Virus record (IMG/VR): IMGVR_UViG_3300035208_004923
Coordinates: 288,001 to 352,000 of that record
Length of the DNA stretch: 64,000 nt
Direction: 5' to 3' (one strand)
Origin: a virus
Lineage: Duplodnaviria > Caudoviricetes
Part shown: piece by piece, positions 1 through 64,000 of the stretch
Position numbering within the stretch: position 1 is the stretch's first letter
Layout of the letters: every line of letters starts with the position of its first letter
Made by a program: the position numbers and the translations under genes
Notes under the pieces: model-generated
Database searches by the model: none
Seen by the model: only the letters and a program-made list of their open reading frames with translations
Told to the model about the DNA's origin: nothing

Positions 1-495
1 GAATTGGGACGCCTTTTTTCGATGAATTTCAGTTATTGTATCAGCATCAACATCAATAACTTGATTTGTCATTTTGTAAAACAAATCACAAATTGCAGCC
101 ATTAATGGAACTTCCCAAAGAATTGTTCTGTACCAGTAACCGCTTATTGTTAAAATCAGATGACCTTCATCATCTTGGATAACTCCAACTTCAGATGGGT
201 CAAAACGATATACTTCAAGAAAATCAATAAATGCCATTGGCAAGAAAGGACATTTTTCAGCAAATTCCTTTTTACGTTGTTTCGACAATGTACGATTTCT
301 GAATCCGTCAATAACTCTACGAAGTTCAACGTCAAATCCTTTTGGATATACTGTGTTATTGCGATCATTGAAAGTGTATTTCACCTTTACATTAGGGAAA
401 CATTTCAAAACAGCCCAACACATCGTAAGTTTATACAAGTCAGTGAATAAAATTGATTCATAATTCGCTGGTTCAATAGATGGCGTGTATTTCAT
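1..495 (-). CDS. pncB: Nicotinate phosphoribosyltransferase, N-terminal part (runs off window start; absent from ORF track)
   Basis: Manual translation from ATG 495: MKYTPSIEPANYESILFTDLYKLTMCWAVLKCFPNVKVKYTFNDR...ISGYWYRTILWEVPLMAAICDLFY. TDLYKxTM and GxWxxTILWEVPL are PncB motifs; open to the window edge. Confidence 0.9.
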   Translation of the reverse strand, partial: MKYTPSIEPANYESILFTDLYKLTMCWAVLKCFPNVKVKYTFNDRNNTVYPKGFDVELRRVIDGFRNRTLSKQRKKEFAEKCPFLPMAFIDFLEVYRFDPSEVGVIQDDEGHLILTISGYWYRTILWEVPLMAAICDLFYKMTNQVIDVDADTITEIHRKKASQF

Positions 496-519
496 AATTT
501 ATTTTTTAGATTAATTTAA

Positions 520-560
520 TTAAAATCAAATATACAACATTTAATTATCAATAGCAATAG
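520..560 (-). promoter_or_regulatory. Class 1 (early, host-sigma type) promoter repeat
   Basis: Minus-strand consensus CTATTGCTATTGC-N7-ATGTTGTATATTTGATTTTAA; TATATTTG fits the Bacteroidota -7 TAnnTTTG with TTG about 20 nt upstream; precedes pncB. One of 16 copies. Confidence 0.85.
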
Positions 561-576
561 TATTTGCATTTATTTT

Positions 577-1227
577 TTATTTTTTATTTTTATAATCATT
601 AATTATTTTCCAATTATTTACAATTGCATCATTTTTAAGCATTTCATAATATACCCATTTCTTTATGTTAAGAAATTCAATTAATTTGTCACGCCCAAGA
701 ATACAGAGTTGTTCATTCGTTATTACGTTTTCAATAATGTAATATTTTTTATTTATATTTTGCAATGAAACCGCACGTTTTGCCAATATTTCGTCTGTTA
801 CATGTTTTGTGGCATCCCAAGCGTCTGCTAACGATTGTTTGTGTTCATCTGTTTTTTTAACATTTTTTAATTTATCGCGTATCTTATCTTTTGTTGATTC
901 TTTTAAATGAGTACCTAATCTTTTCAATCTTAGTTTTTCTCTAGTTTCGTCAGTAATACCTGAATATCCATCACCGCCGTACGATCTATTGTAACCAACC
1001 GTATGATTTGTTGAATCAAAAAATTTTATCCAATATTTTTCTTTTTCATTTAATTCATCAAACGACAATGCAGTATCTATAATATCTTTTACGAAATTGT
1101 GTTTTCCATATTTTCTTAAAGCATATTGTATTACAATGCCAGATCCTAAATACTTTGGATTATTATTTTTCGATTTACCTATGTAAATCTTGTTATTAAT
1201 AATGTTTGTAACTTTGTATATTATCAT
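577..1227 (-). CDS. GIY-YIG homing endonuclease (Seg-like)
   Basis: MIIYKVTNIINNKIYIGKS...YLGSG...ELNEKEKYWI...GYN; NUMOD3-like tail. Confidence 0.88.
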   Translation of the reverse strand: MIIYKVTNIINNKIYIGKSKNNNPKYLGSGIVIQYALRKYGKHNFVKDIIDTALSFDELNEKEKYWIKFFDSTNHTVGYNRSYGGDGYSGITDETREKLRLKRLGTHLKESTKDKIRDKLKNVKKTDEHKQSLADAWDATKHVTDEILAKRAVSLQNINKKYYIIENVITNEQLCILGRDKLIEFLNIKKWVYYEMLKNDAIVNNWKIINDYKNKK

Positions 1228-1240
1228 GAATACATTTATT

Positions 1241-1252
1241 TTATATATTCAT
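1241..1252 (-). promoter_or_regulatory. Class 3 (late-type) promoter motif (T)GAATATATAA(A), representative copy
   Basis: Same or near-identical motif 12-25 nt before the ATG at about 1241(-), 4762(-), 6241(-), 18101(-), 19478(-), 23901(+), 41241(-), 42016(-), 52947(+), 57018(-); several contain the T4 late consensus TATAAATA. Confidence 0.65.
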
Positions 1253-1311
1253 TCATATAAACAGATTTATATAAGTTAACCCAATTTAATCTCTCCGTCG
1301 TTTCAAAATTT

Positions 1312-1894
1312 TTAGTTTTTAATAGCTTCCCATAAATTTTGAATTAGAACAGGCAATCCTGTTATTGTAATGCCGCAAAGAATCACAAACATTGTGGTAT
1401 ATGCAGATTTATTACATATAGGATATATTCCAGACGTAGTTAATAATCCGCCAAAAATCACGAATATAACAAATGCAATTGCAAACATGAAACATATCAG
1501 TGTGAGGACATTTTTTTGTTTTTTATTCATAATTTAATTTTAAAGTTTAACAATTTTATATTTCTCCGCCTTTTTCAAAATTTCTTTTAGCTTTTATTGA
1601 AAGTTCTGTAAGTCTTTTCAATAAATCATCTTTAGGATATGATACATCATAACGTTTTCCACCTTTTTGCAATGAGAAAAAACATGGAGTATTTCCCCTA
1701 AATTGCCATTGCAATATTCCTACTCCTAAACTGTTTGCTCGATAATGATTTATACCCGTAATTGAACTTGAACACCAAACGAATCCGATATTATCTTCAT
1801 CATCGTGTGAATAAGTCATATGAAAAACTTTATTTAAGTGTTTTTCAAGAATCCTTTCAATTTGTTCCGCTGTTGCGTTTGATACTGATAACAT
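1312..1894 (-). other. Two hypothetical CDS: 1312-1530 (2 TM helices) and 1556-1894
   Basis: Tightly packed ORFs downstream of the class 1 promoter at 1916. Confidence 0.6.
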
Positions 1895-1915
1895 AATTTT
1901 TGTTTTATCAATTAA

Positions 1916-1956
1916 TTAAAATCAAATATACAACATTTTTCAAGCAATAGCAATAG
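1916..1956 (-). promoter_or_regulatory. Class 1 early promoter repeat
   Basis: ttaaaatcaaatatacaacat-N7-gcaatagcaatag on + strand. Confidence 0.85.
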
Positions 1957-2131
1957 AAATGCAAATTATTTTAAATTTTCAGCAAAAAAAGTATCATAAG
2001 AATCATAACGAATTAAATCAACAAATTTATTTTTCTTGTCAATTTTTGCATTTTGTTTTACGTTTTCGCATGGCTCTTCGTGTTCATCTTGTTTGTTATT
2101 TGCAAACAATTGAGGTACAACAATAACCATG

Positions 2132-2905
2132 TTATAAATCAGTACTTTTTGCAAATTTTATTCCTAACGATTTTGCTGCTTCCCATGTAGGGTCAGCAAT
2201 ATGTTCGAAACCTTGTACATTGCTCATGCAATCCTCAAGAATAACCAATTTTTTACGAACATCAGGATATTCAAAAAGTTGTTTTACCGTTTGTGCAACA
2301 CAATGTGATTTTGCCTCGCCTGTGATATAAATATTATCATATTTATTTAAAGAATTGATTAATTCCAAATTCCAATCTGTACTTGGAACGCCAGGTAATG
2401 CAACTTGTGCTTTAAAAATTCCGAAGAACTCTGTCAATATATGTTTACCTTTTAGAACTGTTGTGTATTCTTTACCGGTTCTTGACCATTCATTTATTGC
2501 TTCTTGCAATTCTGGAACGATTGATGCGCCATCAGAACCTGCAATACAATGTTCTGGCCAAATCAAATGAAGGTATTCACCAGATTGTTCTAATTCTTCA
2601 AGATATGTTTCAACAGTAACTGGTGCAATTGCTGGTACGTATTTACCTGCTTTTACATCAGCAAGTGTTATTGCTGTGAATACTGCTGGCTGATTACCGT
2701 TTTCATCTGTCCAAAATGATGGGTGAAAAATCGAAAATGGCTGATGCCAATCAAGTGATACGATAATGTTATCAATTGTTTCTGTATTTTTCTTAATGAA
2801 ATTTGAAATTCTTGTAATATCTTCAGGAGCACCGTTTACAAATAAACTTCCAGTTGGACTACAAAAATCTTTTTGCGGGTCAATGACAATGATGCAATTT
2901 CTCAT
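2132..2905 (-). CDS. pncA: Nicotinamidase (isochorismatase family)
   Basis: IIVIDPQKDFC..GSL.V.GA, SLDWH, WPEHCIAGSDGA, KG, GEAKSHCV. Confidence 0.88.
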   Translation of the reverse strand: MRNCIIVIDPQKDFCSPTGSLFVNGAPEDITRISNFIKKNTETIDNIIVSLDWHQPFSIFHPSFWTDENGNQPAVFTAITLADVKAGKYVPAIAPVTVETYLEELEQSGEYLHLIWPEHCIAGSDGASIVPELQEAINEWSRTGKEYTTVLKGKHILTEFFGIFKAQVALPGVPSTDWNLELINSLNKYDNIYITGEAKSHCVAQTVKQLFEYPDVRKKLVILEDCMSNVQGFEHIADPTWEAAKSLGIKFAKSTDL

Positions 2906-2908
2906 GAT

Positions 2909-3250
2909 TTATTTTTTAAATTTATAATTGAATTTTCGTGTTTGATTTTCCATAGCTTCCCATGTATCGTAAGCAGAATCGCGTTCCTTTATTTCTGCTG
3001 CTGTTAATTCTCTAACAATAAGTTCGCCTTTTCCGTTTAATGGATTTGCGTAATAACTATATCGTCCAGGTATATCGGAAAAATTAATAAAAGCATATCC
3101 TGTATCTTTTGACGTTGAATGTTCAACGCGATACCAATCAAGTTTCGGCTCGCAAATAAAGAACATTGTTGTTCTTTTATATTTCATAAGATAACTTTTG
3201 CCAAATTCAAAAGTGTATTTATTATCGTATGATTTTAATTTTTCTGCCAT
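2909..3250 (-). CDS. Hypothetical protein
   Basis: ORF packed between NUDIX and pncA. Confidence 0.6.
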   Translation of the reverse strand: MAEKLKSYDNKYTFEFGKSYLMKYKRTTMFFICEPKLDWYRVEHSTSKDTGYAFINFSDIPGRYSYYANPLNGKGELIVRELTAAEIKERDSAYDTWEAMENQTRKFNYKFKK

Positions 3251-3729
3251 TATATTAAGTTTTTCGATTTGAACAATTCTTTTAAAGATTCAAGATAGCA
3301 CTCTTGCGATATCATAATCATTTCTTTTGCTTCATCAAGCGAAAACATTCCAGGTTTTTCAACCTCTGGAAATTCTTGAAACTTTCCAGATTTTGGTGGC
3401 CATTCCATGGAAAACATATTCGATTTAATTACACCATTAAATTTTGAACGGAATGCCCATGCATATACCAATTTTCCTGAACCGTATTTTGCGTACGGTA
3501 TTTCGTCAAATGGCCCTATTGCACGAATTCCTGTTTCTTCTTCAAATTCGCGAATTGCACATGTAAGTAAATTTTCGCCTTGTTCAACGTGGCCTTTTGG
3601 GATTCCATAACATTTTTTATGTTTGTTCCAGAAATATGGCCCGCCTGCTTTAACAAGTAAAATTTTAGGAACTCCATCAATGATGTCCCATAAAACAAGT
3701 CCTGCTGATACTTCTGTTGACTTCCCCAT
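3250..3729 (-). CDS. NUDIX hydrolase
   Basis: Nudix box GHVEQGENLLTCAIREFEEETG; MEWPPKSG..QEFPEV subfamily signature. Confidence 0.9.
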   Translation of the reverse strand: MGKSTEVSAGLVLWDIIDGVPKILLVKAGGPYFWNKHKKCYGIPKGHVEQGENLLTCAIREFEEETGIRAIGPFDEIPYAKYGSGKLVYAWAFRSKFNGVIKSNMFSMEWPPKSGKFQEFPEVEKPGMFSLDEAKEMIMISQECYLESLKELFKSKNLI

Positions 3730-3749
3730 GATATAAATTATTTGTATAT

Positions 3750-3775
3750 TATATACATTATATTAAATTAGTTTT
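3750..3775 (-). promoter_or_regulatory. Class 2 promoter AAAC-N14-GTATA (putative phage-sigma/middle), representative copy
   Basis: Exactly 14-nt spacer in 12 minus-strand copies at about 3750, 4815, 10777, 11470, 13049, 15301, 23866, 31304, 38884, 42874, 50487, 58826, each shortly upstream of a start codon. Confidence 0.8.
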
Positions 3776-3794
3776 ATTTTGTTTTATCAATTGT

Positions 3795-3833
3795 TTAAAA
3801 TCAAATATACAACATTAATGAAGCAATAGCAAA
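3795..3833 (-). promoter_or_regulatory. Class 1 early promoter repeat
   Basis: Consensus match; in tandem with a class 2 promoter upstream of NUDIX-pncA. Confidence 0.85.
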
Positions 3834-3838
3834 TTTTT

Positions 3839-4750
3839 CTAATATTTTTTTGCTATATGTATCAATTCGCCAGATATATATCTAGGATCTGTTTTTAAAA
3901 CTCTAAAACATTTTCCTGTTTTTACATCCCGTACAGGAACAGTATCTGTGTTTTTATTTTTAGACCAATGTTGTAATTTGCCAGATGTATACCGTGGGTC
4001 ATCAATTGAAATTCTTATATTATTACCATTTTCATCAATAACACCTACTGTATTTTTTAATTTTTTTGAAACTGCTGCGTTTTTATGCCCGACCGATATA
4101 TGTTTTAATTCACCATTAACATATCGTGGATCGTCGACTGAAACCCTAAATGTATTTCCATTTATGTCGAATACTGTTACGAATCCTACAGAAGCAGCTA
4201 TTAATTCTCCACTAGTATATCGTGTATCATTAGTTGATACATTTATACATGTACCGTTACGTAATCTAACAGTTATTTTTCCTTTATTATCTAAAGCAGG
4301 AATCAATTTTCCTGCTTTATAATCCGGCGTTTCAACAGATGTTCTAAAACAGTTACCGTTTGCATCCTTAACAGTTATCATACCTTTATTATATGCAGTC
4401 AATTCTCCACTAACATATCTAGGATCATTTGTTGACACGCGTATTAATTTTTCGTCATCCTTAACTATCACGGTATTGCATGTATGAAAACCAATGTTTG
4501 GGATGTTATAGTTTTCATTTTTTTCATCATCAATGAACTTTGTTATTTCTTCTGCTTCAAATTTAATTGCATCTTCTCTGCAAATAAAGTCATCTTTGAT
4601 TATTTCTTTTATCAATTTTGATTTGTCAGGCTTCCACGTACACATTGAACCTAAGTAAGAATCTGATGATGGTAGGATTTTACAACTGCGTACGCCAATA
4701 TAAAATTGTCCTGTTTCTGTATGGGTTACTTTATAAACATAATGATACAT
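3839..4750 (-). CDS. GIY-YIG endonuclease with six ~33-aa DPRYxSGEL repeats
   Basis: YHYVYKVTHTETGQFYIGVR...YLGS; repeated VxVxDxxGxxxRVSxDDPRYxSGEL units. Confidence 0.85.
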   Translation of the reverse strand: MYHYVYKVTHTETGQFYIGVRSCKILPSSDSYLGSMCTWKPDKSKLIKEIIKDDFICREDAIKFEAEEITKFIDDEKNENYNIPNIGFHTCNTVIVKDDEKLIRVSTNDPRYVSGELTAYNKGMITVKDANGNCFRTSVETPDYKAGKLIPALDNKGKITVRLRNGTCINVSTNDTRYTSGELIAASVGFVTVFDINGNTFRVSVDDPRYVNGELKHISVGHKNAAVSKKLKNTVGVIDENGNNIRISIDDPRYTSGKLQHWSKNKNTDTVPVRDVKTGKCFRVLKTDPRYISGELIHIAKKY

Positions 4751-4898
4751 ATAACTTTTAATTTATATATTCTTTATATTTCGGTTGATTTTCCCATTTA
4801 TTTTTATTTATAATTTATATACATTAATATGCTGTAGTTTTCATTTAAATGAATATCTATGAACTTTTATTGCATCGACAATTGCAACTACAACAAAA

Positions 4899-5447
4899 TT
4901 AATATGTATTTAATGAATCAAGTTCTCTCCACATTTCTGGATATAAATCTCGTGTTTTTAATGATGCTCTGAAGATAATGTATTCCTCAGTATATGTTTT
5001 GTACTTTCTAGCACTTTCTTTATCAACACCAGATTTTGAATATCCTGTGTTGAATATTCTATCACAAAGTTTAACAAAAATTGCTTTATCGCATGGCCAG
5101 ATTTTTGGGTATGTTTTAAAATTCTTTTCTTTTCGAGTCCAACCGAATTCATTTGTTACTCGGTAAACAATCCATGCAACTTCTTTGTTGAACATTTTTT
5201 GCAATTTTGATGGTGTGATATCAGTATCTTCACAAATATCATGCGCGTAGCAGGCAGCAATAACATTTTCTCTGTCCGCTTCTGGCACCAAGTGAATATA
5301 ACGGAGTGCAACTTCGACAACCCCATTCAAGTGAAATGAATATGGTGCTGTTCCGTATCTTTGCGGCTCTGGTGCGTCATGTTTTTTAATTGCAAATTCT
5401 TTAACGTTATTTATCAATTTTGATTTTTCAATATTAAATGTTTCCAT
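4899..5447 (-). CDS. HD-domain (p)ppGpp hydrolase-like protein (small alarmone hydrolase/Mesh1-like)
   Basis: QRYGTAPYSFHL, AACYAHDICEDT, VKLCDRIFN; start moved to ATG 5447. Confidence 0.8.
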   Translation of the reverse strand: METFNIEKSKLINNVKEFAIKKHDAPEPQRYGTAPYSFHLNGVVEVALRYIHLVPEADRENVIAACYAHDICEDTDITPSKLQKMFNKEVAWIVYRVTNEFGWTRKEKNFKTYPKIWPCDKAIFVKLCDRIFNTGYSKSGVDKESARKYKTYTEEYIIFRASLKTRDLYPEMWRELDSLNTY

Positions 5448-5468
5448 AATTTTAATTTTTATCAATTG

Positions 5469-5506
5469 TTAAAATCAAATATACAACATTAATGAAGCAA
5501 TAGCAA
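5469..5506 (-). promoter_or_regulatory. Class 1 early promoter repeat
   Basis: Consensus match, nearly identical to the copy at 3795. Confidence 0.85.
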
Positions 5507-5514
5507 ATTTTTTA

Positions 5515-6228
5515 CTAATTATTTTTAAATTTCCATTTATATCCATTTGCAGTTTTGCGATTTCCTCTGCATACAGATGAAATCATTTTTTCATTGTATC
5601 CTGCTTCTTTTAATGCTATATAGTCAGGCCATTCTGCTATAAATTCATTTGTTAATGAAAATTGCAATATTATAATGTTTTTATATCTTGAATTTTTTCG
5701 TCCTTTTGCTCTATTACTGTAAAGTTCACGAATTTCTGCTGTAAATCTTTCTTTATGCGATAATGATTGTTTTTCTTTTGCAGATTGTAATTTTTCGTTA
5801 GCAATAGTATTTCCATATTTTTCAACCCAAATATCATATGCACATTTGCCATACATCGGATTATTTTTACCATTTACGTCATGATGATTTTCTGATATTT
5901 TTTGTTTATGTTCATCTGTAAATTTGCGGTTTTTATCAATTAATGGATTATTTGCGTATGTATCCCCGCCTTCTCCACCAACAGTTATATTATATCCGAT
6001 TATTCTGCTTGTTGAATTATAAATATTTATCCAATATATTTCCTTTTCGCATAATTCTTTATTTGTATCTGCAGTATCTATAATTTCCTTTTTAAAATTT
6101 GATTTGCCATACTTAATGATGGCAAATCTTAATAATTTGCCAGAGCCAATGTACTTTGGATTATTTCGACAATCTTTTCCTATATAAATTTTGCCATTTA
6201 TAAGATTTGTAGTTTTGTAAATTACCAT
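5515..6228 (-). CDS. GIY-YIG homing endonuclease with NUMOD/HTH tail
   Basis: VIYKTTNLINGKIYIG, GYNITVGGEGG, GKNNPMYGK, ISSVCRGNRKTANGYKWKF. Confidence 0.88.
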   Translation of the reverse strand: MVIYKTTNLINGKIYIGKDCRNNPKYIGSGKLLRFAIIKYGKSNFKKEIIDTADTNKELCEKEIYWINIYNSTSRIIGYNITVGGEGGDTYANNPLIDKNRKFTDEHKQKISENHHDVNGKNNPMYGKCAYDIWVEKYGNTIANEKLQSAKEKQSLSHKERFTAEIRELYSNRAKGRKNSRYKNIIILQFSLTNEFIAEWPDYIALKEAGYNEKMISSVCRGNRKTANGYKWKFKNN

Positions 6229-6271
6229 AATAAATTTTTATTTATATATTCATTATGTTACTTCACAAATA

Positions 6272-9227
6272 TCATGAATATTTATTTTTAATAAAATGTC
6301 CACAATCTTTGCATTCTTTAAATGATGTATGTAAAACAATGCAGCAATTATTAGGAAATCTTTCTAAACGACAAGCAGGATTCTTTTTATCAACTTTTAT
6401 TGCTTCTTGCTTTTTGTACGATTGTACAATCTGCAATGCTTTTAAGTATTCATCTTCTGTTATCATAATACATTTAGATTAAGTTCTTGTAAAATTTTGT
6501 GTCCATCTTCTGGATAAAGATACATGAACAAAAATACATCACGATTGATTCCTTTATCGTCTGTTACGCCAATTGTGCAACCGCCTATTTCAAAACAATC
6601 GTACAGTTTTTCAGCGCCTGCAAATGTAGGAAATCCACTATTTCTATGTATGAATACCCAATGCATTCGATTTTGTTTGAAAATTTCTAAGCATTCGTCA
6701 AACGATATGTCATATGGAGTACGGCGATAATTATCATCTTTAATATCTATGAAAATTTGAAATGATTTCTCATGACATTGTTTCATAACCTCAATAGGGT
6801 CGTGATTTCCTAATTTGTAAAATGTATCTTTCATATTTTAAATTCCCCAGTAATATGCAATATCTTTAACAGTTACATTATCAGAATCATCAAAATGGTC
6901 AGGTATAATTGTTTCCTTTACGTACGTATCAATATGATCCCATACACGTTTAGGTAAAATGTAATTAATTGTAAAAGCTTCATTAACGCAATTCAATTCG
7001 ATTAAATCATTTGTAAAACCATGTTTATCAGGTTTGGCATCTTTATTAAAAATTTCATTGTATTGATTTATGTTTTTTTCTTTAACTTTATCTATTTCAT
7101 ATTTTATGCCATTTGGTTTATTGTATAAAGTTTCAAAATTACGTTTTCTGAAATAAATAATTCCGCCTTCTGTAACTGTACTTTCAACGCAATTTGTTAT
7201 GAAAGAATTTTGTAACTGTCCGTATATAAATTCAACAGCTGCATCTTCAACTGATTGCATTTCGCCAACAATTTCAAGTATGCAATCTTTTAACACATCA
7301 ATATCATAATCAATTTCGCAGAATTCTAAACTTTCTTTATACTTGATATTCTTTTTGCCTATATGAATTCCTTTTGAATCAATAGACCATTTAAAATCTT
7401 TATTTATTTTTGATATTGTCTGTAAAATGATAATAACATCTTCCATTGTTGGCATATCGTCATTATTAATTACAGTATCATAAAAATATTCTCTAATGAT
7501 TGCAAATTTATCTTTTTCCATAATTTGTGTATTAATTAATTAAAATCAAATATACAACATTTATGAAGCAATAGCAATAGAATGTGAAATTCTTTGTATC
7601 ATATAATATCCATTTCCTAAATATTCATCTTTCAATATGTTGCGATTTGAATCGTCAATTTCAGTCGTAATAAAAACTAAGTTTTTTCTTTCGCTATCTG
7701 TGTATCTTTGTCGAATTTTACAATGTCCATCACCTGATGGGCAACAAGAATCTTTTGAAAAATCAACATAAACAACATTGCCAAAAAAGTCGGGATATTT
7801 TTCTGCTGTTATTTTTGTGAGATACTTATGTGCGCCTGCGGATTCGTCCCATATACGAATGTTATCTTTATTTTCTTTTGAATTGCTTATATATGGGAAA
7901 TTACTTCTCCATGTTGTTAATTGTGCATCGGGATAAATTATTCCGTCGATGTATCGAATAGCGCATGAATTTTTTTGCAACACACATGACTCATGTAATG
8001 TTCGATGTTTACTTATATCTTCAATGCCAGGATTTGGAAAATTGTAATGAACAAGTTCAAATTTCTTTGTTAATAATGTTTCACACAGTTTCACAAAATA
8101 TGGGTCAGAATAATGAATTGAATGGTCGCCTTCATATGATCTTCCGTTTATGTTATAAACTGATATGATAGTATCTTTTACATATATTGATGCAATGTTA
8201 TCTGGATTTGCATGTCCAGATGAATCAATTCTAAAAGATATATGTCGAACAAATCTTTTCTTTCCGTTTATTATTTGCCATCCAAAAAATTTTGCAATTT
8301 CTGGATGCAATACGTTTTCTTGTGTGGGATTGCCATGATAATTTGGCGTATAATGCCAACGATCATAAAACATTGGTGTATTGCATTCATCGAGCGAATT
8401 AATAAAATCATGTGGTGCCCAAATGGAATTGCAAAGTATTCCATTTATTTTAGGCATTGAATCATAATTAAAATACGCCGTATATTTGCAACACCCATTT
8501 GATGTTGTTATATGTTCATCAAGAAATTTTACGCTATTCATAATTAATCAATAAAGTTTTGGTCAATATCGTATTCTTTTGCAAATTCAATTGCATGTGC
8601 CATTTGACGATCTATTCGTATTTTTTTCTGTTTTGATATTTCATTATTAGCAGCGTCAAGTTTTTGTAATCTGCGTTTATTACGAATAAATGCTTTTTTG
8701 TATAACGATTCTAAGCATTTTCTAATAAGCGGATATAAAACAGAAAAATCATAGTCGTCATTTGTTATTGAGCATCTTTGTAAATTACTTATTTTTGCAA
8801 TTGATTGACTTTCATATGATGCATCATCAATTTTTGACGGTATGTAAACATTTATAGGGTCACAAAAATTATCATTACGTAAATGTATTGCACATAAGAT
8901 ATTTCCGTTATATGTAAATGTATATGTATTGCAATATGAAGATAAATGACTGTTTCTACATTTCAACGAGTTACTTAAGTTAATCCAATGCAATTGTCGT
9001 TTACAAATTTTGCCATAATCATAATCCTGTGTTGACATATATTCCATATATGTATGTTCGTCAATCATTTCAGCAGAATTTTCTAATATCATATCAATGC
9101 TGTTAGAATTTGCAAACGTCTTAAGAAACATTCCTAATTTTTGCTTATCAGTCAATAAGGGTGCGGGCGGCGTTGGTATTCTAATGTCACCCAATCGTGT
9201 TTTTTTGCCAAAAATACAACTTAACAT
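6272..9227 (-). other. Run of hypothetical CDS: 6272-6466, 6463-6834, 6838-7521, 7561-8541, 8544-9227
   Basis: Abutting co-oriented ORFs, no recognised motifs. Confidence 0.6.
7540..7580 (-). promoter_or_regulatory. Class 1 early promoter repeat
   Basis: Consensus match; overlaps the last codons (SIAIAS*) of ORF 7561-8541. Confidence 0.85.
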
Positions 9228-9229
9228 AA

Positions 9230-9688
9230 TTATCGAATTAAAAAGATTGAACCAAAGTGCGTTGATTTTGTATACCCATTATTTACACCTAAATAAAAAC
9301 CACCTGTGTAATTTGATTTATCAAAATGAACTTCGGTAATTTTCCAAATATAAACATCGGATTTTAACAAAACTCCATTATACATTCCGTCCCATGATTC
9401 TGCAGGATTGCCATTAATCAATTTATCAGAATACCAAACAAGGTTTCCTTTTGAATCAAAAATGTGAATTTCGTATTCAACAAGATTTGTACCTACAGGT
9501 TTAAAAACGCGTATTCCAACGGGTGCGGATTCAGGCGCAAACGCATTAGGAACGAATAAAGTTTTCTCAACATAATCGGAATTATATGTCGAATCAATTT
9601 TTCTTAATTCTGATTCGTATGTAGAATCAAGTTGTGCACTTGCAAATAATGTTGCAAATAAAAGCCATGTTAAAATTAAGTATTTCAT
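9230..9688 (-). CDS. Signal peptide plus stand-alone T9SS type B (gliding-motility-associated, CHU_C-like) C-terminal domain
   Basis: MKYLILTWLLFATLFASAQ; LFVPNAFAP...FKPVG...IHIFDSKGNLVW...WDGMYNG...DVYIWKI...GSIFLIR. Confidence 0.82.
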   Translation of the reverse strand: MKYLILTWLLFATLFASAQLDSTYESELRKIDSTYNSDYVEKTLFVPNAFAPESAPVGIRVFKPVGTNLVEYEIHIFDSKGNLVWYSDKLINGNPAESWDGMYNGVLLKSDVYIWKITEVHFDKSNYTGGFYLGVNNGYTKSTHFGSIFLIR

Positions 9689-9689
9689 A

Positions 9690-11115
9690 TTATCCTCTAT
9701 GTTGTGTATATCGAAACTTTCCTTTATTCATGTTGTAATTCGGTTGTAACCGCAAATTTGCATTTTGTTCTTTTCTTTGTTTTTTGCTTTGTTTTTTATG
9801 ATTTTGTACAGATGTAATTTGTTTGACAATTTTTTTAACTTTTGGCGTATGCAACTTTGAAATTAATTCACGAGTTTTTGCTTCCATTTTTAAAAGATTT
9901 TGTCTGAACTGTTCGCGTGAACTTATATATAAATATGTTTCAAATGCAAAATGCATAAATGCAAACATGTAATGAAAAATACTCACAAGAATGACAATTA
10001 TTGGATATGCAATAAAGCGAGCACCAATATCAGTTCCAATTTCTGTCCAAAGTTTACCCATTCTTAACCAGTGAACAAATTCCTTTAAAAGGAATATTTT
10101 CAATAAAGTGATTTTATTACTTTCCATAATTATTTTGTTACTTTATAAATTTTTAATAGACCAGGAAACGCTTTAGTTGCTTTATTGAATTCTGATTCTT
10201 TAATGCGAATTTCTTTCCATTCTTTAATTGTAGGAATTATTTGTGCGCTCCATTTGTCAGGAATGTAATTTGTTTCCCAACGTTGGTACATGTTTATTGT
10301 ATCAAAGACAAATTTGAATTCATCAATAGCAAACTTTGTGATATCATCTTCACTTTTAAATTTAACGGCAATTTGCGTTGAATCAATTAATTTAATAAAA
10401 GAATAATGCTTATGAATAACATATGCATTTGATTTTTTCTTAGGAGCAACAACTTTAGATATTGAAGTAACGTTATTTGCAATTGTTGTGTCGCATTTAT
10501 AAAAGACGGTATCAGCACCAACAACAATTGGTTCTAAACCTTCGATTCTTACAGCTTCACTTTTTACTTTTAATGATTTTAATCGAATTGATGTTACAAT
10601 TGCATTGGAGAGAATTAATGCAATAAGAAATACGATTGCGCTAACAAATCGTGCATTCGGGTCGCCATGATCTTTTCTAAAAATACATGCTAATAGGATA
10701 AACGTTAAAACGCCAGTAATGATTGTTGTGTACATACAATAGTTTTTAAGATATGAATAATTATTTTTATATTTATATTATATACAGAAATACGAAAAAG
10801 TTTCAATTATTTGCCGAAACCTTCTGCAATACTTCTTAATGTTTTTGAAATGTTAAGTAAACCGTTGCCAACAAAATCATGATACGGATTATGTCCGTCA
10901 AGACCGACTTTTGTTTTTTGAAATTCAGCAATTAATTCTCTTTGTTCAAATGAGAAATTTTCACAATCCCAAAAATCAAACATCAAGCAATTAAATCCAA
11001 GCCAGTTAAATGGCCATCCGTCTCTCCACAATTTTGCATTATTATACGAAAGATTTTTATCATTGAAAATTTCTTCCATATAATTTAACGATTCTTCTTT
11101 ACTTTTGATTGCCAT
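9690..11115 (-). other. Hypothetical CDS 9690-10127 and 10130-10735 (membrane), 10807-11115
   Basis: Packed ORFs with hydrophobic segments, preceded by class 2/class 1 promoters. Confidence 0.6.
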
Positions 11116-11139
11116 AATCTTTATGTATTTGTTTAATTG

Positions 11140-11237
11140 TTAAAATCAAATATACAACATTAATGAAGCAATAGCAATAGTTTTATCATTTATTTTAAAC
11201 TAAAAAACCTTGTCAACTTTAGATTGACAAGGTTTTT
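11140..11237 (-). repeat. Terminator plus class 1 promoter cassette, copy A
   Basis: Promoter 11140-11180, linker ttttatcatttattttaaact, hairpin aaaaaccttgtcaa/ttgacaaggttttt; about 95-bp near-duplicate of 11735-11829. Confidence 0.8.
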
Positions 11238-11252
11238 CGTAAGATTTTTATC

Positions 11253-11429
11253 TTATTTCACTGCTGTTGTATCAACAACTGTTGTATCAACATTTGCAGA
11301 ATCAACGGTTACAACTGTTGCAGTATCAACTGATGTGCTATCAGAATTTACAGTACTTTGTGAACCAGATGTACAACTTAAAAATGCAAGAACAATTGCA
11401 GTGCTGATGATTAAAAGAATTCTTTTCAT
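11253..11429 (-). CDS. Small lipoprotein (58 aa; absent from ORF track)
   Basis: MKRILLIISTAIVLAFLS-CTSGSQSTVNSDSTSVDTATVVTVDSANVDTTVVDTTAVK; lipobox FLSC; own class 2 promoter and downstream hairpin. Confidence 0.8.
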   Translation of the reverse strand: MKRILLIISTAIVLAFLSCTSGSQSTVNSDSTSVDTATVVTVDSANVDTTVVDTTAVK

Positions 11430-11522
11430 AATAAATGATTTAAAATTTTAATTAATTGATTGTTTGAGTATTATATATACACGAAGTTTTTTTAGTTTCA
11501 TATTTTTGCAAATACTTTGCAA

Positions 11523-11711
11523 TTATTTTGAACCTAACAACGCACTGCAAAACGCTGCAGTTTTAGGATCTTTATCGAAATTTTTTGTAAAATGATCGTA
11601 AGCAAATTTTATTTTTGCAGCAGGCAACTTTGAATCCTCATTAATATGTTTTGCATATTGTGTTCCTATGAACATTTCATTTAACATTTCGACTTTTGTT
11701 TTTGCTTTCAT
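11523..11711 (-). CDS. Hypothetical early protein
   Basis: Directly downstream of a class 1 promoter. Confidence 0.6.
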   Translation of the reverse strand: MKAKTKVEMLNEMFIGTQYAKHINEDSKLPAAKIKFAYDHFTKNFDKDPKTAAFCSALLGSK

Positions 11712-11734
11712 AATTTCAATTTTTTAGTAATTGT

Positions 11735-11829
11735 TTAAAATCAAATATACAACATATATGATGTAATAGCAATAGTTTTATCATTTATTTTAAACTAAAA
11801 AACCTTGCCAATTTCTTGACAAGGTTTTT
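11735..11829 (-). repeat. Terminator plus class 1 promoter cassette, copy B
   Basis: Promoter 11735-11775, same linker, hairpin aaaaaccttg...caaggttttt. Confidence 0.8.
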
Positions 11830-11844
11830 ATTTTTTATTTTGAA

Positions 11845-13008
11845 TTATTTATCATCATCACCCCATGATACACCTGGACACATATCAGTATATGAACTCC
11901 CAAAGTATTCACCAAAGATTCCTGTGAATTTGATTAATGCAACACCTAATCCTTTAACAATTCCCCATACCAAAGATAGACAAATTATTTTCCAAATTAA
12001 AGTTACAAAGATAAAGTATATAACAGGAAACAATACATAATCCCATATTGCAATAACCCCATGACCGAACCATAAGAATGGCTTTGCATATAATGGTACG
12101 TTTCCTTTTTTCTCCCATTGATTAACCGCTTTAATAATCAGTGCACGTATTGAATATAAAAGTAAACCCACAGGTAAGCCGCCAGCAATTCCATAACCCA
12201 ATATTTTACCAACAGTAATCAATACAGCAAGTACAGCAGCGCCATTCCACACAGAAACAAGTGAAAGAACACCCCATGTCAATAATTGACCTAGATATGA
12301 TAATCCAATAGCAACAGCAATAGTAACAACTAATCCAACAAATTGTTTTGTCAGTTTCACTACTTGATTGAAATTTTTAACTTCAAATGTAAATGTATCT
12401 TTCAAAGATTTGCCTATCGGTTTAAATATATCACCAACCGCATTTAATTTTGTTTGAATTTTTTCTCTACGTTCATCACGTTTACGTTCGCGTTCTTGTT
12501 TAGCAGCACGTATTAAATTGTATGCAGAATTTTTTTGTTTCTTCAATTCTTCACGTTCAATTTTAATTTTTTCAAACATTGCAGCTAATTTTTCACGATA
12601 CTCAGGATCATCACGTTTGAGATCATTCGCTTCAGCCCATTCGCCTAACATATAAGAATCGGAATAATTTTCTTTTGCAAACTTAGGACGTTTAATAACT
12701 TCATCTTCATACCAGTTTCCGTAGTACAAATCGAATGCTTCAGCCAATGATAATGTTTTAATCCATCGAGACACTGCGGCTTCTTTAGATTTTCGCCAAG
12801 CAGTTTTAGTGCCGCGAATTAACATGCCAATTAATTTGAATGGCAATACTGGCACCACAAGAATCATGGATGCGATTGTTACCCAAAAATACGGGCAAAG
12901 ATTTTTCAAAGATCTTGGGTCAGGCAACGAATTCCCAAATACAAATTTAATCAACTTGTAATGCCATTGTTTTTCATTTAAAGAAATGAGTTTTACTTTT
13001 TCTTCCAT
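11845..13008 (-). CDS. Multi-pass membrane protein with central coiled coil
   Basis: Several hydrophobic helices; class 2 promoter at 13049. Confidence 0.7.
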   Translation of the reverse strand: MEEKVKLISLNEKQWHYKLIKFVFGNSLPDPRSLKNLCPYFWVTIASMILVVPVLPFKLIGMLIRGTKTAWRKSKEAAVSRWIKTLSLAEAFDLYYGNWYEDEVIKRPKFAKENYSDSYMLGEWAEANDLKRDDPEYREKLAAMFEKIKIEREELKKQKNSAYNLIRAAKQERERKRDERREKIQTKLNAVGDIFKPIGKSLKDTFTFEVKNFNQVVKLTKQFVGLVVTIAVAIGLSYLGQLLTWGVLSLVSVWNGAAVLAVLITVGKILGYGIAGGLPVGLLLYSIRALIIKAVNQWEKKGNVPLYAKPFLWFGHGVIAIWDYVLFPVIYFIFVTLIWKIICLSLVWGIVKGLGVALIKFTGIFGEYFGSSYTDMCPGVSWGDDDK

Positions 13009-13078
13009 AAGGACTTTAAGATTTAATTAAGTTAAATAATATTTGTATATTATATACAAGTATGGTCAATAGTTTTAA

Positions 13079-13107
13079 AAATCAGGAATTTATTTTTCCT
13101 GATTTTC
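13079..13107 (-). terminator. Putative intrinsic terminator closing the radical SAM operon
   Basis: aaaatcaggaa-tttattt-ttcctgatttt inverted repeat followed by a T-run on the minus strand. Confidence 0.6.
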
Positions 13108-13224
13108 GATAATAATACTTAATTGACCGCAAGCAGCACCATTTTTAATTTCTGCTTGTGTAGCAACAGCGATTGCAAAGTCAAACCCTGCGTTTTCCAA
13201 TTGTTTTTTGATGTTTTCGTTCAT
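13090..13224 (-). CDS. 44-aa peptide matching the RlmN/Cfr C-terminal catalytic-Cys segment (absent from ORF track)
   Basis: MNENIKKQLENAGFDFAIAVATQAEIKNGAACGQLSIIIENQEK; AACGQL is the RlmN Cys355 motif; own ATG after an A-rich leader. Confidence 0.8.
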   Translation of the reverse strand: MNENIKKQLENAGFDFAIAVATQAEIKNGAACGQLSIIIENQEK

Positions 13225-13253
13225 GATTTCTAATTTTTATTTGTGAATATTAA

Positions 13254-14141
13254 TTAATAGATTACTTTTCCGTTAAATCCTTCTCTAAGATTTGCGCCAT
13301 CAAAGACAAGTAGATTTGTTGAACAACTAGGTTTTATTGCACACCTAGAATATGTTTGTACTGCATCATAGTTTGTGTTTTTTGGAATGTACATATAATT
13401 GTTGCATTTGCAAATATCTTTATAATGCCATTCTTTTATATTATGCAAGTTATTGTTTGTTTCGATTATTGTGCTAAAATCAACATAATGCGATTTTGCA
13501 TATTCATTCGCTTTCATTAAAGAAACAAATCCTGTATCATGAATTCCCATAGATGCCGCAGCTTCAAGGTATTCTTGTATTTTTTCATTTGAATCAATAT
13601 GACCTTTGATTATGTTACAACTTAAATGCAACTTAAATTTGTCAGTTGTATTTTTTTGTATTCTTGTAATATCTTTATCTGTTGGTGCATTGAATCCCAA
13701 TATCGTATTATTAATATCATTATCAAAATGATGTCGGCTTAACGATATGCTATTTAGATATTTATCAAGTCCTAACGAATACAATTCATTTAAATTTAAC
13801 CCATTAGTATTCAGCACACGAAATGCCGAAGGTACTTTTTTTCTAGCAACATTAACAGCAGCAATAAGATTTCCAAGTTTCAATGTAGGTTCACCACCTG
13901 TAAATGAAATTTTGCGAATTTCGATTTTTTTTGAAACTTCGGTTATTGCATCTGTGAAAGCGCTCAAATCAAAATATGTTGCAACATCTTTAAATTCGCA
14001 GAACGGACAATTTGCATTGCATCCTCTAAATTGAACATACATGTTTACGTATGGACGTTCAACAGGACATTTAGCATATCCTTTTTGTTCGCAATAATAA
14101 TCCTTTAGTTGGATTGTTTTATCAAAAAGTTTAAATTCCAT
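13254..14141 (-). CDS. Radical SAM protein
   Basis: CNANCPFC, ISFTGGEPTL, LNTNG, ISLSRHH. Confidence 0.9.
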   Translation of the reverse strand: MEFKLFDKTIQLKDYYCEQKGYAKCPVERPYVNMYVQFRGCNANCPFCEFKDVATYFDLSAFTDAITEVSKKIEIRKISFTGGEPTLKLGNLIAAVNVARKKVPSAFRVLNTNGLNLNELYSLGLDKYLNSISLSRHHFDNDINNTILGFNAPTDKDITRIQKNTTDKFKLHLSCNIIKGHIDSNEKIQEYLEAAASMGIHDTGFVSLMKANEYAKSHYVDFSTIIETNNNLHNIKEWHYKDICKCNNYMYIPKNTNYDAVQTYSRCAIKPSCSTNLLVFDGANLREGFNGKVIY

Positions 14142-14147
14142 AGCGAT

Positions 14148-14480
14148 TTAACATCTGCTTATACTTGAACTGCTACTACGACCACAAGGATCTACCAATA
14201 CACGACGTTCAACACGGACTGGTTCTAATCTTGTTTTTAAGCTAGAAATTTCTTTTTCTAATTTATCAATTTCGCCCTTGAATCCTTGAATCAGCTGTTT
14301 CTTTGCATCAATAGCGGCTTCAATTTCTTTATCTCTTAAGAATGCATCTAATGCTTCAATCGAAATTTGTCCGGAATTAACAAAAAGACTAGTTGCGTGA
14401 TTTCTGAATTTGCTAAAATCGTTATTTTTTTCTAACCAGAATTTTAAGTATTCTGTTAAGAAAGTTTTTTCGTTTGCCAT
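14148..14480 (-). CDS. Coiled-coil protein with Cys/Ser tail (DPCGRSSSSSISRC)
   Basis: ORF between the two radical SAM genes. Confidence 0.7.
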   Translation of the reverse strand: MANEKTFLTEYLKFWLEKNNDFSKFRNHATSLFVNSGQISIEALDAFLRDKEIEAAIDAKKQLIQGFKGEIDKLEKEISSLKTRLEPVRVERRVLVDPCGRSSSSSISRC

Positions 14481-14486
14481 TTGCTT

Positions 14487-15275
14487 TTATTTTAAATTTA
14501 TACCTTCGATAACGCCAAGTCCTAAATCATTTGATTCTGATGTTTCATTCGGATTAATTGGACTTAATTTTATGAAAAACTTTTCAGTGTTAAAATGTTT
14601 TACTAATTCTGCAATATCAAAATCAGATTCATCAACCAATGTAAGATTTAACGTAGTTTTTAAATTGCTTTCAGTTCGAATTTTACCAAGTTCCGCAATT
14701 GTTAATTTATTTTTAAATGGAATCAACCAATTACGTTTTTCCTCAACAAAACTGTGTATACTTATTTGTAATGTAATATTACCTTTTATCCAAGAATAAT
14801 CGGCATCTTTAATTCCGATTGTTGATACATAATGATGAACGTTCGGATATAATTCAGTTATTTTTGCAATTGCTTCTTTTACATTTTTTATGTTTAAAAA
14901 AGGTTCGCCCATTCGTGTCCAATTGATTTTAAACTCAAATGAATCTTTCGGGTTAATACCAGGGTTTGACTCAATAATGAACTTTACTTGATTTATCATT
15001 TCATCGGCAGTCAGATTTCTGTATTTTTTCAATTTGCCTGTTGCACAAAACTTACAACGAACAGGACATCCTGACATTGTCGATACACCTATCATCCAAC
15101 GTTCAGCACGTGTGCCAAGTTCTTCAGAATCAAGACAATTTTGTTTACGTCCAATTGCATCTTTTGTGTACGATGGCAAAAATGTATCGGTTGTTTCGAT
15201 TAAATATCCATCGGATGTTCTTAATGCATATACAATACCGTTTGCGAATTCTTTCTTTTTAATAACTTCTATCAT
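14487..15275 (-). CDS. RlmN/Cfr-like radical SAM enzyme, C-terminally truncated
   Basis: IET, VSTMSGCPVRCKFCATG, RNLTADEM..QV, MGEP, VSTIG, LQISIHS; ends without AACGQL. Confidence 0.85.
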   Translation of the reverse strand: MIEVIKKKEFANGIVYALRTSDGYLIETTDTFLPSYTKDAIGRKQNCLDSEELGTRAERWMIGVSTMSGCPVRCKFCATGKLKKYRNLTADEMINQVKFIIESNPGINPKDSFEFKINWTRMGEPFLNIKNVKEAIAKITELYPNVHHYVSTIGIKDADYSWIKGNITLQISIHSFVEEKRNWLIPFKNKLTIAELGKIRTESNLKTTLNLTLVDESDFDIAELVKHFNTEKFFIKLSPINPNETSESNDLGLGVIEGINLK

Positions 15276-15316
15276 ATCAATTATTTTAATTTTATTTTAT
15301 TTTATATACAGAACAA

Positions 15317-15837
15317 TTATTTAGTTTTATATTTAGTAGGCATATTATCAGGATATCCTAATGAAGCTTTAATAGTTTCGATTATGTTGTATATTTCTTC
15401 CTTTCCTTCTTCAAGTTCTTCATTTGAAATATGTCCTTGCGCTTGTTGCAATCCAGAATGTATAATAAAAGCATTTTCTAATAGTTGAATTACATTATTA
15501 ACTTCTTGCCAAGAACGTTCGCCATTACACATATTTATTGCATTCATATGTATCAATTTTGATAACCGCATTTTTCGCATACTAAACCTGATACCATCAT
15601 TTGTCCGCAATTAGGGCATTCGATTGAATTTCTATCTTTTGGGATTTTCGATTGTTTCTCAAGTTGTTTCATAAGCCATTTCATCAAAGTTGATTCATAT
15701 TTAGGATTGCCGTGAACGAAAACTACATTATCCGATGTTTCAGTATCGAAACTTATTGACTCAATAACAGGTGCTGGTTTTGAATAATCAGTTATAAAAT
15801 GATATTCCTTTTCAAACTTTAGTTTATCGTTTTCCAT
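15317..15837 (-). other. Two hypothetical CDS (15317 to about 15548; 15553-15837 with C-terminal CxxC..CxxC Zn ribbon)
   Basis: ORF track; CPNCG...CEKCG. Confidence 0.55.
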
Positions 15838-15859
15838 GTTTATGTTTTAAAATAAAAAA

Positions 15860-16100
15860 GCGGCCAACAATAAGATTCGCACTTATTGCTGTCCTTTTAC
15901 GATTCGTCACCGTAAAAGTTAGACCTAATAGATTCCGAGTCTTAACACCTTAACAACCTTGATGCACAAGGCCTTGCCTTCGAACGCTCTACTAACGGAA
16001 ATTGTTGCAGACAATTTCAACGGGACACGTGCTTGATTATTGCTTCCATTTGGGCGTGACCTCCTAGCCTCTCAATCACGAGATATTTATTCGGGCTCGT
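15860..16100 (-). ncRNA. Unidentified structured RNA (~240 nt) downstream of the RNA ligase
   Basis: GC-elevated intergenic tract with at least 4 hairpins (gaaattgt/acaatttc, ccttg/caagg, cttttacg/cgtaaaag, cagcaataag/cttattgttg), two loops ending in CGAAT, then a T-run. Confidence 0.6.
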
Positions 16101-16107
16101 ATTTTGA

Positions 16108-17154
16108 TTATTTTTTGCTATTATCGAGAATGTTCAAAAAATCGGCACGAATCATATTTGACCATTCAGCACCCATTCTTTTTGTAAGTACTTTTTGTTC
16201 TTTTAAATCAAGTGCTTCAAATGATTCTCGTTCATCCTTTAAAAAGTCGTTCATTGTGTCTCCCATGCATTCACCCACAATTTTACCGAACATTTTATCG
16301 TTAAGTTCACCTAATTTTGAAATAACCGCATTTAAACGATTTTCATTAACATATTGCATCAATGTTTCAAGTAATTCATTGCCTGCTTCTGATAATTCGA
16401 TTGCTTCTTTTGGTTGTTTCATTGATTTTTCTCCAGATTTCTTTCCAGTGATTTCAGCATATTTTTCATTTTTGTTTTTGAAAATTACACGGTTACCTGC
16501 CCATGAACGTTTTACTTCAATTGGCTTAATAACAACACCTTCACAAACATTACCTTCAATTTCAGGTAAACCTAATCTTTTAGGAATTGTTGTTGGAAAT
16601 AAATTTGGGTATTTAAGGCATTCGTTAAAAGTTCCTTCGAATAAAGGTTCGTCCCAAAAAATACCGAATTGCTCGCAAAGTTCACCTTTTTGTGTTTCAC
16701 CTAATAAACGTCCATTTACTTTAATATCAAAACAGTAAAATTCATTAGTTGGTGAGTAAAATAAACCTTTTTGTACTGCAGTTGCATGTGGATTTCTTGG
16801 TACATCTGGATGAGGATATGTACCGCCGAAAAGTTCACCGTATACTACAAGTTCGCCAAGGTCAAATTCCATACCAAAATCTTTGATTTCTGATTTGATG
16901 AAATCCCACATAGCAATAATTTTAGGATTTTCTTTTGTTGCAACTTCTTCATAATTGAAAAAGTTTTCAGTTGCATCAATGAATCCTGTTCTTTTTGCAT
17001 ATTTCATTTTTACACCATCATACCAAAATGAAAAATTTGAATTGTGAACAAGAATATCATCGGCAAAAAAGTTATGATTATCTTCAACTTCAATATCATG
17101 TCTTTTTGATTTAATGTCAATTTTTTTAATCGACTTGATTCCAACTATTTCCAT
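16108..17154 (-). CDS. Split intein C-fragment (aa 1-38) fused to RNA ligase 2 C-extein
   Basis: MEIVGIKSIKKIDIKSKRHDIEVEDNHNFFADDILVHN|SNFSFW; ligase motifs VYGELFGG, FYCFDI, EGVVIKP, FKNKNEKYAE, YVNENRLNAVISK. Confidence 0.92.
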   Translation of the reverse strand: MEIVGIKSIKKIDIKSKRHDIEVEDNHNFFADDILVHNSNFSFWYDGVKMKYAKRTGFIDATENFFNYEEVATKENPKIIAMWDFIKSEIKDFGMEFDLGELVVYGELFGGTYPHPDVPRNPHATAVQKGLFYSPTNEFYCFDIKVNGRLLGETQKGELCEQFGIFWDEPLFEGTFNECLKYPNLFPTTIPKRLGLPEIEGNVCEGVVIKPIEVKRSWAGNRVIFKNKNEKYAEITGKKSGEKSMKQPKEAIELSEAGNELLETLMQYVNENRLNAVISKLGELNDKMFGKIVGECMGDTMNDFLKDERESFEALDLKEQKVLTKRMGAEWSNMIRADFLNILDNSKK

Positions 17155-17157
17155 GTT

Positions 17158-18087
17158 TTAATTGTTTATAAAATTAATTATGTTATTTATCGTTTCTTCA
17201 AAATTTTTATTTATGTCGTATTCCCATACAACGCATGTTTTATAGCCTGCAGCTTCTATATAAGAAATACGGTTTTTATCGTGAGTCCAAATATCCACAA
17301 CTGTTCTTGTCGAATTTCTTGGAAATTTGATTACGTCGTTTTCTTTATACTTTCTTGGGTTAGCATGCCAATAATCACCATATGCTTCTATTACTTTATT
17401 TGTGTTCTTAATGAAAATATCAACCCTATAAGGATATACATTATATTCAGTTTTTGTTTCGTACCCTAATTTTAACAATTCATTATTAATTTTTTGTTGC
17501 AGCTTAGATACATTTCCACCAAATTTATTATTCGGTGATTGGATAGGATATCTATATCCGTGTGATTCTTCATAGTTATCAAAAAACTTCTTCGTAAATA
17601 CTGGAGATTGCATATGGCTAGCAAAACCGTATACTTCAATATGATGAGCAATAATTTTTCTTTTTACATCTTCTCTTTGAAATACATTTGTTATATTTTC
17701 ATCATCAAGCAAACGTTGTGTCCATTCCTTTCTTGATGTATGTTCTTTACAAAAGTTATGTTTTGCGCCGTGTCTTTCCAAGTTTGTTGTTTCCGTTTTG
17801 TCTTTGCAACGTTTTTCTTTTTTTGATTCTTTTATACTACGAGTTCCTATGCCATGCGCATTCATTAATTTGTTAACCGAACATGATGAACGAATTCCAT
17901 GTTCATGCGCAATTTCATTACATGATTTCCCGTTTACCCAATGTTCATTATATAGAAATTCCTTTGTTAAAATTTCTTTTTTGTACGTTTGCCATTCCTT
18001 GCATTGCCATTGAAAATGATTTGATATTACATTAGGCCGTGTCACTTCGATTTCTTTTTTGCAAAAAGGACATTGATAAAGTTCCAT
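17158..18087 (-). CDS. Free-standing Vsr/DUF559-like endonuclease between the split-intein halves
   Basis: YRVDIFI..NKVIEAYGDYWHANP...D..R...GYKTCVVWE; N-terminal Zn finger; own late-type promoter. Confidence 0.85.
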   Translation of the reverse strand: MELYQCPFCKKEIEVTRPNVISNHFQWQCKEWQTYKKEILTKEFLYNEHWVNGKSCNEIAHEHGIRSSCSVNKLMNAHGIGTRSIKESKKEKRCKDKTETTNLERHGAKHNFCKEHTSRKEWTQRLLDDENITNVFQREDVKRKIIAHHIEVYGFASHMQSPVFTKKFFDNYEESHGYRYPIQSPNNKFGGNVSKLQQKINNELLKLGYETKTEYNVYPYRVDIFIKNTNKVIEAYGDYWHANPRKYKENDVIKFPRNSTRTVVDIWTHDKNRISYIEAAGYKTCVVWEYDINKNFEETINNIINFINN

Positions 18088-18152
18088 AAAATTTATTTTT
18101 ATTTATATATCAATATTCTTTTGTGAAAAATTGCACAAACTGTAATTTTTCA

Positions 18153-18617
18153 CTAATCTATAAGAACTTTATCATTTGTTGTTAAATCTTTAACTTGTCT
18201 CCAGCAATGTAATTCGGGCAACCAAATATAATGAGACCCTGTGACTTGTATGATTTTGCCATTCGTTGTTTCAATTTCATACCAATCATTGTTATCTTCT
18301 TTAATAGAAAAATTAATAACACGTTTCCATTCAATTTCATTGGTATCAATATTCAAACTTTTGGCATGACAATCAAGTCTTTCTTCAATTATCTTTCCTA
18401 TTGCAAGCTTGCCAAATTCTAAAGTATCAACAAGTGATTCATAAGTAAGACAACCATGCACTTTTTCTGATAATCGCCAAACGCCACCTGCATTGCCTTG
18501 TTCTGTAATTCTGTCAATTTCACGACCACGATATGTGTTCTCAATTTCTGAATATTTCGTAAATTTTCCAGGAACAAATGTATGTTCATTTGTTGTGTTA
18601 ATGATTTGATCTTGCAT
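18153..18617 (-). CDS. RNA ligase 2 N-extein fused to split intein N-fragment (99 aa)
   Basis: FTKYSEIEN...WRLSEKVHG|CLTYESLVDTLEFGKLAIGKII...VTGSHYIW...DKVLID*; motif I KxHG then Cys1 at 18452; block B TxxH. Confidence 0.92.
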   Translation of the reverse strand: MQDQIINTTNEHTFVPGKFTKYSEIENTYRGREIDRITEQGNAGGVWRLSEKVHGCLTYESLVDTLEFGKLAIGKIIEERLDCHAKSLNIDTNEIEWKRVINFSIKEDNNDWYEIETTNGKIIQVTGSHYIWLPELHCWRQVKDLTTNDKVLID

Positions 18618-19467
18618 TTTTCGTAATTTTAAATTCGTAATCAATTAAATTATTTCGTTTGTTTATCATTGCGTAATTTGTTGCTTTTTCTAATAAGTTC
18701 AGTGTATTTGATGTTATTTTACCTTTATTTAATAATGAAACGATTGAAGCGTATGGCATATTATTTTGTTTCGCAAATTTTATCATTTCGCTCACACCTA
18801 AAATTTCGATAATATCGTGTGTCGGTGTAATAACATTATAAATTATCATTTGCCATTTTCTTTTATATTCTTTATATTCGTCACTTCTTTTTTTACCCGT
18901 ATTCGATTCTCCTATTTTAGCTCTATGCTCTTCTGTACTTTTGTGTCCTCTTCTAAATGTATGCAATCCTTCATTTTTTGCAAATGTTAAATTCCATTTT
19001 TCTTTTGCTGCGCTACGTTCTTCATCAGTTATTTTAGTTTGCGCTTCCTGCATTGATGCTTTTACTTTTATTACATATACAGGGTCATTCCAACGTTCTG
19101 CTGTTGCTTTGCCTATTTTTTGTTTTGTTGAATCTTTTAATACTTTTTCTTTTGCTGCTTCGGACATGTGTTGTCTATGCGAATCAGTGAAAACTAAACC
19201 TTGTGTGCCGCCTCCACCATCTGTTAGATTATATCCTATATTTGAATCCTTTGCATGCAATTCTTTTATCCAAAAAATTTCTTTTTCGTTTAGTTCATCA
19301 GTTGTATTAGCGGTATCAATAATTTCTTTTTTGAAATTCTCAATGCCATATTTTTTTATTGCTTTATTTATTAAAATGCCTGAACCAAAATAATTAGGAT
19401 TATTATGCGAATCTTGGCCAACGTAAATTTTGCCATTAATTAAATTTGTTATTTTATAGATAATCAT
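18598..19467 (-). CDS. GIY-YIG homing endonuclease
   Basis: MIIYKITNLINGKIYVGQ...YFGSG...GYNLTDGGGG; NUMOD3-like repeats. Confidence 0.88.
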   Translation of the reverse strand: MIIYKITNLINGKIYVGQDSHNNPNYFGSGILINKAIKKYGIENFKKEIIDTANTTDELNEKEIFWIKELHAKDSNIGYNLTDGGGGTQGLVFTDSHRQHMSEAAKEKVLKDSTKQKIGKATAERWNDPVYVIKVKASMQEAQTKITDEERSAAKEKWNLTFAKNEGLHTFRRGHKSTEEHRAKIGESNTGKKRSDEYKEYKRKWQMIIYNVITPTHDIIEILGVSEMIKFAKQNNMPYASIVSLLNKGKITSNTLNLLEKATNYAMINKRNNLIDYEFKITKNARSNH

Positions 19468-19543
19468 ACTTGTTTATTTTATATATCAAATATGTTTTCT
19501 TCAATTTCACAATACTTTTTAAATTGTTATGGCAATCGATTTA

Positions 19544-19894
19544 TTATAAAAGTTTAATTCCTGGTTTTGCATTTACTGTAAGTGTTATGCCTCTTTCAAT
19601 TTCGCCTGGCATAATCATTGCGGTTGATTCAACGCCCATCATTTTAACAGGCTTTAAATTTGTAATAAAAGGAAAACATAATCCTTTTAAAACCAAATTG
19701 CATTCGTCCAAGTCACCAATGTGTTGTTTAATGTTAGTAACAACCCATCTTATATCTTCATCGCCAAAGTCGACAACTAATCTTATTAGTTTATCAGATT
19801 TTGGAATTCCCATGACTGCTGTGATTTTTCCTATTTTAATTTCAAGTTTTTTCTCTATCTCGAGAAATTCCGCAAATTCAATTTGTTCTTTCAT
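19544..19894 (-). CDS. tRNA-binding OB-fold protein (Trbp111/CsaA/MetRS C-domain-like)
   Basis: IEFAEF..LEIKIGKI, SDKLIRLVVDFG, NLKPVKMMGVESTAMI. Confidence 0.85.
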   Translation of the reverse strand: MKEQIEFAEFLEIEKKLEIKIGKITAVMGIPKSDKLIRLVVDFGDEDIRWVVTNIKQHIGDLDECNLVLKGLCFPFITNLKPVKMMGVESTAMIMPGEIERGITLTVNAKPGIKLL

Positions 19895-20477
19895 TATTTT
19901 ACGTATATTATTTTTTCATCATTTTCTTTCAAATATATTATGAGCGTTTCTTCACTAAGTATAATATAAGATACTTCTTCATTTTTGCAAGAAAACATAT
20001 ATATGCCTTCTTGTAATTCTTTTACCTCATCATATACAATGTATTGAACAGATGCGGTTGCAGTGTCCATACCTGTTGAATTGAAACTTAATCGTTTGCA
20101 CAATTCATCAACAGTTACCTGTACATCGTCATTTTCATACCGAACCAATATAGTATCCTGAGCAAACGCAGTTTTACTGTAAAGCCAAATATTCGATTGA
20201 CAATAACTTGACATCGATATAAAGTAAAATAATAGTATGAACAATATCTTTTTCATAATTATGACATTACAACAATCATTTTTTTAATTTCATTTTTACA
20301 TGTTGGACAATTAAATTGTAAACCTGCCCAGCCACTTGTCATTCGAATGGTATTTACGTAAACAACTTCAGATGTTTCGCAAATTCCGGTCCATCCGCAT
20401 TTGCAAGTTATTCTTTCTTTTTTCTTTTCATCGGTATAATTTATGTCGATAAAAGAATACGCCATTGAATCGCTCAT
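19894..20477 (-). other. Secreted hypothetical 19894-20256 and Zn-ribbon protein 20259-20477
   Basis: Signal peptide; CKCG...CPTC. Confidence 0.6.
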
Positions 20478-20480
20478 GAT

Positions 20481-21017
20481 TTATTTTTTAAGATTATTCA
20501 AATGTTCAACATCTTGAGGTGTTCCAGCAAAATTGATTTGTTCAAACCATGCAATTTTGTTGTCATCGGATATTAAATCGTCCCAGTATTCGTAAGCTTG
20601 GTCGAAATGAATATGGAAACTCATAACATGTTTTTGAATTTCTTCAGGCATTTCAGAAAACAAATATTCTTTTCCTTCAAATGCAAAAGTAAATTCATCT
20701 TTAACAAACCCTATTAATGTAGATAAACGTTGTTTACCGTCCATTACTTTATATACTTTTGTTCTGTCTTCAAATTCAGAAATAATAATGGTAAAATGTG
20801 GAATATCTCTGCCCATTAAAACAGAAGTAATCAATTCGCGTTTTTGTTCAATAGTCCAACAAAAAGGACGTTGCAAATTTTTTCCTTTTGTTGGAAGAAA
20901 AATATCAAAATCAAATTTGTGATTGTACCTTGGATTTACTAATTCTTTTAGCCATCCGTAATGCATTCCTTTTTGAATTTTTATCGGTAACTCTTTTTTA
21001 AAATCGGATAATTTCAT
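20481..21017 (-). CDS. DUF262 (ParB-like, GmrSD N-terminal-like) protein, paralog 1
   Basis: LQRPFCWT..QK.ELITSVL...IP, VMDGKQRLSTL, FEQIN.GTP. Confidence 0.8.
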   Translation of the reverse strand: MKLSDFKKELPIKIQKGMHYGWLKELVNPRYNHKFDFDIFLPTKGKNLQRPFCWTIEQKRELITSVLMGRDIPHFTIIISEFEDRTKVYKVMDGKQRLSTLIGFVKDEFTFAFEGKEYLFSEMPEEIQKHVMSFHIHFDQAYEYWDDLISDDNKIAWFEQINFAGTPQDVEHLNNLKK

Positions 21018-21038
21018 ATATTTTGTTTTTATCAATTG

Positions 21039-21079
21039 TTAAAATCAAATATACAACATTTAACAAGCAATAGCAATAG
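21039..21079 (-). promoter_or_regulatory. Class 1 early promoter repeat
   Basis: Consensus match. Confidence 0.85.
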
Positions 21080-21088
21080 TAAAGCAAT

Positions 21089-21556
21089 TTATTTTTCTAA
21101 AAGTTCCAAATTAACAGGAAATAATTTCATTGCTTTTACTGTTACTTTTTTCTTGTCCACTTTATGATTCTTTGGTTTGTCTGACCATAATCCTTGTAAT
21201 GATTTAACAACTTCCAATGTAACACCGGTTTTTGTTTCATTTGTTGCAATTCCGACTGTTGATGTTGTTATGCCGCTTGAATCAACAGAATAGCCATAAG
21301 CATTTCCGATAATAACTTCGTTTCCTAATGCATCATATTTCATATTGTCATTTTTAAGTTATTCAATTGTTGGTCCTTGTTCAAATGCAATTCCTTTTTT
21401 CTTCAAGTCAACTTCAATTACGTTGAAAATTGTACCTTTGTATTCGGCAGTTTCATTTAATAGTTTTCTAGCTTCATCCTTTGCAACAATAATGCAAACG
21501 CCTGAAGACATTTCCCATTTATCCTTCGATGTTGTTTCTAAAATAAAAGTTTTCAT
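21089..21556 (-). other. Two small hypothetical CDS (21089-21343, 21359-21556)
   Basis: Packed ORFs. Confidence 0.55.
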
Positions 21557-21560
21557 GAAA

Positions 21561-22115
21561 TTATTTTTTAAGATTTTCTAAATGTTGAGCATCTTGTGGA
21601 GTTCCTGAAAAATTGATTTGCTCGAACCATGCAATTTTATCGGCGTCAGCAATCATTCGATTTGAATACTCATAAACAACATCAACAGTAAAATTGAAAC
21701 CTGCTATTTCATATTTTGCGTTATCGGCAAGATCTTTGAAAAAATAAATGTTATCATTTACTTCAATTGGAAATTCGTTATTGTAAAATTTTGTGATTGC
21801 AGTAAAACGTTGTTTACCGTCGATTATTTTAAATGTGCAAGCAGAACCGTCTTTTGTTCTATCACGATACTGAATCCATGAAATATTTGCAATTTTAATA
21901 CCTTTGAGAACTGAAATTATAAATTCTTGTTGTTGTGATAATGTCCATACATGATCTCGTTGAAGATTTTTGCCGATAGACGGTAAAAATACATCAGTAT
22001 CATAAACATCACCATAGTGATTTTCGGCAAGAAACGAAATTGATTCTGTTGCCATGCCTTTATGAATTTCAAAAGGTAATTTTTTTCGAACATCAAATAA
22101 ATCTAGTGGTTTCAT
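21561..22115 (-). CDS. DUF262 protein, paralog 2
   Basis: LQRDHVWT..QQ.EFIISVL, IIDGKQRFTAI, KIAWFEQINFSGTPQD. Confidence 0.8.
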   Translation of the reverse strand: MKPLDLFDVRKKLPFEIHKGMATESISFLAENHYGDVYDTDVFLPSIGKNLQRDHVWTLSQQQEFIISVLKGIKIANISWIQYRDRTKDGSACTFKIIDGKQRFTAITKFYNNEFPIEVNDNIYFFKDLADNAKYEIAGFNFTVDVVYEYSNRMIADADKIAWFEQINFSGTPQDAQHLENLKK

Positions 22116-22142
22116 ATGTTTCAATTTTATTTTTATCAATTG

Positions 22143-22183
22143 TTAAAATCAAATATACAACATATTTGATGCAATAGCAATAG
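22143..22183 (-). promoter_or_regulatory. Class 1 early promoter repeat
   Basis: Consensus match. Confidence 0.85.
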
Positions 22184-22185
22184 AT

Positions 22186-22837
22186 TTACTGATTTTTTTC
22201 TAAAATAACGATATTTTTTGTCCAATTGCCGTATGACTGTGTGTATGATTGACGTTGTGCAATTTCAGCAACAAATACCCATCCTTCTTCAAATAATTTA
22301 TTTAACTCTATAACTTCAGTTTGATTAAAGTTACTAATAAGTACTGCTTTATTCTTTATTGCCATTTTATTACATTTTAAATACTAAATAACTACCATCA
22401 CGTTGGTCTGAATGCCATTTTGCTTCTTTCCAGCCAGCAGCAAGATATCTTTTTTCAAGTATACTCCATATATCACTACGTAAACCGCTTGGTATATCAA
22501 TAGAAATTGAATTTCCGTAATTTACTGTTGATTTTGATAGCATTCTATCAATAATTTCTTCATAACGATTTGCGGTTGCTTGCAATTCCTTTTTGAATGA
22601 TTCTGGTCCTATTGCCATATTTTATGAGTTTAAAAGTGAACATATTAAAACTACTTGAAAGCAACAAATATCTATCGGCATTAATCGTCTTTCAACTTTA
22701 TATAACGGTGCATCTAATCTCTTTGATGAAGCAACCGCATCACCTATGTTTGGAACTAAATAATGTTCGTACGTTAATACAACATTTTGTTTCAAATCAA
22801 CAACTGTGATTTTATAAATTGGGTTATTGTCAAGCAT
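22186..22837 (-). other. Three small hypothetical CDS (22186-22365, 22370-22618, 22622-22837)
   Basis: Packed ORFs; the first (59 aa) translated manually. Confidence 0.55.
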
Positions 22838-22859
22838 ATTCTTAAATTTAAGTTAAAAA

Positions 22860-23180
22860 AAAACGGTTTCGATACGCAGCCTTGTATAAACCTCAAGAAT
22901 CGTACAATCAGAATTCTATCAAATTACTCAAGGATTTGAAAGACCTTTCGGCTTTATATCTTTTACCTTTAAAGCCCTATGCCTCGGTATTTTTACCGAT
23001 ACGGCTAATAGAAAGCAATAAGAGATTTGAGTATTGAAATTTAACGTTTGACCTTTAAGATTTGAACTTTTCAGTTTTTTTCCTAATATGGAGTTGCGCC
23101 CGAGAGCGCGACGTTAATTCTATCTTAACCTAGATAAAGAGGGATTGTGTTGTAGAGGTTTTCGCGTATGAAACCGTTTT
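22860..23180 (-). ncRNA. Unidentified structured RNA (~320 nt) with closing stem and heptamer tract
   Basis: Ends pair (AAAACGGTTTCATACGC / GCGTATCGAAACCGTTTT, one bulge); internal pairings AAACCTC/GAGGTTT, ACAATC/GATTGT, CCTTG/CAAGG; 7-nt periodic NNNYAAA tract at 23024-23072. Confidence 0.72.
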
Positions 23181-23196
23181 ACTTTATATTATTCGA

Positions 23197-23823
23197 TTAA
23201 ACCTCGATAGAAGTTATTGCATTACTTTCGCTAAGAACCGCATCGACTTCACCTAAGAAATCTTGAAGTTCAGTTTCAAGAATTGCAATTTTGTCATCTA
23301 TGTTAAGTGGGTCAACATATTCATAACCGTTGTTTTCATCAAACATTTTTGACAATGATGTGATTTCTTCTGGCTTTGCTTTTGATTTATCACCGCCTAG
23401 TGAAGCATTAATGAATATTTCGCGTTTTTCAGCGATTTGCGCATTTTGCTTTTCAAGACTTGATTTTCCTTGACGAGATCTGTTTTTAAGATTGTCAATA
23501 AAGCTTGCAGTTAATGCAGCGTTACCTTTTGCTGTTATTGCGTCAGCAACACTCATTTCTTTGTTTGCAACTGTTACAATTGTTTTACTGTTAGATAAAA
23601 CGATTGCTGCTTTAATTGCATTTTTACGTGCGATTAAATCTTGAACAGATTGATATGATTTTTTCGCGTTTTCAACGAATTTTGCTTCCTCTGTATGTCC
23701 GTATACAAGTTTACCTTTTTGACGGATTCCTACTGGTTGGATTTCTGAAATTGCTTTCGCGATTCGTGAATCAATTGTTTTGATTTCTGTTAAAGCTCTG
23801 TGAATTGTTAATTTTGTAGCCAT
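23197..23823 (-). CDS. Long coiled-coil protein (possibly DIP1984/septicolysin-like) upstream of the structured RNA
   Basis: MATKLTIHRALTEIKTIDSRI...EVDAVLSESNAITSIEV; start moved to ATG 23823; class 2 promoter; family label from memory only. Confidence 0.7.
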   Translation of the reverse strand: MATKLTIHRALTEIKTIDSRIAKAISEIQPVGIRQKGKLVYGHTEEAKFVENAKKSYQSVQDLIARKNAIKAAIVLSNSKTIVTVANKEMSVADAITAKGNAALTASFIDNLKNRSRQGKSSLEKQNAQIAEKREIFINASLGGDKSKAKPEEITSLSKMFDENNGYEYVDPLNIDDKIAILETELQDFLGEVDAVLSESNAITSIEV

Positions 23824-23925
23824 GTTTAAGATTTTTAAGTTTTTTAAGTTTGAATTAATTTCAAATATATTATACATAAGATTTCATTAGTTTCATTTTA
23901 TGAATATATAAATCAAAATAATATT

Positions 23926-24525
23926 ATGAATAAAACATTAATTACGCCAGAAAAAATAAAGGCCGCTTTTGTAAAAAAAGGTTACAAATTTTTTGAAAAC
24001 GATTTAAAAAATTATAACATCAATCTTTTTGGCATTCGTTCTTCTGATATGACACCTGATAAATTCAATGATGCAGTTTGTATCATGTGGAGATATAAAG
24101 GTGTTTGGACAACTAAAATTTATGATGCAACAACAGACCCAGGACTTTATTATCTTAAAGATCCAATGAACGTTCACGGAACGGCGATAATGGTGCCAGG
24201 ACAATATCCAGGTTGCTATGAAGTTGGATTACATAAAGGATATCCTGCATTGCGTCAAAAATTACCAATGAAATATTATCGAGATGTTGACAGAGATGCA
24301 CAATTTGATTTAACAGGAAAAATCTACGAAGAAGTTGGATTTACCGATATTCATCATGCATCGAATACTGCAAAATCAACAGTTGTTGCGAACTGGAGTG
24401 CAGGCTGTCAAGTTATTGCCGACATTAATGATTGGAATGAATTTTTAAGCATTTGCGAATCCGCAAAAAACGCGTATTCAAATTCATTTACATATACATT
24501 ATTAAATGAATCAGATATCGTTTAA
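23926..24525 (+). CDS. Putative peptidoglycan-active enzyme (L,D-transpeptidase-like His/Cys motif), possible lysin
   Basis: DIHHA...NWSAGCQV; late-type promoter at 23901. Confidence 0.55.
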   Translation: MNKTLITPEKIKAAFVKKGYKFFENDLKNYNINLFGIRSSDMTPDKFNDAVCIMWRYKGVWTTKIYDATTDPGLYYLKDPMNVHGTAIMVPGQYPGCYEVGLHKGYPALRQKLPMKYYRDVDRDAQFDLTGKIYEEVGFTDIHHASNTAKSTVVANWSAGCQVIADINDWNEFLSICESAKNAYSNSFTYTLLNESDIV

Positions 24526-24703
24526 TTACTTGTAAGAATTTACAATTGATTCCAGCCGCTTTATAAAATCTATATTTTGATTATATGTATGAACATGAAC
24601 GGTGTGAGAATATTCAGATAATTCTCCACCGTTCATACGTTTACATTTTTCTTCGTTTTCCTTTTTCAAAGTTGCAATTAATGCGTTGATTTCTGCTTTC
24701 ATA

Positions 24704-25546
24704 TTATTCAGTATAAAATTCCCAATTATCAGTTGCCCATAAAGCGGTGAAAAACCGCATGTTATATTTTATTCCATCTTCCGTATAAATGTTAGGACCT
24801 ATCATAATCAAATATTCTTCTGGCAAAAAATATTTATGCGTAATTTTTTTGCCAATATGTAATTCGATTAATGCTTCAGCTCTTGTCATATTCTTTATTT
24901 TAAAATTTCAAATAATTTCCAGGATTCTTTCCATTCACACCAGTACCAGTTGAATGTCCAACCAGAATCAAAATCAGCACAACGTTCTTTTACAAATTGT
25001 TCTCTAATAGAAACAAATGAAAACCATTTTCCTGTCCAATGAAAATCAGATTCAAATCCATTTGCAACAATAAATGGAAATATTGAAAAAATTACCCTTA
25101 CACGAAATCTTTCAGTTTTTACGATTTCGTAATCTTTTGAAATTGTATTACTAGACATTTCTTTTAAGTCGTTTAATTGCAGTTAAAACAGCATGTTCTC
25201 TTGCAGCGTAATATGAATCATATTCTTCGGTAAAATCAATGTTGCCTACTTTAGGGCAGTATCCGCACAAACTACAAGATCCTATTGCTACGTTAATATA
25301 AATTGGTTCTGCACATACATTTAAACTGTATTTTTCTAAGAACCATTCTCTAACTTGTTGCCATAAAGGCGCAGGTGTTAATCCATCGCTTAAACCTCTA
25401 AATGATACGTAATCAGTATCAATTGGCGTTGGCACTTTTCCTTTAAAGTATGCAAAACATTGTTTATCAAAACCCAATGCAACAACTTCTTTTGCAATTT
25501 CTTTAGTTACAAATTGACTTTCTATATGTTCGTTTATTTTCGCCAT
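24704..25546 (-). other. Hypothetical CDS 24704-24889, 24895-25158, 25151-25546
   Basis: Packed ORFs. Confidence 0.55.
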
Positions 25547-27498
25547 TCTTTTTTGTTTAAGAATTTTTTTGTATTTTTGTTAGGTATATTTTCACGCGTA
25601 TTCAATTCAGCTTTGATTACTTCAGGATCGTATTGTTTATTTCCTATCCATACGTATCCACGATGATAATGACATGTTGGACATGACTTAAATTCTTTAA
25701 GCAATTTTTTAGTGTCCATTGCTTTAATTTCAGCAGGAACTTCAATATGACTTAAATCTTTAACAATACGTTTTCGTATTCCTGACATCCAGCCAACGCT
25801 TACTTTATCGAAAACAAGTCCTACGTGTGTTGTAACTTCATATGTTCCATCTTTACGTTTTTTTGAAATCCATCCTGTAAGATCTTCAACTCTATTATTC
25901 AATTTTGTTCTGTACCAAACAGGATCATTGATTTCATATTTTACAGGTCCATTTGATGATTTTAATGCACTTCTTTGCAATACAGGATCATTTGCTTTTC
26001 GCAATTCAAGAACTTTGAAATATTGGTCAAACGTTAAATGTTTTTCAGATATATCACGACCTTCATATTGTTTGACCAATTTTGATAAATGTTCCTTTGC
26101 AGATTCTTCCGCAACTTTAGTTTTCAAATAGTCAGAAACTAAATAAAAACGGTATTCTTCATTTGCAGTAAGTAAACGTTTGTTTGCATCTTTTACTCTA
26201 GAAACAACAATCTTGCGTTTATCTTTAAGCGTTTGTATTTGTTCATCAATTAATCGAACAGATTCTTCATTATCGGCAATTGAAATTTGCAAATCTTCAG
26301 TTCTTTTATGCAATTCTTTTCCCCATTTTGTTTTTGTTTGTTCAACAACTTTCATCAAAACAGAATGATCATTAACAATATGACCGAATAAAACCATTTC
26401 AAACAATGTGTTCAATGTTTTTCCAATAGCTTCGCCTTCAATTCCGAATGTTTTAATATCATCACCAGTGATTTTTAAATCAGTGATTTTTGCAACCATT
26501 TTGCCTGATTCCATCAAATCAAGAATTTCCTTTACGTTAGAAAAAACACTACCTAATTTGAAAGCATCTTTTGTTGTTTTAACCATTGCAGCAGCAATTA
26601 ATTCAGCAGCAATACCGTTTTCCATCAATTCGTGCATTTTAATTAAAGCAAGAATTTGTTTTTTAGTATCGTTATCGCATTTGAAACGATTAGCAGCAAT
26701 TTGTAGAATATCATTTTCAAAAAATAACAGCAAATACATCAAATCACCTAATGTTTTGAAATTTTCATCATGAATTGACATTGTTTTGTTGGTTTTGATT
26801 CCGAATGTTTCAAAAAAACCAATGTTGCATAATGTTTTAAATGCAATTTCAACAGAACCATGTTTGTTGATAATTTTTGTAAATTCCTCAATGATTCGTT
26901 CGCCAGTGATATCTTTAAGTAAATCAATATTTTTTGACATCATTGTTAAAGTTTCATCGGAAATTCGGAATTTGAAACGAGCAGCAAATTGAACGGCACG
27001 TACAATTCTTAGAGCATCATCAACAAAAGCATTTGGATTAGTTGCATGAATAATGCGATTAGTAATATCCTTAATACCATCAAATGGGTCAAGAATTGCA
27101 CCATCCATTGCAATTGCAATTGAGTTTATTGTAAAATCTCTACGGAATAAATCCTCACCGATTGATATGTTTTTGTTTGAAATGATTTCAAATCCTTTAT
27201 GACCAGCACCAATTTTTTTATCGGTACGGCAAACAGAAATATCGAAGTCATCAGCAATATTTGGATCCTTGAATTTAATTACGGCAAAAGATTCGCCAAC
27301 TAAATCGCATTTTCCATGTTTTTTCAAAATTTCGATTAAATCGGCAACATCAATACCTTCAACAACCAGGTCAATATCTTTAGATTGGGCTTTTGTAAAA
27401 AAATCCCTAACACAACCGCCTACGAGAAATATTTTTCCTTGTGATTCAATTTCTTGAATCCATTTGGTTGAATTTAATGTTTTTAATAGTTCCTTCAT
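25534..27498 (-). CDS. cca: tRNA nucleotidyltransferase (CCA-adding, class II) with long C-terminal extension
   Basis: LVGGCVRD, KDIDL, EDLFRRDFTINSIA, DPFDG..DI, F.DDALRIVRAVQFAAR, ERI.EE. Confidence 0.85.
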   Translation of the reverse strand: MKELLKTLNSTKWIQEIESQGKIFLVGGCVRDFFTKAQSKDIDLVVEGIDVADLIEILKKHGKCDLVGESFAVIKFKDPNIADDFDISVCRTDKKIGAGHKGFEIISNKNISIGEDLFRRDFTINSIAIAMDGAILDPFDGIKDITNRIIHATNPNAFVDDALRIVRAVQFAARFKFRISDETLTMMSKNIDLLKDITGERIIEEFTKIINKHGSVEIAFKTLCNIGFFETFGIKTNKTMSIHDENFKTLGDLMYLLLFFENDILQIAANRFKCDNDTKKQILALIKMHELMENGIAAELIAAAMVKTTKDAFKLGSVFSNVKEILDLMESGKMVAKITDLKITGDDIKTFGIEGEAIGKTLNTLFEMVLFGHIVNDHSVLMKVVEQTKTKWGKELHKRTEDLQISIADNEESVRLIDEQIQTLKDKRKIVVSRVKDANKRLLTANEEYRFYLVSDYLKTKVAEESAKEHLSKLVKQYEGRDISEKHLTFDQYFKVLELRKANDPVLQRSALKSSNGPVKYEINDPVWYRTKLNNRVEDLTGWISKKRKDGTYEVTTHVGLVFDKVSVGWMSGIRKRIVKDLSHIEVPAEIKAMDTKKLLKEFKSCPTCHYHRGYVWIGNKQYDPEVIKAELNTRENIPNKNTKKFLNKKEWRK

Positions 27499-27520
27499 AA
27501 TTTGTTTTTATCAATTAATC

Positions 27521-27559
27521 AAAATCAAATATACAACATATTTGATGCAATAGCAATAG
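27521..27559 (-). promoter_or_regulatory. Class 1 early promoter repeat
   Basis: Consensus match upstream of cca. Confidence 0.85.
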
Positions 27560-27564
27560 AAATG

Positions 27565-28192
27565 CTATTTATTTTCATATAATTCTTTGCATTTATGAAA
27601 ATTGCCATAAGAGTCTTTCCATAAACTTCTACAGTTCAAATGATTAATTTCATCGCCATAAATATTACGGTGAAATGAAAGACCCCATTTTTCTGCAGCG
27701 TCAATTGTTTTGTGCGTTATATATGATCTTATGTAATAAGTTATATTTCCTATCGTCATCATATTAATGTCCTATCATTGTATCGTAAACATGCTTTTGT
27801 ATTGCCGCAGATAATGATTTGGGTATTTTCACTGTATGCAGAATTTTATTGTTTGACTCGCCGATACGCTTTTCCCAAATGAAAATTTCGGATTTATCCA
27901 AAGAAACTTTATCAGCGTCAATCAAATTCCAAGTAACATCCTCGAATTGCAATTCTTTTGTTTTTTCTTTTGGCGAAAAATCAATATTTAATGCAGACAT
28001 AAACACGTATGGGTTATGTATGCTAGTCATTGTTATTCGTAACGAGCCATCTTCATACGTCAATGGCTTTAATTCCGAATCAAGTTTTAACAATTCGTAT
28101 TCTCGTTTTGTTGTAGATAGTATTGCGTATCTACCATTTGTCCATGAAAAGGAATCATTTTCAGGATATTCTAATTCAATAACTTTTAGCAT
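27565..28192 (-). other. Hypothetical CDS 27565-27762, 27764-28192
   Basis: Packed ORFs. Confidence 0.55.
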
Positions 28193-28779
28193 GACTCAAA
28201 TATTTCAAAAGGTCCACAACATTTTTTATACTTTAAATCTGAACCGCAAGGACATTTTGCATTACGGTCAATTTTTGTTGATTTTGTTGGCACATCGCCA
28301 AATTTACGTTCAACTGTTAATTCGTGAACACCGTCAAGATGGTTTATTTCGTGTTGCCAAATATGCGCACGAAATCCTATGATTATTTTTGTATGTTCAA
28401 CGCCATCTTCATCCCAGAATTTTACTTTTATTCGTCTGTAACGATTTGCCATAATGTTATATCCAGGCCATGTTAAACAGCCTTCAACACATGCATCAGT
28501 CATACCGATACGTTCAATAATTGAAGGATTGATAATAGCAGACCAAATTTCGCCTGAAATAGCAGTTTCTTTTTCGTATTTGCGTTCCAAGAAAAATCTA
28601 TCCATAAGTCGATTGCCATCGACAGATACTTGATTTGCAGCTAAACCGACTGCTTTTCTGTATTTTACAAAATCAATTAATTCATTGATAAGTAAACTAG
28701 ATGTTCTACCAAAATAATGCGGATTTTGTATTTCCGGCAGTAATGGCGTTTGTTCTTCTTTAATAATTTCTATTTTCAT
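28186..28779 (-). CDS. def: Peptide deformylase with C-terminal SEC-C motif
   Basis: [22 protein letters not shown]; [18 protein letters not shown]. Confidence 0.9.
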
Positions 28780-30497
28780 TATAACCATTTATTAAAACGT
28801 GCACTCATTTGTTCACAAATAAATGCACGATATTCTGTTTCAGTTTTTCCTACAAGAAATGCATCAGTGATAACTTCACCAAGTGTAACATTTAAAATAA
28901 CTTCAAGATCTGCAATTGCGTAATCGTGTTCAGTTTTTTTCAATACATCAAAGTCACCATTTAGTGTGTCAACAACGCAAATGTCACTTTCATTAACTCC
29001 TAATATTTCTAAAACATTTCTGTTATTTGTCGTTATTCTATTTCCTACTTTAAATATGTCATTTGACGTTTTCATAATTATAAATTAAATGATTCAATCG
29101 TTAATTTTTCAATAGGATAATTTTTGTCGAAATACCCAAGATTTACGCTATTCATATTTCTATGTTTTGCATATTCTTTGATAGTTTTCAACTGTTGTTT
29201 TGTTATTTGCAACTTCAAATTTTTAGGATAATAAAAGAATTGATTTGCTGATAATTTTATCCAGCCAGTGCTTTCAATAAATTTCGCAGGATCATTTTTA
29301 CAATCGACATTTAATTCTGCTGGAATTAATCCAGCATCATATATTTTATCAGCCATTTCTAAATGAATCAACGTAAACATTATGCTTGAACGATAATCGC
29401 CGTAAAAATTACCGTTACGGTCAATCCATGCATTTGTTACTTCTGGAATATCTAAACCGAATGGAGAAATTACACTTTGTAGTCGTTTTTTTGATTCAAT
29501 TTCTTGTTCTTTTGTAAATTGTTGAGCAAGAACTGTTGATGGCTCTCCAAGAATATCTGTGTATTTTCCTAATGCCCTGCCTGTTAATTCTTCCTTCAAA
29601 TCAGCAACAGGCATGTCTTTGCCATTTTTTGCTCTATCAGACATTATTGGCAAATAATTTGGATGCCAATAATCAAATGTTTCAATTTTGTCCGCGACGT
29701 CAGACCAATCAATATCGAACATCGATTTATCTTTCATCGGATAAATGTATTGAAAGAACGGTTTTAATTCTGTTAAAATAAGTCCTGATTTTTGAACAAC
29801 AGTTTTATCTTTTGCAAAAGTGTTACCATTCAATTCTTCATAATCACCAAGTTTACCTGTTTTATATGATACACCCATACCATCCATACGCAATGGCCAA
29901 TATTTCATACGTGAATCTGCATTTGCATAAAGAATCGAATGTTTCTTTAATTCTGCAACCATTCGATTGTTCATTCCATCAAATGTAATATCAACACCGT
30001 CATGAAACGATTCAGTATCAGGCTCTATATGTAGAGTATCTTCATTTGAATTACCTTCCATTTTTGCATTTCCGGTAAAAACATCAAGCCAAAATTGTTC
30101 AGGACAACCGCAAGATTCAATTATGTTGATTGCTGGTTGAATTCTTCCTTCCGACCAACAAGTTCGAATAAGTCTTGTCATGTTCTCGCCATTTACATTA
30201 AATGACATTTTTATAGAACGTTTTGTAGTAGTTTCCATATTATTGTTCGCTATAATGCATTTCCCATAACTTAGTTATAGGGTTTTTAATTAAAAATCTA
30301 GGGTCCTTTTTTGTTGGAGTTGTTAACGGACAATTACGTGCGTGACAAAGATATCCTGAATGTTGACCACGATTTTCTTTTGTATTTTCAAAACCTGTGG
30401 TTTTTAGAATAAATGCATGTATTTTTGACCACGATGCAACTTTATTACAATCGGTTTCGATAAAATCAAGGATTTGCGATTTCAATGTTTTTTTCAT
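28779..30497 (-). other. Hypothetical CDS 28779-29075, 29078-30238, 30240-30497
   Basis: Packed ORFs behind the class 1 promoter at 30533. Confidence 0.6.
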
Positions 30498-30532
30498 AAT
30501 TTTCGATTTTAGTGAATTTGTTTATCAATTAA

Positions 30533-30573
30533 TTAAAATCAAATATACAACATTTATGATGCAATAGCAATAG
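30533..30573 (-). promoter_or_regulatory. Class 1 early promoter repeat
   Basis: Consensus match. Confidence 0.85.
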
Positions 30574-30600
30574 TTTATGCAATTAATTTTTACTTTTTTG

Positions 30601-30685
30601 TGCGGCCAGCAGGACTCGAACCTGCAACTCCAAACCCGTCTTAACGTGGGTGACCTACCATTTCGCCATTACAGGACACAGCCGC
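30601..30685 (-). tRNA. Atypical tRNA or tRNA-like RNA (Leu-like D loop, irregular anticodon arm, no encoded CCA)
   Basis: Acceptor GCGGCTG/TGGCCGC+A, T arm GCAGG-TTCGAGT-CCTGC, TGGCGAAATGGTAG, ACCC-ACGTTAAGAC-GGGT; about 10 extra nt before the D arm. Confidence 0.6.
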
Positions 30686-30694
30686 TAGATTATC

Positions 30695-31288
30695 CTAGAA
30701 TAATCCTTTTGTTGCTTTATGATCTTTTATTTGTTTAGATACGTATGAACCCAATGCAAAATTTGATTCTAATTGGGTTAGCAATTCTTCAATGTATTCT
30801 TTAAGTCCAATTGCATTTTTTTCGCCTTCCCATACATAAATTGTTACATCATTTTCTTTAAGTTCTTTAAATATTATCGCGATAATAGTTTCAAGTTCGC
30901 CACCAGCAAGGCCGTAACCAATAAGAGGAAGCCCAATTGATAAATCATTCAATGTTGCAACTGAACTTAATTTTTTTAATGCAAGTTCAAATGCAGGATA
31001 CACAAACGGTTTATCTGCAGGATTGTGACCAAATTGAGTGTATAAATTGAATATGTTAGTTTCTGTACCGTCCTGCCATTTTTGTACTGCATTAGTGTAA
31101 TTTCCAAGTTTGCGAATATCACCAGGAATTGTTTTGTAATCTTCAGCGGTTGCTTGTGGGAAAGTGTTTTTTACGTCAAGTGCAATACCTGCGCCCATGC
31201 GACAAAAACAGTTACATCCATGAGCAATTGCACCAAATTGTTTTGCATCTTGTATAAGATTGCCTATAACTACTTTAGCTTTTTTCAT
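30695..31288 (-). CDS. Macrodomain (ADP-ribose binding/hydrolase) protein
   Basis: AIAHGCNCFCRMGAGIA, NLYTQF, IGLPLIGYGLAGG. Confidence 0.88.
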   Translation of the reverse strand: MKKAKVVIGNLIQDAKQFGAIAHGCNCFCRMGAGIALDVKNTFPQATAEDYKTIPGDIRKLGNYTNAVQKWQDGTETNIFNLYTQFGHNPADKPFVYPAFELALKKLSSVATLNDLSIGLPLIGYGLAGGELETIIAIIFKELKENDVTIYVWEGEKNAIGLKEYIEELLTQLESNFALGSYVSKQIKDHKATKGLF

Positions 31289-31319
31289 AATTTATATTTT
31301 TATATTATATACAGATTTT

Positions 31320-32523
31320 TTAATTAGTTTTTCTTGATTCTATTTCGACAAAATTATGTATCATTATAGATACGGCTTCTTCGTTATTTACGGTTATACA
31401 TATTTCGTATTTTGAATTTCTATATGTAATGGAATTAATATCATTTTTTTGCAAAACCTCTTTAAATTTTAATACATACATTTCTAATAGAATTCTTTTT
31501 AATTGAGATGTATCTGTATGATATATCAAGCGATTTTCGTATTCATATGATTGCAAAATTTCAATACTTTGAAATTGATAAGGTTCAAAAGATTCTTTAT
31601 TTAAAATTGTTGCACTATACAAAATATAATCATAATCATATTTTGAATCATCCATTATTGATTCGTCCGGAATCAATAATTGCCAATCTTTGGACAACAA
31701 GCTATCAGATAATGCAGTAGTACTTTGTTTTTGCATACTGATTAGATTTTTAACTGTCATTGTTTGTGAAAACAATGATAACGAAATGATTGTCAATAAA
31801 AAAGTAAGTAATTTTCTCATGTCAAATAGTTTTAATGTTATTTTACTAAATATCCAAAGTTTTCTTGAACGATTGGGTGTAATAATTCATTTTCCAAATC
31901 AAAAATAAATGATGATGGCAAATTGTTGGCAGGGAACGTTCCTTTTTCAATAAAACCTACAGGTGCAACAAGATATGTTTTATTTTCGTATACGATAATG
32001 TCACCTATTGAAGTTGAATAACAAGTATCAGATGGCTGATTGCAATTTTGACCGTACTTGTAAATTTTTTCAAGATCTTCATCTGCAATTCCTGTTAATT
32101 CGGAAGAATCAACGGTTATTATGCGAATTGCAGGTCGAATAACTGATGCATCTTTTTTGCAAAAAGCAGTTTGATACGAAATAAATGTTTTTTCCATAAT
32201 TACGATTTTTTTAATTTTTGTAATTTCTTTTCGTAACGTTTAATAATTAATCCAAACAATTTCTCTGTATCATTCGGAAATAATATTCGAGAAACTTTTG
32301 TTCCATATACCGTGATTTCATTGGTAACAGGATTTAATTGATACATTGCGGTTCCAAAATATCCAGGCATTATTCTACGAATGTAACCAGATTTCAAATA
32401 AATACCAACCCGTTCTTTTGGATTATCAATTTCTTGAAACATGTAAGTTCCATTTGCTTTTTGTTTTTCTGTTGAAATATTTTTCAACCCGAATGATTCG
32501 ATTTTTGCAATAAGATTTTCCAT
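31320..32523 (-). other. Hypothetical CDS 31320-31820 (signal peptide), 31838-32197, 32200-32523
   Basis: Packed ORFs behind the class 1 promoter at 32546. Confidence 0.6.
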
Positions 32524-32545
32524 AGCGATTTGTTTTATCAATTAA

Positions 32546-32586
32546 TTAAAATCAAATATACAACATTTTTTACGCAATAGCAATAG
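32546..32586 (-). promoter_or_regulatory. Class 1 early promoter repeat
   Basis: Consensus match. Confidence 0.85.
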
Positions 32587-32625
32587 AAAATGAAAAAAAG
32601 TTTTAATAAATATAATAAAACAAAA

Positions 32626-33024
32626 ATGAAACGATTATGTCCAAGAAAAGAAATACTTATTGTTGATGACGATGAAGTATCACGATACTATGCGGAATCC
32701 GTAATCAGAAAAGAATCAACATTTGGCGTTTGTAAGTATCGAATAACAACAGCATCAAATGGAGCTGACGCTTATGAAATTATTGAGGAATTAAAACCAA
32801 GTTTAATCATAACAGATTTACTTATGTTTCATATGAACGGATTTGAACTTATTGCAAAATTACATGCTTCTGAATTGTATAAGAATATTCCTGTCATTGT
32901 TTTATCTTGTTTAGACGACAGCGAAACTCGTGAAAATGTTGATAAATTAAAAATTAATGCATTTATCAGAAAACCATATACACCAGAAACATTAATATCA
33001 GCAATACATAATTTGCTAAAATAA
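32626..33024 (+). CDS. Orphan single-domain response regulator (CheY-like receiver)
   Basis: ILIVDDD, IITDLLMFHMNGFEL, PVIVLS, FIRKP. Confidence 0.88.
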   Translation: MKRLCPRKEILIVDDDEVSRYYAESVIRKESTFGVCKYRITTASNGADAYEIIEELKPSLIITDLLMFHMNGFELIAKLHASELYKNIPVIVLSCLDDSETRENVDKLKINAFIRKPYTPETLISAIHNLLK

Positions 33025-33100
33025 ATGAATCATTTAAGAAACTTTTAAAATTGATATAGTTGTATTTTATATTAAGTTTAGAGTTTCTTAAATGATTCAT
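33025..33100. terminator. Long inverted repeat between convergent genes
   Basis: Perfect 19-bp arms atgaatcatttaagaaact / agtttcttaaatgattcat. Confidence 0.65.
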
Positions 33101-33115
33101 AGAATTCATTTAATG

Positions 33116-35069
33116 CTATTCCTTATTGAGAATTAAATCAATGATTGTATAAGTCATTTGATGTTTCTCTAATGTATTCAAGAAAAATTCTGTATATTTA
33201 GTATCGTGTTTTGAACGTATGATCATATCAGGAAACTTAAATTCAAAAATTGAAATTATGCATTTAATATCAATTTCATTAAACCCATATTCGTCATACG
33301 GATACCAATAGTTTGGAGCGTAATTTGCTTTTGTTAAATTATGATTTATTTCAGATTCGATAACGTCGAATTTTTCTGCAATTACTGCCCAAGACAATGG
33401 TTGCAAATCGTTTACTAAAAATTCATTTTTTGATTCCATTTATTTTTTATTTTAAGATTTTGAAACTATTTCCGAAATGTGAATATAATAATTACTCAAT
33501 TTTCGGTAAGGGTAATATAGAAAGACTATAGTTATTCAGGTAAATTCTCAGTCGTTAGACAATTCTCGGACTCACCATTATGTAATTTCAATTTTTCAGA
33601 TATTCTCTGTAGAGTTGATTCTCCATGTATTGTTTTAAATTCTTCAAAATCAGTATATCCTGTTATAATAAAACATGCTTTATATTTTGTTTTAAATGGT
33701 ACCCATGGTTCACCATTATCTGCATAATAAGCTTTTGTTGGGTCACCTGTCGGTTTTGCACAAACAAATTCAGATTCTGCTTCACTGTTACAAACTGCAT
33801 ATTTGCTTTTATCTATTTTTATTTTCGATAATTCGCCATTTCCTTCAATAACGCCAATCTGTGGTGATGGTTCACGATACCCAGGCATCATAATTAATCG
33901 TCCTGCATTTGGATCTTGTTCAATAGGTCCAAAAGATACTTGTATTGAATTTTTATCGTTTTCTTCATGATACCAAACAGGTATGCCTTCAAGTTCACCT
34001 GTTACATACATAACAGTTTTTTCTAATTGTTCTTCGGTTTTTTCCATTTTATTAATTTTTTGGTAATACGTATTTTTCTTTGAGTAATTTCAGATATGAT
34101 TCGTATTCTTCAGTTTTAACAGTTTTTCCAAAACAAATTAAGTTATCAAAATCGTATGAATATACATTACCAATGGAATACGTGCTCGGAAATGCGGATT
34201 TGATAAGTACTATCATAAACGGTGTTGCATTTTTAAATTCTTCATATTCAGAGAAAACTTCATTAAAAATGTCAGTATCAATTTCAAGATGATCATATTC
34301 TAATTGACTTAACAAATCAATATGCATAATGTCATTTGGCAATTCACCATTTATCATTCTTTCATAATCTGATTTTGCTAAAAAATAATTTGTAAGTATA
34401 GCGCTTTTTGTATTGCTATTATTCTTACCCAATATTTTAAATTCTTTATCTACAGATTCAACAACATGTGCATCTGTGCAGTCTCCATTTTCTACTAATA
34501 CATATCGTCTTAGCATTTCACCTAAAGCTGCATCATTAGGATACTTGTTTACTAAATTTACTAATTTATTCATTTTTTGATTCTTGTTAAGTTATTAAAT
34601 ACTGCAAATCTGCAATTACCGCAGCCATCATCATACATTACTAATGTGTAATCCTCCTTTGTCCAAATTGAACTTCCGAAAATGTCACCTGCATATTCGC
34701 CTGGATCATCGGAATATTCATCCTCATTCCACATTATTGTTTTTTCATCTAATGTCCAACATGCTACTTCAGTCATATCATCGAAACCTTCATATATATC
34801 TGCTCCAAAATATTCTGAAAACCATTTTTTTAATTCTGCAAATTGTTTAAGTTTTTCTTTCATGTTTAATCAATTTTAACGTCTTCTTTATAATTGCTTA
34901 TCATTCTTGATAAAAATTCTTTTGATTTTTCGACTTTTTCGATTTCATCAAGTTTATCTTGCTTTTTCTTTTTAAATTCCCACCAATGTCTTTTTGGTAA
35001 TCCAATAGGAATTTTTATGCGTAATACTTTTTCGCCATTTTCGTTTACGCCTTCTGTGATTTCTTCCAT
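33116..35069 (-). other. Hypothetical CDS 33116-33439, 33532-34047, 34052-34573, 34570-34863, 34866-35069
   Basis: Packed ORFs. Confidence 0.6.
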
Positions 35070-35072
35070 AAT

Positions 35073-35705
35073 TTATATTTTTGTGTTTAAAATTTTTATT
35101 GCTTTATCTGCACATTCTGTATTTAGGCCATCATAATCTTTTGTTTTGACAAAATTATCTTTTTGTTCTAAAAGCATATCTGCGTCATCATCTAAAATTA
35201 CATAACTTTCAATCATGCCATTTTCTTTTGACCAATGCGGTCTATAATGGCTAAAACCTACACCCCTAAGCCATTGTTGAATTTCGTATCCTCGAGGTAT
35301 TGATGTACCAGGTGTTGCAACAATTGACTGCACAGTTTCATTTGGACCACGTTTAGCCCAATAATATGGCGTGATGTCAATAACTTCACCTGGCATATTC
35401 ATATCTTCCCACATATCACGAATATATTTTAAACCTATACATGTAGGATCTTCTTTATCTCGTGAACCATGACGCCATGACGATGATACAACAATGTATG
35501 CACCTGTTTGTTTAACGATTCGTTCTAATTCTCGAATTGTGTTATTATCAAAAACGATTCCCCATTTTCCGCCTCTTGTTGGATTTAAAGAACCGCCTGT
35601 GTACATTAATTGATTATTCAAGACACCGTCAAAATCAAGAAAAATGACTTTGATTCGTTTTTTGTACGCAATGAATTCAGTGTTTAATTCGTCTATTGTA
35701 GTCAT
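35073..35705 (-). CDS. HAD phosphatase, Swiss-Army-Knife RNA-repair-like
   Basis: VIFLDFDGVLN, IVVSSSWR, RGYEIQQWL, YVILDDDADM, DGL. Confidence 0.85.
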   Translation of the reverse strand: MTTIDELNTEFIAYKKRIKVIFLDFDGVLNNQLMYTGGSLNPTRGGKWGIVFDNNTIRELERIVKQTGAYIVVSSSWRHGSRDKEDPTCIGLKYIRDMWEDMNMPGEVIDITPYYWAKRGPNETVQSIVATPGTSIPRGYEIQQWLRGVGFSHYRPHWSKENGMIESYVILDDDADMLLEQKDNFVKTKDYDGLNTECADKAIKILNTKI

Positions 35706-36022
35706 TATGCTTGTTTAAAAAATGTTATTGTTGATTCATCAGATAAGATTATGTCTTTTAAAGAATCGACATTACGTACTTTATATTCTTTATCGCAAAA
35801 GTGCCAAATGTCTTCCATAAATTTTTCTAACGCTGGAGATTCTTCACCATAAATTTCAAATATGCTTCCGCATCTATAATAGCAGTCATAACTTCCACCT
35901 TTGTTGTAATCTTTTATAAATGATTCCAATTCAGATTTGTCGTTACATAAATAATATCCCATTGGTCGAGAACCCCAACCTGATTCGTGTTCAGTACCTT
36001 CAGTTGCATAAATCTTTTTCAT
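35705..36022 (-). CDS. Hypothetical protein
   Basis: Coupled to the HAD gene. Confidence 0.55.
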   Translation of the reverse strand: MKKIYATEGTEHESGWGSRPMGYYLCNDKSELESFIKDYNKGGSYDCYYRCGSIFEIYGEESPALEKFMEDIWHFCDKEYKVRNVDSLKDIILSDESTITFFKQA

Positions 36023-36044
36023 ATCAATAAGTATTTAAAATTAA

Positions 36045-37322
36045 TTAATGTGTTCCATCTATTAAAGAAATTCCATGTTTTACACCATGAATAAAATCAT
36101 TTACGTTATTATCTTCTGTTAAATGTTTTGCAATTGATATTCCTATTTCATTGCCTATATCTGATAAATCGCCATTAGTATACTGAATTGATTCTAATTG
36201 GTTTTTTATCGAATCAATCATTTGAGCAAATTTCCCTACTGACCATTTATCGCTTATAAATTCTGATTCGTCAAATTCACAATCTACTGTATATCCTGTA
36301 AGCCATTTTATTACACGAACGTCAGATGATGTTATACGTTCTTCTATTTTTATAAGTTTACCTTTGATATTTGTACAGTCAGGATTTGCAAATTTACAAA
36401 CACCAGATTTGAATAAATAGCATACATGTTTATCTTTATTGATTATTGTATGTTTAAACGGTATGTTTAATGAAGTAACTTCAGATATATCACGTTCTTG
36501 TATAAACGATTTGCATGTGTTATTCATTACGCATTTTGAACAACGCATTTCATTTGGGCGATAATAATGAGCATTATAATCACGATTTAAACCATGCGAA
36601 TAACTTATCAAACAACTTGTTTTTCTGAAAACAGGAACATTATATTTTTCTGACATATTATAAAATATATCTTCAACTTCTTTCGATACTGCTTTCTTTA
36701 AACCAAAGTCATATCCTTCATATGGTTCAAAGTTTATGTTATTTTCTTTAAAATAATTTGCTAATTCTGGCGTAACTTGTAATCCACAAAATCCTATAGG
36801 TGCATCATATTTCTTTGCAATTTTTACAATGTTTTCAATAGCTTCTTGAGAATCATTAATGCCTTTTATAACAGGTCTAAATTCGATTGAATACTGATAT
36901 TTATGAATCCTATCATTTTTCATGCTTGACAAATTTGCATTAAGTGTTCTTAATGAACCGCCATCGTATTTAGAATTTATGCCAAATGTTGAAAATGCAA
37001 AATGTAAATCAAGGTCAAACTTAATATCTGGAAATTTCCAAATTTCACCTTTTGTTATTATGATAACAGGACCTTTGTGATTATCGGCTTCTAATGCTCG
37101 CAAGTATTCAATTGTCTTTTCTACTTGCAATAAAGGGTCGCCATAAAATAAATTTACAGCAACAGGAAGTTGTCTGAAAAGTGGATTAATTGATGATGGT
37201 AATTTTTCATATTTCGATTGCTCTTTACCTGTTAGACGGCAGTATGAACAATTAAGGCAGCCTTTAAGCGACTGCCCCATCATATAAAAAGATTTTGTAA
37301 AACAAGAATCTGTCAATTGCAT
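36045..37322 (-). CDS. Radical SAM-like Fe-S protein with atypical CxxCxxC motif
   Basis: GCLNCSYC, YGDP, IITK, FRPVIKGIND, additional Cys clusters. Confidence 0.6.
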   Translation of the reverse strand: MQLTDSCFTKSFYMMGQSLKGCLNCSYCRLTGKEQSKYEKLPSSINPLFRQLPVAVNLFYGDPLLQVEKTIEYLRALEADNHKGPVIIITKGEIWKFPDIKFDLDLHFAFSTFGINSKYDGGSLRTLNANLSSMKNDRIHKYQYSIEFRPVIKGINDSQEAIENIVKIAKKYDAPIGFCGLQVTPELANYFKENNINFEPYEGYDFGLKKAVSKEVEDIFYNMSEKYNVPVFRKTSCLISYSHGLNRDYNAHYYRPNEMRCSKCVMNNTCKSFIQERDISEVTSLNIPFKHTIINKDKHVCYLFKSGVCKFANPDCTNIKGKLIKIEERITSSDVRVIKWLTGYTVDCEFDESEFISDKWSVGKFAQMIDSIKNQLESIQYTNGDLSDIGNEIGISIAKHLTEDNNVNDFIHGVKHGISLIDGTH

Positions 37323-37326
37323 ATTT

Positions 37327-37962
37327 TTAATTTTTAAGTAATTTCAATTTTTTAATTTCGTACGCATACGGAATATTTGCAATTAATCTTTCGTATGGAA
37401 TTTCTTCATATAATTTTGAATCATCGTTATTGAAAATATAGCATGTTATCTTTCCTGTTTTGAGATTCTTAATTATCTTATAGCAAAAAGCAGGAACTAT
37501 TATGTTGTCTTTTTGTTCAAAAGAAAACCCGCCACAAATTATTAATAGCGAATCGTTTTGTGACTGTTTACGAACCTTTGTTTCAATAGTTTTCCAGTGT
37601 CCTCTATTGCATTCAACAGTTTGAGGTAATGCATTATAAAATCTGAACGTTTCTTCTTCATATTGACAGTTATATGCAAAATCTTCTGCGTTTGCCATAT
37701 GACCTATGTCATAACCTGAATGCGAATAATTTTTATTTGACTGTCCTGTTTTAATGCCATCTGTTTTAAATGTGAAATGTTCATCTGCTCTACTGCATGT
37801 TCCACCGCCATGATATAATTTGTAAACAACAAACAAGGGATTTTTTGCATCATAACTGAAGTAACTTTTATAAATATCAGTAGTTATAACGGTATCAACT
37901 TTTTGACCGAATGATGATAATGTTATAAAAGCAAACATTAAAATTAAAAGAATCTTTTTCAT
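37327..37962 (-). CDS. Secreted DNA/RNA non-specific endonuclease
   Basis: Signal peptide; YSHSGYDIGHMANAED, NALPQ...NRGHWK.IE, VPAFCYKII. Confidence 0.88.
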   Translation of the reverse strand: MKKILLILMFAFITLSSFGQKVDTVITTDIYKSYFSYDAKNPLFVVYKLYHGGGTCSRADEHFTFKTDGIKTGQSNKNYSHSGYDIGHMANAEDFAYNCQYEEETFRFYNALPQTVECNRGHWKTIETKVRKQSQNDSLLIICGGFSFEQKDNIIVPAFCYKIIKNLKTGKITCYIFNNDDSKLYEEIPYERLIANIPYAYEIKKLKLLKN

Positions 37963-37969
37963 ATAGTAA

Positions 37970-38452
37970 TTATTTTCGTGTTATCATTGACTCCAACTTG
38001 AATCCAATGCAATATCTTTTAGGTTTTTCGACAATAAGATTCGATACTTTACGTTTTTTACTTTGCGGAATAGAAACAACAGCTTTAATTTTCATGTTAA
38101 ATCGTTGCTCAAATTCAAATACAAGAATTGAATCGTTTTGCGAATTATCGTATATTACATTATTTGTTCCGTATTCATATAATCTTAATATAGGCATATA
38201 TTCATAACTTGAGCATATGCTCATTCTATAATCTCTGCCAGAAAAAATGTCAAATACTGTTTCAAGTATTTCAACATCTGAAATATTCGCACTTTTACTT
38301 ACGCCTTGTCCTTTATCGTTCACAACCAATTGATAACTGTCATGATAATTATTTACAGTATCATTATGGCATGTATTCCAATATCCGTTGCAATCTTGAG
38401 ATTTTAAATTTAAAGACAAAAACAAAAGAACGAATAATAGAATGTATCTCAT
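37970..38452 (-). CDS. Secreted hypothetical protein
   Basis: Signal peptide MRYILLFVLLFLSLNLKSQ. Confidence 0.6.
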   Translation of the reverse strand: MRYILLFVLLFLSLNLKSQDCNGYWNTCHNDTVNNYHDSYQLVVNDKGQGVSKSANISDVEILETVFDIFSGRDYRMSICSSYEYMPILRLYEYGTNNVIYDNSQNDSILVFEFEQRFNMKIKAVVSIPQSKKRKVSNLIVEKPKRYCIGFKLESMITRK

Positions 38453-38856
38453 ATTTTAAATATTTTTAAAGGTTTTTTTGTTTTTTTAGCATATTTTATA
38501 CTATCATTTGTACCTGATGATACGCCATCCCAAAAAGCAATAACAATATGGGCATTATCAACAATATCTTTATTTCTTCGCATTCCTGCATTTGCATCAT
38601 ATTGTTTACCCCACTTGTTGATTAATATTCTTGCATTTGGATGTGATAAATCATCCCAAGATGGTATGAAAATTAATGTTTCTAACGAATTTTCATTAGC
38701 CCATTTTTCACCCAATTTGTCTGCGCCGTTTGCGCCACCTGATACTACTGTTATTTTATGATCTTTATAATATTCTTTTAAAGTGTTCATGACACTTTTC
38801 AATTTATCATAATCATTAAAAGATCTTGAACCAACAATAGCAATTTTAAGATTCAT
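38449..38856 (-). CDS. SLOG (YspA/DUF2493-like) protein
   Basis: IAIVGSRSF, VVSGGANGADKLGE.WA, AGMRRN, IAFWDG.S.GT. Confidence 0.85.
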   Translation of the reverse strand: MNLKIAIVGSRSFNDYDKLKSVMNTLKEYYKDHKITVVSGGANGADKLGEKWANENSLETLIFIPSWDDLSHPNARILINKWGKQYDANAGMRRNKDIVDNAHIVIAFWDGVSSGTNDSIKYAKKTKKPLKIFKI

Positions 38857-38946
38857 ACAGTCAATACTAAAATTTATTTATATATTATATACAAGAAAAG
38901 CAAATAGTTTCCTACTTGCTTATCAGTTATTTGAATTTATATTTCG

Positions 38947-39960
38947 TTATTCCTTGTGAAACATGTAGTTTTCGCTTTTCGGCGTTGTGTCATTAAAATA
39001 TCCAGTGTATTCTTTACCGCCGTACGTAAATGAATAATTCTTTCCAGTTTTTATTGATAAACTACGTGCAATGGATTTATCTAAAAGAAACGTATTATAT
39101 TTTGACCATGGAAATACATATTTCGATAATTCAGATTCAGGACCATAATTTTCAGAAACAAACTCATCCCAAGTTGGTATTAGATTTTTCTTAATTGGAT
39201 TTGCTGATTCTTCTTTTGCAAATGGCTCTTTAAAATCAATTACACCTTTTTCTAAATCATCTATTGCACCCGGTGCTTTTGCAGGCTGTGGCATATAAAC
39301 TCTGTCAGGTGCATCTTTAATTGGTTGATTTGATTTTCTCAACAATAAAACATTATTCCACATGTAATCTGCAAGTTCATCTTTACTTTTTGTGTATGCA
39401 TCCAAAACAGTTTCCGTTACGTTTTTCTTTACGTATGATTTAAACGCTTCTTCAGACATGTCATAAAGATTTGTTCCTTCAGGTGACGACGTTGGTATTT
39501 TATTTGAATTTGCAGCAATTGCGAGTTGAATAATTTTTAATGCTTCAATAGGTTCAACATTTATTTTCATATCGTTAACAATAACTCTAGTATTAGGATT
39601 AACAATATATGCTTCAACCCATCGGTGATGGCCATCAATAATGTACTTACCGTTTAATGTAACAACTGGTGAATTATTAATTGCAGCCGCACGGCCTTTA
39701 AGCATATCATGTAAACTATCTAAAGATTTACCTGCTAATGAATGCTTAATTGACGATTCAAGTAAAAGTTGTTTTTGACAAGGTATTAAATTTCTTGCAA
39801 CAACTTCGCCTGTTGTAAATTTTATCTTTTCGTCATCTGGAAAACCATCTTCACGTCCCGATTTGATTAAAGATTTAACTTTATCCTTTGCAGCGTCATC
39901 CATTAATTGTTTGACAAATCGAGTATATCCTAATTTTACGATATTAGATAAGTATGACAT
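38947..39960 (-). CDS. ParB/Srx-like domain protein with internal leader-like motif
   Basis: PVVTLNGKYIIDGHHRW; KKNLIPTWDEFVSE near the C-terminus. Confidence 0.7.
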   Translation of the reverse strand: MSYLSNIVKLGYTRFVKQLMDDAAKDKVKSLIKSGREDGFPDDEKIKFTTGEVVARNLIPCQKQLLLESSIKHSLAGKSLDSLHDMLKGRAAAINNSPVVTLNGKYIIDGHHRWVEAYIVNPNTRVIVNDMKINVEPIEALKIIQLAIAANSNKIPTSSPEGTNLYDMSEEAFKSYVKKNVTETVLDAYTKSKDELADYMWNNVLLLRKSNQPIKDAPDRVYMPQPAKAPGAIDDLEKGVIDFKEPFAKEESANPIKKNLIPTWDEFVSENYGPESELSKYVFPWSKYNTFLLDKSIARSLSIKTGKNYSFTYGGKEYTGYFNDTTPKSENYMFHKE

Positions 39961-39972
39961 TAATTTTATTTT

Positions 39973-40254
39973 TTAAGCTTTTTCAAATCTCGATGAATTT
40001 AAAGAACGAATATCTTTTGAACTATCTTCAATTGCGTATACTCGTAAGTTACTTCCATCATATCCATCTGCAATAAAAATCTGTCCAATTGGGTATTTCT
40101 TAAATCCTGCAATTGCGGAACCTAACATTGTATGCTCACTTTTTTGGACTTCATTATATGCAGCATCTGTTAATTTTACTTTATCACCTCTTTTAAAATT
40201 AGATGAATTTGATTCATTGATGAATTCTTCGATTGTAGGTATTCTTCTTTTCAT
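39973..40254 (-). CDS. RIPT-leader protein (SH3-like cargo)
   Basis: MKRRIPTIEEFINES-NSSNFKRGDKVKL; start moved to 40254. Confidence 0.75.
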   Translation of the reverse strand: MKRRIPTIEEFINESNSSNFKRGDKVKLTDAAYNEVQKSEHTMLGSAIAGFKKYPIGQIFIADGYDGSNLRVYAIEDSSKDIRSLNSSRFEKA

Positions 40255-40255
40255 A

Positions 40256-40537
40256 TTATTCGCCTGTAACGTCTGACCACGTGTATATGTTATTTGCATT
40301 TTTCGTTATTGATAAAATGACAGTCTCATCTTTTTCAAGTTTTCTTTCAAGCCATTCGATAATTCCTTTGCCATTTGTTATGCTTGTAATTGTCGATTCT
40401 TCAACTTTTGGCGCAGGTGCTGTTTCAGCTTCCTCATCTGTTGTTATGAATGCATCAAACGTTTTGAATTTTTCTTCTTGATTTTCTTGTTCGTTTGGAA
40501 CTTCTGAATTGATTAATTCTTTAAAATCTTTTATCAT
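40256..40537 (-). CDS. Acidic protein with degenerate leader motifs
   Basis: MIKDFKELINSE...KFKTFDAFITTDEE. Confidence 0.6.
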   Translation of the reverse strand: MIKDFKELINSEVPNEQENQEEKFKTFDAFITTDEEAETAPAPKVEESTITSITNGKGIIEWLERKLEKDETVILSITKNANNIYTWSDVTGE

Positions 40538-40544
40538 GATTACT

Positions 40545-41225
40545 TTATTTTGTTAAGCTTGCGTATAATGCAGCATAGTGTTCTGCTTTTTGTTTTATTT
40601 CAGCAATACGAGTTTTCATTCTGGCTTGGTCAATTTCTTGTACGCCATTGCTAATCCAATCTGTTGTTTTTGCCTTTGTTTTTGCAATTTCTTCTGTTGG
40701 CGCTTGCACAAATTCAACAGTTCCGCCATAACCCCAACCTTTATATGGGTCAGTGTATATAAATACTTCAAACCATTTATCTTTGAATGCTTCTGGCATT
40801 TTTTCATACATATAAGATTCGATATCATTCCATCCTATCCATTTGCCATTATCATATTCCAAATCAACACTTGTTCCTGCAATTCTATCAGTTGTAATAA
40901 CTTTTATATCATTATTGCTATCTATATAAAATGTATATTTGCCATTAAATGAAGAAGGACCCCATTGTCTGTCTAGTGCTTTCGTGTAACTTTTCGATTG
41001 CAAAATTTCTGAAAACCATCCATGGCCTTTTGCTTCATTTGATACAAATTTTTTAATGATATCATATGTATCAGGACCAAATTTTATAGGACTTAATCCT
41101 TTTAAAATTTTACTTAGATACTTTATAAGTGCATTATCGACATCGGTATTTCTTGCTTCATTTAATACATTAATTTTTTGATTTTCATTAATGTATTCTT
41201 CAATCGTTGGTATTCTTCTATTCAT
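40545..41225 (-). CDS. RIPT-leader protein
   Basis: MNRRIPTIEEYINEN..VLNEA; late-type promoter at 41241. Confidence 0.75.
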   Translation of the reverse strand: MNRRIPTIEEYINENQKINVLNEARNTDVDNALIKYLSKILKGLSPIKFGPDTYDIIKKFVSNEAKGHGWFSEILQSKSYTKALDRQWGPSSFNGKYTFYIDSNNDIKVITTDRIAGTSVDLEYDNGKWIGWNDIESYMYEKMPEAFKDKWFEVFIYTDPYKGWGYGGTVEFVQAPTEEIAKTKAKTTDWISNGVQEIDQARMKTRIAEIKQKAEHYAALYASLTK

Positions 41226-41261
41226 ATAAAACTTATTTTATTATATATTCACAAATAAAAC

Positions 41262-41996
41262 TTAAAATAATCCTTTTGCGCCTTTATGATCTTTTTGAAA
41301 ATAACAAAAAAGACATTTGTGTGCACATTGCGCTCTACTATTCAACAATTCAAATTTATTATCTAAACAATGACAAGTAGTTCGTTGGTATCCTGCTGGT
41401 TTTCCAGGTTCAACTCCAAGAATTTGACAATCCAATTCTGATATACAAGGTGTTGACGGTAATCCTTCTTCTGCACATAATGCTGGCATTTCAAATTCTC
41501 GCCATATTCTTTTTCTTATATCTAAAGGTAAATTGAAAGATGTGTATTTTAATTGAAAACCTTTTTCTTCAATTCTTTTTTGCGTATGTGGATAGTTATC
41601 GTAAAACGATATTCTTACTCTACACATGTTTTCTTTAAGATTTGCTTTTGCCTCTTTCCACACATTTATCGAATTATACATATAATTGGATATTGGCATT
41701 ATCGGGTCAATTCTTAAAACAACACGTTGCGGACCTAATAATTCAACAAATTTATAAAGGTATTCTAAACTTTCTTTTGCGGATGGTGCATTAGGTTCTA
41801 AAGCAGTTCCACCATTTCCTGTTATTGTACAATGCACAATAATATTATAAGGTACATTAAGTTCGCTTATAATTTCATATATTTTTTTAGGGTTTTTAGA
41901 TATAATGATTGCGGGATTCTTTTCAGATACCCATTTAATCCAACGATGGTCAAATGCAGCATCCCCATGTTCCGTAATTCCTATTTTTCTCGACAT
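41262..41996 (-). CDS. DUF1848-like (radical SAM-related) protein
   Basis: SKNP, HCTITG.G...LEPNAP, VVLRIDP, QR..CHC, CAHKCLFCY. Confidence 0.7.
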   Translation of the reverse strand: MSRKIGITEHGDAAFDHRWIKWVSEKNPAIIISKNPKKIYEIISELNVPYNIIVHCTITGNGGTALEPNAPSAKESLEYLYKFVELLGPQRVVLRIDPIMPISNYMYNSINVWKEAKANLKENMCRVRISFYDNYPHTQKRIEEKGFQLKYTSFNLPLDIRKRIWREFEMPALCAEEGLPSTPCISELDCQILGVEPGKPAGYQRTTCHCLDNKFELLNSRAQCAHKCLFCYFQKDHKGAKGLF

Positions 41997-42040
41997 CTAT
42001 AATTTTTGTTTTTTGTTATATATTCATATTTTTAAACTGA

Positions 42041-42086
42041 AAAACCTTGACTAATATCACTAAAAGCAATCGTAGTCAAGGTTTTT
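42041..42086 (-). terminator. Hairpin after thyX
   Basis: aaaaccttgacta...tagtcaaggtttt; same stem base as the hairpins at 11203 and 11797. Confidence 0.6.
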
Positions 42087-42118
42087 GATTATTTTAGAAT
42101 CGCGATATCACGTATTCT

Positions 42119-42847
42119 TTAGAATGTGATATCATCAAAAATAATTGGAATTTGTTTTTTGAAATCCTCAAGTAACGGAATTGTCAATTCACGCATTTGT
42201 GGATGTGCTGCGGTAGAACAACGAAGTTTGAAAAAATGTCTCCATTCACGAAGATTGCATGCCATATTGATTTCTGTTTTTAATGAATTTGGCAATACCG
42301 CTCTTGCTTCTTGAGGTTTCCAACCACGTTTTAATAAAGATTGATATGAAATTTCAGCAGTTGCCATTGCATTTAAAAATACAAGTTCATTGTAATCTTT
42401 ATCTGTAAATTCTTGTTCTTCGGGTATTTCTGCAAATTGTTTTGCAATAAGTTTACTGTCATGAATTCCTAATTGAATTTCATCAACCCATGGCGGTAGT
42501 ATAAATTGAATATCAGCACCATTTTTTTGTTCGTCAGAGTAATCAACATATCGTGTTGATTCTTGAGCAAAACTTGCAATACGATGTCTTACTAGTTCGT
42601 GTGAAACACCACGATCACAAGTGAACTTAACAGATATCATTCCACCAAATTCAAGCATTGCTTCATGACCTTTTGAAAGCAGAACACCTTTGATTAATTT
42701 TCTAGCAGAAATAGCTTCACCATTTTCTCCATGTTCAATTCGACCTTCGGATTTATAACATGTGCGAGCAGCAACTTCAATTTGTTTTAGAATTTGTTCT
42801 CCATCTATTGGAGTAGTAATTGTGTAAGAAGGTTTTATTAATTTCAT
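42119..42847 (-). CDS. thyX: FAD-dependent thymidylate synthase
   Basis: AARTCYKS, GHEAMLE, RGVSHELVRHRIASFAQESTRYV, EARAVLP, NLREWRHFFKLR. Confidence 0.96.
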   Translation of the reverse strand: MKLIKPSYTITTPIDGEQILKQIEVAARTCYKSEGRIEHGENGEAISARKLIKGVLLSKGHEAMLEFGGMISVKFTCDRGVSHELVRHRIASFAQESTRYVDYSDEQKNGADIQFILPPWVDEIQLGIHDSKLIAKQFAEIPEEQEFTDKDYNELVFLNAMATAEISYQSLLKRGWKPQEARAVLPNSLKTEINMACNLREWRHFFKLRCSTAAHPQMRELTIPLLEDFKKQIPIIFDDITF

Positions 42848-42883
42848 AAAAATAAAAGGATTAATGTATAATATTTGTATACA

Positions 42884-43522
42884 TTAATCCTTAATAGTTT
42901 TAGGTAATTTTAATGAGTAATACGGATTATACTGATATGCAATTAACGGATATGCTAATTCGATATTTGCATATTTTGTAATGATTCCTCTGTTTTTATT
43001 ATATCTTTCAATCGTTAAATAGCCATTCATTATACCTTGGTATGTTCCACGACCAAGACATTTAATGTACTTCTTTTTTAATTTTCTAGGCAGTTTCATT
43101 TTCGATTGAAATAGGAACAACTTCGATAAACTCAGGTGCCATATAAAGATGCATTAAAGTTCCGCATTCTCGCGAATCTAAACTGCAATATTTGTACTTC
43201 TTTTTGCCGTACCACGTACGATAAGGTATTTCAACCATAAAATCATGTACGTATTCAGATTGTCGAAGTATTTCTTCTTTTTCTGCTTCAGTACTTACCG
43301 TAATTTTTAACATGATATTCCTGTTGGCTTGTGAATTACTTTTATTGCTGTTACTTCGTACCGAGGATTTCTTTCGAAACGATCATTTGATACATCACAT
43401 TGAACAAACTCAATTGTTATTTCATTTACCGGTACTTTAAGATCTGCAGCAATTAATTCAGCTAATTGCTTCTTCTTAATTTCATACGTTTTTGTAACGT
43501 TTTCACCATTTATGATTCCCAT
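42884..43522 (-). other. Small hypothetical CDS 42884-43120, 43086-43313, 43307-43522
   Basis: Packed ORFs. Confidence 0.5.
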
Positions 43523-43523
43523 A

Positions 43524-44192
43524 TTACTTTGTATTATTTATATGAATGTCAACTACTTTTCTTTTAAATTGTCCAAGATTATATTTATCTTTATTGCCGG
43601 TGTATCCGCCATGTTTAAAACCTTTTTCTGTCCATATGAAAAAATCAGCAGGACCTTTTAAGCCTTTTTGAAAAATAACAACGTCATTTTTAGTTGAACC
43701 TTGAGAAACAAATTTAATCGTGCAATTTTCTCCACCCCATGAAACTGTGTTAGGACATGCGTGTATAAGATTTTCAATTGAATGCTTAATATCAATTGGC
43801 AATTGCGTTATTTCGATATCTTGGTCGTATACGTTAATGTTATTTTGATATTCTTTTATTTTTGCTTCCCATTTTTTGTTTTTATGCAAAATTTCTGGCA
43901 AGATATCATTTACAATATCAATTCCGGTTTTTTCACCAAGTTCGATATAAATACTTAATAAACATTGTAAAGCATCGGCCAATTCTTCCTTTAAGTGTTC
44001 TTTATCGTATGGCTTATAAGTATGTCCTAAGTACTTCAATGCTTCAGCTGTCATTTCACCAAATTCTTCATCGAACTTCATGAACTTTGCTTCAATCGGT
44101 TTTGTTTCAAGTTTATTCAATCTTTCGATGTCATCAAGGATTACATGCAATTGCAATCCTAGTATTGTGTTTCTGTCGAGATTATGATTCAT
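43524..44192 (-). CDS. MazG-like NTP pyrophosphohydrolase fused to an unknown C-terminal domain
   Basis: KFDEEFGEM...LKEELADALQC...KNKKW; GPAD/HGxYTG domain. Confidence 0.75.
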   Translation of the reverse strand: MNHNLDRNTILGLQLHVILDDIERLNKLETKPIEAKFMKFDEEFGEMTAEALKYLGHTYKPYDKEHLKEELADALQCLLSIYIELGEKTGIDIVNDILPEILHKNKKWEAKIKEYQNNINVYDQDIEITQLPIDIKHSIENLIHACPNTVSWGGENCTIKFVSQGSTKNDVVIFQKGLKGPADFFIWTEKGFKHGGYTGNKDKYNLGQFKRKVVDIHINNTK

Positions 44193-44724
44193 GATATTTT
44201 ATGTTATTTTTATTAACGTTATTAATATAATATGCAAGTTCAACAATTGTGTATGATTCTTTATATCCGGTGTATGCACCATGATAAAATTTGCCTTCTT
44301 TGTAATAGAACCAATCAGCAGGTCCTCGTACGCCTGCCTCGAAAACAATGATATCGTCGTATGTTGGATTTCCGCTTACAAATTCAATCGTTTTATTTTT
44401 ACCGCCTCTTGAAACCATGTCAGGATACATTGCGACCAATTCGTCAATCATACCATTTATTTCCTTTGGTAATTTTGAATCGTTTTCGCCAGATAAAAGA
44501 ATCAAAAATGAATTAGTTTTTAATGGACATTCCTCAAAAATTTCGTGTTTGATTGTAGGTTCAACATTTGAATCGTTATGATAAGCAAGTAACTTAAAAT
44601 AACTACCTTCATTTAACGTATCTTTATGATTACACGAAATTTGAAACATTGAGCCAGAACCTTTTATAAAATGCTTATAAACAAACGGACAATTATGGCA
44701 GTTTGTTACTTTGATTTCTTCCAT
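44182..44724 (-). CDS. Hypothetical protein: Cys-rich N-terminus plus the same GPAD/HGxYTG domain
   Basis: CHNCPF...CPL; C-terminal ~80 aa homologous to 43524-44192. Confidence 0.65.
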   Translation of the reverse strand: MEEIKVTNCHNCPFVYKHFIKGSGSMFQISCNHKDTLNEGSYFKLLAYHNDSNVEPTIKHEIFEECPLKTNSFLILLSGENDSKLPKEINGMIDELVAMYPDMVSRGGKNKTIEFVSGNPTYDDIIVFEAGVRGPADWFYYKEGKFYHGAYTGYKESYTIVELAYYINNVNKNNIKYHES

Positions 44725-44725
44725 A

Positions 44726-46924
44726 TTATTTTTTTATAAATGATAATGTATTTCCGTTAACTATTGCAATATAATATCCAGCAGATAAATTTTCAACATT
44801 AATTGATTCTTCATCTGTAATTTCTTTTTCTATTACAGAAACACCATTTGCACCTATAATTTTTACTTTAGATGTTCCTATATTTTTAATTTTAATATAA
44901 TCAGTTGTAGGATTTGGATATATTGAAATTTCATTTGTAATAATACCAACGGCCGTAGTATCTCCAACCGATGTAGTATCTTCAATTCCTGCTTGAATAA
45001 TTATGATTGTTTTTGATACGTTGCCTACAGGTTTTACCTCATCTGCCGCATATACTGTGATTTTAGCAGTTCTCTTTGTTTTTGTCGTATTTGCGCTTGC
45101 GGTAAATGATATTGAGTTTTGATTGCCAACAGTAGTTACAGTTAACCATGTTTGGTCAGAATTTACTTGTATGTAACCTGCATTTGATATTGCATACAGA
45201 TTTTTAAAATTCGATGAACTTGATAAGACAATTGTTGCTGTATCAATTGTTATAATAACATCAGCAGGTTCTTGGGTAACAATTATTGAATCTTTTACAT
45301 TTCCTGCCCAAACAGTAACCTTTGCATGTCGGGGTATTGACATTGGATTTGCTTGTGCAGTAAATGTAATTACAGAATTTGTGATTGCTGCAGTTAACCA
45401 TGGTTCTGATGAAATTGGATAAAGCGAAGTATTTGAAGTAACTGTTACTGTTGCAATACTGTTAGTATCTTTACCAATACTTATAGAATCTTTCAAAATT
45501 GTTATTGTGCCATTGCCTGGTTTTTGTATAATCGTTAATGTTTTAGATGCGGGAACTCCTTTAATTGAATAAAGAATATGTGCTGTAGCAGTTCGAGTGG
45601 TTACATTTGGGTTTTCTTCAATTGCTTTAAATTCAATTGTTCCATTTCCATTTGTTTGCAAATTACTTGTGGTTAACCAAGAATCATTTGATTCAACAGT
45701 CCATGTTGCATTTGATGATACATTGAAAGATACCGTACTGTTTTTTGTGTAATCAATTGTTGCAGTCGTTGAAACAAGGTCAATATATTCGATACCTGCA
45801 GGTTGTGTAATTGTTATGATTTGGTCAGCAATGCCGTTTCCTTTAATTGTAACTGTTGCAGTTCTGTCAATAAGTGTTGGATTTACAGATGCAATCAAGT
45901 TAATAGTTGTTCCATTTGTTGTTAAACTTAACCATGTTTGGTCAGATGTAGCAGTCCATTGTACATTTGCATCAATTGTAACATTTGCTGTATTTACAAT
46001 ATTAATAGTATTTGATGTAACGGATATGTATGGACTTTCGCCTTCTTGCACAATTGTCAAAGTATCTGCTATTGTATCCGCATAACTAGTTGAATTGGTA
46101 GTTAATTGTGTTGTTGCTATTACAATTTTTGCAGTTCTTTTTGATGTAGTATGATTTGCTGATAACGTATATGAAACTGTACCGCCATCCAATCCAGTTG
46201 AATTATTAATAGTTATCCATGGCGAATCTGATGTTGCTGTCCAATCGCCTTGTCCTGTAAATGTGTTATCATATGATGCAGAAGTACTTGGCACTGTATC
46301 AACCGTTTTTGTCAATAATACGCCATTCATTTCAAATATGTACGTAGATGCGGGGATAGTTACCAAGTTTTTATACAATTGCAATGAACCGAACGGAACA
46401 TAATAACTGACAGTATATGTACTATACGTTAAATTTGTAGGAGGGACTTTCGAGAAAAGATAAATGAAACTCCTATTTGCTTTTGTTCCACACAACGTGA
46501 ACATTGCATATGAACCGATTGACGTTACATTTTTTGGTATAGCTAACCATCTAAGCGATGTGCATTGATAAAATGCGTATTTTCCGATTGCTGTCAATGA
46601 TTGCGGTAATTTAATCCAAGTAATGACAAACCGATAAAACGCACTGTCGGGGAGTGCATTATTTGCATAAATTTTAGTTCCACTGTTATATTCAACAATG
46701 TTAGCATTTGATAAATCAACTGTCTTTAATTGATTTTTCATTGTTGTCATGAACACAAAATCACGGTAATCAATAGGACCAGTTACGATTAAATCGGTAA
46801 CTGTTGTAGTAGTAAATTTCACTGACATTTCGCCAGCGGCAGTAGAGTTGTACGTTGAGTACACTTGGGCGTTTACTGCGATTGCAATAAAAAATCCCGT
46901 CAATAAAAGGAATAGTTTTTTCAT
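44726..46924 (-). CDS. T9SS type A substrate: signal peptide, BspA-type LRR, BACON repeats, CTD
   Basis: LPQSLTAIGKYAFYQCTSL; about 5 W..SD..WL...N....R.A.V units; ISIYPNPTTDYI...LSAGYYI...SFIKK. Confidence 0.88.
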   Translation of the reverse strand: MKKLFLLLTGFFIAIAVNAQVYSTYNSTAAGEMSVKFTTTTVTDLIVTGPIDYRDFVFMTTMKNQLKTVDLSNANIVEYNSGTKIYANNALPDSAFYRFVITWIKLPQSLTAIGKYAFYQCTSLRWLAIPKNVTSIGSYAMFTLCGTKANRSFIYLFSKVPPTNLTYSTYTVSYYVPFGSLQLYKNLVTIPASTYIFEMNGVLLTKTVDTVPSTSASYDNTFTGQGDWTATSDSPWITINNSTGLDGGTVSYTLSANHTTSKRTAKIVIATTQLTTNSTSYADTIADTLTIVQEGESPYISVTSNTINIVNTANVTIDANVQWTATSDQTWLSLTTNGTTINLIASVNPTLIDRTATVTIKGNGIADQIITITQPAGIEYIDLVSTTATIDYTKNSTVSFNVSSNATWTVESNDSWLTTSNLQTNGNGTIEFKAIEENPNVTTRTATAHILYSIKGVPASKTLTIIQKPGNGTITILKDSISIGKDTNSIATVTVTSNTSLYPISSEPWLTAAITNSVITFTAQANPMSIPRHAKVTVWAGNVKDSIIVTQEPADVIITIDTATIVLSSSSNFKNLYAISNAGYIQVNSDQTWLTVTTVGNQNSISFTASANTTKTKRTAKITVYAADEVKPVGNVSKTIIIIQAGIEDTTSVGDTTAVGIITNEISIYPNPTTDYIKIKNIGTSKVKIIGANGVSVIEKEITDEESINVENLSAGYYIAIVNGNTLSFIKK

Positions 46925-46952
46925 TTTGTTTAAGAATTGGTTAAATTATATG

Positions 46953-46992
46953 TAAAATCAAATATAAACTATATTTGATGTAATAGCAATAG
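46953..46992 (-). promoter_or_regulatory. Class 1 early promoter, variant
   Basis: taaaatcaaatataaactatatttgatgtaatagcaatag. Confidence 0.7.
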
Positions 46993-47017
46993 AAAATGAA
47001 ATTATTTTCAAAAAAAG

Positions 47018-47830
47018 TTAAAATAATGTTACAGATTTTTCAACAAGTTTTTTTCCTTCAGTTATTTTTGCAAATTCTTTGATAATTTTACGGAATTCTT
47101 CTGGAATTATTCGCAAAACGCGTTCTGCTAATTCATTAGGCAATTTTTCATAAAACACATATGCAAGGCCACAAGCAATTGCAGCCAATGTATCGGTATC
47201 TCCACCATGCATAATGCTTTCTCTAAGTACTTCGGTAAAATCATTTCCAGTAAAGAAACAATTGAATGCTTCATGAACACCTGTTATCGAATGTAAAGAA
47301 TTTTTACGTGTATCAACATCACCTGGTTTTTTGTATTCATAACCATATGTTGATTTCAACATTTTGTACAATTCAGATTTATCTTTGCAAGTTCGCGCCA
47401 TGAATGTTACATGAGCAAGTTGCATTACAGCGTCAAGCGAATCTGTATGATTATGTGTGCATGATGATTGTTTTACAGCTTGTCTTAAAACTGTTGGCAA
47501 ATCGTTGTAAAATAACGGAATTGATAACCCACGCATTGCTGAACCATTTCCATAGCTGTTGTACGCAGCTCTATCACCGGCAGTATTTGCCCATTTTGTA
47601 AACATTCCGCCGTATCCCATTCTTGGGTATTTTCTAGCATATTTTTGAATCATCATATCAAATGGACGGTTTTTCAATAAAGCTTCAGAAACAGCCAATG
47701 TTAAAATTGTATCATCTGTAAAACGATTTGCCTTTGTTATAAATTTGAACTCTGGGCTGATATCAGTTTTCCATTCCTTTGTTGACCCAACAACATCGCC
47801 GATTACAGCGCCAAGTAAAAAGTATTTCAT
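47018..47830 (-). CDS. ADP-ribosylglycohydrolase (DraG/ARH family)
   Basis: GAVIGDVVGS, FTDDT, SYGNGSAMR, THNH, GGDTDTLAAIA. Confidence 0.93.
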   Translation of the reverse strand: MKYFLLGAVIGDVVGSTKEWKTDISPEFKFITKANRFTDDTILTLAVSEALLKNRPFDMMIQKYARKYPRMGYGGMFTKWANTAGDRAAYNSYGNGSAMRGLSIPLFYNDLPTVLRQAVKQSSCTHNHTDSLDAVMQLAHVTFMARTCKDKSELYKMLKSTYGYEYKKPGDVDTRKNSLHSITGVHEAFNCFFTGNDFTEVLRESIMHGGDTDTLAAIACGLAYVFYEKLPNELAERVLRIIPEEFRKIIKEFAKITEGKKLVEKSVTLF

Positions 47831-47831
47831 G

Positions 47832-50753
47832 TTATGCCATTTGTTTTTTTAATTCAGCAATTCTTTTTTCTAAATTTTCTATAGTATTTTGCAGTTCAAC
47901 ATTATCCTTGAATGCGTCAACCGTAATTATTTGTAATCCTTGATATAATTTTGTAGCGGATTCATTAATATGTTTCAACGCTGTTTTTTTGGTTCCTAAT
48001 AAATTTGAACTAATGAAAGGGTCAATCCCAACTCGAACGCGTTCTTTATAAACAGTATCAATACAGTATGTATCTTGTAACGTTAATTTAATGTTATTTG
48101 CGATAATTGGTGTTCTTAATGTTTTGTTATGTTGTTGTAGTAACAATTTTCACAATTCAACGTCAACATCTTTTTTATTACGTTCAGCATAAATTTTATG
48201 CACGATATCATAAAATGCAGCGGTAAATGTATCGTGACAAATAATTACAAGTGGTTTTGACCTGCGACCGTCTGCAATTGGAAATTTTAACGATAAATTC
48301 ATTCTTGATGAATTTTTTGCAATTGATGTTTTATCGCCATAAATTTTATGCACCCAAATTTTACCGTTTTTTTTCAGTAAATACCCATTTTACAGATTTT
48401 GTTTTGATTGTAGTATCTTCCATTTCAATAGTTGTACTGATGTTTTTCCATTTATTTGCAGGAATCAACGTTACATGCAAACCAATTGCTTTTGCGTAGT
48501 TAAAAGCACCAGTTTCTCTAAAAAGTTCAAAATCTTTTAAATAAGATTGACGGATTTTTGGATTTTCAATTATTGTCATAAGTAGTGATTTTTAATGTTT
48601 TTATCAATTAATTAAAATCAAATATACAACATTTATGATGCAATAGCAATAGTTTTGGCAATTATTTTTGATAAATTTCGTGAACTACAATTTTCATTTT
48701 TGCAATATCTTGCGAAACGATTCTTAAAGCTTCATCTCGATTATTTTTTTCAGGATACTCTCTTACGCATTCATCACCAATCCATAACATTGCTTTATAT
48801 GAACGGCTTTTCACAACGTCTTCAACCGTTACATTTAATTTCACAATATCATTTGAAACAATTACATCATCCTCAACAACTTTCGGTTGTTCATTGTTTA
48901 CTGTATTAAATGATACGTCCAATGTTTTCTTTTGTTGTTCTAATCTTTGCGTTCTGAGATTTTCATCAATATCATCTTGATTAAGACCAAGTTGTCCGTA
49001 TAAACTTGCAGATTCAACCTTGACTGGGATTCCTTTATAATCAATACATGCTTTTTCATAAATATTCAAATCTTCAACATCTGGTAACAATGTATCTGAA
49101 TCAAAGCCATCAACTTTTGATAAATAATACTTTATGACATGATACATATCAGGTCCAACAACGAATTTACAACGTTTATCGAAAACATCATACATTCTTT
49201 TGTACTCTAACTTTGCAACTTCGCCTACTGTGTTTGCGATACGATATTTTAAAATGGTTTTTATAGACATATACATTCTATATCCAATTGTTGATTTTGG
49301 AAATTTGTCTTTAACTATAAACGAATAGCTATTCTCGCTTCCTTCAATCAATCGCGTACATGTTCCATTTTTATGAAACTTATAAATAGAATATGGCAAA
49401 GTTACAATATCTCGTACTTTTATAATATAGTCATCCGAATAAGTCCATGGCATATTCAGTATGTGCGCATAAAAGCTATAAATTAATGAACTTTTTAATA
49501 TGTGTAATTCAATACTTCTATTCGTTGCTGCTTGTCTGTACAATTCTGTTCCGTATACTGTCATATTCTTAATTGTTTTCAATTATAATTCCTAATGCTT
49601 TAGACAAAACCCGTTCTGTTAATGAATCAAAATCAGGTAATTCCAATTCATCATTTGTTTTGACTTTTATTGTTTTAAATGCAACGCCATCAGCATCAAG
49701 TATTTCCATGCGATAAAATATTTCATCTCGTACATTAACACCAACTTCATAAGTTACAGTAAAGTCATTACTTAATTCATAAACTGCTTTAATTTTATGC
49801 GCATTTTTTGCAACAATTGATGCGGCTGTTATTTCGATTTTTTCATCAAAGAAAAAGTTTTCAATAACATCAATTTCTTCTGCTGCATTTATAATATGTT
49901 CGCATGAACTGCTTATGCTTATATTTAATTCCATTCTAACGTTTTTTAGGGTTCATTACATTGTCTAATGATAAATTGGCAGATTCCTTTGTTTTAAAGA
50001 AATTGTTTGTTCTTTTACGATACGTTGTTTTATAATCGTCAGAAACGTAAGTATCTTGACAAACTTTACCACTAGAATTGATAAACCAATAAAAAGTTGG
50101 TATATGAATATTATCTTCGATAACAGTGCATATTACCTTAGTTCCATTTTTAAGTGAATACTTATGAGGAACACCAGGCGTTGTTGATTGCAATACTTCT
50201 TGAACAATAAGTGCTGTTTTTTCACCTATTCCATTACCTATTACTTTAACCTTGTCAGGTCTTAAGTAAACAGAATCGCCTTTTTTATATTTTGGCATTG
50301 CAAATTCAACAAAGAAATGTGGTTCTTTTGTTGGGTCAAACATGCATGGTGCTGATGTTGTGTTCCAGTACCATACGCCTACACCTCTATCTGATACCAT
50401 GTCTCCTACGTTATATCCGCCAGGAAATTTTGATTTTAAAATAAATGTTCTTACTTGTGGCATATCTTTCAATTTTAAATTTTATTTTATATACAGAAAT
50501 TTCAATTAGTTTTACTTAATATTTCAAAATTATATGCATGACCTGTTTGTGAGACAACAAATTTAACTTTCATGCCAATATACGGTTTTATTGATTGCCG
50601 TTGCATATATCCTCGGCCGCCTACGTTTTTTGCATCTATTAATACTTGCGGATAACCTTCGCCATCAATTCCTCTTACACTATCAATAAAATATGTTACC
50701 CCATCATCACCTAATACTGCAGCACTGTAACTGTCTTTTATTATTCCTTCCAT
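47832..50753 (-). other. Hypothetical CDS 47832-48146, 48150-48353, 48361-48579, 48662-49582, 49569-49934, 49936-50463, 50502-50753
   Basis: Packed ORFs with class 1/2 promoters. Confidence 0.55.
48612..48652 (-). promoter_or_regulatory. Class 1 early promoter repeat
   Basis: Consensus match. Confidence 0.85.
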
Positions 50754-51289
50754 TAAAAAATCACTTTTGCATTTTCGTTTAAATATAATTCAGGATCGTA
50801 AGAAACATATTGAATTCTTGCAATATCGTGACAATGTTTATCACGAATTCCACCAGCATCAATTGCAAATGCAGCAGATACTTTCAATTCAGTTTCTTTA
50901 TAAGTTTCTTTTGTTGCTGTTGTTGGAATCAATACTTTTAAGCCATTTCCTGACGGCGTGATAAAAGCAGCAAAAACGTAATTTAGTTTTGTTGCTCTTT
51001 TTTTCAAATCTTCAACATTTTCAACATGGTCAATGTCAAGACAAATGAATCCATTATATTCAGCCATTCCGTTTATAGAACGGGTAATGAATTGTCCTGT
51101 TGGCGTAAAAAGTGGCAACTTGTATTTAAGGTCCTCTCGTTTTTTCTTATCGGTTTCTTTGAAAATTGGTTCAACAAGATTCTTAAATTTGCCGTTTTTT
51201 ATATCAGCAAGAATTTCGGTAATATCTCTATTGCCTGAAGGCGTTGTAACTTTTACAGATGGAAATTCGGAAACAATAAATTTAGACAT
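50753..51289 (-). CDS. VirE N-terminal / BT4734-like domain protein (stand-alone)
   Basis: K.KLP.FTP.G.F..R, YNGFICLDIDH, F.TPSGNGLKV, DIARIQYVSYDPELYLN. Confidence 0.85.
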   Translation of the reverse strand: MSKFIVSEFPSVKVTTPSGNRDITEILADIKNGKFKNLVEPIFKETDKKKREDLKYKLPLFTPTGQFITRSINGMAEYNGFICLDIDHVENVEDLKKRATKLNYVFAAFITPSGNGLKVLIPTTATKETYKETELKVSAAFAIDAGGIRDKHCHDIARIQYVSYDPELYLNENAKVIF

Positions 51290-51301
51290 AATAAAAAGTT
51301 T

Positions 51302-52868
51302 TTAGTTAATACTTGTTGTTAATTCAATGCCGTTTTTTGCAGATTTATTGCGAATTGTGATTAAATAATCTTTAGCAATATTATAATCATCAGTTGCTTT
51401 TTTCAATTCGTTTTTGAACCATGCAGAAACATTTGATTTTAATTTTGTTCCTATCGGGACAATATACGTTTTGCCATCAATGATACTTTCAAAATATAAT
51501 TTATGGTCAGCAATGTTTATAAGTTTACCAGGATGCAGAATTATTCGTTTTGATGAATAATAACGAGGTGATAAATAAGTTTCACCAATTATTGGAGTGC
51601 CAGTAATTGATTGATTTGCAACAGGTTCAGCATATGTTGATTCGTATACAGTAACAATGCCTTTTGCAATATTTTCATCTATAAATTTGCAAGTAAAACC
51701 GTTTTCATCAACGAATTCTTTTCCTTTTGCTGAACATTTACGAACATGATATGTTTTAACACCTTTCTCGAAAATGGAATCTCGTATTTTCATTACTTTT
51801 ACGAATTTTGCAAACCTTGATATTTCTGAAATATCAAGGACTTTTCCGATTAAATTTTCACCTGTTTCCATAAATTTGTTTATCAATTAATTAAAATCAA
51901 ATATACAACATTTTTTGTGCAATAGCAATGGTTTTCTTGATTATTTTATAACGAATCAACCAAATTTCTAATGTCTTCTCTATTCTTCATAGATTCGGAC
52001 GGGTAAACTGGCGTAAACAAAATATGTAAAAATTGAATAAGAAGGATTGCAATAAGGCAACAACCGATAAATAAATCTTCCATATTATTTTAGTTTCTAA
52101 GTTTTAACATTTCTCTGCGGTGTGCAACAAATTCAGATGGTTTCATATTGTCACAATCAATATCACCATGGTAATAACTCCAGCATTCAAATGATGGTCG
52201 AATTGTTATGTATTCTTCTAATCCTTCTTTGACAAATTCATCAATTTTTGCTAGCATCAATTCCTCGTTTTTTTCGATTGCACTCGGATTATTTATTATG
52301 TTTATTTTATGGCATTCCCACGTTCCTTTTGAATGTATTAATGAATCAGCATTAATTGTTGGGTCATTTAAATGACTTGGTGCAAGATTTTTACAATCAT
52401 CAATTGCAATCATCCATCTTTGGAATTCAGATATAAGCCATTGAAGTTTTTGGAACTTATCAGAACAAAAAGTATTTGAAATTTCATTAGATAAATCCAT
52501 GAAATTGTCTTTTGAGTTAGGTTTGAATGACATTTCAAAACAAGTCCATAAAGAACCATTCAATAATCTTTTACTTGCATCGTTTTTTATGTAATCTTGT
52601 TTTCGAGTAAGAACTAATGCATTCGGTATTGAGTATTGCAAATCAATTCTGAAGTTTACTTTTGTTTTCATAATTAGCAATTTTGTTTAAAGTTAGACAT
52701 TATAACTGCAATTTCGGATAATGTATTAGATAACTCATTACATGTAAGATACTGATTAGCATCATTTACATATTCTAATTCGATTTCTTCTGCCTTTTCA
52801 ACGTCATTAAATCCACATTTGTTAAGGTCAAAATTAAAATTCCAAATTATATCTTCTGCTGTAATCAT
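51302..52868 (-). other. Hypothetical early CDS 51302-51871, 52090-52671, 52674-52868
   Basis: ORFs behind class 1 promoters. Confidence 0.55.
51891..51930 (-). promoter_or_regulatory. Class 1 early promoter repeat
   Basis: Consensus match. Confidence 0.85.
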
Positions 52869-52888
52869 GTTTTATTTTTATCAATTAA

Positions 52889-52927
52889 TTAAAATCAAAT
52901 ATACAACATTATTTAAGCAATAGCAAT
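52889..52927 (-). promoter_or_regulatory. Class 1 early promoter repeat, back-to-back with a + strand late-type promoter at 52947
   Basis: Consensus match. Confidence 0.85.
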
Positions 52928-52974
52928 TTTTTACGATACTTTTTTATGAATATATAAAATAAATTATTAATATT

Positions 52975-53214
52975 ATGGAAAGAAGAATACCAACAATTGA
53001 AGAATTTTCAGCAAAGCCAGAAGAAACTAATGAAGCTGTTGGAACTGTAGACTTACATTTCAAAGCAAAAATGTTCTGTCAAGAAGTTTTGAAATTAGGA
53101 ACAAAAAATAACTTATTTGATACTTATATGAAAAGTCATCAAATAAATCCAGATGATTTAAGCGATTTCATGGTAGCAGTTATTGAAAACATTCAAACAA
53201 ATTATTTAGTATAA
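52975..53214 (+). CDS. RIPT-leader protein
   Basis: MERRIPTIEEFSAKPEETNEA. Confidence 0.75.
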   Translation: MERRIPTIEEFSAKPEETNEAVGTVDLHFKAKMFCQEVLKLGTKNNLFDTYMKSHQINPDDLSDFMVAVIENIQTNYLV

Positions 53215-53522
53215 TGAAAAAAAGAATACCCACTTTAGATGAACACATTAATGAATCAAAATTGAATGAATTTTGCACTACTACTGTTTATAAATTCTCT
53301 GGCTCTGCTTCTCAATGGAATGAATTGCTTAAACTTTTAGATAAACTTGAGAATAAGAAAGAATTGGCATATGATTCCGAAGATTTACCGTATGGTGCAC
53401 AATCATTTGCAGTATTCGATATTTTGCCAAAAAAACCTGAGACAGTTAATTGTCATATCATAGATTTAGAAACATTAATTCCAAAAGACTTAATGAAATT
53501 TATTTCACCAATATCAAAATAA
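53214..53522 (+). CDS. RIPT-leader protein
   Basis: MKKRIPTLDEHINESKLNE. Confidence 0.75.
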   Translation: MKKRIPTLDEHINESKLNEFCTTTVYKFSGSASQWNELLKLLDKLENKKELAYDSEDLPYGAQSFAVFDILPKKPETVNCHIIDLETLIPKDLMKFISPISK

Positions 53523-53530
53523 TAAGATAA

Positions 53531-54640
53531 ATGAAAAATAGAATACCTACGTTTGATGATTTTTTATTCGAAAGAACACCAGATAAAATTCCACATCCAA
53601 AACATAAATGGTTTGAAGTTAATCCAAAAGATTATGACGATTTGGAAGATGATTTTTATAAATTGATTCAAACTGCATATAAAGATGTTCCTGGCGGTCA
53701 CTTGAAAGTTCAAAAACCAGATGACGTATTTGATGCTGGATGGACTTATTGGGTTGCAATGGATAATGATAATAATCCCGATTTTAATGTTGTGAAAGGT
53801 TATAAAGTAACACCATACGGTTATAAATCAGCAGTTGCAGGTCATGATGTTACAAAGGTATCAAAAACTGATTATCTTACTAAATTTGCTGAAGATATGA
53901 GCAAACCTGGTAAATACGCTGAGGTTTCTGAAAAACTAGCAGAAATTCTTATCAATAAATATCATGTTCATATTGTATCAAATCCCGATGCAATTAAAGC
54001 AGTACTTGGTAAAAGCGATGTTGTGTTTTATGGCAAAAATCCTGAGAATCCTTCAATGCCTGGTGATGGATGGTATACACGAAAAATTGCAGGCGGCGTT
54101 CATGCAAAAATATTAGTAGGAAAACCTATTGTACAGGAATCTGTTACAGAAGGACTTGATAACGGTAAACCTACCGTTTTAGTTCTTCACGGATATGAAT
54201 CATCAGTATATCCTCCAAGATTAAAAGTATTATCTGCAGATTATAATTTATTAACGCCTGAAATGGATTATGACCATAACCAAGGATTGTTTGAAAAAAC
54301 ATACCAAACGTATAAAAATGCAAATATTGATTTAATAGTCGGTTCATCAATGGGCGGATACTTTGGATATTATTTAGCATCATTACTTGATGTTCCTGCT
54401 TTATTATTCAATCCCGCGGTAATCGAAACAACATCAGGCATCAAAAAACAAGAAGTTCGAAAAGGCAAATATAATCCTGCAATTTATGTTGTTTCAGGCA
54501 AAGATGATGATATCGTTATTTCATGGAAACTTAAACAATGGTTTAAGGAAAACGCAAGAAACTATGAATTTATTACTGAAAACATGGGACATCGCCCTTC
54601 CGATGAAACTTATATAAAATATGTTAAAAAATATGTATAA
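53531..54640 (+). CDS. RIPT-leader protein: unknown N-domain plus YqiA-like alpha/beta hydrolase
   Basis: MKNRIPTFDDFLFER; VLHGYES, IVGSSMGG, LFNPA, GKDDDIV, MGH. Confidence 0.8.
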   Translation: MKNRIPTFDDFLFERTPDKIPHPKHKWFEVNPKDYDDLEDDFYKLIQTAYKDVPGGHLKVQKPDDVFDAGWTYWVAMDNDNNPDFNVVKGYKVTPYGYKSAVAGHDVTKVSKTDYLTKFAEDMSKPGKYAEVSEKLAEILINKYHVHIVSNPDAIKAVLGKSDVVFYGKNPENPSMPGDGWYTRKIAGGVHAKILVGKPIVQESVTEGLDNGKPTVLVLHGYESSVYPPRLKVLSADYNLLTPEMDYDHNQGLFEKTYQTYKNANIDLIVGSSMGGYFGYYLASLLDVPALLFNPAVIETTSGIKKQEVRKGKYNPAIYVVSGKDDDIVISWKLKQWFKENARNYEFITENMGHRPSDETYIKYVKKYV

Positions 54641-54992
54641 AAGAATACCAACATTTGATGAACATGTAAATGAAGGCACATGGAATAATGAAAAATATGG
54701 TTTCAGAATATCGAAATTTTTAGAACAGCATACAGGTAAAAACCTAACAGGCGAAATGAAAGTTCAAATTATTTTTAACGATTTTTTCAAAGCAAGTACT
54801 TATGAATATGCTAATAATTTATTATTGTGTTCAAGAATCGAAGGTTACATTAAATCGTATAAAATTCTTGAACATGATAGATTGATAGGCAGTTACAGAA
54901 ATATATTTATTGTAGATGTTGATGTAATTAAATGGTACGAATTTTTACGCAAACTAGATGATGGTCATTTAGATAACTTTAAAATATTATAA
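54633..54992 (+). CDS. RIPT-leader protein
   Basis: MYKRIPTFDEHVNEG; start moved to 54633. Confidence 0.75.
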   Translation: MYKRIPTFDEHVNEGTWNNEKYGFRISKFLEQHTGKNLTGEMKVQIIFNDFFKASTYEYANNLLLCSRIEGYIKSYKILEHDRLIGSYRNIFIVDVDVIKWYEFLRKLDDGHLDNFKIL

Positions 54993-54995
54993 GAA

Positions 54996-55268
54996 ATGAA
55001 AAAGAGAATACCAACATTTGATGAACATGTAAACGAAGGCATATTGCAAAGTTTTATTGATTTGTTCAAGAAAAAACCTGATGTAAGTACATGGACGCCA
55101 CCAGAATTTAAAATTGAAGCAACATTAAAAAAGATTTTAACTGACGATGGCTGGACAAACTTAGGACGTGATGAAGAAGGCCGACTAATCGGAAACAATA
55201 CAAAGTACGGCGGTAATGGATTAGATGTTATCGAAACAATGCGTGATGAAAAAAAATTAAACTTCTAA
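54996..55268 (+). CDS. RIPT-leader protein
   Basis: MKKRIPTFDEHVNEG. Confidence 0.75.
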   Translation: MKKRIPTFDEHVNEGILQSFIDLFKKKPDVSTWTPPEFKIEATLKKILTDDGWTNLGRDEEGRLIGNNTKYGGNGLDVIETMRDEKKLNF

Positions 55269-55269
55269 T

Positions 55270-56043
55270 ATGAAAACCAGAATTCCATCTTTTGATGATT
55301 TCTTATTTGAATCTAATGATAGAATCATTACATTATATCATGGGACGGCTTCTGGGAAATTATCATCTATAAAGCTTAACGGACTTGATACTAATGCAGA
55401 AACAAATCAAAAAACGCATGGCTTTAATACAAGTAATCAAATTTCATTAAGCTTTAATTATTCTGATGCATATTATTATGGTTCATTATTTGTTAAAACA
55501 AACGAACCAGTTACTGTTTTGATAATTAAACTTCCGTATTCGTATATAGCAGGAAAAGGGCTTTCGTTAAACGAAGTTCTTGTTAAACAAAATATATCAT
55601 CAAAATACATAATAGGTGCATATAAAGACAAAGATATCGTAAAATTAGATAAATTGTCAACAAATGAAACATATGTAAATCCTGATATGCTATCAACAAG
55701 TGATTTGCAACATTATAAGTCGCATTATAAAATTAACGAATCAATTGATGCCTTAGAAAAGATGGGGATCCAAGCAGATCCTGACAAACCTTCAATATTC
55801 TTATATACGATATATCGTACGCCAAGTTCCGATGAAATTAAGGAATTTGAAAATTATCCGCAACTTACAGCTGATGAAATATTGAACGGTTTTTGTTATA
55901 CATGCATTGGCAGAGGAATTACGTCAAGTAGAAATATTGCATTAATAAAAGATAGCATAAATATGCTTATTGCTGCATACCCAGATGATCCTCGATATAC
56001 TGAAGCATTAAGAATAAGCGATGAATTAAAACCTAAATTTTAA
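55270..56043 (+). CDS. RIPT-leader protein with H-Y-E type ADP-ribosyltransferase-like domain
   Basis: MKTRIPSFDDFLFES; TLYHGT....SI..NGL, ISLS.....A.YY, NEVLV...I...YI. Confidence 0.7.
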   Translation: MKTRIPSFDDFLFESNDRIITLYHGTASGKLSSIKLNGLDTNAETNQKTHGFNTSNQISLSFNYSDAYYYGSLFVKTNEPVTVLIIKLPYSYIAGKGLSLNEVLVKQNISSKYIIGAYKDKDIVKLDKLSTNETYVNPDMLSTSDLQHYKSHYKINESIDALEKMGIQADPDKPSIFLYTIYRTPSSDEIKEFENYPQLTADEILNGFCYTCIGRGITSSRNIALIKDSINMLIAAYPDDPRYTEALRISDELKPKF

Positions 56044-56246
56044 AACATTACTTCATAAATTGTTTTACCTTTTTCTGTAATTTCCCATTCGTTTTTCTCA
56101 TTGCATACAGCAAGTCCTAAATGAACCATTTTTTGCAATGCTAAAATTATATCTTCTTCAGAAATATTTTCAATAATCGGAAGCTCATGAAAGATTTTTT
56201 CTTTTATGAGCTTCGTGTATATTATGCTTACTTGTTTATCATTCAT
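56040..56246 (-). CDS. Small winged-helix-like protein
   Basis: LQKMVHLGLA...WEITEKGK. Confidence 0.55.
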   Translation of the reverse strand: MNDKQVSIIYTKLIKEKIFHELPIIENISEEDIILALQKMVHLGLAVCNEKNEWEITEKGKTIYEVMF

Positions 56247-57010
56247 ATTAATTGTCCTTTCTTATTAAATACCATGTATCTAAATTTTATGCCCGATTTT
56301 AGTACAGCAGCCATTTTTAACGCATTTATATCTTCATTTTTTTGAAATGTCCATTCTGATTTAACTTCAATTATAGTATGCAAAGACTTGATATAAATAT
56401 CTGGCACATATAAATGCTTTTTTTCATTACACACATAAAAAATATTGCCAAGTTCTTTGCGTATAGCTTTTCCTCCTATTATTATATCTTCTTCATTATA
56501 AGATAACAGCAATAATAAAATTGCTTTATTTTCGTATCCTTGCGTTTTCACAACAGCGCCTGACGGCAATATGAATTTATGCCATTTATATCGACCTCCG
56601 TAATTCAAAGCATCTGCCCTTTTTATTTTGTTCTCCTCTATACTATTGTATAATAATAATTTTTGTGATAAATTCTCTCGCCATTTTGCGTTATGTGATA
56701 CAGCTTTCATAGATTCTGAAACGCGTGCACGAAGTTCATGAGTCCATCTATTTGGATCCTTAAGATGTATTTCCATTTTTTCTTTGTACATTGGATCTTC
56801 ATATTTTTTTTTCATACTGCAATTTCGCGAACACGCAACTCTCCTATATGGCGTAAACATTTTACCGCATATCGGGCAAGCAATATCTTGCAATTTATTT
56901 TTTTGTATTCTTGCTTTGCCAATGCAAGAACGGGAACAAAATTGTGCACTTTTTTTATTTGTTTTGAATTCTTTGTTACATACCGAACAATTTTTAATAT
57001 ATGTTGTCAT
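56243..57010 (-). CDS. Putative homing endonuclease (Zn ribbons plus PD-(D/E)xK domain)
   Basis: CSVC..FCSRSC, CPIC..CSRNC; YVPDIYI...IIEVKS; late-type promoter. Confidence 0.75.
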   Translation of the reverse strand: MTTYIKNCSVCNKEFKTNKKSAQFCSRSCIGKARIQKNKLQDIACPICGKMFTPYRRVACSRNCSMKKKYEDPMYKEKMEIHLKDPNRWTHELRARVSESMKAVSHNAKWRENLSQKLLLYNSIEENKIKRADALNYGGRYKWHKFILPSGAVVKTQGYENKAILLLLLSYNEEDIIIGGKAIRKELGNIFYVCNEKKHLYVPDIYIKSLHTIIEVKSEWTFQKNEDINALKMAAVLKSGIKFRYMVFNKKGQLI

Positions 57011-57058
57011 GATTTTTATTTATATATTAAAAGATACGCATTGTTATTTTGAAGTTAT

Positions 57059-58795
57059 TTAAAATCTTACATATACACATCTATCTAAAAAATCTTGAGG
57101 AAACATATGTCTATTCTGCGTAATTAGCCTGAAAAAATCGCTATCTAGAATATACGTTGTTGCGTAATCGTTTTCATTCCTAACTGAACGACCAACACCC
57201 TGTAAGACCGACAGTATTGTAATCCATGCGTACCAATCTTTATCTGTCTTCATTTTCGCATTTACGAATTTGTCCATGAGCGATGGGTAAGGAACTTTTG
57301 CAAATATTTGAAACCGGGACTTATCATTTCCTAAATCTAATCCTTCTAATAGACTGGGACCCATTAGAACTTTATTGTTTGCACTGCTAAAATCAAATAA
57401 AACATTTTTTTTATCTGAACTATTTATGTATGAAATAATTCTATCACTTTTTATGTTTTCATTCAAGTATACACTATTTGTGTAACTTCCGGTGTGAATG
57501 ATTCCATTCTCATTTTTGTGTTTTTCTAAAATTTCTGTTATTTTATTTGCAATTTTTGGCAAAGCAACTTCTTTATTTTTAAACGACATGCTTACACCTT
57601 GATAAATTAATATTGGCGAACGGTCAAAATTGAATGTACTAGGTATTTTTCTATACTTTGCATTGTTTGCATTTATACTTTTTGCAAACAGCGTAGGTTC
57701 ACCCATCGTTGCTGTCATCATGACAGCAAAGTTATTTTTGTCATGAAAATGTTTTTTCATGAGGTATTTTTCATTGATGCAATTAAACTGTATATTTGCA
57801 CCGTTTTGGTTTTTAATCATTGCTCTAATATCAGTTGACGCAATAATTTGATTATAATCTTCAAATTTACAATGTAGATCTTTGCATTCATCGCACAAGT
57901 TTAATCCTTTTCTCCATTCTGCTGGAACTGATTTGCCAGCATATTTTCTTCCTACGAATTTTTTTATTTCATCGGCGTGTTGAACAAACGAATGAAGCAT
58001 TTTCTCAAACATTCTGTTATGAATAAACAATTTTGCATTATCGTCTTCAGCAACAATTTTATTTATGATTTCTTTCAATTCATATCCGCTATACGGAACT
58101 GCCATTGAATGTTCAGCAAGGAATCCTCGTAAACGTTCAAGCATAGGATATGTATTATCATTTACAATAGGACTAAAGTGTTTTTGTACAATGTTAACAA
58201 CTTTATGCGCCTCATCGCATATAATAAAATCACGTTCATCAAATAACGCATGAGACGAATCCGTCATTTTTTCCAATACGTAATTCATTTGTATCAAATA
58301 ATACGAATAGTTGAATATTGATGTTGGAGTAAAACTTGCGTAATCTCTTGCAAAATAATAAGGGCAGTCCTTATAACATGGTAGTTGTTTTGTTGCATTT
58401 GAATTTAAGTGCTTCATTTTACATTCACCAAGACTATGTTTTTCTTGGTTTTCTGTACAAAGATAATTATCAACACCTTTTACACTTCCAAATCCTAAAT
58501 GCAATTTCAATACGTCTTGTTCGTATTGGTCTTGTAATGCAAGATCTGATGATAGAATATATCCTTTTTTGCCGAATCTGTTTAATACATATGAGGAGCA
58601 TAATGCAATTAATGATTTACCGCTACCTGTTGGTGCGTCGATAAGATATATCTTTTTTTCTTCACCCATGCATGTTGCAACAACATCAATAATTGCTTCT
58701 TTTTGACCTGTCCTGAACTCGAAATTTGTCCACCCATGATTTTTAACGAACATGTCAATATATTCGTTTATTTTATCTTCAAGTTCTTGATTCAT
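57059..58795 (-). CDS. DinG/Rad3-like SF2 helicase
   Basis: FR.GQ, DAPTGSGKS, ICDEAH, MTAT, EGLD, KVPYP, QGVGRSVR..D. Confidence 0.9.
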   Translation of the reverse strand: MNQELEDKINEYIDMFVKNHGWTNFEFRTGQKEAIIDVVATCMGEEKKIYLIDAPTGSGKSLIALCSSYVLNRFGKKGYILSSDLALQDQYEQDVLKLHLGFGSVKGVDNYLCTENQEKHSLGECKMKHLNSNATKQLPCYKDCPYYFARDYASFTPTSIFNYSYYLIQMNYVLEKMTDSSHALFDERDFIICDEAHKVVNIVQKHFSPIVNDNTYPMLERLRGFLAEHSMAVPYSGYELKEIINKIVAEDDNAKLFIHNRMFEKMLHSFVQHADEIKKFVGRKYAGKSVPAEWRKGLNLCDECKDLHCKFEDYNQIIASTDIRAMIKNQNGANIQFNCINEKYLMKKHFHDKNNFAVMMTATMGEPTLFAKSINANNAKYRKIPSTFNFDRSPILIYQGVSMSFKNKEVALPKIANKITEILEKHKNENGIIHTGSYTNSVYLNENIKSDRIISYINSSDKKNVLFDFSSANNKVLMGPSLLEGLDLGNDKSRFQIFAKVPYPSLMDKFVNAKMKTDKDWYAWITILSVLQGVGRSVRNENDYATTYILDSDFFRLITQNRHMFPQDFLDRCVYVRF

Positions 58796-58855
58796 TATTT
58801 ATCTAATCTTTTTATGTAATATATAATTATATACATAAAGTAAAAAAAGTTTATC

Positions 58856-59296
58856 ATGAATCAACGAATACCTACGTTTGACAATTTCCTGTTTGAAGCA
58901 GGAATAAAATATGAACCTGGTTCGATTAGCGAACTATTAGCAGGACTGCGCGGTAACCAAGAGTTTTATGATTTTTGCAAAAAACATGGACATCCAAATC
59001 CACAAGCCTGGAATCCTATGGAATTTACGATGAGTTCTTGTACATTCGTTGCAAAATTTTTAGAGGAAAAAGGATTTGGTAAAGCATTATCAAGTCACGG
59101 TCCATACGGCATGGCACCACATGCTTTTGTTTTGTATAACGGATTATATTATGATTATGAAGCAAGAGAAGGCGTTAAGAATGTTTATGACTTGCCAAAC
59201 TTTCAAGATTTACGATACAATGTTAAAAAAGGTGATTCCTGGCCAAATTACAAAAAAGAAATAGTCAAAAACGTACAAAATTTTAATTTTCAATAA
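58856..59296 (+). CDS. RIPT-leader protein with possible Cys-His-Asp (papain/transglutaminase-like) triad
   Basis: MNQRIPTFDNFLFEA; SSCTFVA...PHAFVLYNGLYYD. Confidence 0.65.
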   Translation: MNQRIPTFDNFLFEAGIKYEPGSISELLAGLRGNQEFYDFCKKHGHPNPQAWNPMEFTMSSCTFVAKFLEEKGFGKALSSHGPYGMAPHAFVLYNGLYYDYEAREGVKNVYDLPNFQDLRYNVKKGDSWPNYKKEIVKNVQNFNFQ

Positions 59297-60210
59297 TGAA
59301 GCTACGAATACCAAATTTTGATGATTTTATATTTGAATCTAATTATGAATGGATTCCAATGACCGTTGCATCTGCTAAAATTGTTGCTGATGGCATGATA
59401 AAATTGTTTGCGCCAAATAGTGATGAAATTGCAAAAAACAAAAAAATTGCCGAACTTGTATTAGCTGCGCTAGAAAAGCATATTGAACGTATGAAGTATT
59501 TCGATAAATTTCCCGACTTCAAGAAATTGATTGAGGATAACGTAAAACATATAATTGCAAATGATAAACGTCATGGCATCGAACCTGAAGACCCAAACAT
59601 GGTTAAGGCATATGCAATGGAATATGCAATGGAAACAATTTACGAAAGAACAAAGGGCCAAGAATCACAAGAAGAAAAAGACAAGAAAACACAAGTTACA
59701 TTTTTCAATAAAGTTTTTAATGAAGGCGCGGCATTACGCACAAAAGCAATTACAAATGCTGGTTTGAAATTTTACAAACAGAACTTGTTTGCATTTGAGG
59801 AAATAAACAGAAAATTACGAACAGATCATTCAAAAATGAGTGAGCATGATTGGTCAGTTGCAACTGATGTAGGAAATGCAATTGACTTATTTAAAACATC
59901 AAAAGAAGTAACGGTTTTCCGTATTATTGATTCTGAAGATTTTCCATTTTCATTAAGCAAAGGAAAAAAGTTTACAGAAAAAGGAATACTGTCAACATCA
60001 TTTGACATTAATTATCTTTTAGAAAACAAAGAAAATTTTGAATCACCAGTTATATTGCAAATAGTAGTTCCGTCTGGCACTACATATTACAGATTTCCGA
60101 ATGATTTTGAATCAGAAGTAGTTTTTGATTGTGATCATGAGATTATAATAACTGATAATTCATACGAATATTTAGACACACCAATCATAAAATGCAAAAT
60201 TATAAAGTAA
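59296..60210 (+). CDS. RIPT-leader protein with R-S-E ADP-ribosyltransferase (Alt/VIP2-like) domain
   Basis: MKLRIPNFDDFIFES; Y...F.EIN.KLR, VTVFR, GILSTS, FESEVVF. Confidence 0.85.
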   Translation: MKLRIPNFDDFIFESNYEWIPMTVASAKIVADGMIKLFAPNSDEIAKNKKIAELVLAALEKHIERMKYFDKFPDFKKLIEDNVKHIIANDKRHGIEPEDPNMVKAYAMEYAMETIYERTKGQESQEEKDKKTQVTFFNKVFNEGAALRTKAITNAGLKFYKQNLFAFEEINRKLRTDHSKMSEHDWSVATDVGNAIDLFKTSKEVTVFRIIDSEDFPFSLSKGKKFTEKGILSTSFDINYLLENKENFESPVILQIVVPSGTTYYRFPNDFESEVVFDCDHEIIITDNSYEYLDTPIIKCKIIK

Positions 60211-60212
60211 CA

Positions 60213-60587
60213 ATGAATCAACGAATACCAAATTTTGATGATTTTGTTAATGAAGCAAAATCTGTTCCTAGAGAAAATACAGAACGTGAAACTGTATTAG
60301 ATTACATTATCAAAAACAAACAAGTCCGTTTAGAAAAGCTCAAGGAAATTAAAGCGCCTGAAATTATCATCACAGGAACTGAGAACCAAATACATTTATT
60401 AAAATCAGGTCAATCAAAAATTAAAGGACTTGACATTTACGGTTCTAATATTTATAAAACGTTGGAATGGAGAAAAGGCAATGGTGGAGTTGATTTCATA
60501 CAATTTGTAATGAATGATGATTCAGTTATAAATTATTTTCCAAATGCAAAATACGGAGCATTTTTCGCACCTAATACTAAAAAATAA
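60213..60587 (+). CDS. RIPT-leader protein
   Basis: MNQRIPNFDDFVNEA; start moved to 60213. Confidence 0.75.
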   Translation: MNQRIPNFDDFVNEAKSVPRENTERETVLDYIIKNKQVRLEKLKEIKAPEIIITGTENQIHLLKSGQSKIKGLDIYGSNIYKTLEWRKGNGGVDFIQFVMNDDSVINYFPNAKYGAFFAPNTKK

Positions 60588-60907
60588 TGGAAAGCTTATA
60601 TATCATAACAGACGGAGAAAAATACAAAATAGGTTATAGCAAAGACGTGGCTAATCGTAAGAGACAACTACAGACAGCAAACGGATCTTTACTGGATATT
60701 GTATTTGAATTTGAAACGGTTCATGGAATGAAATTAGAAAGATCCATTCAACGGTCAATGAAACATAAAAACATTATCGGCGAATGGTTTGATTTAGAAA
60801 AAGAAGATATTGCAAAAATAAAAGAACTTTGTATTTTGCAAGAAAAAAACTTTAACATCATAAAGAAAAATGAAACAGAGAATTCCTACGTTAGAGGACT
60901 TTATTAA
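60587..60907 (+). CDS. T5orf172/MUG113-type GIY-YIG protein (no leader)
   Basis: LYII...YKIGYS....R..QLQTAN...LE......GEWF. Confidence 0.8.
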   Translation: MESLYIITDGEKYKIGYSKDVANRKRQLQTANGSLLDIVFEFETVHGMKLERSIQRSMKHKNIIGEWFDLEKEDIAKIKELCILQEKNFNIIKKNETENSYVRGLY

Positions 60908-61325
60908 TGAATCGTCGAATGAAATTTTCACTAGTTCTGACATTATAGATTTGCAAAAAAATGGTGCAAGACCAGACGACACTTGGCAATCAATAAAATC
61001 ATCGGCAAAATTTCAAAAAATAGATAATGTTAGTATTTCAAAAATTAATTGGTCAGAAAAAAATGTTGATATTTTAAAGAAACAAGAACGCAGATTAAAC
61101 CGATTATTCGATGAAGATGATGGCACACAATACTATAAAGATGCCATTAAAAGAGAACAGTCAGAATTACAGCATATACAAAATCTTATTCAAATGGTAA
61201 AAAGCAATAAAAAATTAAATCCGATTGTTGTAGATTCAAATTATAGATTGCTTGATGGTTTTCATAGAATAGGTGCATATCAAATTGCAGGTAAAAAAAC
61301 TATTGACATATTTAAAGAAATTTGA
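60870..61325 (+). CDS. RIPT-leader protein with ParB/Srx-like domain
   Basis: MKQRIPTLEDFINES; NPIVVDSNYRLLDGFHRIGA. Confidence 0.8.
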   Translation: MKQRIPTLEDFINESSNEIFTSSDIIDLQKNGARPDDTWQSIKSSAKFQKIDNVSISKINWSEKNVDILKKQERRLNRLFDEDDGTQYYKDAIKREQSELQHIQNLIQMVKSNKKLNPIVVDSNYRLLDGFHRIGAYQIAGKKTIDIFKEI

Positions 61326-61379
61326 TAATTTTTAAATTTATACTGCATGTGCCATTACAAAGAAAAATATACATACACA

Positions 61380-62126
61380 ATGAAAAACAGAATACCAGCA
61401 TTTGATGACTTCATAGTTGAACGAGAATTTCCATTTACAGATACATCATTTGTTACACGGATTCTTACTAAATTAAAATCTCAAATTTTAGAAAAAAATT
61501 TAGGAAACCTTGAAGTTGAAACAATTTTAAATAAAGCATTTAGAAGTTTTTTAGTTTCTTTTGAAAGTAACAGTGGACAATCTGCATTTGATGATATGAC
61601 TAGAGTCGGACTGATTCAATCACGAATTGACCAAGACGGCAACATAATTGTTGATTATGCAGATTATTTTTATGAAACATTTGAAGACGAAGAATTATAT
61701 GATGAATTTGGAACAGTTCTTGCAAGAATTCTTGCGCATGAAAGAACGCATGCAGGCCAATTAGATAAAATACGAATGGGAAGAAATTCTTATGACTTTT
61801 ACAACATTTTAGGAAAAATAGGTAAAGACCCATCAAACCGTTTTAAATATTTGTCAAGCAAACAAGAAATGATGGCATTTGCGGTTGAATGCGTAGAAGA
61901 ATTCAGAGGAATGGGATATTCCGATTCTGATATTTTACGTAAAATTAAAACACCGTTTAAAGACTATCAAGAATCCAATATTTTCTATTTATACATTGAC
62001 TATTTCGATTATAGAGGTCATGTATTCGATAACGACGAAAAGGAAAGAAAAAAATGCAAAGACGTAATTGACGGATTCTTAAAATATATGTATCAATATA
62101 TAACAAAACCGAAATCTTTAGAATAA
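61380..62126 (+). CDS. RIPT-leader protein with zincin-like HExxH metallopeptidase motif
   Basis: MKNRIPAFDDFIVER; ILAHERTHAGQ...Y....QEMMAFA; start moved to 61380. Confidence 0.75.
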   Translation: MKNRIPAFDDFIVEREFPFTDTSFVTRILTKLKSQILEKNLGNLEVETILNKAFRSFLVSFESNSGQSAFDDMTRVGLIQSRIDQDGNIIVDYADYFYETFEDEELYDEFGTVLARILAHERTHAGQLDKIRMGRNSYDFYNILGKIGKDPSNRFKYLSSKQEMMAFAVECVEEFRGMGYSDSDILRKIKTPFKDYQESNIFYLYIDYFDYRGHVFDNDEKERKKCKDVIDGFLKYMYQYITKPKSLE

Positions 62127-62590
62127 TGCAATTTAAACAACTATTAAATATGAATGAAGCAAAACAAATTTGGAACAAAAAAGTGTTCCTAGGTGGCACA
62201 TGTAATGAATCTAAATGGCGTGATGAATTAATCAAAAAACTTAAGATTGACTATTTCAATCCAGTTGTTCCAGATTGGACCGAAGAATGCTATCAAGAAG
62301 AATTAAGACAACGGGAATCATGCGATTTTTGTTTGTACGTTATTACACCAAAAATGACAGGCAGTTATTCAATTGCTGAAGTAGTTGACGATTCAAATAA
62401 ACGTCCAGAAAAAACTGTTTTTTGTTTTGTTTCAACAGATGAAGATAAAGAATTCGATAAAGCACAAAACAAAAGTTTGGATAAAGTTGGCGTAATGGTT
62501 GCATCTAATGGCGGTACTTATTTGAAATCATTAGATGAAGTTGCAAACTTTTTAAACATGGAATATTACATAGAGAATAATGAAAAATAG
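62126..62590 (+). CDS. Nucleoside 2-deoxyribosyltransferase-like protein with degenerate leader
   Basis: MQFKQLLNMNEA; KVFLGGTC..S.WR..LI, YFNP, CDFCLYVITP, YSIAE. Confidence 0.75.
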   Translation: MQFKQLLNMNEAKQIWNKKVFLGGTCNESKWRDELIKKLKIDYFNPVVPDWTEECYQEELRQRESCDFCLYVITPKMTGSYSIAEVVDDSNKRPEKTVFCFVSTDEDKEFDKAQNKSLDKVGVMVASNGGTYLKSLDEVANFLNMEYYIENNEK

Positions 62591-63590
62591 AATACCTACA
62601 TTTGAATCATTTGAATTTAATGATTGCACACAATTATTTGAATTATCGAATAATAGTACTTTATATCATCATTCAATGGCAAAATTTAAAGTAGGTGATG
62701 TAATTACTTCACAGAAAAATGGTGATGGCGTTCATTGGCTTGCAAATGATCCAATGGAAATTGGATTAGAATTTTTCAGAAAAAAACATTATCCTGATAG
62801 ACCTTCACGTTTCGATTGCGTATATTCAAGCATAATCCCAAGAACGCGATTTTCAGACAAAGGATATTTATATGTAGTGCAACCAGTTGGAAGTCTTTTT
62901 ATGACAGATTCAATGATTATTGATAGCTTAGGCGATGAATTTATGAGAGAACGAATGACCCCGTATTATGAAACATTAACTATTAATGATTTCAAAAAAA
63001 ATCCAGAGGAAGCTGAAAGAATTCTTTCTTATTATTCTGCAAAAAGATATTGGGATGGCGTTAAATCGCTGCCTAGGGAAAGATGGGGCGATATTGAAGT
63101 ATTATCAAATTCCGCAATTGTGACACAGGTAATTGAAGATTCAGGAACAGTATTACGTCCAGGAATGGATGTTGTGGTTACGGAAGATAACATTATAGAT
63201 GTGACAATGACTATTTATAATCAGCACCCGAAAGAAAATGATACTCAATTATTCGATAATGAACAAATTGCAACAATGTTAAGTTATATTGAAAAACATA
63301 TCATAAACGGCAAATTTGAACAGCAATCTTATAATAAAAATGTCTATGATATTCGCGGGTATTTAAGAAAAGATGCAAAACTTAAAACTACATTTATACG
63401 TACAAATTTAGCAAAAAATGTGCATACGTATGATACCGTAAAAGGAAAGTATAGTTTAATAACATTCGATTTATACATCGATGGCCATTTATTCAAACGT
63501 GCAAATGAAGCACCGCTTTTCAGACTTGAAACAGCAATGTATTTGAAAAATAAAGCTTATGATATTGGTATGTATCTAAAGAAAGTTTAG
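62580..63590 (+). CDS. RIPT-leader protein with DUF2441-like (ART-fold) domain
   Basis: MKNRIPTFESFEFND; LYHHS, E.FR...YPDRPSRF.CVY, LYVV, YWDG...EVL. Confidence 0.7.
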   Translation: MKNRIPTFESFEFNDCTQLFELSNNSTLYHHSMAKFKVGDVITSQKNGDGVHWLANDPMEIGLEFFRKKHYPDRPSRFDCVYSSIIPRTRFSDKGYLYVVQPVGSLFMTDSMIIDSLGDEFMRERMTPYYETLTINDFKKNPEEAERILSYYSAKRYWDGVKSLPRERWGDIEVLSNSAIVTQVIEDSGTVLRPGMDVVVTEDNIIDVTMTIYNQHPKENDTQLFDNEQIATMLSYIEKHIINGKFEQQSYNKNVYDIRGYLRKDAKLKTTFIRTNLAKNVHTYDTVKGKYSLITFDLYIDGHLFKRANEAPLFRLETAMYLKNKAYDIGMYLKKV

Positions 63591-64000
63591 TAATACCAGC
63601 AGCCAAGGCATTCTTCGATTCTGTTATCAAATTCGTATAAATCAGATAACGTTTGCTCGCCTTCTGGAAATGGCTCGTTTGTTTCAATTTTTTGCAATAA
63701 ATCTTTAAGGTGTTTTACAAGATCTGTTCTAACTTTATTCGTTAGTTCTATTTCAACACTTTTTTCCATTACTTATTATCTATAATATCTTTGATTGCTT
63801 TTTTGTTTTTGATAAAGAATACCTCAACTCCATCTTCATCGTCAATCGAATCCAATAAACCTTTACGTTTTAAATTGTAAAGAAACACTGTTGACGCGCA
63901 GTTTTGTATTTCTAATAGCAATTCTTCTTCTGTAGGTTCTGTTAGATATAAACAAATAGTGCCGTCTTCGATAAAGTTTTTTAATGTCTTTTCGCCATAA
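63587..64000 (-). other. Small CDS 63587-63769 and the 3' end of a CDS (63769 to beyond 64000)
   Basis: ORF track plus manual translation of an open frame running off the window. Confidence 0.55.

Follow-up and report, generated by a model that had tools for sequence, protein, structure and literature searches.

An RlmN-like radical SAM enzyme of phages that is divided between two genes, lacks the resolving cysteine and is often found beside NAD-salvage genes

How does an enzyme related to the RNA methylase RlmN work when the cysteine that carries the methyl group is encoded by a separate gene and the cysteine that resolves the reaction is absent? To our knowledge, the defining feature of class A radical SAM methylases is a pair of cysteines within a single chain, and every known member acts on RNA. 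The phage locus described here has its nearest known counterparts in two members of this class: RlmN, the C2-methylase of 23S rRNA A2503 and tRNA A37 (TIGR00048; PDB 3RFA, 4PL1, 5HR6/5HR7, 6FZ6), and Cfr, the C8-methylase of 23S rRNA A2503 (TIGR04432, NF000424; PDB 9P0P). With Cfr the locus has the class A scaffold in common, and methyl chemistry on a cysteine would be expected.

The window, the whole stretch of 64,000 nucleotides that was analysed, is part of a 425-kb contig (C1). This contig contains 53 tRNA calls, a Gp23-type capsid gene and terminase-family genes, and its source is a T4-like jumbo phage. The contig had been binned into a small metagenome-assembled genome. Ordinary RlmN, including that of the host, was not found in the assembly.

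A divided enzyme in a four-gene operon

Four minus-strand open reading frames (ORFs), placed just as an earlier sequence-only reading of this DNA had placed them, lie between a promoter-like motif and a terminator-like hairpin (Table 1), and both of the signals proposed in that reading have a match in the sequence. The motif, TGTATATAA, is present in 70 copies on C1, 50 of which are followed by an ORF start, versus 22% of random sites. The hairpin has a predicted stability of -16.4 kcal/mol (z = -5.4), which was matched by 0 of 200 shuffled sequences; it is absent from the output of a simple terminator scanner.

Table 1. Operon features and NAD-salvage genes, in window coordinates
Feature	Position	Strand	Remarks
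Promoter-like motif TGTATATAA heading the operon	15302-15310	-	Recurs on contig C1; predicted function
Core subunit, RlmN-like radical SAM, 262 aa	14487-15275	-	Profile, alignment, fold
Cys-tail protein, helical, 110 aa, C-terminal two-Cys tail	14148-14480	-	Accessory module
Second radical SAM enzyme, 295 aa, MoaA/viperin-like fold	13254-14141	-	Accessory module
Small subunit, 44-aa peptide	13090-13224	-	Equivalent of the final RlmN helix and strand with the methyl-carrier Cys loop
Terminator-like hairpin that takes in the stop codon of the peptide	13077-13107	-	12-bp hairpin ending in U-run
PncA-like nicotinamidase (isochorismatase fold)	2132-2905	-	10 kb downstream of operon
5' part of pncB, nicotinate phosphoribosyltransferase	1-495 (C1:287287-288495)	-	TIGR01514

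The core subunit has the features of the radical SAM superfamily (PF04055, 37.7 bits versus a cut-off of 29.5), with a CxxxCxxC motif and a partial TIM barrel. In fold it comes closest to RlmN and Cfr (Foldseek E 2e-12 to 5e-9, TM 0.62-0.68), while its scores lie far below the curated cut-offs for either family: 69.3 versus 290 bits for TIGR00048, and 52-57 versus 530-550 bits for the Cfr models TIGR04432 (51.9 versus 550) and NF000424. The core aligns to residues 112-314 only of E. coli RlmN (hhalign probability 98.8, E 1.3e-16). As had been claimed, it ends before the last strand; the C-terminus lies ~20 residues past the RlmN Asn312 equivalent, and the Cys355 strand is missing. The predicted model (pLDDT 95) begins at the beta-extension, which contains an insertion of ~25 residues that RlmN does not have, and it is without the N-terminal helical RNA-binding domain present in both RlmN and Cfr. 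No stand-in gene for this domain is conserved upstream of the core across lineages. The cluster ligands Cys70, Cys74 and Cys77 are invariant in 84 homologues, as is no further cysteine, and Glu27, which corresponds to the RlmN Glu105 that activates the carrier cysteine, is at least 90% conserved. Relatives of the core number 2430 at E <= 0.001; the best 120 of these (own record aside) are ~68-75% identical, and nearly all are 260-267 aa long. Plasmids yielded ordinary RlmN/Cfr only. In databases the core is wrongly labelled RlmN, and the peptide is often overlooked.

The 44-aa peptide matches the missing end of RlmN, as first noticed from the sequence: it aligns to residues 327-360 with Cys32 on Cys355 (E 1.4e-4, probability 52). 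Thus, the methyl-carrier cysteine, which in class A enzymes lies in the same chain, has its equivalent here on a separate gene. The peptide is a separate ORF in all 80 viral loci examined. When all loci were grouped at 80% identity, with three from an unrelated archaeal family set aside, they formed 59 lineages, and the two-gene layout is present in 57: the peptide is adjacent to the core in 30, separated from it by other genes in 25 and upstream of it in 2. In the last two lineages the peptide is fused (1) or cut off by the end of a truncated contig (1). Cultured carriers of the pair include a crAss-like Bacteroides phage and phages of Moorella, Vibrio, Yersinia and Pectobacterium.

Adjacent ORFs in RlmN order, as in the 30 lineages, are what would be expected of a recently broken RlmN pseudogene, or of a single protein made by read-through or frameshifting. 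However, the gaps between core and peptide differ in length and frame and can reach several kb with intervening genes, the peptide can lie upstream, and in several members the core gene has been invaded by inteins. Moreover, the peptide is under strong purifying selection (pN 0.057 versus pS 0.36, pN/pS ~0.16 across 126 distinct DNA versions), and its cysteine is invariant in all 126. Either reading is given practically no weight. The search for homologues that had been recommended thus returned a conserved split, together with Gly at the Cys118 position in the 84 core homologues.

The co-fold that had also been recommended, of core and peptide with SAM and the cluster, gave 0.84 versus 0.01 for the best control, a pass that may show likeness rather than binding, because RlmN structures have already been solved. 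The mark used is attained by 58 of 80 solved complexes and by 2 of 110 mismatched pairs. The runs have at least 52% of contacts in common, and the pLDDT of the partner is at least 72. In the model, the peptide strand would pair with core residues 233-237, with a predicted interface that includes residues 25-27, 77-83 and 120-122. The most likely role of the peptide is to contribute the Cys355 equivalent in trans.

Absence of the resolving cysteine

The position of RlmN Cys118 is occupied in the core by Gly63, which had been reported from the sequence and proves to be invariant in the 84 homologues. Nor is there an equivalent of Cfr Cys105 or any other conserved cysteine that might take the resolving role. 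Cys47 (in QNCLD), which had been raised as a possible substitute, is at a position that is not conserved among homologues, and a cysteine at position 66 is present in some members only. Taken together, core and peptide are like RlmN in fold, in the CxxxCxxC motif, in Glu105, in the SAM-binding motifs and in the methyl-carrier Cys loop. They differ from it in that there are two polypeptides, Gly in place of Cys118 and no N-terminal RNA-binding domain, and pocket positions 172, 177, 231, 278, 307 and 344 (RlmN numbering) are changed. The phage enzyme shares its scaffold, and probably its first steps, with the class A methylases, and it departs from the class in three defining features.

In RlmN and Cfr the resolving cysteine acts as the base that resolves the cross-link between enzyme and substrate, and RlmN C118A and Cfr C105A remain cross-linked (PMC9692996; bioRxiv 10.64898/2026.02.27.707579). 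Consequently, enzymes without Cys118 must either all be single-use or finish the reaction differently, and the second is the more economical explanation. The engineered proteins resemble the phage enzyme in that the resolving cysteine is gone and the carrier cysteine is kept. However, they are dead ends on RNA, whereas the loss in the phage enzyme arose naturally, dates far back and goes with a rewired pocket.

How old the loss is can be judged from an alignment of 107 relatives (38 with and 69 without Cys118). Arg at the position of RlmN Gly177 is present in 53 of the 69 Cys118-less proteins versus none of the 38 that retain Cys118. At least 26 of the Arg177, Cys118-less representatives are single chains that retain Cys355, and ~48 further viral loci encode single-chain Thr118 enzymes that do so as well. 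In a quick tree a branch (SH-aLRT 98) sets the Cys118-bearing enzymes apart from the rest, and one single-chain Gly118 protein (P0452) is nested inside the split clade; its re-fusion junction has no Met. Sequence comparison thus places the loss of Cys118 before the split, since the loss is common to many single-chain enzymes. These same relatives rule out the split as a result of Cys118 loss alone. The single-chain Cys118-less enzymes, such as that of Bacteroides phage Versailles (WAK79139.1; PHROG 24834), are uncharacterised, and they include one encoded in a cellular amidohydrolase-flavoprotein-radical SAM cassette. With the phage core they share Arg177, Gln231, Asn278, mostly Lys307 and the missing N-domain, differing from it in being a single chain.

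The sequence-only reading offered two roles for the peptide, a consumable co-substrate and a methyl carrier in trans. In the first, the reaction would halt at a Cys-S-CH2-substrate cross-link, as in RlmN C118A, so that each peptide is spent in covalently capturing one target, which might be RNA, a nucleotide or an immune signal of the NAD or ADP-ribose type, and the split would make the spent part cheap. Beyond the behavior of the two mutant enzymes, this would account for the age and stability of the split, for one ORF of Vibrio phage D479 with two tandem copies of the peptide, and for in-frame joins between the peptide and upstream genes that retain an internal Met, with a ribosome-binding site also retained at the one junction read in DNA. 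(Most such 'fusions' keep this Met, and they were rejected as obligatory tethers.) However, more than one peptide copy is present in only 1 of the 59 lineages, and flavin reductases beside relatives of the enzyme fit repeated turnover. Furthermore, the single-chain Cys118-less representatives, the Thr118 loci and re-fused P0452 all hold Cys355 within the enzyme, and the idea of a consumed peptide is not well supported because such members would then all be suicide enzymes. We consider it unlikely; the methyl carrier in trans fits best.

Accessory genes, neighbours and candidate substrates

The second radical SAM enzyme of the operon finds its best folds in MoaA and viperin and contains extra invariant cysteines (Cys17, 175, 244 and 246); no RiPP maturase model passes its cut-off on it. 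No named family was found for the 110-aa Cys-tail protein, in which Cys99 and Cys110 are invariant (8 homologues) and which may act with, or be acted on by, the second radical SAM enzyme. Homologues of these accessory genes were found by an alignment-based search, single-sequence scans having found none. A Cys-tail-like gene lies upstream of the second radical SAM gene in 27 of 32 viral loci, and the latter sits between core and peptide in 17 of the 32. The proposal of a four-gene unit is upheld in one respect, in that distant jumbo phages repeat the arrangement of core, then Cys-tail, second radical SAM and peptide. It does not hold as an obligatory unit: the second radical SAM gene is present in 20 of 59 lineages, leaving about two-thirds without it, and it also stands alone, in phages 86-98% complete that have no core. 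In other lineages the same slot between core and peptide contains a different radical SAM gene and a short methyltransferase-like gene. Thus, the accessory pair is an optional, separable module, which may elaborate the product or may merely ride between two co-travelling genes.

Among the genes beside the split pair, the most frequent encodes a nicotinate/nicotinamide phosphoribosyltransferase (PRTase; 14 of 59 lineages), and next come NadM-Nudix-type (9 lineages) and NadE/PncA-type (3 lineages) genes. A NAD-salvage gene directly adjoins core or peptide in seven lineages, and in some NadM-Nampt is next to the core. On one Woesearchaeota-labelled contig (L092) the order is transporter, PncB, PncA, core, peptide, NadE, NMNAT-like. 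Among records of at least 140 kb, a PRTase is present in 15 of 22 with the split pair versus 1 of 10 controls with the accessory module only (p 0.006, with kin that are not independent); at the level of the locus the contrast, 14 of 59 versus 0 of 12, is not significant (p 0.11). Of the 15 large genomes with both, 7 have the PRTase inside the fetched locus, versus 0.8 expected from random placement. These statistics overstate the association, because neither lineages nor kin are independent and the auxiliary genes of phages lie in clusters. No PRTase is present in 26 of 50 split-pair records, among them the crAss-like phage tikkala and the majority of the small gut prophages, and 4 of 5 Cys118-bearing short phage enzymes have a PRTase somewhere in the genome. 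The single-chain Cys118-less relatives have similar company: they adjoin NMNAT, NadE, PncB or flavin reductases, and those from cells come after an amidohydrolase and a TrxB-like flavoprotein. In the jumbo phage itself, PncA-like (PF00857, E 2.5e-6; NCBIfam PRK11609, E 1.1e-9, below cut-off) and PncB (TIGR01514, 383.8 bits versus a cut-off of 269.55) genes lie 10-13 kb downstream of the operon and NadE lies elsewhere; its PRTase is PncB-type, not Nampt-type, and C1 contains four nucleotidyltransferase-fold genes. The phage PncA-like protein and PncB are likely to act in the same pathway as core and peptide. Gene adjacency is silent on the direction of one-carbon flow.

This company recalls the phage NAD reconstitution pathways NARP1, NARP2 (bioRxiv 10.1101/2024.02.11.579819) and NARP3 (PMC13464706), since Nampt/PncB, Nmnat and Prs-like genes are often found next to the split pair. 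These papers make no mention of a component of the radical SAM or RlmN-like type.

Would the substrate still be RNA? As an RNA adenine methylase, the pair would modify phage tRNA A37 or host rRNA, with water or another residue replacing Cys118. RlmN and Cfr are the nearest matches in sequence as in fold, the Glu105 and Cys355 equivalents are retained, and the phage encodes an RNA ligase 2 near the operon besides its 53 tRNA calls. However, most of the Cfr RNA-contact positions are altered, and tRNA or rRNA enzymes are not recurrent neighbours across lineages. The RNA target suggested earlier is not well supported, because the RNA-binding domain has been lost with no conserved stand-in gene, the peptide has Ala in place of RlmN Arg344, and the neighbouring genes belong to NAD salvage; we regard it as improbable. 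Nothing in the data on the phage enzyme points to a role in antibiotic resistance like that of Cfr. In the alignment, the barrel-facing core positions are rewired to K116, R121, Q170, K206, N210 and K236, which gives the putative pocket four basic residues (K116/R121/K206/K236). This pocket, the Ala for Arg344 and the lost N-domain would suit a small phosphorylated substrate.

A salvage demethylase would also belong among these neighbours. Here the peptide cysteine would take the N-methyl group off trigonelline or 1-methylnicotinamide, radical oxidation would release it as formaldehyde, and the product would feed PncA/PncB. Such an enzyme does not require Cys118, and it would explain both the place of the pair in salvage operons with a transporter and PncA/PncB/NadE (as in L092) and the gut prophages that carry the pair without a PRTase of their own. 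However, four basic pocket residues fit phosphates better than a small cation, SAM bound in the same site would be expected to win as methyl donor, and the literature searched yielded no precedent. We think this reading unlikely.

A proposed reaction and its implications

The architecture, residue pattern and gene context are observed; from them we infer every step of the chemistry that follows. Core and peptide would form a two-subunit enzyme in which a cysteine carries the one-carbon unit, and which acts on a pyridine nucleotide from the NAD-salvage pathway rather than on rRNA or tRNA, a reading to which we assign a probability of roughly 0.35. Candidate substrates are NaMN, NMN, NaAD or NAD. 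In the co-fold model, the peptide would complete the barrel and place Cys32 by SAM. By analogy with RlmN, whose residues for this step are conserved here, a first SAM would methylate Cys32 with the help of Glu27. A second SAM would then give the 5'-deoxyadenosyl radical and, from it, a Cys-S-CH2 radical, which would add to the electron-poor pyridinium ring in a Minisci-type reaction, with K116/R121/K206/K236 holding the substrate by its phosphate and carboxylate. Alkyl radicals do add to pyridinium ions to form radical cations (PMC6270771), and SbzP alkylates the NAD ring with a fragment of SAM (PMC13518217). The radical-cation adduct could deprotonate without Cys118 as base, and the C-S bond would break; the ring-methylated nucleotide would depart and the peptide would be re-reduced and reused. 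The second radical SAM and Cys-tail proteins, often encoded between the two genes, would be optional cargo. What the phage gains is speculative: an altered NAD might be poorly handled by host NAD-destroying defences. We know of no description of a ring-methylated NAD made by a phage.

Stated more broadly, the two-piece enzyme, possibly with the accessory radical SAM and methyltransferase genes, might build or covalently trap an altered NAD-type molecule. This could be an orthogonal methyl-NAD beyond the reach of defence NADases, or an adduct of peptide and nucleotide whose formation takes away an immune signal. We hold this version tentatively. The remaining weight falls on chemistry outside the readings listed.

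In the mostly open-access literature searched, no published description of a split RlmN-like enzyme was found. A large natural clade is without one of the two cysteines of class A methylases, and a widespread phage branch of it supplies the other in trans; therefore, the reaction must end in a way that has not yet been described. Since the carrier is a free peptide of 44 residues, the methyl-Cys and cross-linked intermediates lend themselves to isolation, and the cultured phages Kehishuvirus tikkala, Moorella MTATph1, Vibrio D479 and Pectobacterium Arno162 make direct tests possible. The link to NAD salvage gives a short list of substrates and points to a possible new counter-defence in the fight between phage and host over NAD.

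Relatives of the split enzyme and its peptide

Among relatives of the core RlmN-like enzyme, the peptide ORF of Vibrio phage D479 carries the Cys motif twice, in tandem. A third radical SAM family and a short methyltransferase-like gene often lie between core and peptide (as at loci L077 and L212), and in about 16 protein clusters the methyltransferase-like gene shares the reading frame of the peptide. Several core enzyme members contain an intein directly after the cluster motif (L093, P0122).

Another family with Gly at position 118, lacking Cys355 (L243, L245, L246), comes from cellular genomes of the phylum of the MAG in which the phage contig is binned. No peptide was found within 1.5 kb downstream of these genes, which may belong to a further split family or reflect different chemistry. 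Some phages encode short RlmN-like enzymes in a single chain (L099, L100, L102, L103, L104) that keep both Cys residues and lack the RNA-binding N-terminal domain. The Stenotrophomonas member of this group sits among clustered tRNA genes and carries the annotation prohibitin.

Surroundings of the operon

Just past the operon terminator, the promoter-like motif occurs again and heads the gene for a 387-aa membrane protein; two close relatives (L105, L106) likewise have this gene after the operon. Elsewhere in the window, the RNA ligase 2 gene is split into two pieces that have intein-like ends and are separated by an endonuclease-like ORF.

Features and their coordinates
Feature	Location	Strand
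PncB, PncA-like and NUDIX genes	window 1-3729	-
Small protein, mostly type IX secretion C-terminal signal domain	window 9230-9688	-
Promoter-like motif, second copy	window 13050-13058	-
RNA ligase 2, two parts	window 16108-17154, 18153-18644	-
NadE gene	G000:C1:123792-124418	
Intein-containing core enzyme	L093:143-1768	
D479 peptide ORF	L096:3860-4084	
Genes between core and peptide	L077:5771-6959, L212:2491-4376	
Short single-chain enzyme	L099:2986-3945	

Possible host and predicted NAD salvage

The jumbo phage contig (G000:C1, 425 kb) is binned inside a cellular MAG and has 53 tRNA calls, UCA and CUA anticodons among them. The type IX secretion signal domain hints at a Bacteroidota host. Together with a distant NadE, the clustered PncB, PncA-like and NUDIX genes make up a predicted deamidating NAD salvage route in this phage, which differs from the known phage NAD reconstitution pathways NARP1-3.

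Follow-up and report, generated by a model that had tools for sequence, protein, structure and literature searches.

An Rnl2-type RNA ligase gene of a 425-kb phage, probably fractured by a split intein whose two fragments flank an endonuclease gene

The Rnl2-type RNA ligase of a 425-kb phage is encoded by two genes, the interruption lying directly 3' of the active-site lysine motif, and the locus is very probably a live fractured gene, in which rnl2 has been invaded after its motif I codons by a mobile IntN-endonuclease-IntC cassette. The rnl2 N-gene, the endonuclease gene and the rnl2 C-gene are all on the minus strand of the window (the whole stretch of 64,000 nucleotides that was analysed). 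Adjacent same-strand enzyme halves, intein fragments and an intervening free-standing endonuclease ORF are all present, which is what defines a fractured gene in the work of Dassa, London, Stoddard, Schueler-Furman and Pietrokovski (2009; PMC2677866). Since rnl2 lies in two genes that carry a split intein, a functional ligase must probably be assembled at the protein level. The layout itself has been known since 2009, and the novelty is Rnl2 as the host enzyme. The features of the locus are as follows.

19473 to 19486, minus strand: second copy of the 14-nt gene-start motif, 5 nt ahead of the start codon of the GIY-YIG gene
18598 to 19467, minus strand: GIY-YIG + NUMOD3 endonuclease gene, 289 aa (phrog_314, E 1e-40; Pfam)
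18153 to 18617, minus strand: rnl2 N-gene, 154 aa from its ATG (ORF list, Pfam, PHROGs)
18123 to 18153, minus strand: hairpin after the IntN stop, with a 10-bp A/U-rich stem
18097 to 18110, minus strand: gene-start motif ATATATAAATAAAA, 9 nt before the ATG of the EDxHD endonuclease gene
17158 to 18087, minus strand: EDxHD (Vsr-like) homing endonuclease gene, 309 aa (Pfam, PHROGs, profile against PDB)
16108 to 17154, minus strand: rnl2 C-gene, 348 aa (ORF list, Pfam, PHROGs)
15865 to 15891, minus strand: terminator-like hairpin and T run, downstream of the rnl2 C-gene

The N-extein (55 aa, 18453-18617) ends in SEKVHG and carries motif I, EKVHG, with Lys52; it is covered by positions 2-41 of the PHROGs RNA ligase model phrog_548, and a TTG at 18644 is a possible alternative start of the N-gene. 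The preliminary description had placed the adenylated lysine three residues before the splice junction; this has to be corrected, the lysine standing at -4 with V, H and G between. The IntN that follows (99 aa, 18156-18452) begins with CLTYESLV, has TGSH as block B, finishes with LID and bears a net charge of -7. It is closed by a TAG at 18153-18155, which a TGA directly adjoins. Its Cys1 (Cys56 of the N-gene), right after SEKVHG, aligns with Cys1 of Npu DnaE and is invariant in six alleles, as are Cys28 (C83 of the N-gene) and the T, G and H of block B (T126-G-S-H129, aligned to TKDH of Npu DnaE).

The IntC (38 aa, 17041-17154) contains blocks F and G and ends in ILVHN, with SNFSFW next, and the ATG of the C-gene is 3 nt past the endonuclease stop codon. 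Residues D20, H27-N28-F30-A31, V36-H37-N38 and S39 are invariant in the six C-halves. This fragment had been called basic, which applies to its first 19 residues (+4) and not to the whole, whose net charge is -2. The C-extein (310 aa, 16111-17040) starts with Ser+1, comprises motifs Ia, III, IIIa, IV and V and the Rnl2 C-terminal domain, and is covered by positions 40-340 of phrog_548. In this way, the Rnl2 motif I (KxHG) is on the N-gene, and the remaining nucleotidyltransferase motifs are on the C-gene, where they read AKRTG, GELFGG, FYCFD, EGVVIKP and KNKN, in parallel with T4 RNA ligase 2 (RnlB; 2HVQ, 1S68). The C-gene also matches RNA_ligase (PF09414, 52.9 bits, cut-off 27) and T4_Rnl2_C (PF18043, E 3e-20, 72.7 bits, cut-off 27), the two domains of the T4 enzyme. 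The T4 protein, unlike this one, is a single uninterrupted polypeptide, and the match to it is local only (E 1.4e-20). Pfam, PHROGs and the T4 Rnl2 match together support the assignment of the split enzyme as an Rnl2-type RNA ligase, in agreement with what had been proposed. An antisense ORF at 16040-16738 (+) is of low complexity and was taken as spurious.

Joined at the proposed junction, the two exteins would give a ligase of 365 aa, which can be aligned over its full length with uninterrupted Rnl2 proteins. Identity to P0003, the closest uninterrupted homologue, is 64%, P0003 has the identical junction sequence SEKVHG-SNFSFW, and 2HVQ reads IHGTNFS at this place; the reconstructed EKVHGSNFS and its likeness to T4 Rnl2 are thereby borne out. 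The ORFs and the DNA likewise agree with the fragment boundaries first described, i.e., a 99-aa IntN at SEKVHG and a 38-aa IntC ending LVHN before Ser+1. Among solved inteins, the IntN matches Npu DnaE IntN best (4LX3, 4QFQ; E 4e-6), so that the alignment given in the preliminary description was recovered, and Ssp DnaE is also matched. The IntC aligns with the C-termini of the Spl DnaX and gp41-1 inteins, and the NrdJ-1 intein is matched too (gp41-1 and NrdJ-1, E 0.0016 / 0.008). These matches to solved inteins are significant. With Pfam Intein_splicing (PF14890), the N-half and C-half score 26.3 and 21.8 bits, both under its 35.8-bit cut-off. Taken together, the sequence data support a split intein of class 1 in which no catalytic block is missing and whose relatives are the DnaE, gp41-1 and NrdJ-1 inteins.

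The IntN and IntC halves are also predicted to associate. Modelling of the complex gave a score of 0.90 (best of three controls, 0.04), with contact agreement between runs of at least 93% and a partner pLDDT of at least 79; 58 of 80 solved complexes and 2 of 110 mismatched pairs attained the mark that was used, and since solved split inteins exist, the pass may reflect likeness to them.

Likeness to the Npu and Ssp DnaE inteins (4LX3, 4QFQ, 2KEQ, 1ZD7) extends to near-equal fragment sizes (here 99 + 38 aa), Cys1, the TxxH block, the cysteine at position 28, and an acidic IntN facing an IntC with a basic start. On the other hand, the Rnl2 halves are adjacent genes flanking an endonuclease gene and not distant loci, and the host is a ligase and not a polymerase. 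In DnaE inteins the +1 residue is Cys, whereas in the Rnl2 intein it is Ser. The gp41-1 and NrdJ-1 inteins (6QAZ, 6RIZ, 8UBS) are, like this one, split inteins of phage-type fractured genes, but sequence similarity to them is low and their host enzymes are others.

A Vsr-like endonuclease had been described between the halves, and this stands. In the 309-aa protein, a CxxC...H..C finger stands at the N-terminus, KYG..N motifs recur, and the nuclease core (D223, E234, D238, H241) is C-terminal and reads E-A-Y-G-D-Y-W-H; D223 and E234 are invariant among its homologues. A profile of nine homologues matches I-Bth0305I (3R3P, E 7.6e-7) and Vsr (1CW0, E 1.5e-4), which supports its classification as a free-standing EDxHD (Vsr-like) homing endonuclease. 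I-Bth0305I, the prototype of the EDxHD family, is an active homing enzyme (PMC3239194), and it is the C-terminal nuclease core, with its E/D/H/D residues conserved, that matches; I-Bth0305I is located in a recA group I intron, unlike the present protein, which is free-standing inside a split intein. Its target could be an endonuclease-free intein allele instead of an intein-free rnl2. The GIY-YIG gene lies directly upstream of the N-gene, which its final 20 nt overlap, and the two genes probably share one transcript.

With regard to expression signals, the endonuclease gene had been credited with its own late-type promoter. The plain T4 late-promoter octamer TATAAATA occurs at 18100-18107, and enrichment of this octamer was looked for in the window and not found (20 sites versus 14.3 expected); the longer 14-nt motif ATATATAAATAAAA, which contains it, was therefore used instead. 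This motif has 13 sites versus 4.4 expected (none of 100 shuffles was as high), 12 of them 3-20 nt ahead of an ATG ORF, and motifs resembling it precede the endonuclease genes of L009, L011, L014, L019 and L021. These counts support a promoter-like, gene-start-associated motif before the endonuclease gene; the word late is an analogy to T4 and does not follow from them. The copy at 19473-19486 is likely the start of the unit carrying the N-gene, and the hairpin and T run at 15865-15891 likely end the transcription unit. A scan for sigma-70-type promoters gave no excess (23 sites versus 20.6 in shuffles). The 18123-18153 hairpin has the final base of the IntN stop codon as its first, and the endonuclease ATG can be enclosed by another, weaker helix. 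Similar hairpins are found at this place in L006, L007, L009, L011, L014 and L021, with modest z-scores for the energy of the single hairpins.

From these sequence features we infer trans-splicing, a splicing-dependent ligase activity and homing, which would most likely proceed in the following manner. Two polypeptides would be made, one of 154 aa with the nucleotidyl-accepting Lys52 and one of 348 aa with motifs Ia to V and the C-domain. The N-gene would probably be co-transcribed with the upstream GIY-YIG gene; the C-gene would probably share a transcript with the EDxHD endonuclease gene and be translationally coupled to it, the two having a promoter-like motif of their own. The acidic IntN and the IntC, with its basic N-terminus, would associate to form the HINT fold, and class 1 trans-splicing would follow, i.e., a thioester at Cys1, transfer to Ser+1, cyclisation of Asn38 and an O-to-N shift, releasing a 365-aa ligase that carries a normal motif I, EKVHG-SNFS. 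Neither ligase half should be active before splicing. In mixed infections, the endonuclease would cut cassette-less rnl2 alleles near the motif I codons, and repair of the cut allele would copy the cassette in.

The same Rnl2 intein has been found in metagenomes, in five other N-halves and five other C-halves. The six N-halves and the six C-halves are 42-66% identical, with Cys1, T-G-x-H, blocks F and G, HN and Ser+1 invariant, and the six IntN sequences group in a single clade and keep their blocks. Position +1 is Ser in all intein-bearing alleles versus Ala in 72 of 102 uninterrupted homologues. In a protein-level comparison, three N-exteins have exactly the sequence with which an uninterrupted protein starts (P0122 that of P0004, P0123 that of P0003, P0125 that of P0005); such pairs would point to mobility of the cassette, a pattern that its precise loss would produce equally. 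Another example is contig L014, which was aligned as DNA with L020; its two flanks of 123 bp match the second ligase gene of this phage at 100% identity and enclose a 1463-bp IntN-endonuclease-IntC insert, so that a related cassette lies in a metagenome variant of that gene, together with a 10-nt altered tract that creates Ser+1. An intein-free allele of this phage's own rnl2 was not found, P0003 being the closest at only the identity given above. Among GenBank phages, megablast of 16000-19500 gave no match and tblastn of the N-half gave one weak IntN match, in a different host gene of Streptococcus phage vB_SagM-GXN1. A scan of IMG/VR with the N-half alignment returned uninterrupted Rnl2 loci only. 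A contiguous (cis) Rnl2 intein was sought among longer proteins, and only the uninterrupted P0003 was retrieved, which is weak evidence of its absence.

Beyond Rnl2, the IntN family is large (hundreds of sequence clusters) and is located at motif I of polynucleotide ligases, Rnl2 being a minor host. The active-site lysine loop of ligases appears to be an intein hot spot, nearly all members of this family being split. It is possible, although we regard it as rather doubtful, that the Rnl2 cassette is a branch of an essentially undescribed split-intein family specialised on polynucleotide-ligase motif I that has moved repeatedly between unrelated ligase genes. The hosts would be Rnl2, PHA02142-type, Rnl1-like and HNH-fused RNA ligases, and NAD- and ATP-dependent DNA ligases; the IntN-endonuclease-IntC unit may move as one by recognising the conserved coding DNA for K-x-(D/H)-G, and the cassette would be polymorphic in two different ligase genes of a single phage lineage. 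A further step would be that the two-transcript layout lets the phage time its ligase activity.

Three explanations compete with a live fractured gene. It is very improbable that the cassette is a decaying selfish element that broke rnl2, its splicing being lost and the halves turning into pseudogenes. An uninterrupted second RNA ligase (PF09414, E 1e-28) is encoded on the same contig beside an HD + AAA_33 kinase protein, so this phage could tolerate the loss of rnl2; to our knowledge, moreover, a role of Rnl2 in phage biology has not been established even for T4. Decay is opposed by the three intact ORFs, by the retention of all intein and ligase catalytic residues, both here and in five other alleles per half, and by the single clade of Rnl2 IntN sequences with their blocks conserved. 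It is very improbable that the intein serves solely to dimerise the chains non-covalently, or as a conditional switch, giving a two-chain ligase or gated splicing; examples of such gates are the redox state at Cys1 and Cys28 and the timing of the two transcripts. The predicted tight binding, the invariance of Cys28 and the separate copies of the gene-start motif ahead of each half would all suit this explanation, but a folded intein of 137 aa would then sit within motif I and part the lysine loop from the remainder of the adenylyltransferase domain. The complete set of splicing residues is conserved, including Asn38 and Ser+1, which are needed only for splicing, and the contrast at position +1 with uninterrupted homologues argues in the same direction. 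Finally, there is hardly any likelihood that the halves become one contiguous cis intein no later than translation (through an intron around the endonuclease, read-through or recoding): the endonuclease gene and the C-gene are in frame with only TAA AAC between them, but this is not conserved in L007 or L008, the N-gene closes with TAG and then TGA in a frame different from that of the endonuclease gene, the six N-halves all end within a few residues of one point, 147 of the 150 best family representatives terminate with IntN, i.e., are split, and Rfam over 15700-19700 finds no intron or credible RNA (sole hit, 24 bits versus a threshold of 117). Recoding of the TAG or TGA was considered on its own and set aside; because the TGA directly follows the TAG, at most one residue would be added to the N-gene.

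As a live fractured gene, the locus fits the phage layout that had been cited for it and that is described by Dassa et al. (2009; PMC2677866) for gp41-1 to gp41-9, NrdA, NrdJ, IMPDH, DnaE, DNA ligase and terminase. In both cases a conserved phage enzyme is broken by a split intein located in an active-site motif, the two halves flank a free-standing endonuclease gene of Vsr-like or GIY-YIG type on the same strand, and a hairpin and a TATAAATA-type element stand ahead of the endonuclease gene. The hosts named there, to which one protein of unknown function also belongs, do not include an Rnl2-type RNA ligase, the host here; the hairpin here follows the IntN stop and does not clearly extend over the start of the endonuclease gene; and the N-gene here is adjoined by a second homing endonuclease gene, of the GIY-YIG type. 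The preliminary description knew of no Rnl2 example. This holds for the literature, in which no paper was found on an intein in Rnl2, on a fractured RNA ligase or on this IntN family, but not for public metagenomes, which contain at least ten other half-genes and a large ligase-specific family.

For intein biology, RNA ligases are added to the enzymes known as fractured, and the variants with and without the cassette, one of them with flanks identical to the second ligase gene, are natural material for homing studies. For protein engineering, the locus supplies a split intein with Cys1 and Ser+1, 99 + 38 residues in size, which is related to yet distinct from DnaE, gp41-1 and NrdJ-1, and numerous natural variants are on hand for comparing speed and orthogonality. 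For phage biology, Rnl2 activity should hinge, judging from the gene arrangement, on a post-translational step and two transcripts. Fractured IMPDH and fractured terminase genes are also present on the same phage contig.

In this phage, the gene for an Rnl2-type RNA ligase is broken into the first and third of three consecutive ORFs, all on the minus strand, as read from the ORF calls and the DNA of the window; these ORFs and the elements around them are as follows.

Features at the rnl2 locus
19467-18598, minus: gene for a free-standing homing endonuclease (GIY-YIG/NUMOD3) that immediately precedes the rnl2 N-gene, with a 20-nt overlap
18617-18153, minus: rnl2 N-gene, 154 aa counted from the ATG (alternative start TTG at 18644 possible)
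18153-18123, minus: hairpin that shares its first base with the end of the IntN stop codon
18087-17158, minus: endonuclease gene, 309 aa, in a frame different from that of the N-gene
17154-16108, minus: rnl2 C-gene, 348 aa, beginning 3 nt past the endonuclease stop codon
15891-15865: terminator-like site downstream of the C-gene

The N-gene starts with an N-extein of 55 residues, which correspond to the N-terminal end of Rnl2-type ligases (phrog_548 of PHROGs, model positions 2-41) and end with motif I (SEKVHG), followed by a 99-aa IntN that extends from Cys56 to the stop codon TAG, with a TGA right after it. The C-gene consists of a 38-aa IntC with the C-terminal ILVHN, and then Ser and 309 further ligase residues; it scores above the Pfam cut-off for both RNA_ligase (52.9 bits) and T4_Rnl2_C (72.7 bits), and matches phrog_548 with an E of 2e-54. 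The joined exteins amount to 365 aa that align full-length with uninterrupted homologues, showing 64% identity to one of them, P0003, in which the junction SEKVHG/SNFSFW is identical. By comparison with T4 Rnl2 (2HVQ), motifs Ia, III, IIIa, IV, and V all have their counterparts on the C-gene. Since the nucleophilic lysine, at position -4 relative to the junction, is on the 55-residue fragment and everything else on the other chain, we reasonably infer that ligase activity would need splicing.

The Pfam model Intein_splicing matches the N-gene (model positions 12-93) and the C-gene (123-155) in the correct register, both scores being under the cut-off of the model. The resemblance to the DnaE IntN that the preliminary description had pointed out is borne out, as the DnaE inteins of known structure from Npu and Ssp (4LX3 and 4QFQ, E 4e-6) are recovered with Cys1 and the TxxH block aligned as proposed; the IntC resembles the Spl DnaX, gp41-1, and NrdJ-1 inteins. 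Alignments of the N-halves and of the C-halves, six of each and 42-66% identical to those of the window, show Cys1, T-G-x-H, and Cys28 to be invariant in the former; in the latter, the residues of blocks F and G, His-Asn, and Ser+1 do not vary. The IntC had been called basic, which is only partly right because its net charge is +4 in the first 19 residues and -2 overall (that of the IntN is -7). Complex prediction for the IntN with six extein residues and the IntC with ten gave a score of 0.90, the best of three controls reaching 0.04, with a contact agreement between runs of at least 93% and a partner pLDDT of at least 79; 58 of 80 solved complexes reach the mark used, as do 2 of 110 mismatched pairs. 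Similar complexes have already been solved, so this prediction indicates likeness to known split inteins rather than proof. The Vsr-like endonuclease claimed between the halves is also confirmed: a profile of nine homologues matches the I-Bth0305I catalytic domain (3R3P, E 7.6e-7) and E. coli Vsr (1CW0, E 1.5e-4), and the Glu of the window protein, which reads E-A-Y-G-D-Y-W-H, aligns with the invariant glutamate of the Vsr-like family (Dassa et al., 2009; PMC2677866). On this basis the protein is assigned to the EDxHD family (PMC3239194), i.e., the "Vsr-like" family of the 2009 paper. The fractured-gene layout was described in 2009, RNA ligase being absent from the hosts named there (PMC2677866), and full-text searches of the literature for inteins in Rnl2 or RNA ligases yielded only RtcB-type and tRNA-splicing ligase inteins (actinophages) and no Rnl2 case. 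As a genuine addition to the known fractured genes, with a predicted function, the split rnl2 is well supported.

Related loci have hairpins similar to the one at 18153-18123 at the equivalent place. The octamer TATAAATA is present at 18100-18107, yet it is not enriched within the AT-rich window. The 14-nt motif ATATATAAAWWAAA, allowing at most one mismatch, is enriched about three-fold in the window (13 sites vs. 4.4 expected; none of 100 shuffles reaches 13), examples being 1235-1248, 4757-4770, 6236-6249, 15296-15309, 18097-18110, 19473-19486, and 57014-57027. At 12 of the 13 sites an ATG ORF starts 3-20 nt further on, in most cases on the minus strand. The motif, which includes the T4-late-like TATAAATA, is predicted to act in the phage as a promoter or as an element for translation start. 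Because one copy (18097-18110) precedes the EDxHD endonuclease gene and another (19473-19486) the GIY-YIG gene, both ligase halves probably ride on transcripts starting at the same type of element, with a selfish endonuclease gene ahead of each half. With the GIY-YIG gene overlapping the N-gene, the ligase gene is beset by two different selfish endonuclease genes.

Among the 120 best C-gene homologues, 102 are uninterrupted (+1 residue Ala in 72, Ser in 29, and Thr in 1) and five others carry the same IntC at their start; Ser+1 is found in all intein-bearing alleles. Five other N-halves were found, three of which have N-exteins without a single difference from the starts of the uninterrupted P0004, P0003, and P0005; thus, alleles with and without the cassette appear to exist in near-identical backgrounds. 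The clearest case for mobility concerns the other ligase of the phage, not Rnl2. The metagenome contig L014 is 100% identical to this second RNA ligase gene over 2 x 123 bp, and contains after KLDGEN an insert of 1463 bp (IntN-EDxHD-IntC) and a 10-nt changed tract (TSI to SSL) that supplies Ser+1. The L014 and Rnl2 inteins share only about 36% identity, which makes the former a different lineage within the same family. The second ligase and two other fractured genes are on the contig that carries the window (425,361 bp).

Other loci on the same contig
L020 (G000:C1:371000-375000), 1495-2688 and 343-1491, minus: second RNA ligase, uninterrupted (HNH-like N-terminus and PF09414), beside an HD and AAA_33 kinase protein
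L019 (G000:C1:363500-368500), 3571-4434, 2397-3509, 1726-2421, minus: fractured IMPDH/GMP-reductase-like gene
L021 (G000:C1:100500-105500), 3329-3823, 2184-3266, 326-2200, minus: fractured large terminase gene (Terminase_6N)

The second ligase and the kinase protein are likely an RNA-repair pair. In the IMPDH-like gene, the N-half ends GIGGG followed by CFIRG, the IntC of the C-half ends IVHN followed by SGC, and a 370-aa endonuclease ORF with NUMOD3 lies between the halves; this split looks like the IMPDH-1 type (Dassa et al., 2009; PMC2677866). The terminase is interrupted following the Walker A GK by an intein whose own split is atypical and unusually early: the IntN is short, about 55 aa, and block B seems to lie in the long IntC (about 146 aa), with an EDxHD endonuclease gene between the halves. 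We take this split to be reminiscent of the AceL-TerL split intein type. More intein matches occur on other contigs of the same 1.6-Mb, 78-contig bin (G000 contigs C37, 1149-1721 and 4690-5922, and C32, 10540-10641).

A metagenome scan detected the Rnl2-intein type at 15 loci, inserted immediately behind motif I in ligases of various kinds; at most of them a homologous endonuclease gene separates the halves, one has no endonuclease gene, and two have a contiguous intein with a LAGLIDADG domain. The near-identical metagenome contigs L017 (3615-5798) and L018 (4557-6740) encode a 728-aa RNA ligase (PHA02142 OB-fold and PF09414) in which a contiguous LAGLIDADG intein occupies the same position in motif I (EKIHG followed by CLTY); the neighbouring genes give us the impression of being cellular, possibly cyanobacterial. 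An IntN-only search of 1.84 billion representative proteins returned 535 clusters at E <=0.001 and 241 at E <=1e-10. In 147 of the best 150 clusters the protein ends with the IntN, which directly follows K-x-H-G in 67 and K-x-D-G in 44 (54 including ten with a predicted start one residue off); in most other cases among these 150 the residues ahead of the IntN are a variant of motif I, namely K-x-E-G, K-x-N-G, or K-x-D-G extended by one or two residues, and five, counted outside these variants, follow KTDE(E/P)(R/L). The hosts in the best 150 are mainly PHA02142-type RNA ligases (65), together with 10 Rnl1-like ligases and a few DNA ligases, an Rnl2-type N-extein being present in only 2; the six Rnl2 IntN sequences form one clade (support 97/91). 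Finally, an unannotated 868-aa ORF (1277-3883) of Streptococcus phage vB_SagM-GXN1 (L022, PQ819873.1:121301-126600) begins with an IntC-like segment and further on has an IntN that continues in frame into an EDxHD-like nuclease region; it is followed by a separate 124-aa ORF (3864-4238) with an IntC at its start. The arrangement suggests that one unannotated phage gene holds several inteins.

Follow-up and report, generated by a model that had tools for sequence, protein, structure and literature searches.

Leader-bearing genes of the window

The window, which is the whole stretch of 64,000 nucleotides of viral DNA analysed here, contains 14 open reading frames (ORFs) whose translations open with MxxRIPxΦ(D/E)x(F/Y/H) (Table 1). 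A first-pass annotation had attributed a common RIPT-type leader to these ORFs, and all 14 starts were confirmed. Indeed, the strict expression M-x-x-R-I-P-x-[FIL]-[DE]-[DENS]-[FHY] matches exactly these 14 starts and nothing else in the whole window, the Met always standing three residues before the Arg. The (I/V/L)xE tripeptide said to follow in most cases occupies residues 12-14 in 12 of them; the two exceptions, ORFs 1 and 12, count against the T4-type reading developed below.

Table 1. Leader genes and associated elements of the window (↓, predicted cut; Φ-x-E positions are residue numbers)
Feature	Coordinates	Strand	Basis or remark
Promoter-like motif TATATAAAATAA	52951..52962	+	12 nt upstream of the ATG of the first leader gene
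ORF 1, 79 aa, MERRIPTIEEF...	52975..53214	+	No ΦxE at 12-14; no Pfam family
ORF 2, 102 aa, MKKRIPTLDEHINE↓S	53214..53522	+	No Pfam family
ORF 3, 369 aa, MKNRIPTFDDFLFE↓R; alpha/beta-hydrolase (UPF0227 esterase) in C-terminal half	53531..54640	+	Pfam PF05728
ORF 4, 119 aa, MYKRIPTFDEHVNE↓G	54633..54992	+	Translation; Pfam search
ORF 5, 90 aa, MKKRIPTFDEHVNE↓G	54996..55268	+	Translation; Pfam search
ORF 6, 257 aa, MKTRIPSFDDFLFE↓S; possible H-Y-E-class ART	55270..56043	+	No Pfam family
ORF 7, 146 aa, MNQRIPTFDNFLFE↓A; putative Cys-His-Asp enzyme, by motif only	58856..59296	+	
ORF 8, 304 aa, MKLRIPNFDDFIFE↓S; R-S-ExE ADP-ribosyltransferase (ART) domain, aa 130-304	59296..60210	+	ESM Atlas
ORF 9, 124 aa, MNQRIPNFDDFVNE↓A	60213..60587	+	Translation; Pfam search
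ORF 10, 151 aa, MKQRIPTLEDFINE↓S; DGFHR motif, ParB/Srx-like by motif only	60870..61325	+	
ORF 11, 248 aa, MKNRIPAFDDFIVE↓R; invariant HExxH	61380..62126	+	Homologues
ORF 12, 336 aa, MKNRIPTFESFEFND...LFE↓LS; DUF2441/Arr-like ART fold	62580..63590	+	Homologues, AF2, Foldseek
Internal leader-like segment KKNLIPTWDEFVSE	39151..39192	-	aa 257-270 of ParB/Srx-like ORF 38947-39960
ORF 13, 93 aa, MKRRIPTIEEFINE↓S	39973..40254	-	No Pfam family
ORF 14, 226 aa, MNRRIPTIEEYINE↓N	40545..41225	-	Translation
Variant promoter-like motif AATATATAATAA	41238..41249	-	Upstream of ORF 14; 2 mismatches to the genome-wide 12-mer

Among the enzyme identities proposed for the cargoes at first pass, those of ORFs 3, 8 and 12 are supported. 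ORF 3 reaches 30.8 bits for its esterase family, whose cut-off is 21. The ART domain of ORF 8 retrieves PF03496 clusters in the ESM Atlas (feature score 0.97, TM 0.74-0.82), and among its structural neighbours are fusions of ART domains to MuF, portal and minor-capsid proteins of other phages; a word search found no sequence homologues. For ORF 12, PF10386 is found in five of nine homologues, and Foldseek pairs the AF2 model (pLDDT 79, residues 1-22 disordered) with 2AUA (E 3e-6) and with Arr rifampin ADP-ribosyltransferases (probability 0.82-0.94). The same protein has an invariant ΦxE at residues 19-21, E21 being conserved in all homologues.

The other identities are suggested by short motifs. 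In ORF 11, first proposed as an HExxH peptidase, H120, E121 and H124 are kept in eight homologues together with a version of the leader and xE↓R, but a search for a zincin fold found none. Its model has low pLDDT over residues 1-18 and a short helix at 8-12, and one homologue carries an extra domain of ~115 aa inserted between leader and LLE↓R. The H-Y-E ART assignment of ORF 6 yielded weak leads (DarT, PARP, Arr, KptA; feature score 0.84-0.85, TM 0.32-0.41), and for ORF 7 neither a Pfam family nor a solved structural relative was found. The first 38 nt of ORF 10 lie within the preceding T5orf172/MUG113 gene (60587-60907).

The internal leader-like segment of ORF 38947-39960, a protein without an N-terminal leader, had escaped the first-pass annotation. 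A motif resembling the leader core also lies directly C-terminal to the ParB-like domain in the homologues P0066 (E 2e-14) and G001 66059-66838 (39% identity).

The leader in the genome and in related phages

Position-weight scanning across the full 1.6-Mb assembly returned 68 matches, all 68 on the phage contig C1, and none on the remaining 77 contigs (1.18 Mb of co-binned DNA). As C1 measures 425 kb with a terminal repeat, the genome of this uncultured phage is ~421 kb in size. Sixty-three of the matches are leaders starting with ATG, which is ~10% of ORFs and makes the system ~4.5 times bigger than the 14 genes counted at first. The leader comprises 14 residues of consensus MKQRIPTLDEFINE, usually followed by Ser. 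It ends in Φ-N-E; of 54 leaders, 41 have the Glu at residue 14 and six at residue 15, and 46 of 51 continue with S, A, G, N or Q. The cargoes were said to diverge completely, and all-against-all BLASTP bears this out: 54 cargo parts fall into 53 singleton clusters and are thus unrelated to one another. In AF2 models, the leader lies outside the cargo fold with pLDDT <55.

Searching 1.84 billion proteins with the leader profile gave 111 matches at E<=1e-3, nearly all aligned at residue 1 and 90 of them from outside this genome; 18 metagenome contigs carry 43 more leader ORFs arrayed in tandem. Two related megaphages use leader versions of their own. At least 30 ORFs start with MKQRIxxLExFIxE in G001, whose capsid protein is 66% identical, and at least 93 with MKHIKLFExFLNE in the 482-kb G002 (capsid protein 58% identical). 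Orthologous cargo bears the version of the local phage, as do the orthologues of ORF 3 in both, whereas the G001 homologue of ORF 1 (52% identity) has no leader.

Conservation of this kind might reside mainly in the nucleic acid, as a translation-initiation or regulatory RNA element or as a recombination handle for cassettes, the peptide being a by-product. Codon 4 is AGA in 49 of 54 leaders and codon 5 is ATA in 48 of 53, far above the 0.67 and 0.42 that these codons reach at the 5' ends of other genes, and orphan leader stubs, domain insertions behind the leader and fused polyproteins speak for recombination at this place. This explanation is nevertheless judged very improbable. At codons 6 and 9-14, synonymous choice follows the codon-usage frequencies of the genome while the amino acids are fixed, which indicates selection on the peptide; the related phages keep the pattern of residue classes with different residues; and the DNA upstream of leaders is not conserved, except for the promoter-like motif at array heads. 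Recombination at the leader is also compatible with capsid targeting, and it is known for the internal-protein locus of T4.

Head genes, predicted cut sites and the promoter-like motif

The phage genome encodes a Peptidase_S77 (gp21-family) domain (44.8 bits) that aligns to T4 gp21 (PDB 5JBL) and whose His (GELDHP) and Ser (ISSRAAG) do not vary across 11 relatives. This prohead protease is fused to a coiled-coil scaffold in a single 683-aa protein, the scaffold part of which holds 28 ΦxE against 8.9 expected (P 2e-7) and six ΦNE against 0.74 expected. Scaffold or core proteins had been predicted to bear the leader, but the protease-scaffold protein has none at its N-terminus. In G002, the leader core matches the scaffold repeat YSEYLAE (nine times versus 0.13 expected), which speaks for capsid targeting; the match has no counterpart in the present phage or in G001, and this was counted against it.

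A gp23-family capsid protein (128.7 bits) is encoded next to the protease gene. Its propeptide ends in KYCH(F/Y)H(A/S/Q)LNE↓(S/A/N), a pattern that 19 distinct relatives keep without exception and that a hypervariable linker follows; T4 has FLTE↓AEIGG at this position. The predicted capsid maturation site LNE↓S and the leader end ΦNE↓S have the same form. Immediately downstream of the capsid gene come nine leader genes, and another two stand upstream of the protease gene.

This likeness of sites would also suit a pro-sequence that the S77 protease removes without any head targeting, keeping the enzymes inactive or marking them to be processed at a set time, or degraded, in the cytoplasm; since several cargoes are potentially toxic (ART, peptidases), a zymogen form would be sensible. 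Such a role appears unlikely. Prohead protease sites in T4 have almost no determinants besides ΦxE. Residues 1-11 of the leader are conserved far beyond the needs of such a site and include both positions that drive targeting in T4, and the T4 prohead protease is described as active inside the assembled prohead (PMC9026906).

Alternatively, the leader might stay on the proteins and dock them to some other common partner, for example a chaperone of the phage, a site on the tail or baseplate, a host protein or a compartment other than the capsid. The phage-specific leader versions do show co-evolution with some phage-encoded or host partner, and the ParB-like family has internal and C-terminal copies. 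However, the leader lacks the hydrophobic or twin-arginine features of secretion signals, its genes cluster around head-morphogenesis genes, its end repeats the form of the conserved LNE↓S of the capsid protein and its pattern matches the T4 tag, so that retention for docking is as improbable as the pro-sequence.

The 12-mer TATATAAAATAA occurs on C1 in 33 copies on the gene strand versus two on the opposite strand, with an ATG following 7-14 nt downstream. Copies of it stand ahead of the protease-scaffold gene and of the genes that open many leader arrays. Two clusters of the window had been said to start at late-type promoters: the motif before ORF 1 is real, whereas the one near 41225 is a variant only. 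The 12-mer may be a late promoter, and it is this common promoter-like motif that suggests late expression. Because TATATAAAATAA and its one-mismatch variants also stand upstream of topoisomerase, RNA ligase and homing-endonuclease genes, and because one query found no homologue of gp55, the T4 late sigma factor, late expression is a tentative reading.

Probable capsid targeting and known systems

In T4, mutagenesis assigned targeting to residues 4 and 7 of the capsid-targeting sequence (CTS) and processing to residues 8 and 10 (PMC9026906). These align with L8, F11, I12 and E14, the conserved core of the present leader, which matches the T4 tag by residue class, position for position. The view that the leader is a CTS-like propeptide, cut by a gp21-type protease after ΦxE, is thus supported in silico by the S77 protease, the gp23-type capsid protein, LNE↓S, the ΦxE-rich scaffold, the leader versions of the relatives and this mapping. 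It is likely that the leader is a lengthened T4-type CTS which loads unrelated cargoes into the head and is then cut off. The likeness could also be convergent, as homology is not demonstrable for a peptide of 10-14 residues.

Both systems place an N-terminal tag of 10-14 residues on otherwise unrelated proteins, share the core pattern Φ-x-(acidic)-aromatic-Φ-x-Glu with conservation at the targeting and processing positions, and combine a gp21-family protease with a gp23-family capsid protein. The cargo is diverse and fast-changing, as it is at the hypervariable locus for internal proteins in T-even phages, and leader genes adjoin head genes. However, T4 has three internal proteins, compared with 63 tagged proteins here and at least 93 in G002. 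The present leader, known from sequence alone, is four residues longer at its N-terminus, has invariant Arg4 and Pro6, ends in Φ-Asn-Glu and exists in internal, C-terminal and polyprotein copies; protease and scaffold are fused. The cargo, with a median pI of 6.4, is not basic, unlike the internal proteins of T4 as described in PMC9026906, and this counts against the parallel.

ORF 8 resembles T4 Alt, a head-packaged, injected, gp21-processed ADP-ribosyltransferase, in its R-S-ExE ART domain, its N-terminal propeptide ending in ΦxE and the same head-maturation machinery of the phage. Alt has 682 aa instead of 304, no detectable sequence homology to ORF 8 and a propeptide of seven residues (PMC9026906). 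Polymorphic toxins fused to MuF, portal or minor-capsid proteins, and the so-called polyvalent proteins, likewise deliver enzymatic effectors (ART, ParB-like, peptidases) via the head, and fusions of this kind are structurally closest to the ART cargo. There, the effector is covalently fused to a head protein, whereas here the address peptide is short and detachable, so that each effector is a free-standing gene. In the giant phages phiKZ, 201phi2-1 and SPN3US, dozens of head-internal proteins, including ejection and inner-body proteins, are similarly trimmed after Glu (S/A-x-E) by a diverged gp21 homologue, but their propeptides are heterogeneous, no common N-terminal address peptide is described in the review (PMC9026906), and the capsid lineage is another one. 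No paper describing the present leader system was found in the literature.

Under capsid targeting, leader arrays and head genes would be transcribed from the common TATATAAAATAA promoter-like element. Residues 8-14 would form a short acidic amphipathic helix, with L8, F11 and I12 on its hydrophobic face, that would dock the pre-proteins, as in T4, on a scaffolding core made of the coiled-coil C-terminal part of the protease-scaffold fusion. After closure of the gp23-type shell, the S77 domain would cut after Φ-x-Glu, at sites seen in the sequence: the capsid protein at LNE43↓S, the scaffold at many ΦxE and each cargo after Glu14. Leaders and scaffold peptides would then exit the head, whereas the mature cargo would remain and enter the host with the DNA, like T4 internal proteins and Alt. 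The cargo set may turn over fast by recombination at the leader.

The cargo set, which includes an Alt-like ADP-ribosyltransferase, an Arr/DUF2441-like fold, an esterase, an M16 peptidase and an Acb1-like phosphodiesterase and otherwise consists mostly of folds without assignment, fits host takeover and anti-defence. The phage thus probably delivers its DNA to the host along with an exceptionally large complement of enzymes, and the T4-type capsid-targeting sequence would exist here in a greatly expanded form, with 63 tagged proteins on one genome.

Occurrence and composition of the leader

All 14 ORFs that the first-pass annotation had named as carriers of an N-terminal RIPT leader exist and begin as it described. 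Indeed, the pattern R-[IVL]-P-x-Φ-[DE]-x-[FHYW], in which Φ stands for a hydrophobic residue, occurs at exactly 14 sites in the 64-kb window, each with a Met three residues before the Arg. The (I/V/L)xE said to follow in most of them is found as Φ-x-Glu at residues 12-14 in 12 of the 14 ORFs (named here by their start positions in the window); ORF 52975 is without it at these residues, and in ORF 62580 the invariant Φ-x-Glu sits at residues 19-21 instead.

The system is far larger than had been reported. The contig that carries the window as its bases 288001-352000, C1 (425,361 bp, 31% G+C), belongs to a bin of 1.6 Mb and 78 contigs, and the whole bin was scanned with a position-weight matrix on leader residues 2-14 at a threshold of 12 bits. 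All 68 matches fell on C1 (63 with an ATG start, three internal and two representing one decayed stub), and the remaining 1.18 Mb of the bin gave zero leader matches above 12 bits with the same matrix. As the decayed stub is present at both ends of C1, the contig has a terminal repeat and the genome measures about 420.8 kb. Such orphan stubs, consisting of the leader, fewer than 10 codons and a stop, were also seen on three other sequence stretches (see the table).

The leader consensus reads M-K-Q-R-I-P-T-L-D-E-F-I-N-E-S. Among 54 strict leaders, Met1, Arg4 and Pro6 never vary and Ile5 is missing from only one, while position 8 is always L, F or I, position 11 always F, Y or H, position 12 is I, L or V in 45 and position 14 is E in 43. 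The leader ends in (I/V/L)-N-E plus a small residue: counted as this end, the Glu stands at residue 14 in 41 of 54 and at residue 15 in six, and in 46 of 51 cases S, A, G, N or Q comes next. Beyond residue 16, the proteins (the cargo) are mutually unrelated, the 54 cargo parts yielding 53 singleton clusters (BLASTP, E<1e-3).

At codons 6 and 9-14, synonymous codons are used at genome frequencies (CCA/CCT/CCG/CCC, GAT/GAC, TTT/TTC, ATC/ATT/ATA), so selection on the peptide keeps these residues. The exception is AGA (49/54) and ATA (48/53), nearly fixed at codons 4 and 5, for instance at window 52984-52989; this uniformity is far above genome codon usage and above that in codons 2-8 of other genes, where the two codons have shares of 0.67 and 0.42. 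Codons 4-5 therefore carry an additional constraint at the RNA or DNA level, for which translation initiation, a regulator site or gene conversion could be the cause.

The window array at 52975-63590 lies on the plus strand, whereas 575 of the 623 ORFs called on C1 lie on the minus strand. It is divided by a convergent minus-strand block and includes two untagged genes.

Features of the leader system and its surroundings (window coordinates unless a contig or stretch is named)
Feature	Position	Strand	Remark
Protease-scaffold ORF, 683 aa	C1 280540-282591 (L003:12540-14591), outside the window	-	Peptidase_S77 at residues 23-140
UPF0227 esterase	ORF 53531	+	Pfam
M16 peptidase	C1 401114-402274		Pfam
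2H phosphoesterase with diverged leader MKQRIITLNEFVEQ	C1 267345-267902 (L094:7345-7902)	-	Above the 2_5_RNA_ligase2 and Acb1 (anti-CBASS) Pfam cut-offs
Leader ORF with ART motifs	59296-60210	+	VFRI, LSTSF, FESEV (R, S-T-S, E-x-E)
Leader ORF with HExxH	61380-62126	+	HExxH invariant in 8 homologues
Leader ORF related to DUF2441	62580-63590	+	PF10386 at 19.2 bits, under the cut-off of 25
Convergent block in the leader array	56040-58795	-	578-aa ORF, putatively helicase-like; 255-aa Cys-rich ORF; small ORF
Untagged gene within the array	60587-60907	+	T5orf172/MUG113 (GIY-YIG-like); 3' end overlaps the ORF 60870 start by 38 nt
Untagged gene within the array	62126-62590	+	Nucleoside 2-deoxyribosyltransferase-like
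Orphan leader stubs of C1	C1 2169 and 422937	-
Orphan leader stubs elsewhere	L112:1246, L121:654, L124:603
ParB/Srx-like ORF	38947-39960	-	DGHHRW; leader-like segment at 39151-39192
Homologue of ORF 38947 in the relative G001	G001 66059-66838		Leader-core-like motif C-terminal or nearly so
Lak-A1 ORFs with a common N-terminus	MK250016 (L103) 8545-9708	+	Starts MNKxIKxLxExLFDDxDD
	MK250016 (L103) 33478-34527	-	Starts MNKxIKxLxExLFDDxDD

Head genes, predicted cleavage sites and the T4 capsid targeting sequence

The head genes adjoin the largest leader array, with nine leader genes after the capsid gene and two before the protease gene. The S77 match of the 683-aa ORF (PF03420, 44.8 bits against a cut-off of 27) aligns with the gp21 prohead protease chain of 5JBL and with wild-type T4 gp21, and its catalytic His (GELDHP) and Ser (ISSRAAG) are invariant across 11 relatives. 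Since the remainder of the same ORF is a repeat-rich coiled coil, protease and scaffold are one protein in this clade. The fusion is conserved in 11 of 11 aligned relatives; it has 14-residue repeats (YSEYLAENLDKxIx), of which this phage has degenerate copies. A major capsid protein of the gp23 family (569 aa; PF07068, 128.7 bits) is encoded 32 nt downstream, and the closest named relatives by this protein include an uncultured phage of 462 kb (47% identity) and the Prevotella Lak megaphages (40%), with Tenacibaculum pT24 and Sphingomonas PAU also among them.

The T4 protease gp21 cuts after L/I-x-Glu, removes the 65-residue propeptide of gp23 and shreds the scaffold gp22 (PMC9026906). In the present capsid protein, residues 1-43 close with KYCH(F/Y)H(A/S/Q)-L-N-E and the next residue is S, A or N, an arrangement invariant in 19 distinct relatives. 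This LNE|S (residues 41-43 and the next one), with a hypervariable linker directly after it and at a position equivalent to T4 FLTE|AEIGG, is the predicted propeptide end and cleavage site, and the leader terminus has the same form of Φ-N-E plus small residue. Likewise, the scaffold part (523 aa) includes 28 ΦxE against 8.9 expected (P 2e-7) and 6 ΦNE against 0.74 expected (P 1e-4), which are candidates for multiple degradation sites.

T-even internal proteins are a diverse set with only the capsid targeting sequence (CTS) in common (PMC3012670, PMC9026906). The T4 record has this sequence, MKTYQEFIAE, at the beginning of both ipII and ipIII. Suppressor mutagenesis in T4 ascribed targeting chiefly to CTS residues 4 and 7, and processing to residues 8 and 10 (PMC9026906). 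When both peptides are aligned from the cleaved Glu, these residues correspond to L8, F11, I12 and E14 of the present leader, which are its uniformly hydrophobic, aromatic, aliphatic and Glu positions. The resulting spacing Φ(i), Φ(i+3), Φ(i+4), E(i+6) puts the hydrophobic residues on a single face of a short acidic helix. In AlphaFold models of two cargo families, the N-terminal 18-22 residues lie outside the fold (pLDDT <55), and one of the two has a short helix predicted at residues 8-12. Tag length forms a graded series, with 10 aa in T4, 13 aa in the related megaphage G002 and 14 aa in this phage, the peptides being too short for a homology statistic on common descent from the CTS. Prediction of a complex between the protease-scaffold alignment and an 84-aa leader protein gave a score of 0.00, which counts neither for nor against binding.

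The reading of the leader as a tag of the T4 type, put forward in the first-pass annotation, is thus backed by the S77 protease, the gp23-type capsid protein, the LNE|S form, the ΦxE-rich scaffold and the positional mapping onto the CTS. The leader is probably a capsid-targeting and processing leader of this type, lengthened, expanded about twenty-fold and present in phage-specific versions; its cleavage, packaging, injection and timing are inferred. The capsid-tag system as such is known from T4, and the new element is this lengthened, expanded and phage-specific variant. Within the library searched, papers on megaphages, huge phages, jumbo phages and Lak phages make no mention of a capsid targeting sequence, except for those on SPN3US, whose subject is propeptides that lack a common tag.

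Regarding timing, C1 has 33 copies of the 12-mer TATATAAAATAA on its gene strand versus two on the opposite one, placed 7-14 nt ahead of an ATG, and the 12-mer includes a near-copy of the T4 late promoter TATAAATA. Among the genes that follow it are the protease-scaffold gene, the first genes of many leader arrays, including the one at window 52975, tail-fibre-like genes and several GIY-YIG homing-endonuclease genes, and variants with one mismatch stand before a topoisomerase gene and an RNA ligase gene. One single-sequence query for a T4 gp55 homologue in this genome returned none, a result that does not imply absence. As the 12-mer precedes both the protease-scaffold gene and leader arrays but its variants also precede replication-type genes, and as gp55 was not found with the one query, late expression of the leader genes together with the head genes is plausible though short of established. 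A scan of 52600-63900 for sigma-70 promoters and terminators gave fewer promoter-like sites than shuffled sequence and was uninformative. Parts of several leader genes are represented, at 90-99% identity, in RNA-seq contigs of a single wastewater study; these contigs are short and of low depth, may be DNA carry-over and carry no timing. Two joints in them, 52967>62579 and 61412>60243, fall exactly at leader starts with flanks of <30 nt and are read as repeat-induced assembly artefacts rather than deletions.

Phage-specific versions, spread and recombination

Each phage has its own version of the leader around a common core. Two related megaphages were compared as whole contigs, G001 (217.7 kb; capsid protein 66% identical) and G002 (482 kb, complete; capsid protein 58% identical). 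In G001, at least 30 ORFs start with MKQRI-x-x-(L/F)-(E/D)-x-(F/Y)-I-x-E, without the Pro, and in G002 at least 93 start with MKHIKLFE-x-F-L-N-E. The version tracks the phage rather than the cargo, the orthologue of the ORF 53531 esterase beginning with MKQFIANFNMFLNE in G001 and with MKHIKLFEEQ in G002. Homologues of ORF 62580 (n=9) and ORF 61380 (n=8) also display varied leader versions, in which ΦxE is invariant. The three phages have few cargo families in common, versus about 100 common untagged proteins, which fits a rapid turnover of cargo.

In G002, the leader core matches the 14-residue scaffold repeat (Y-S/G-E-Y-L-A-E) nine times versus 0.13 expected, a resemblance suggesting that the leader imitates the self-association unit of the scaffold. 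A leader-core weight matrix gave no matches in the scaffolds of this phage and of G001, so for the window scaffold mimicry is only a lead. The head regions of LR756500 and Lak-A1 are without a RIPT-type leader. Two ORFs of Lak-A1 share an N-terminus with ΦxE at residues 8-10, which, judged from its sequence, may be the Lak counterpart of the leader.

A profile of 63 leader N-termini, searched against 1.84 billion cluster representatives, recovered 111 proteins at E≤1e-3, 90 of them from outside this genome and nearly all matching at residue 1. The exact degenerate DNA pattern was found on 18 contigs from at least 6 metagenome projects, which add 43 leader ORFs, all different from those of C1 and usually 2-6 in tandem. 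Apart from G001, the exact-pattern scan of IMG/VR returned just one fragment, which is nearly identical to this phage. Fused polyproteins occur among the profile hits: in three metagenomic relatives (P0002, P0004, P0010), 2-3 leader-plus-cargo units are fused in frame, with a Met before each internal leader; these polyproteins are either recent fusions or cargo destined for separation by the head protease. One homologue of ORF 61380 has an entire extra domain between the leader and its LLE|R site. Together, the orphan stubs, the fused polyproteins and the inserted domain are footprints of recombination at the leader.

The ParB/Srx-like ORF 38947 has no N-terminal leader and carries a leader-like segment directly after its ParB-like domain. 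Two of its homologues, P0066 and the one in G001, display a leader-core-like motif at the same position, which is there C-terminal or nearly so. The segment of ORF 38947 may serve as an address, internal or C-terminal, or as a cleavage site, in analogy to the C-terminal processing of T4 Alt and gp21.

Cargo and its meaning for the phage

Only 4 of 43 leader proteins scanned exceed a Pfam cut-off, the families being UPF0227, M16 and 2H/Acb1, the latter in one protein that is a candidate for a packaged counter-defence enzyme. Among the cargo identities first proposed, the R-S-E ART (59296), the DUF2441/Arr-like protein (62580) and the esterase (53531) stood, whereas the H-Y-E ART (55270), the ParB/Srx domain (60870) and the Cys-His-Asp enzyme (58856) remain candidates. 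Judged by language-model features (ESM Atlas score 0.97 to PF03496 clusters) and predicted structure (TM 0.74-0.82), ORF 59296 ends in an R-S-ExE ADP-ribosyltransferase domain of 175 residues; by Pfam HMM, PF03496 fell short of E 0.01, and a word-index homology search returned no relatives. Its structural neighbours are ART domains fused to MuF, portal or minor-capsid proteins, which represents head loading by another route. For ORF 62580, PF10386 is recovered in 5 of 9 homologues, and Foldseek comparison of the model points to 2AUA (E 3e-6) and to Arr rifampin ADP-ribosyltransferases (probability 0.82-0.94). The peptidase proposed for ORF 61380 keeps its motif throughout the homologues, yet the zincin fold was not recovered, as the protein gave no Pfam family and no fold match above noise (Foldseek, VIA-align). 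Sequence searches of solved structures returned nothing for ORFs 60870, 61380, 58856 and 38947.

A wider proposal, to which we give slightly less than even chances, is that Lak-related megaphages use a general address code. A phage-specific CTS version, co-evolving with the fused protease-scaffold, would load 60-100 free-standing proteins (10-14% of the proteome) per head, including polyproteins cut at internal leaders and proteins addressed internally or C-terminally. If so, the leader alone would flag, by computation, thousands of injected host-takeover or anti-defence effectors among phage genes without assigned function, and its versions would supply orthogonal protein-loading tags ready for use. 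Such tags could serve for engineered laboratory phages. The phage-specific versions are also a natural experiment on how the scaffolding core recognizes cargo, a step not yet worked out in T4.

Should the tag function as it does in T4, roughly one in ten genes of these giant phages would encode a virion-borne protein acting in the host before phage gene expression, and the injected proteome would be some twenty times more diverse than that of T4. Dozens of proteins per genome without a Pfam family would be given a destination, and a plain sequence criterion would let injected effectors and counter-defence enzymes be mined from metagenomes, the Alt-like ART, the Arr-like fold and the Acb1-like phosphodiesterase being among the candidates here.
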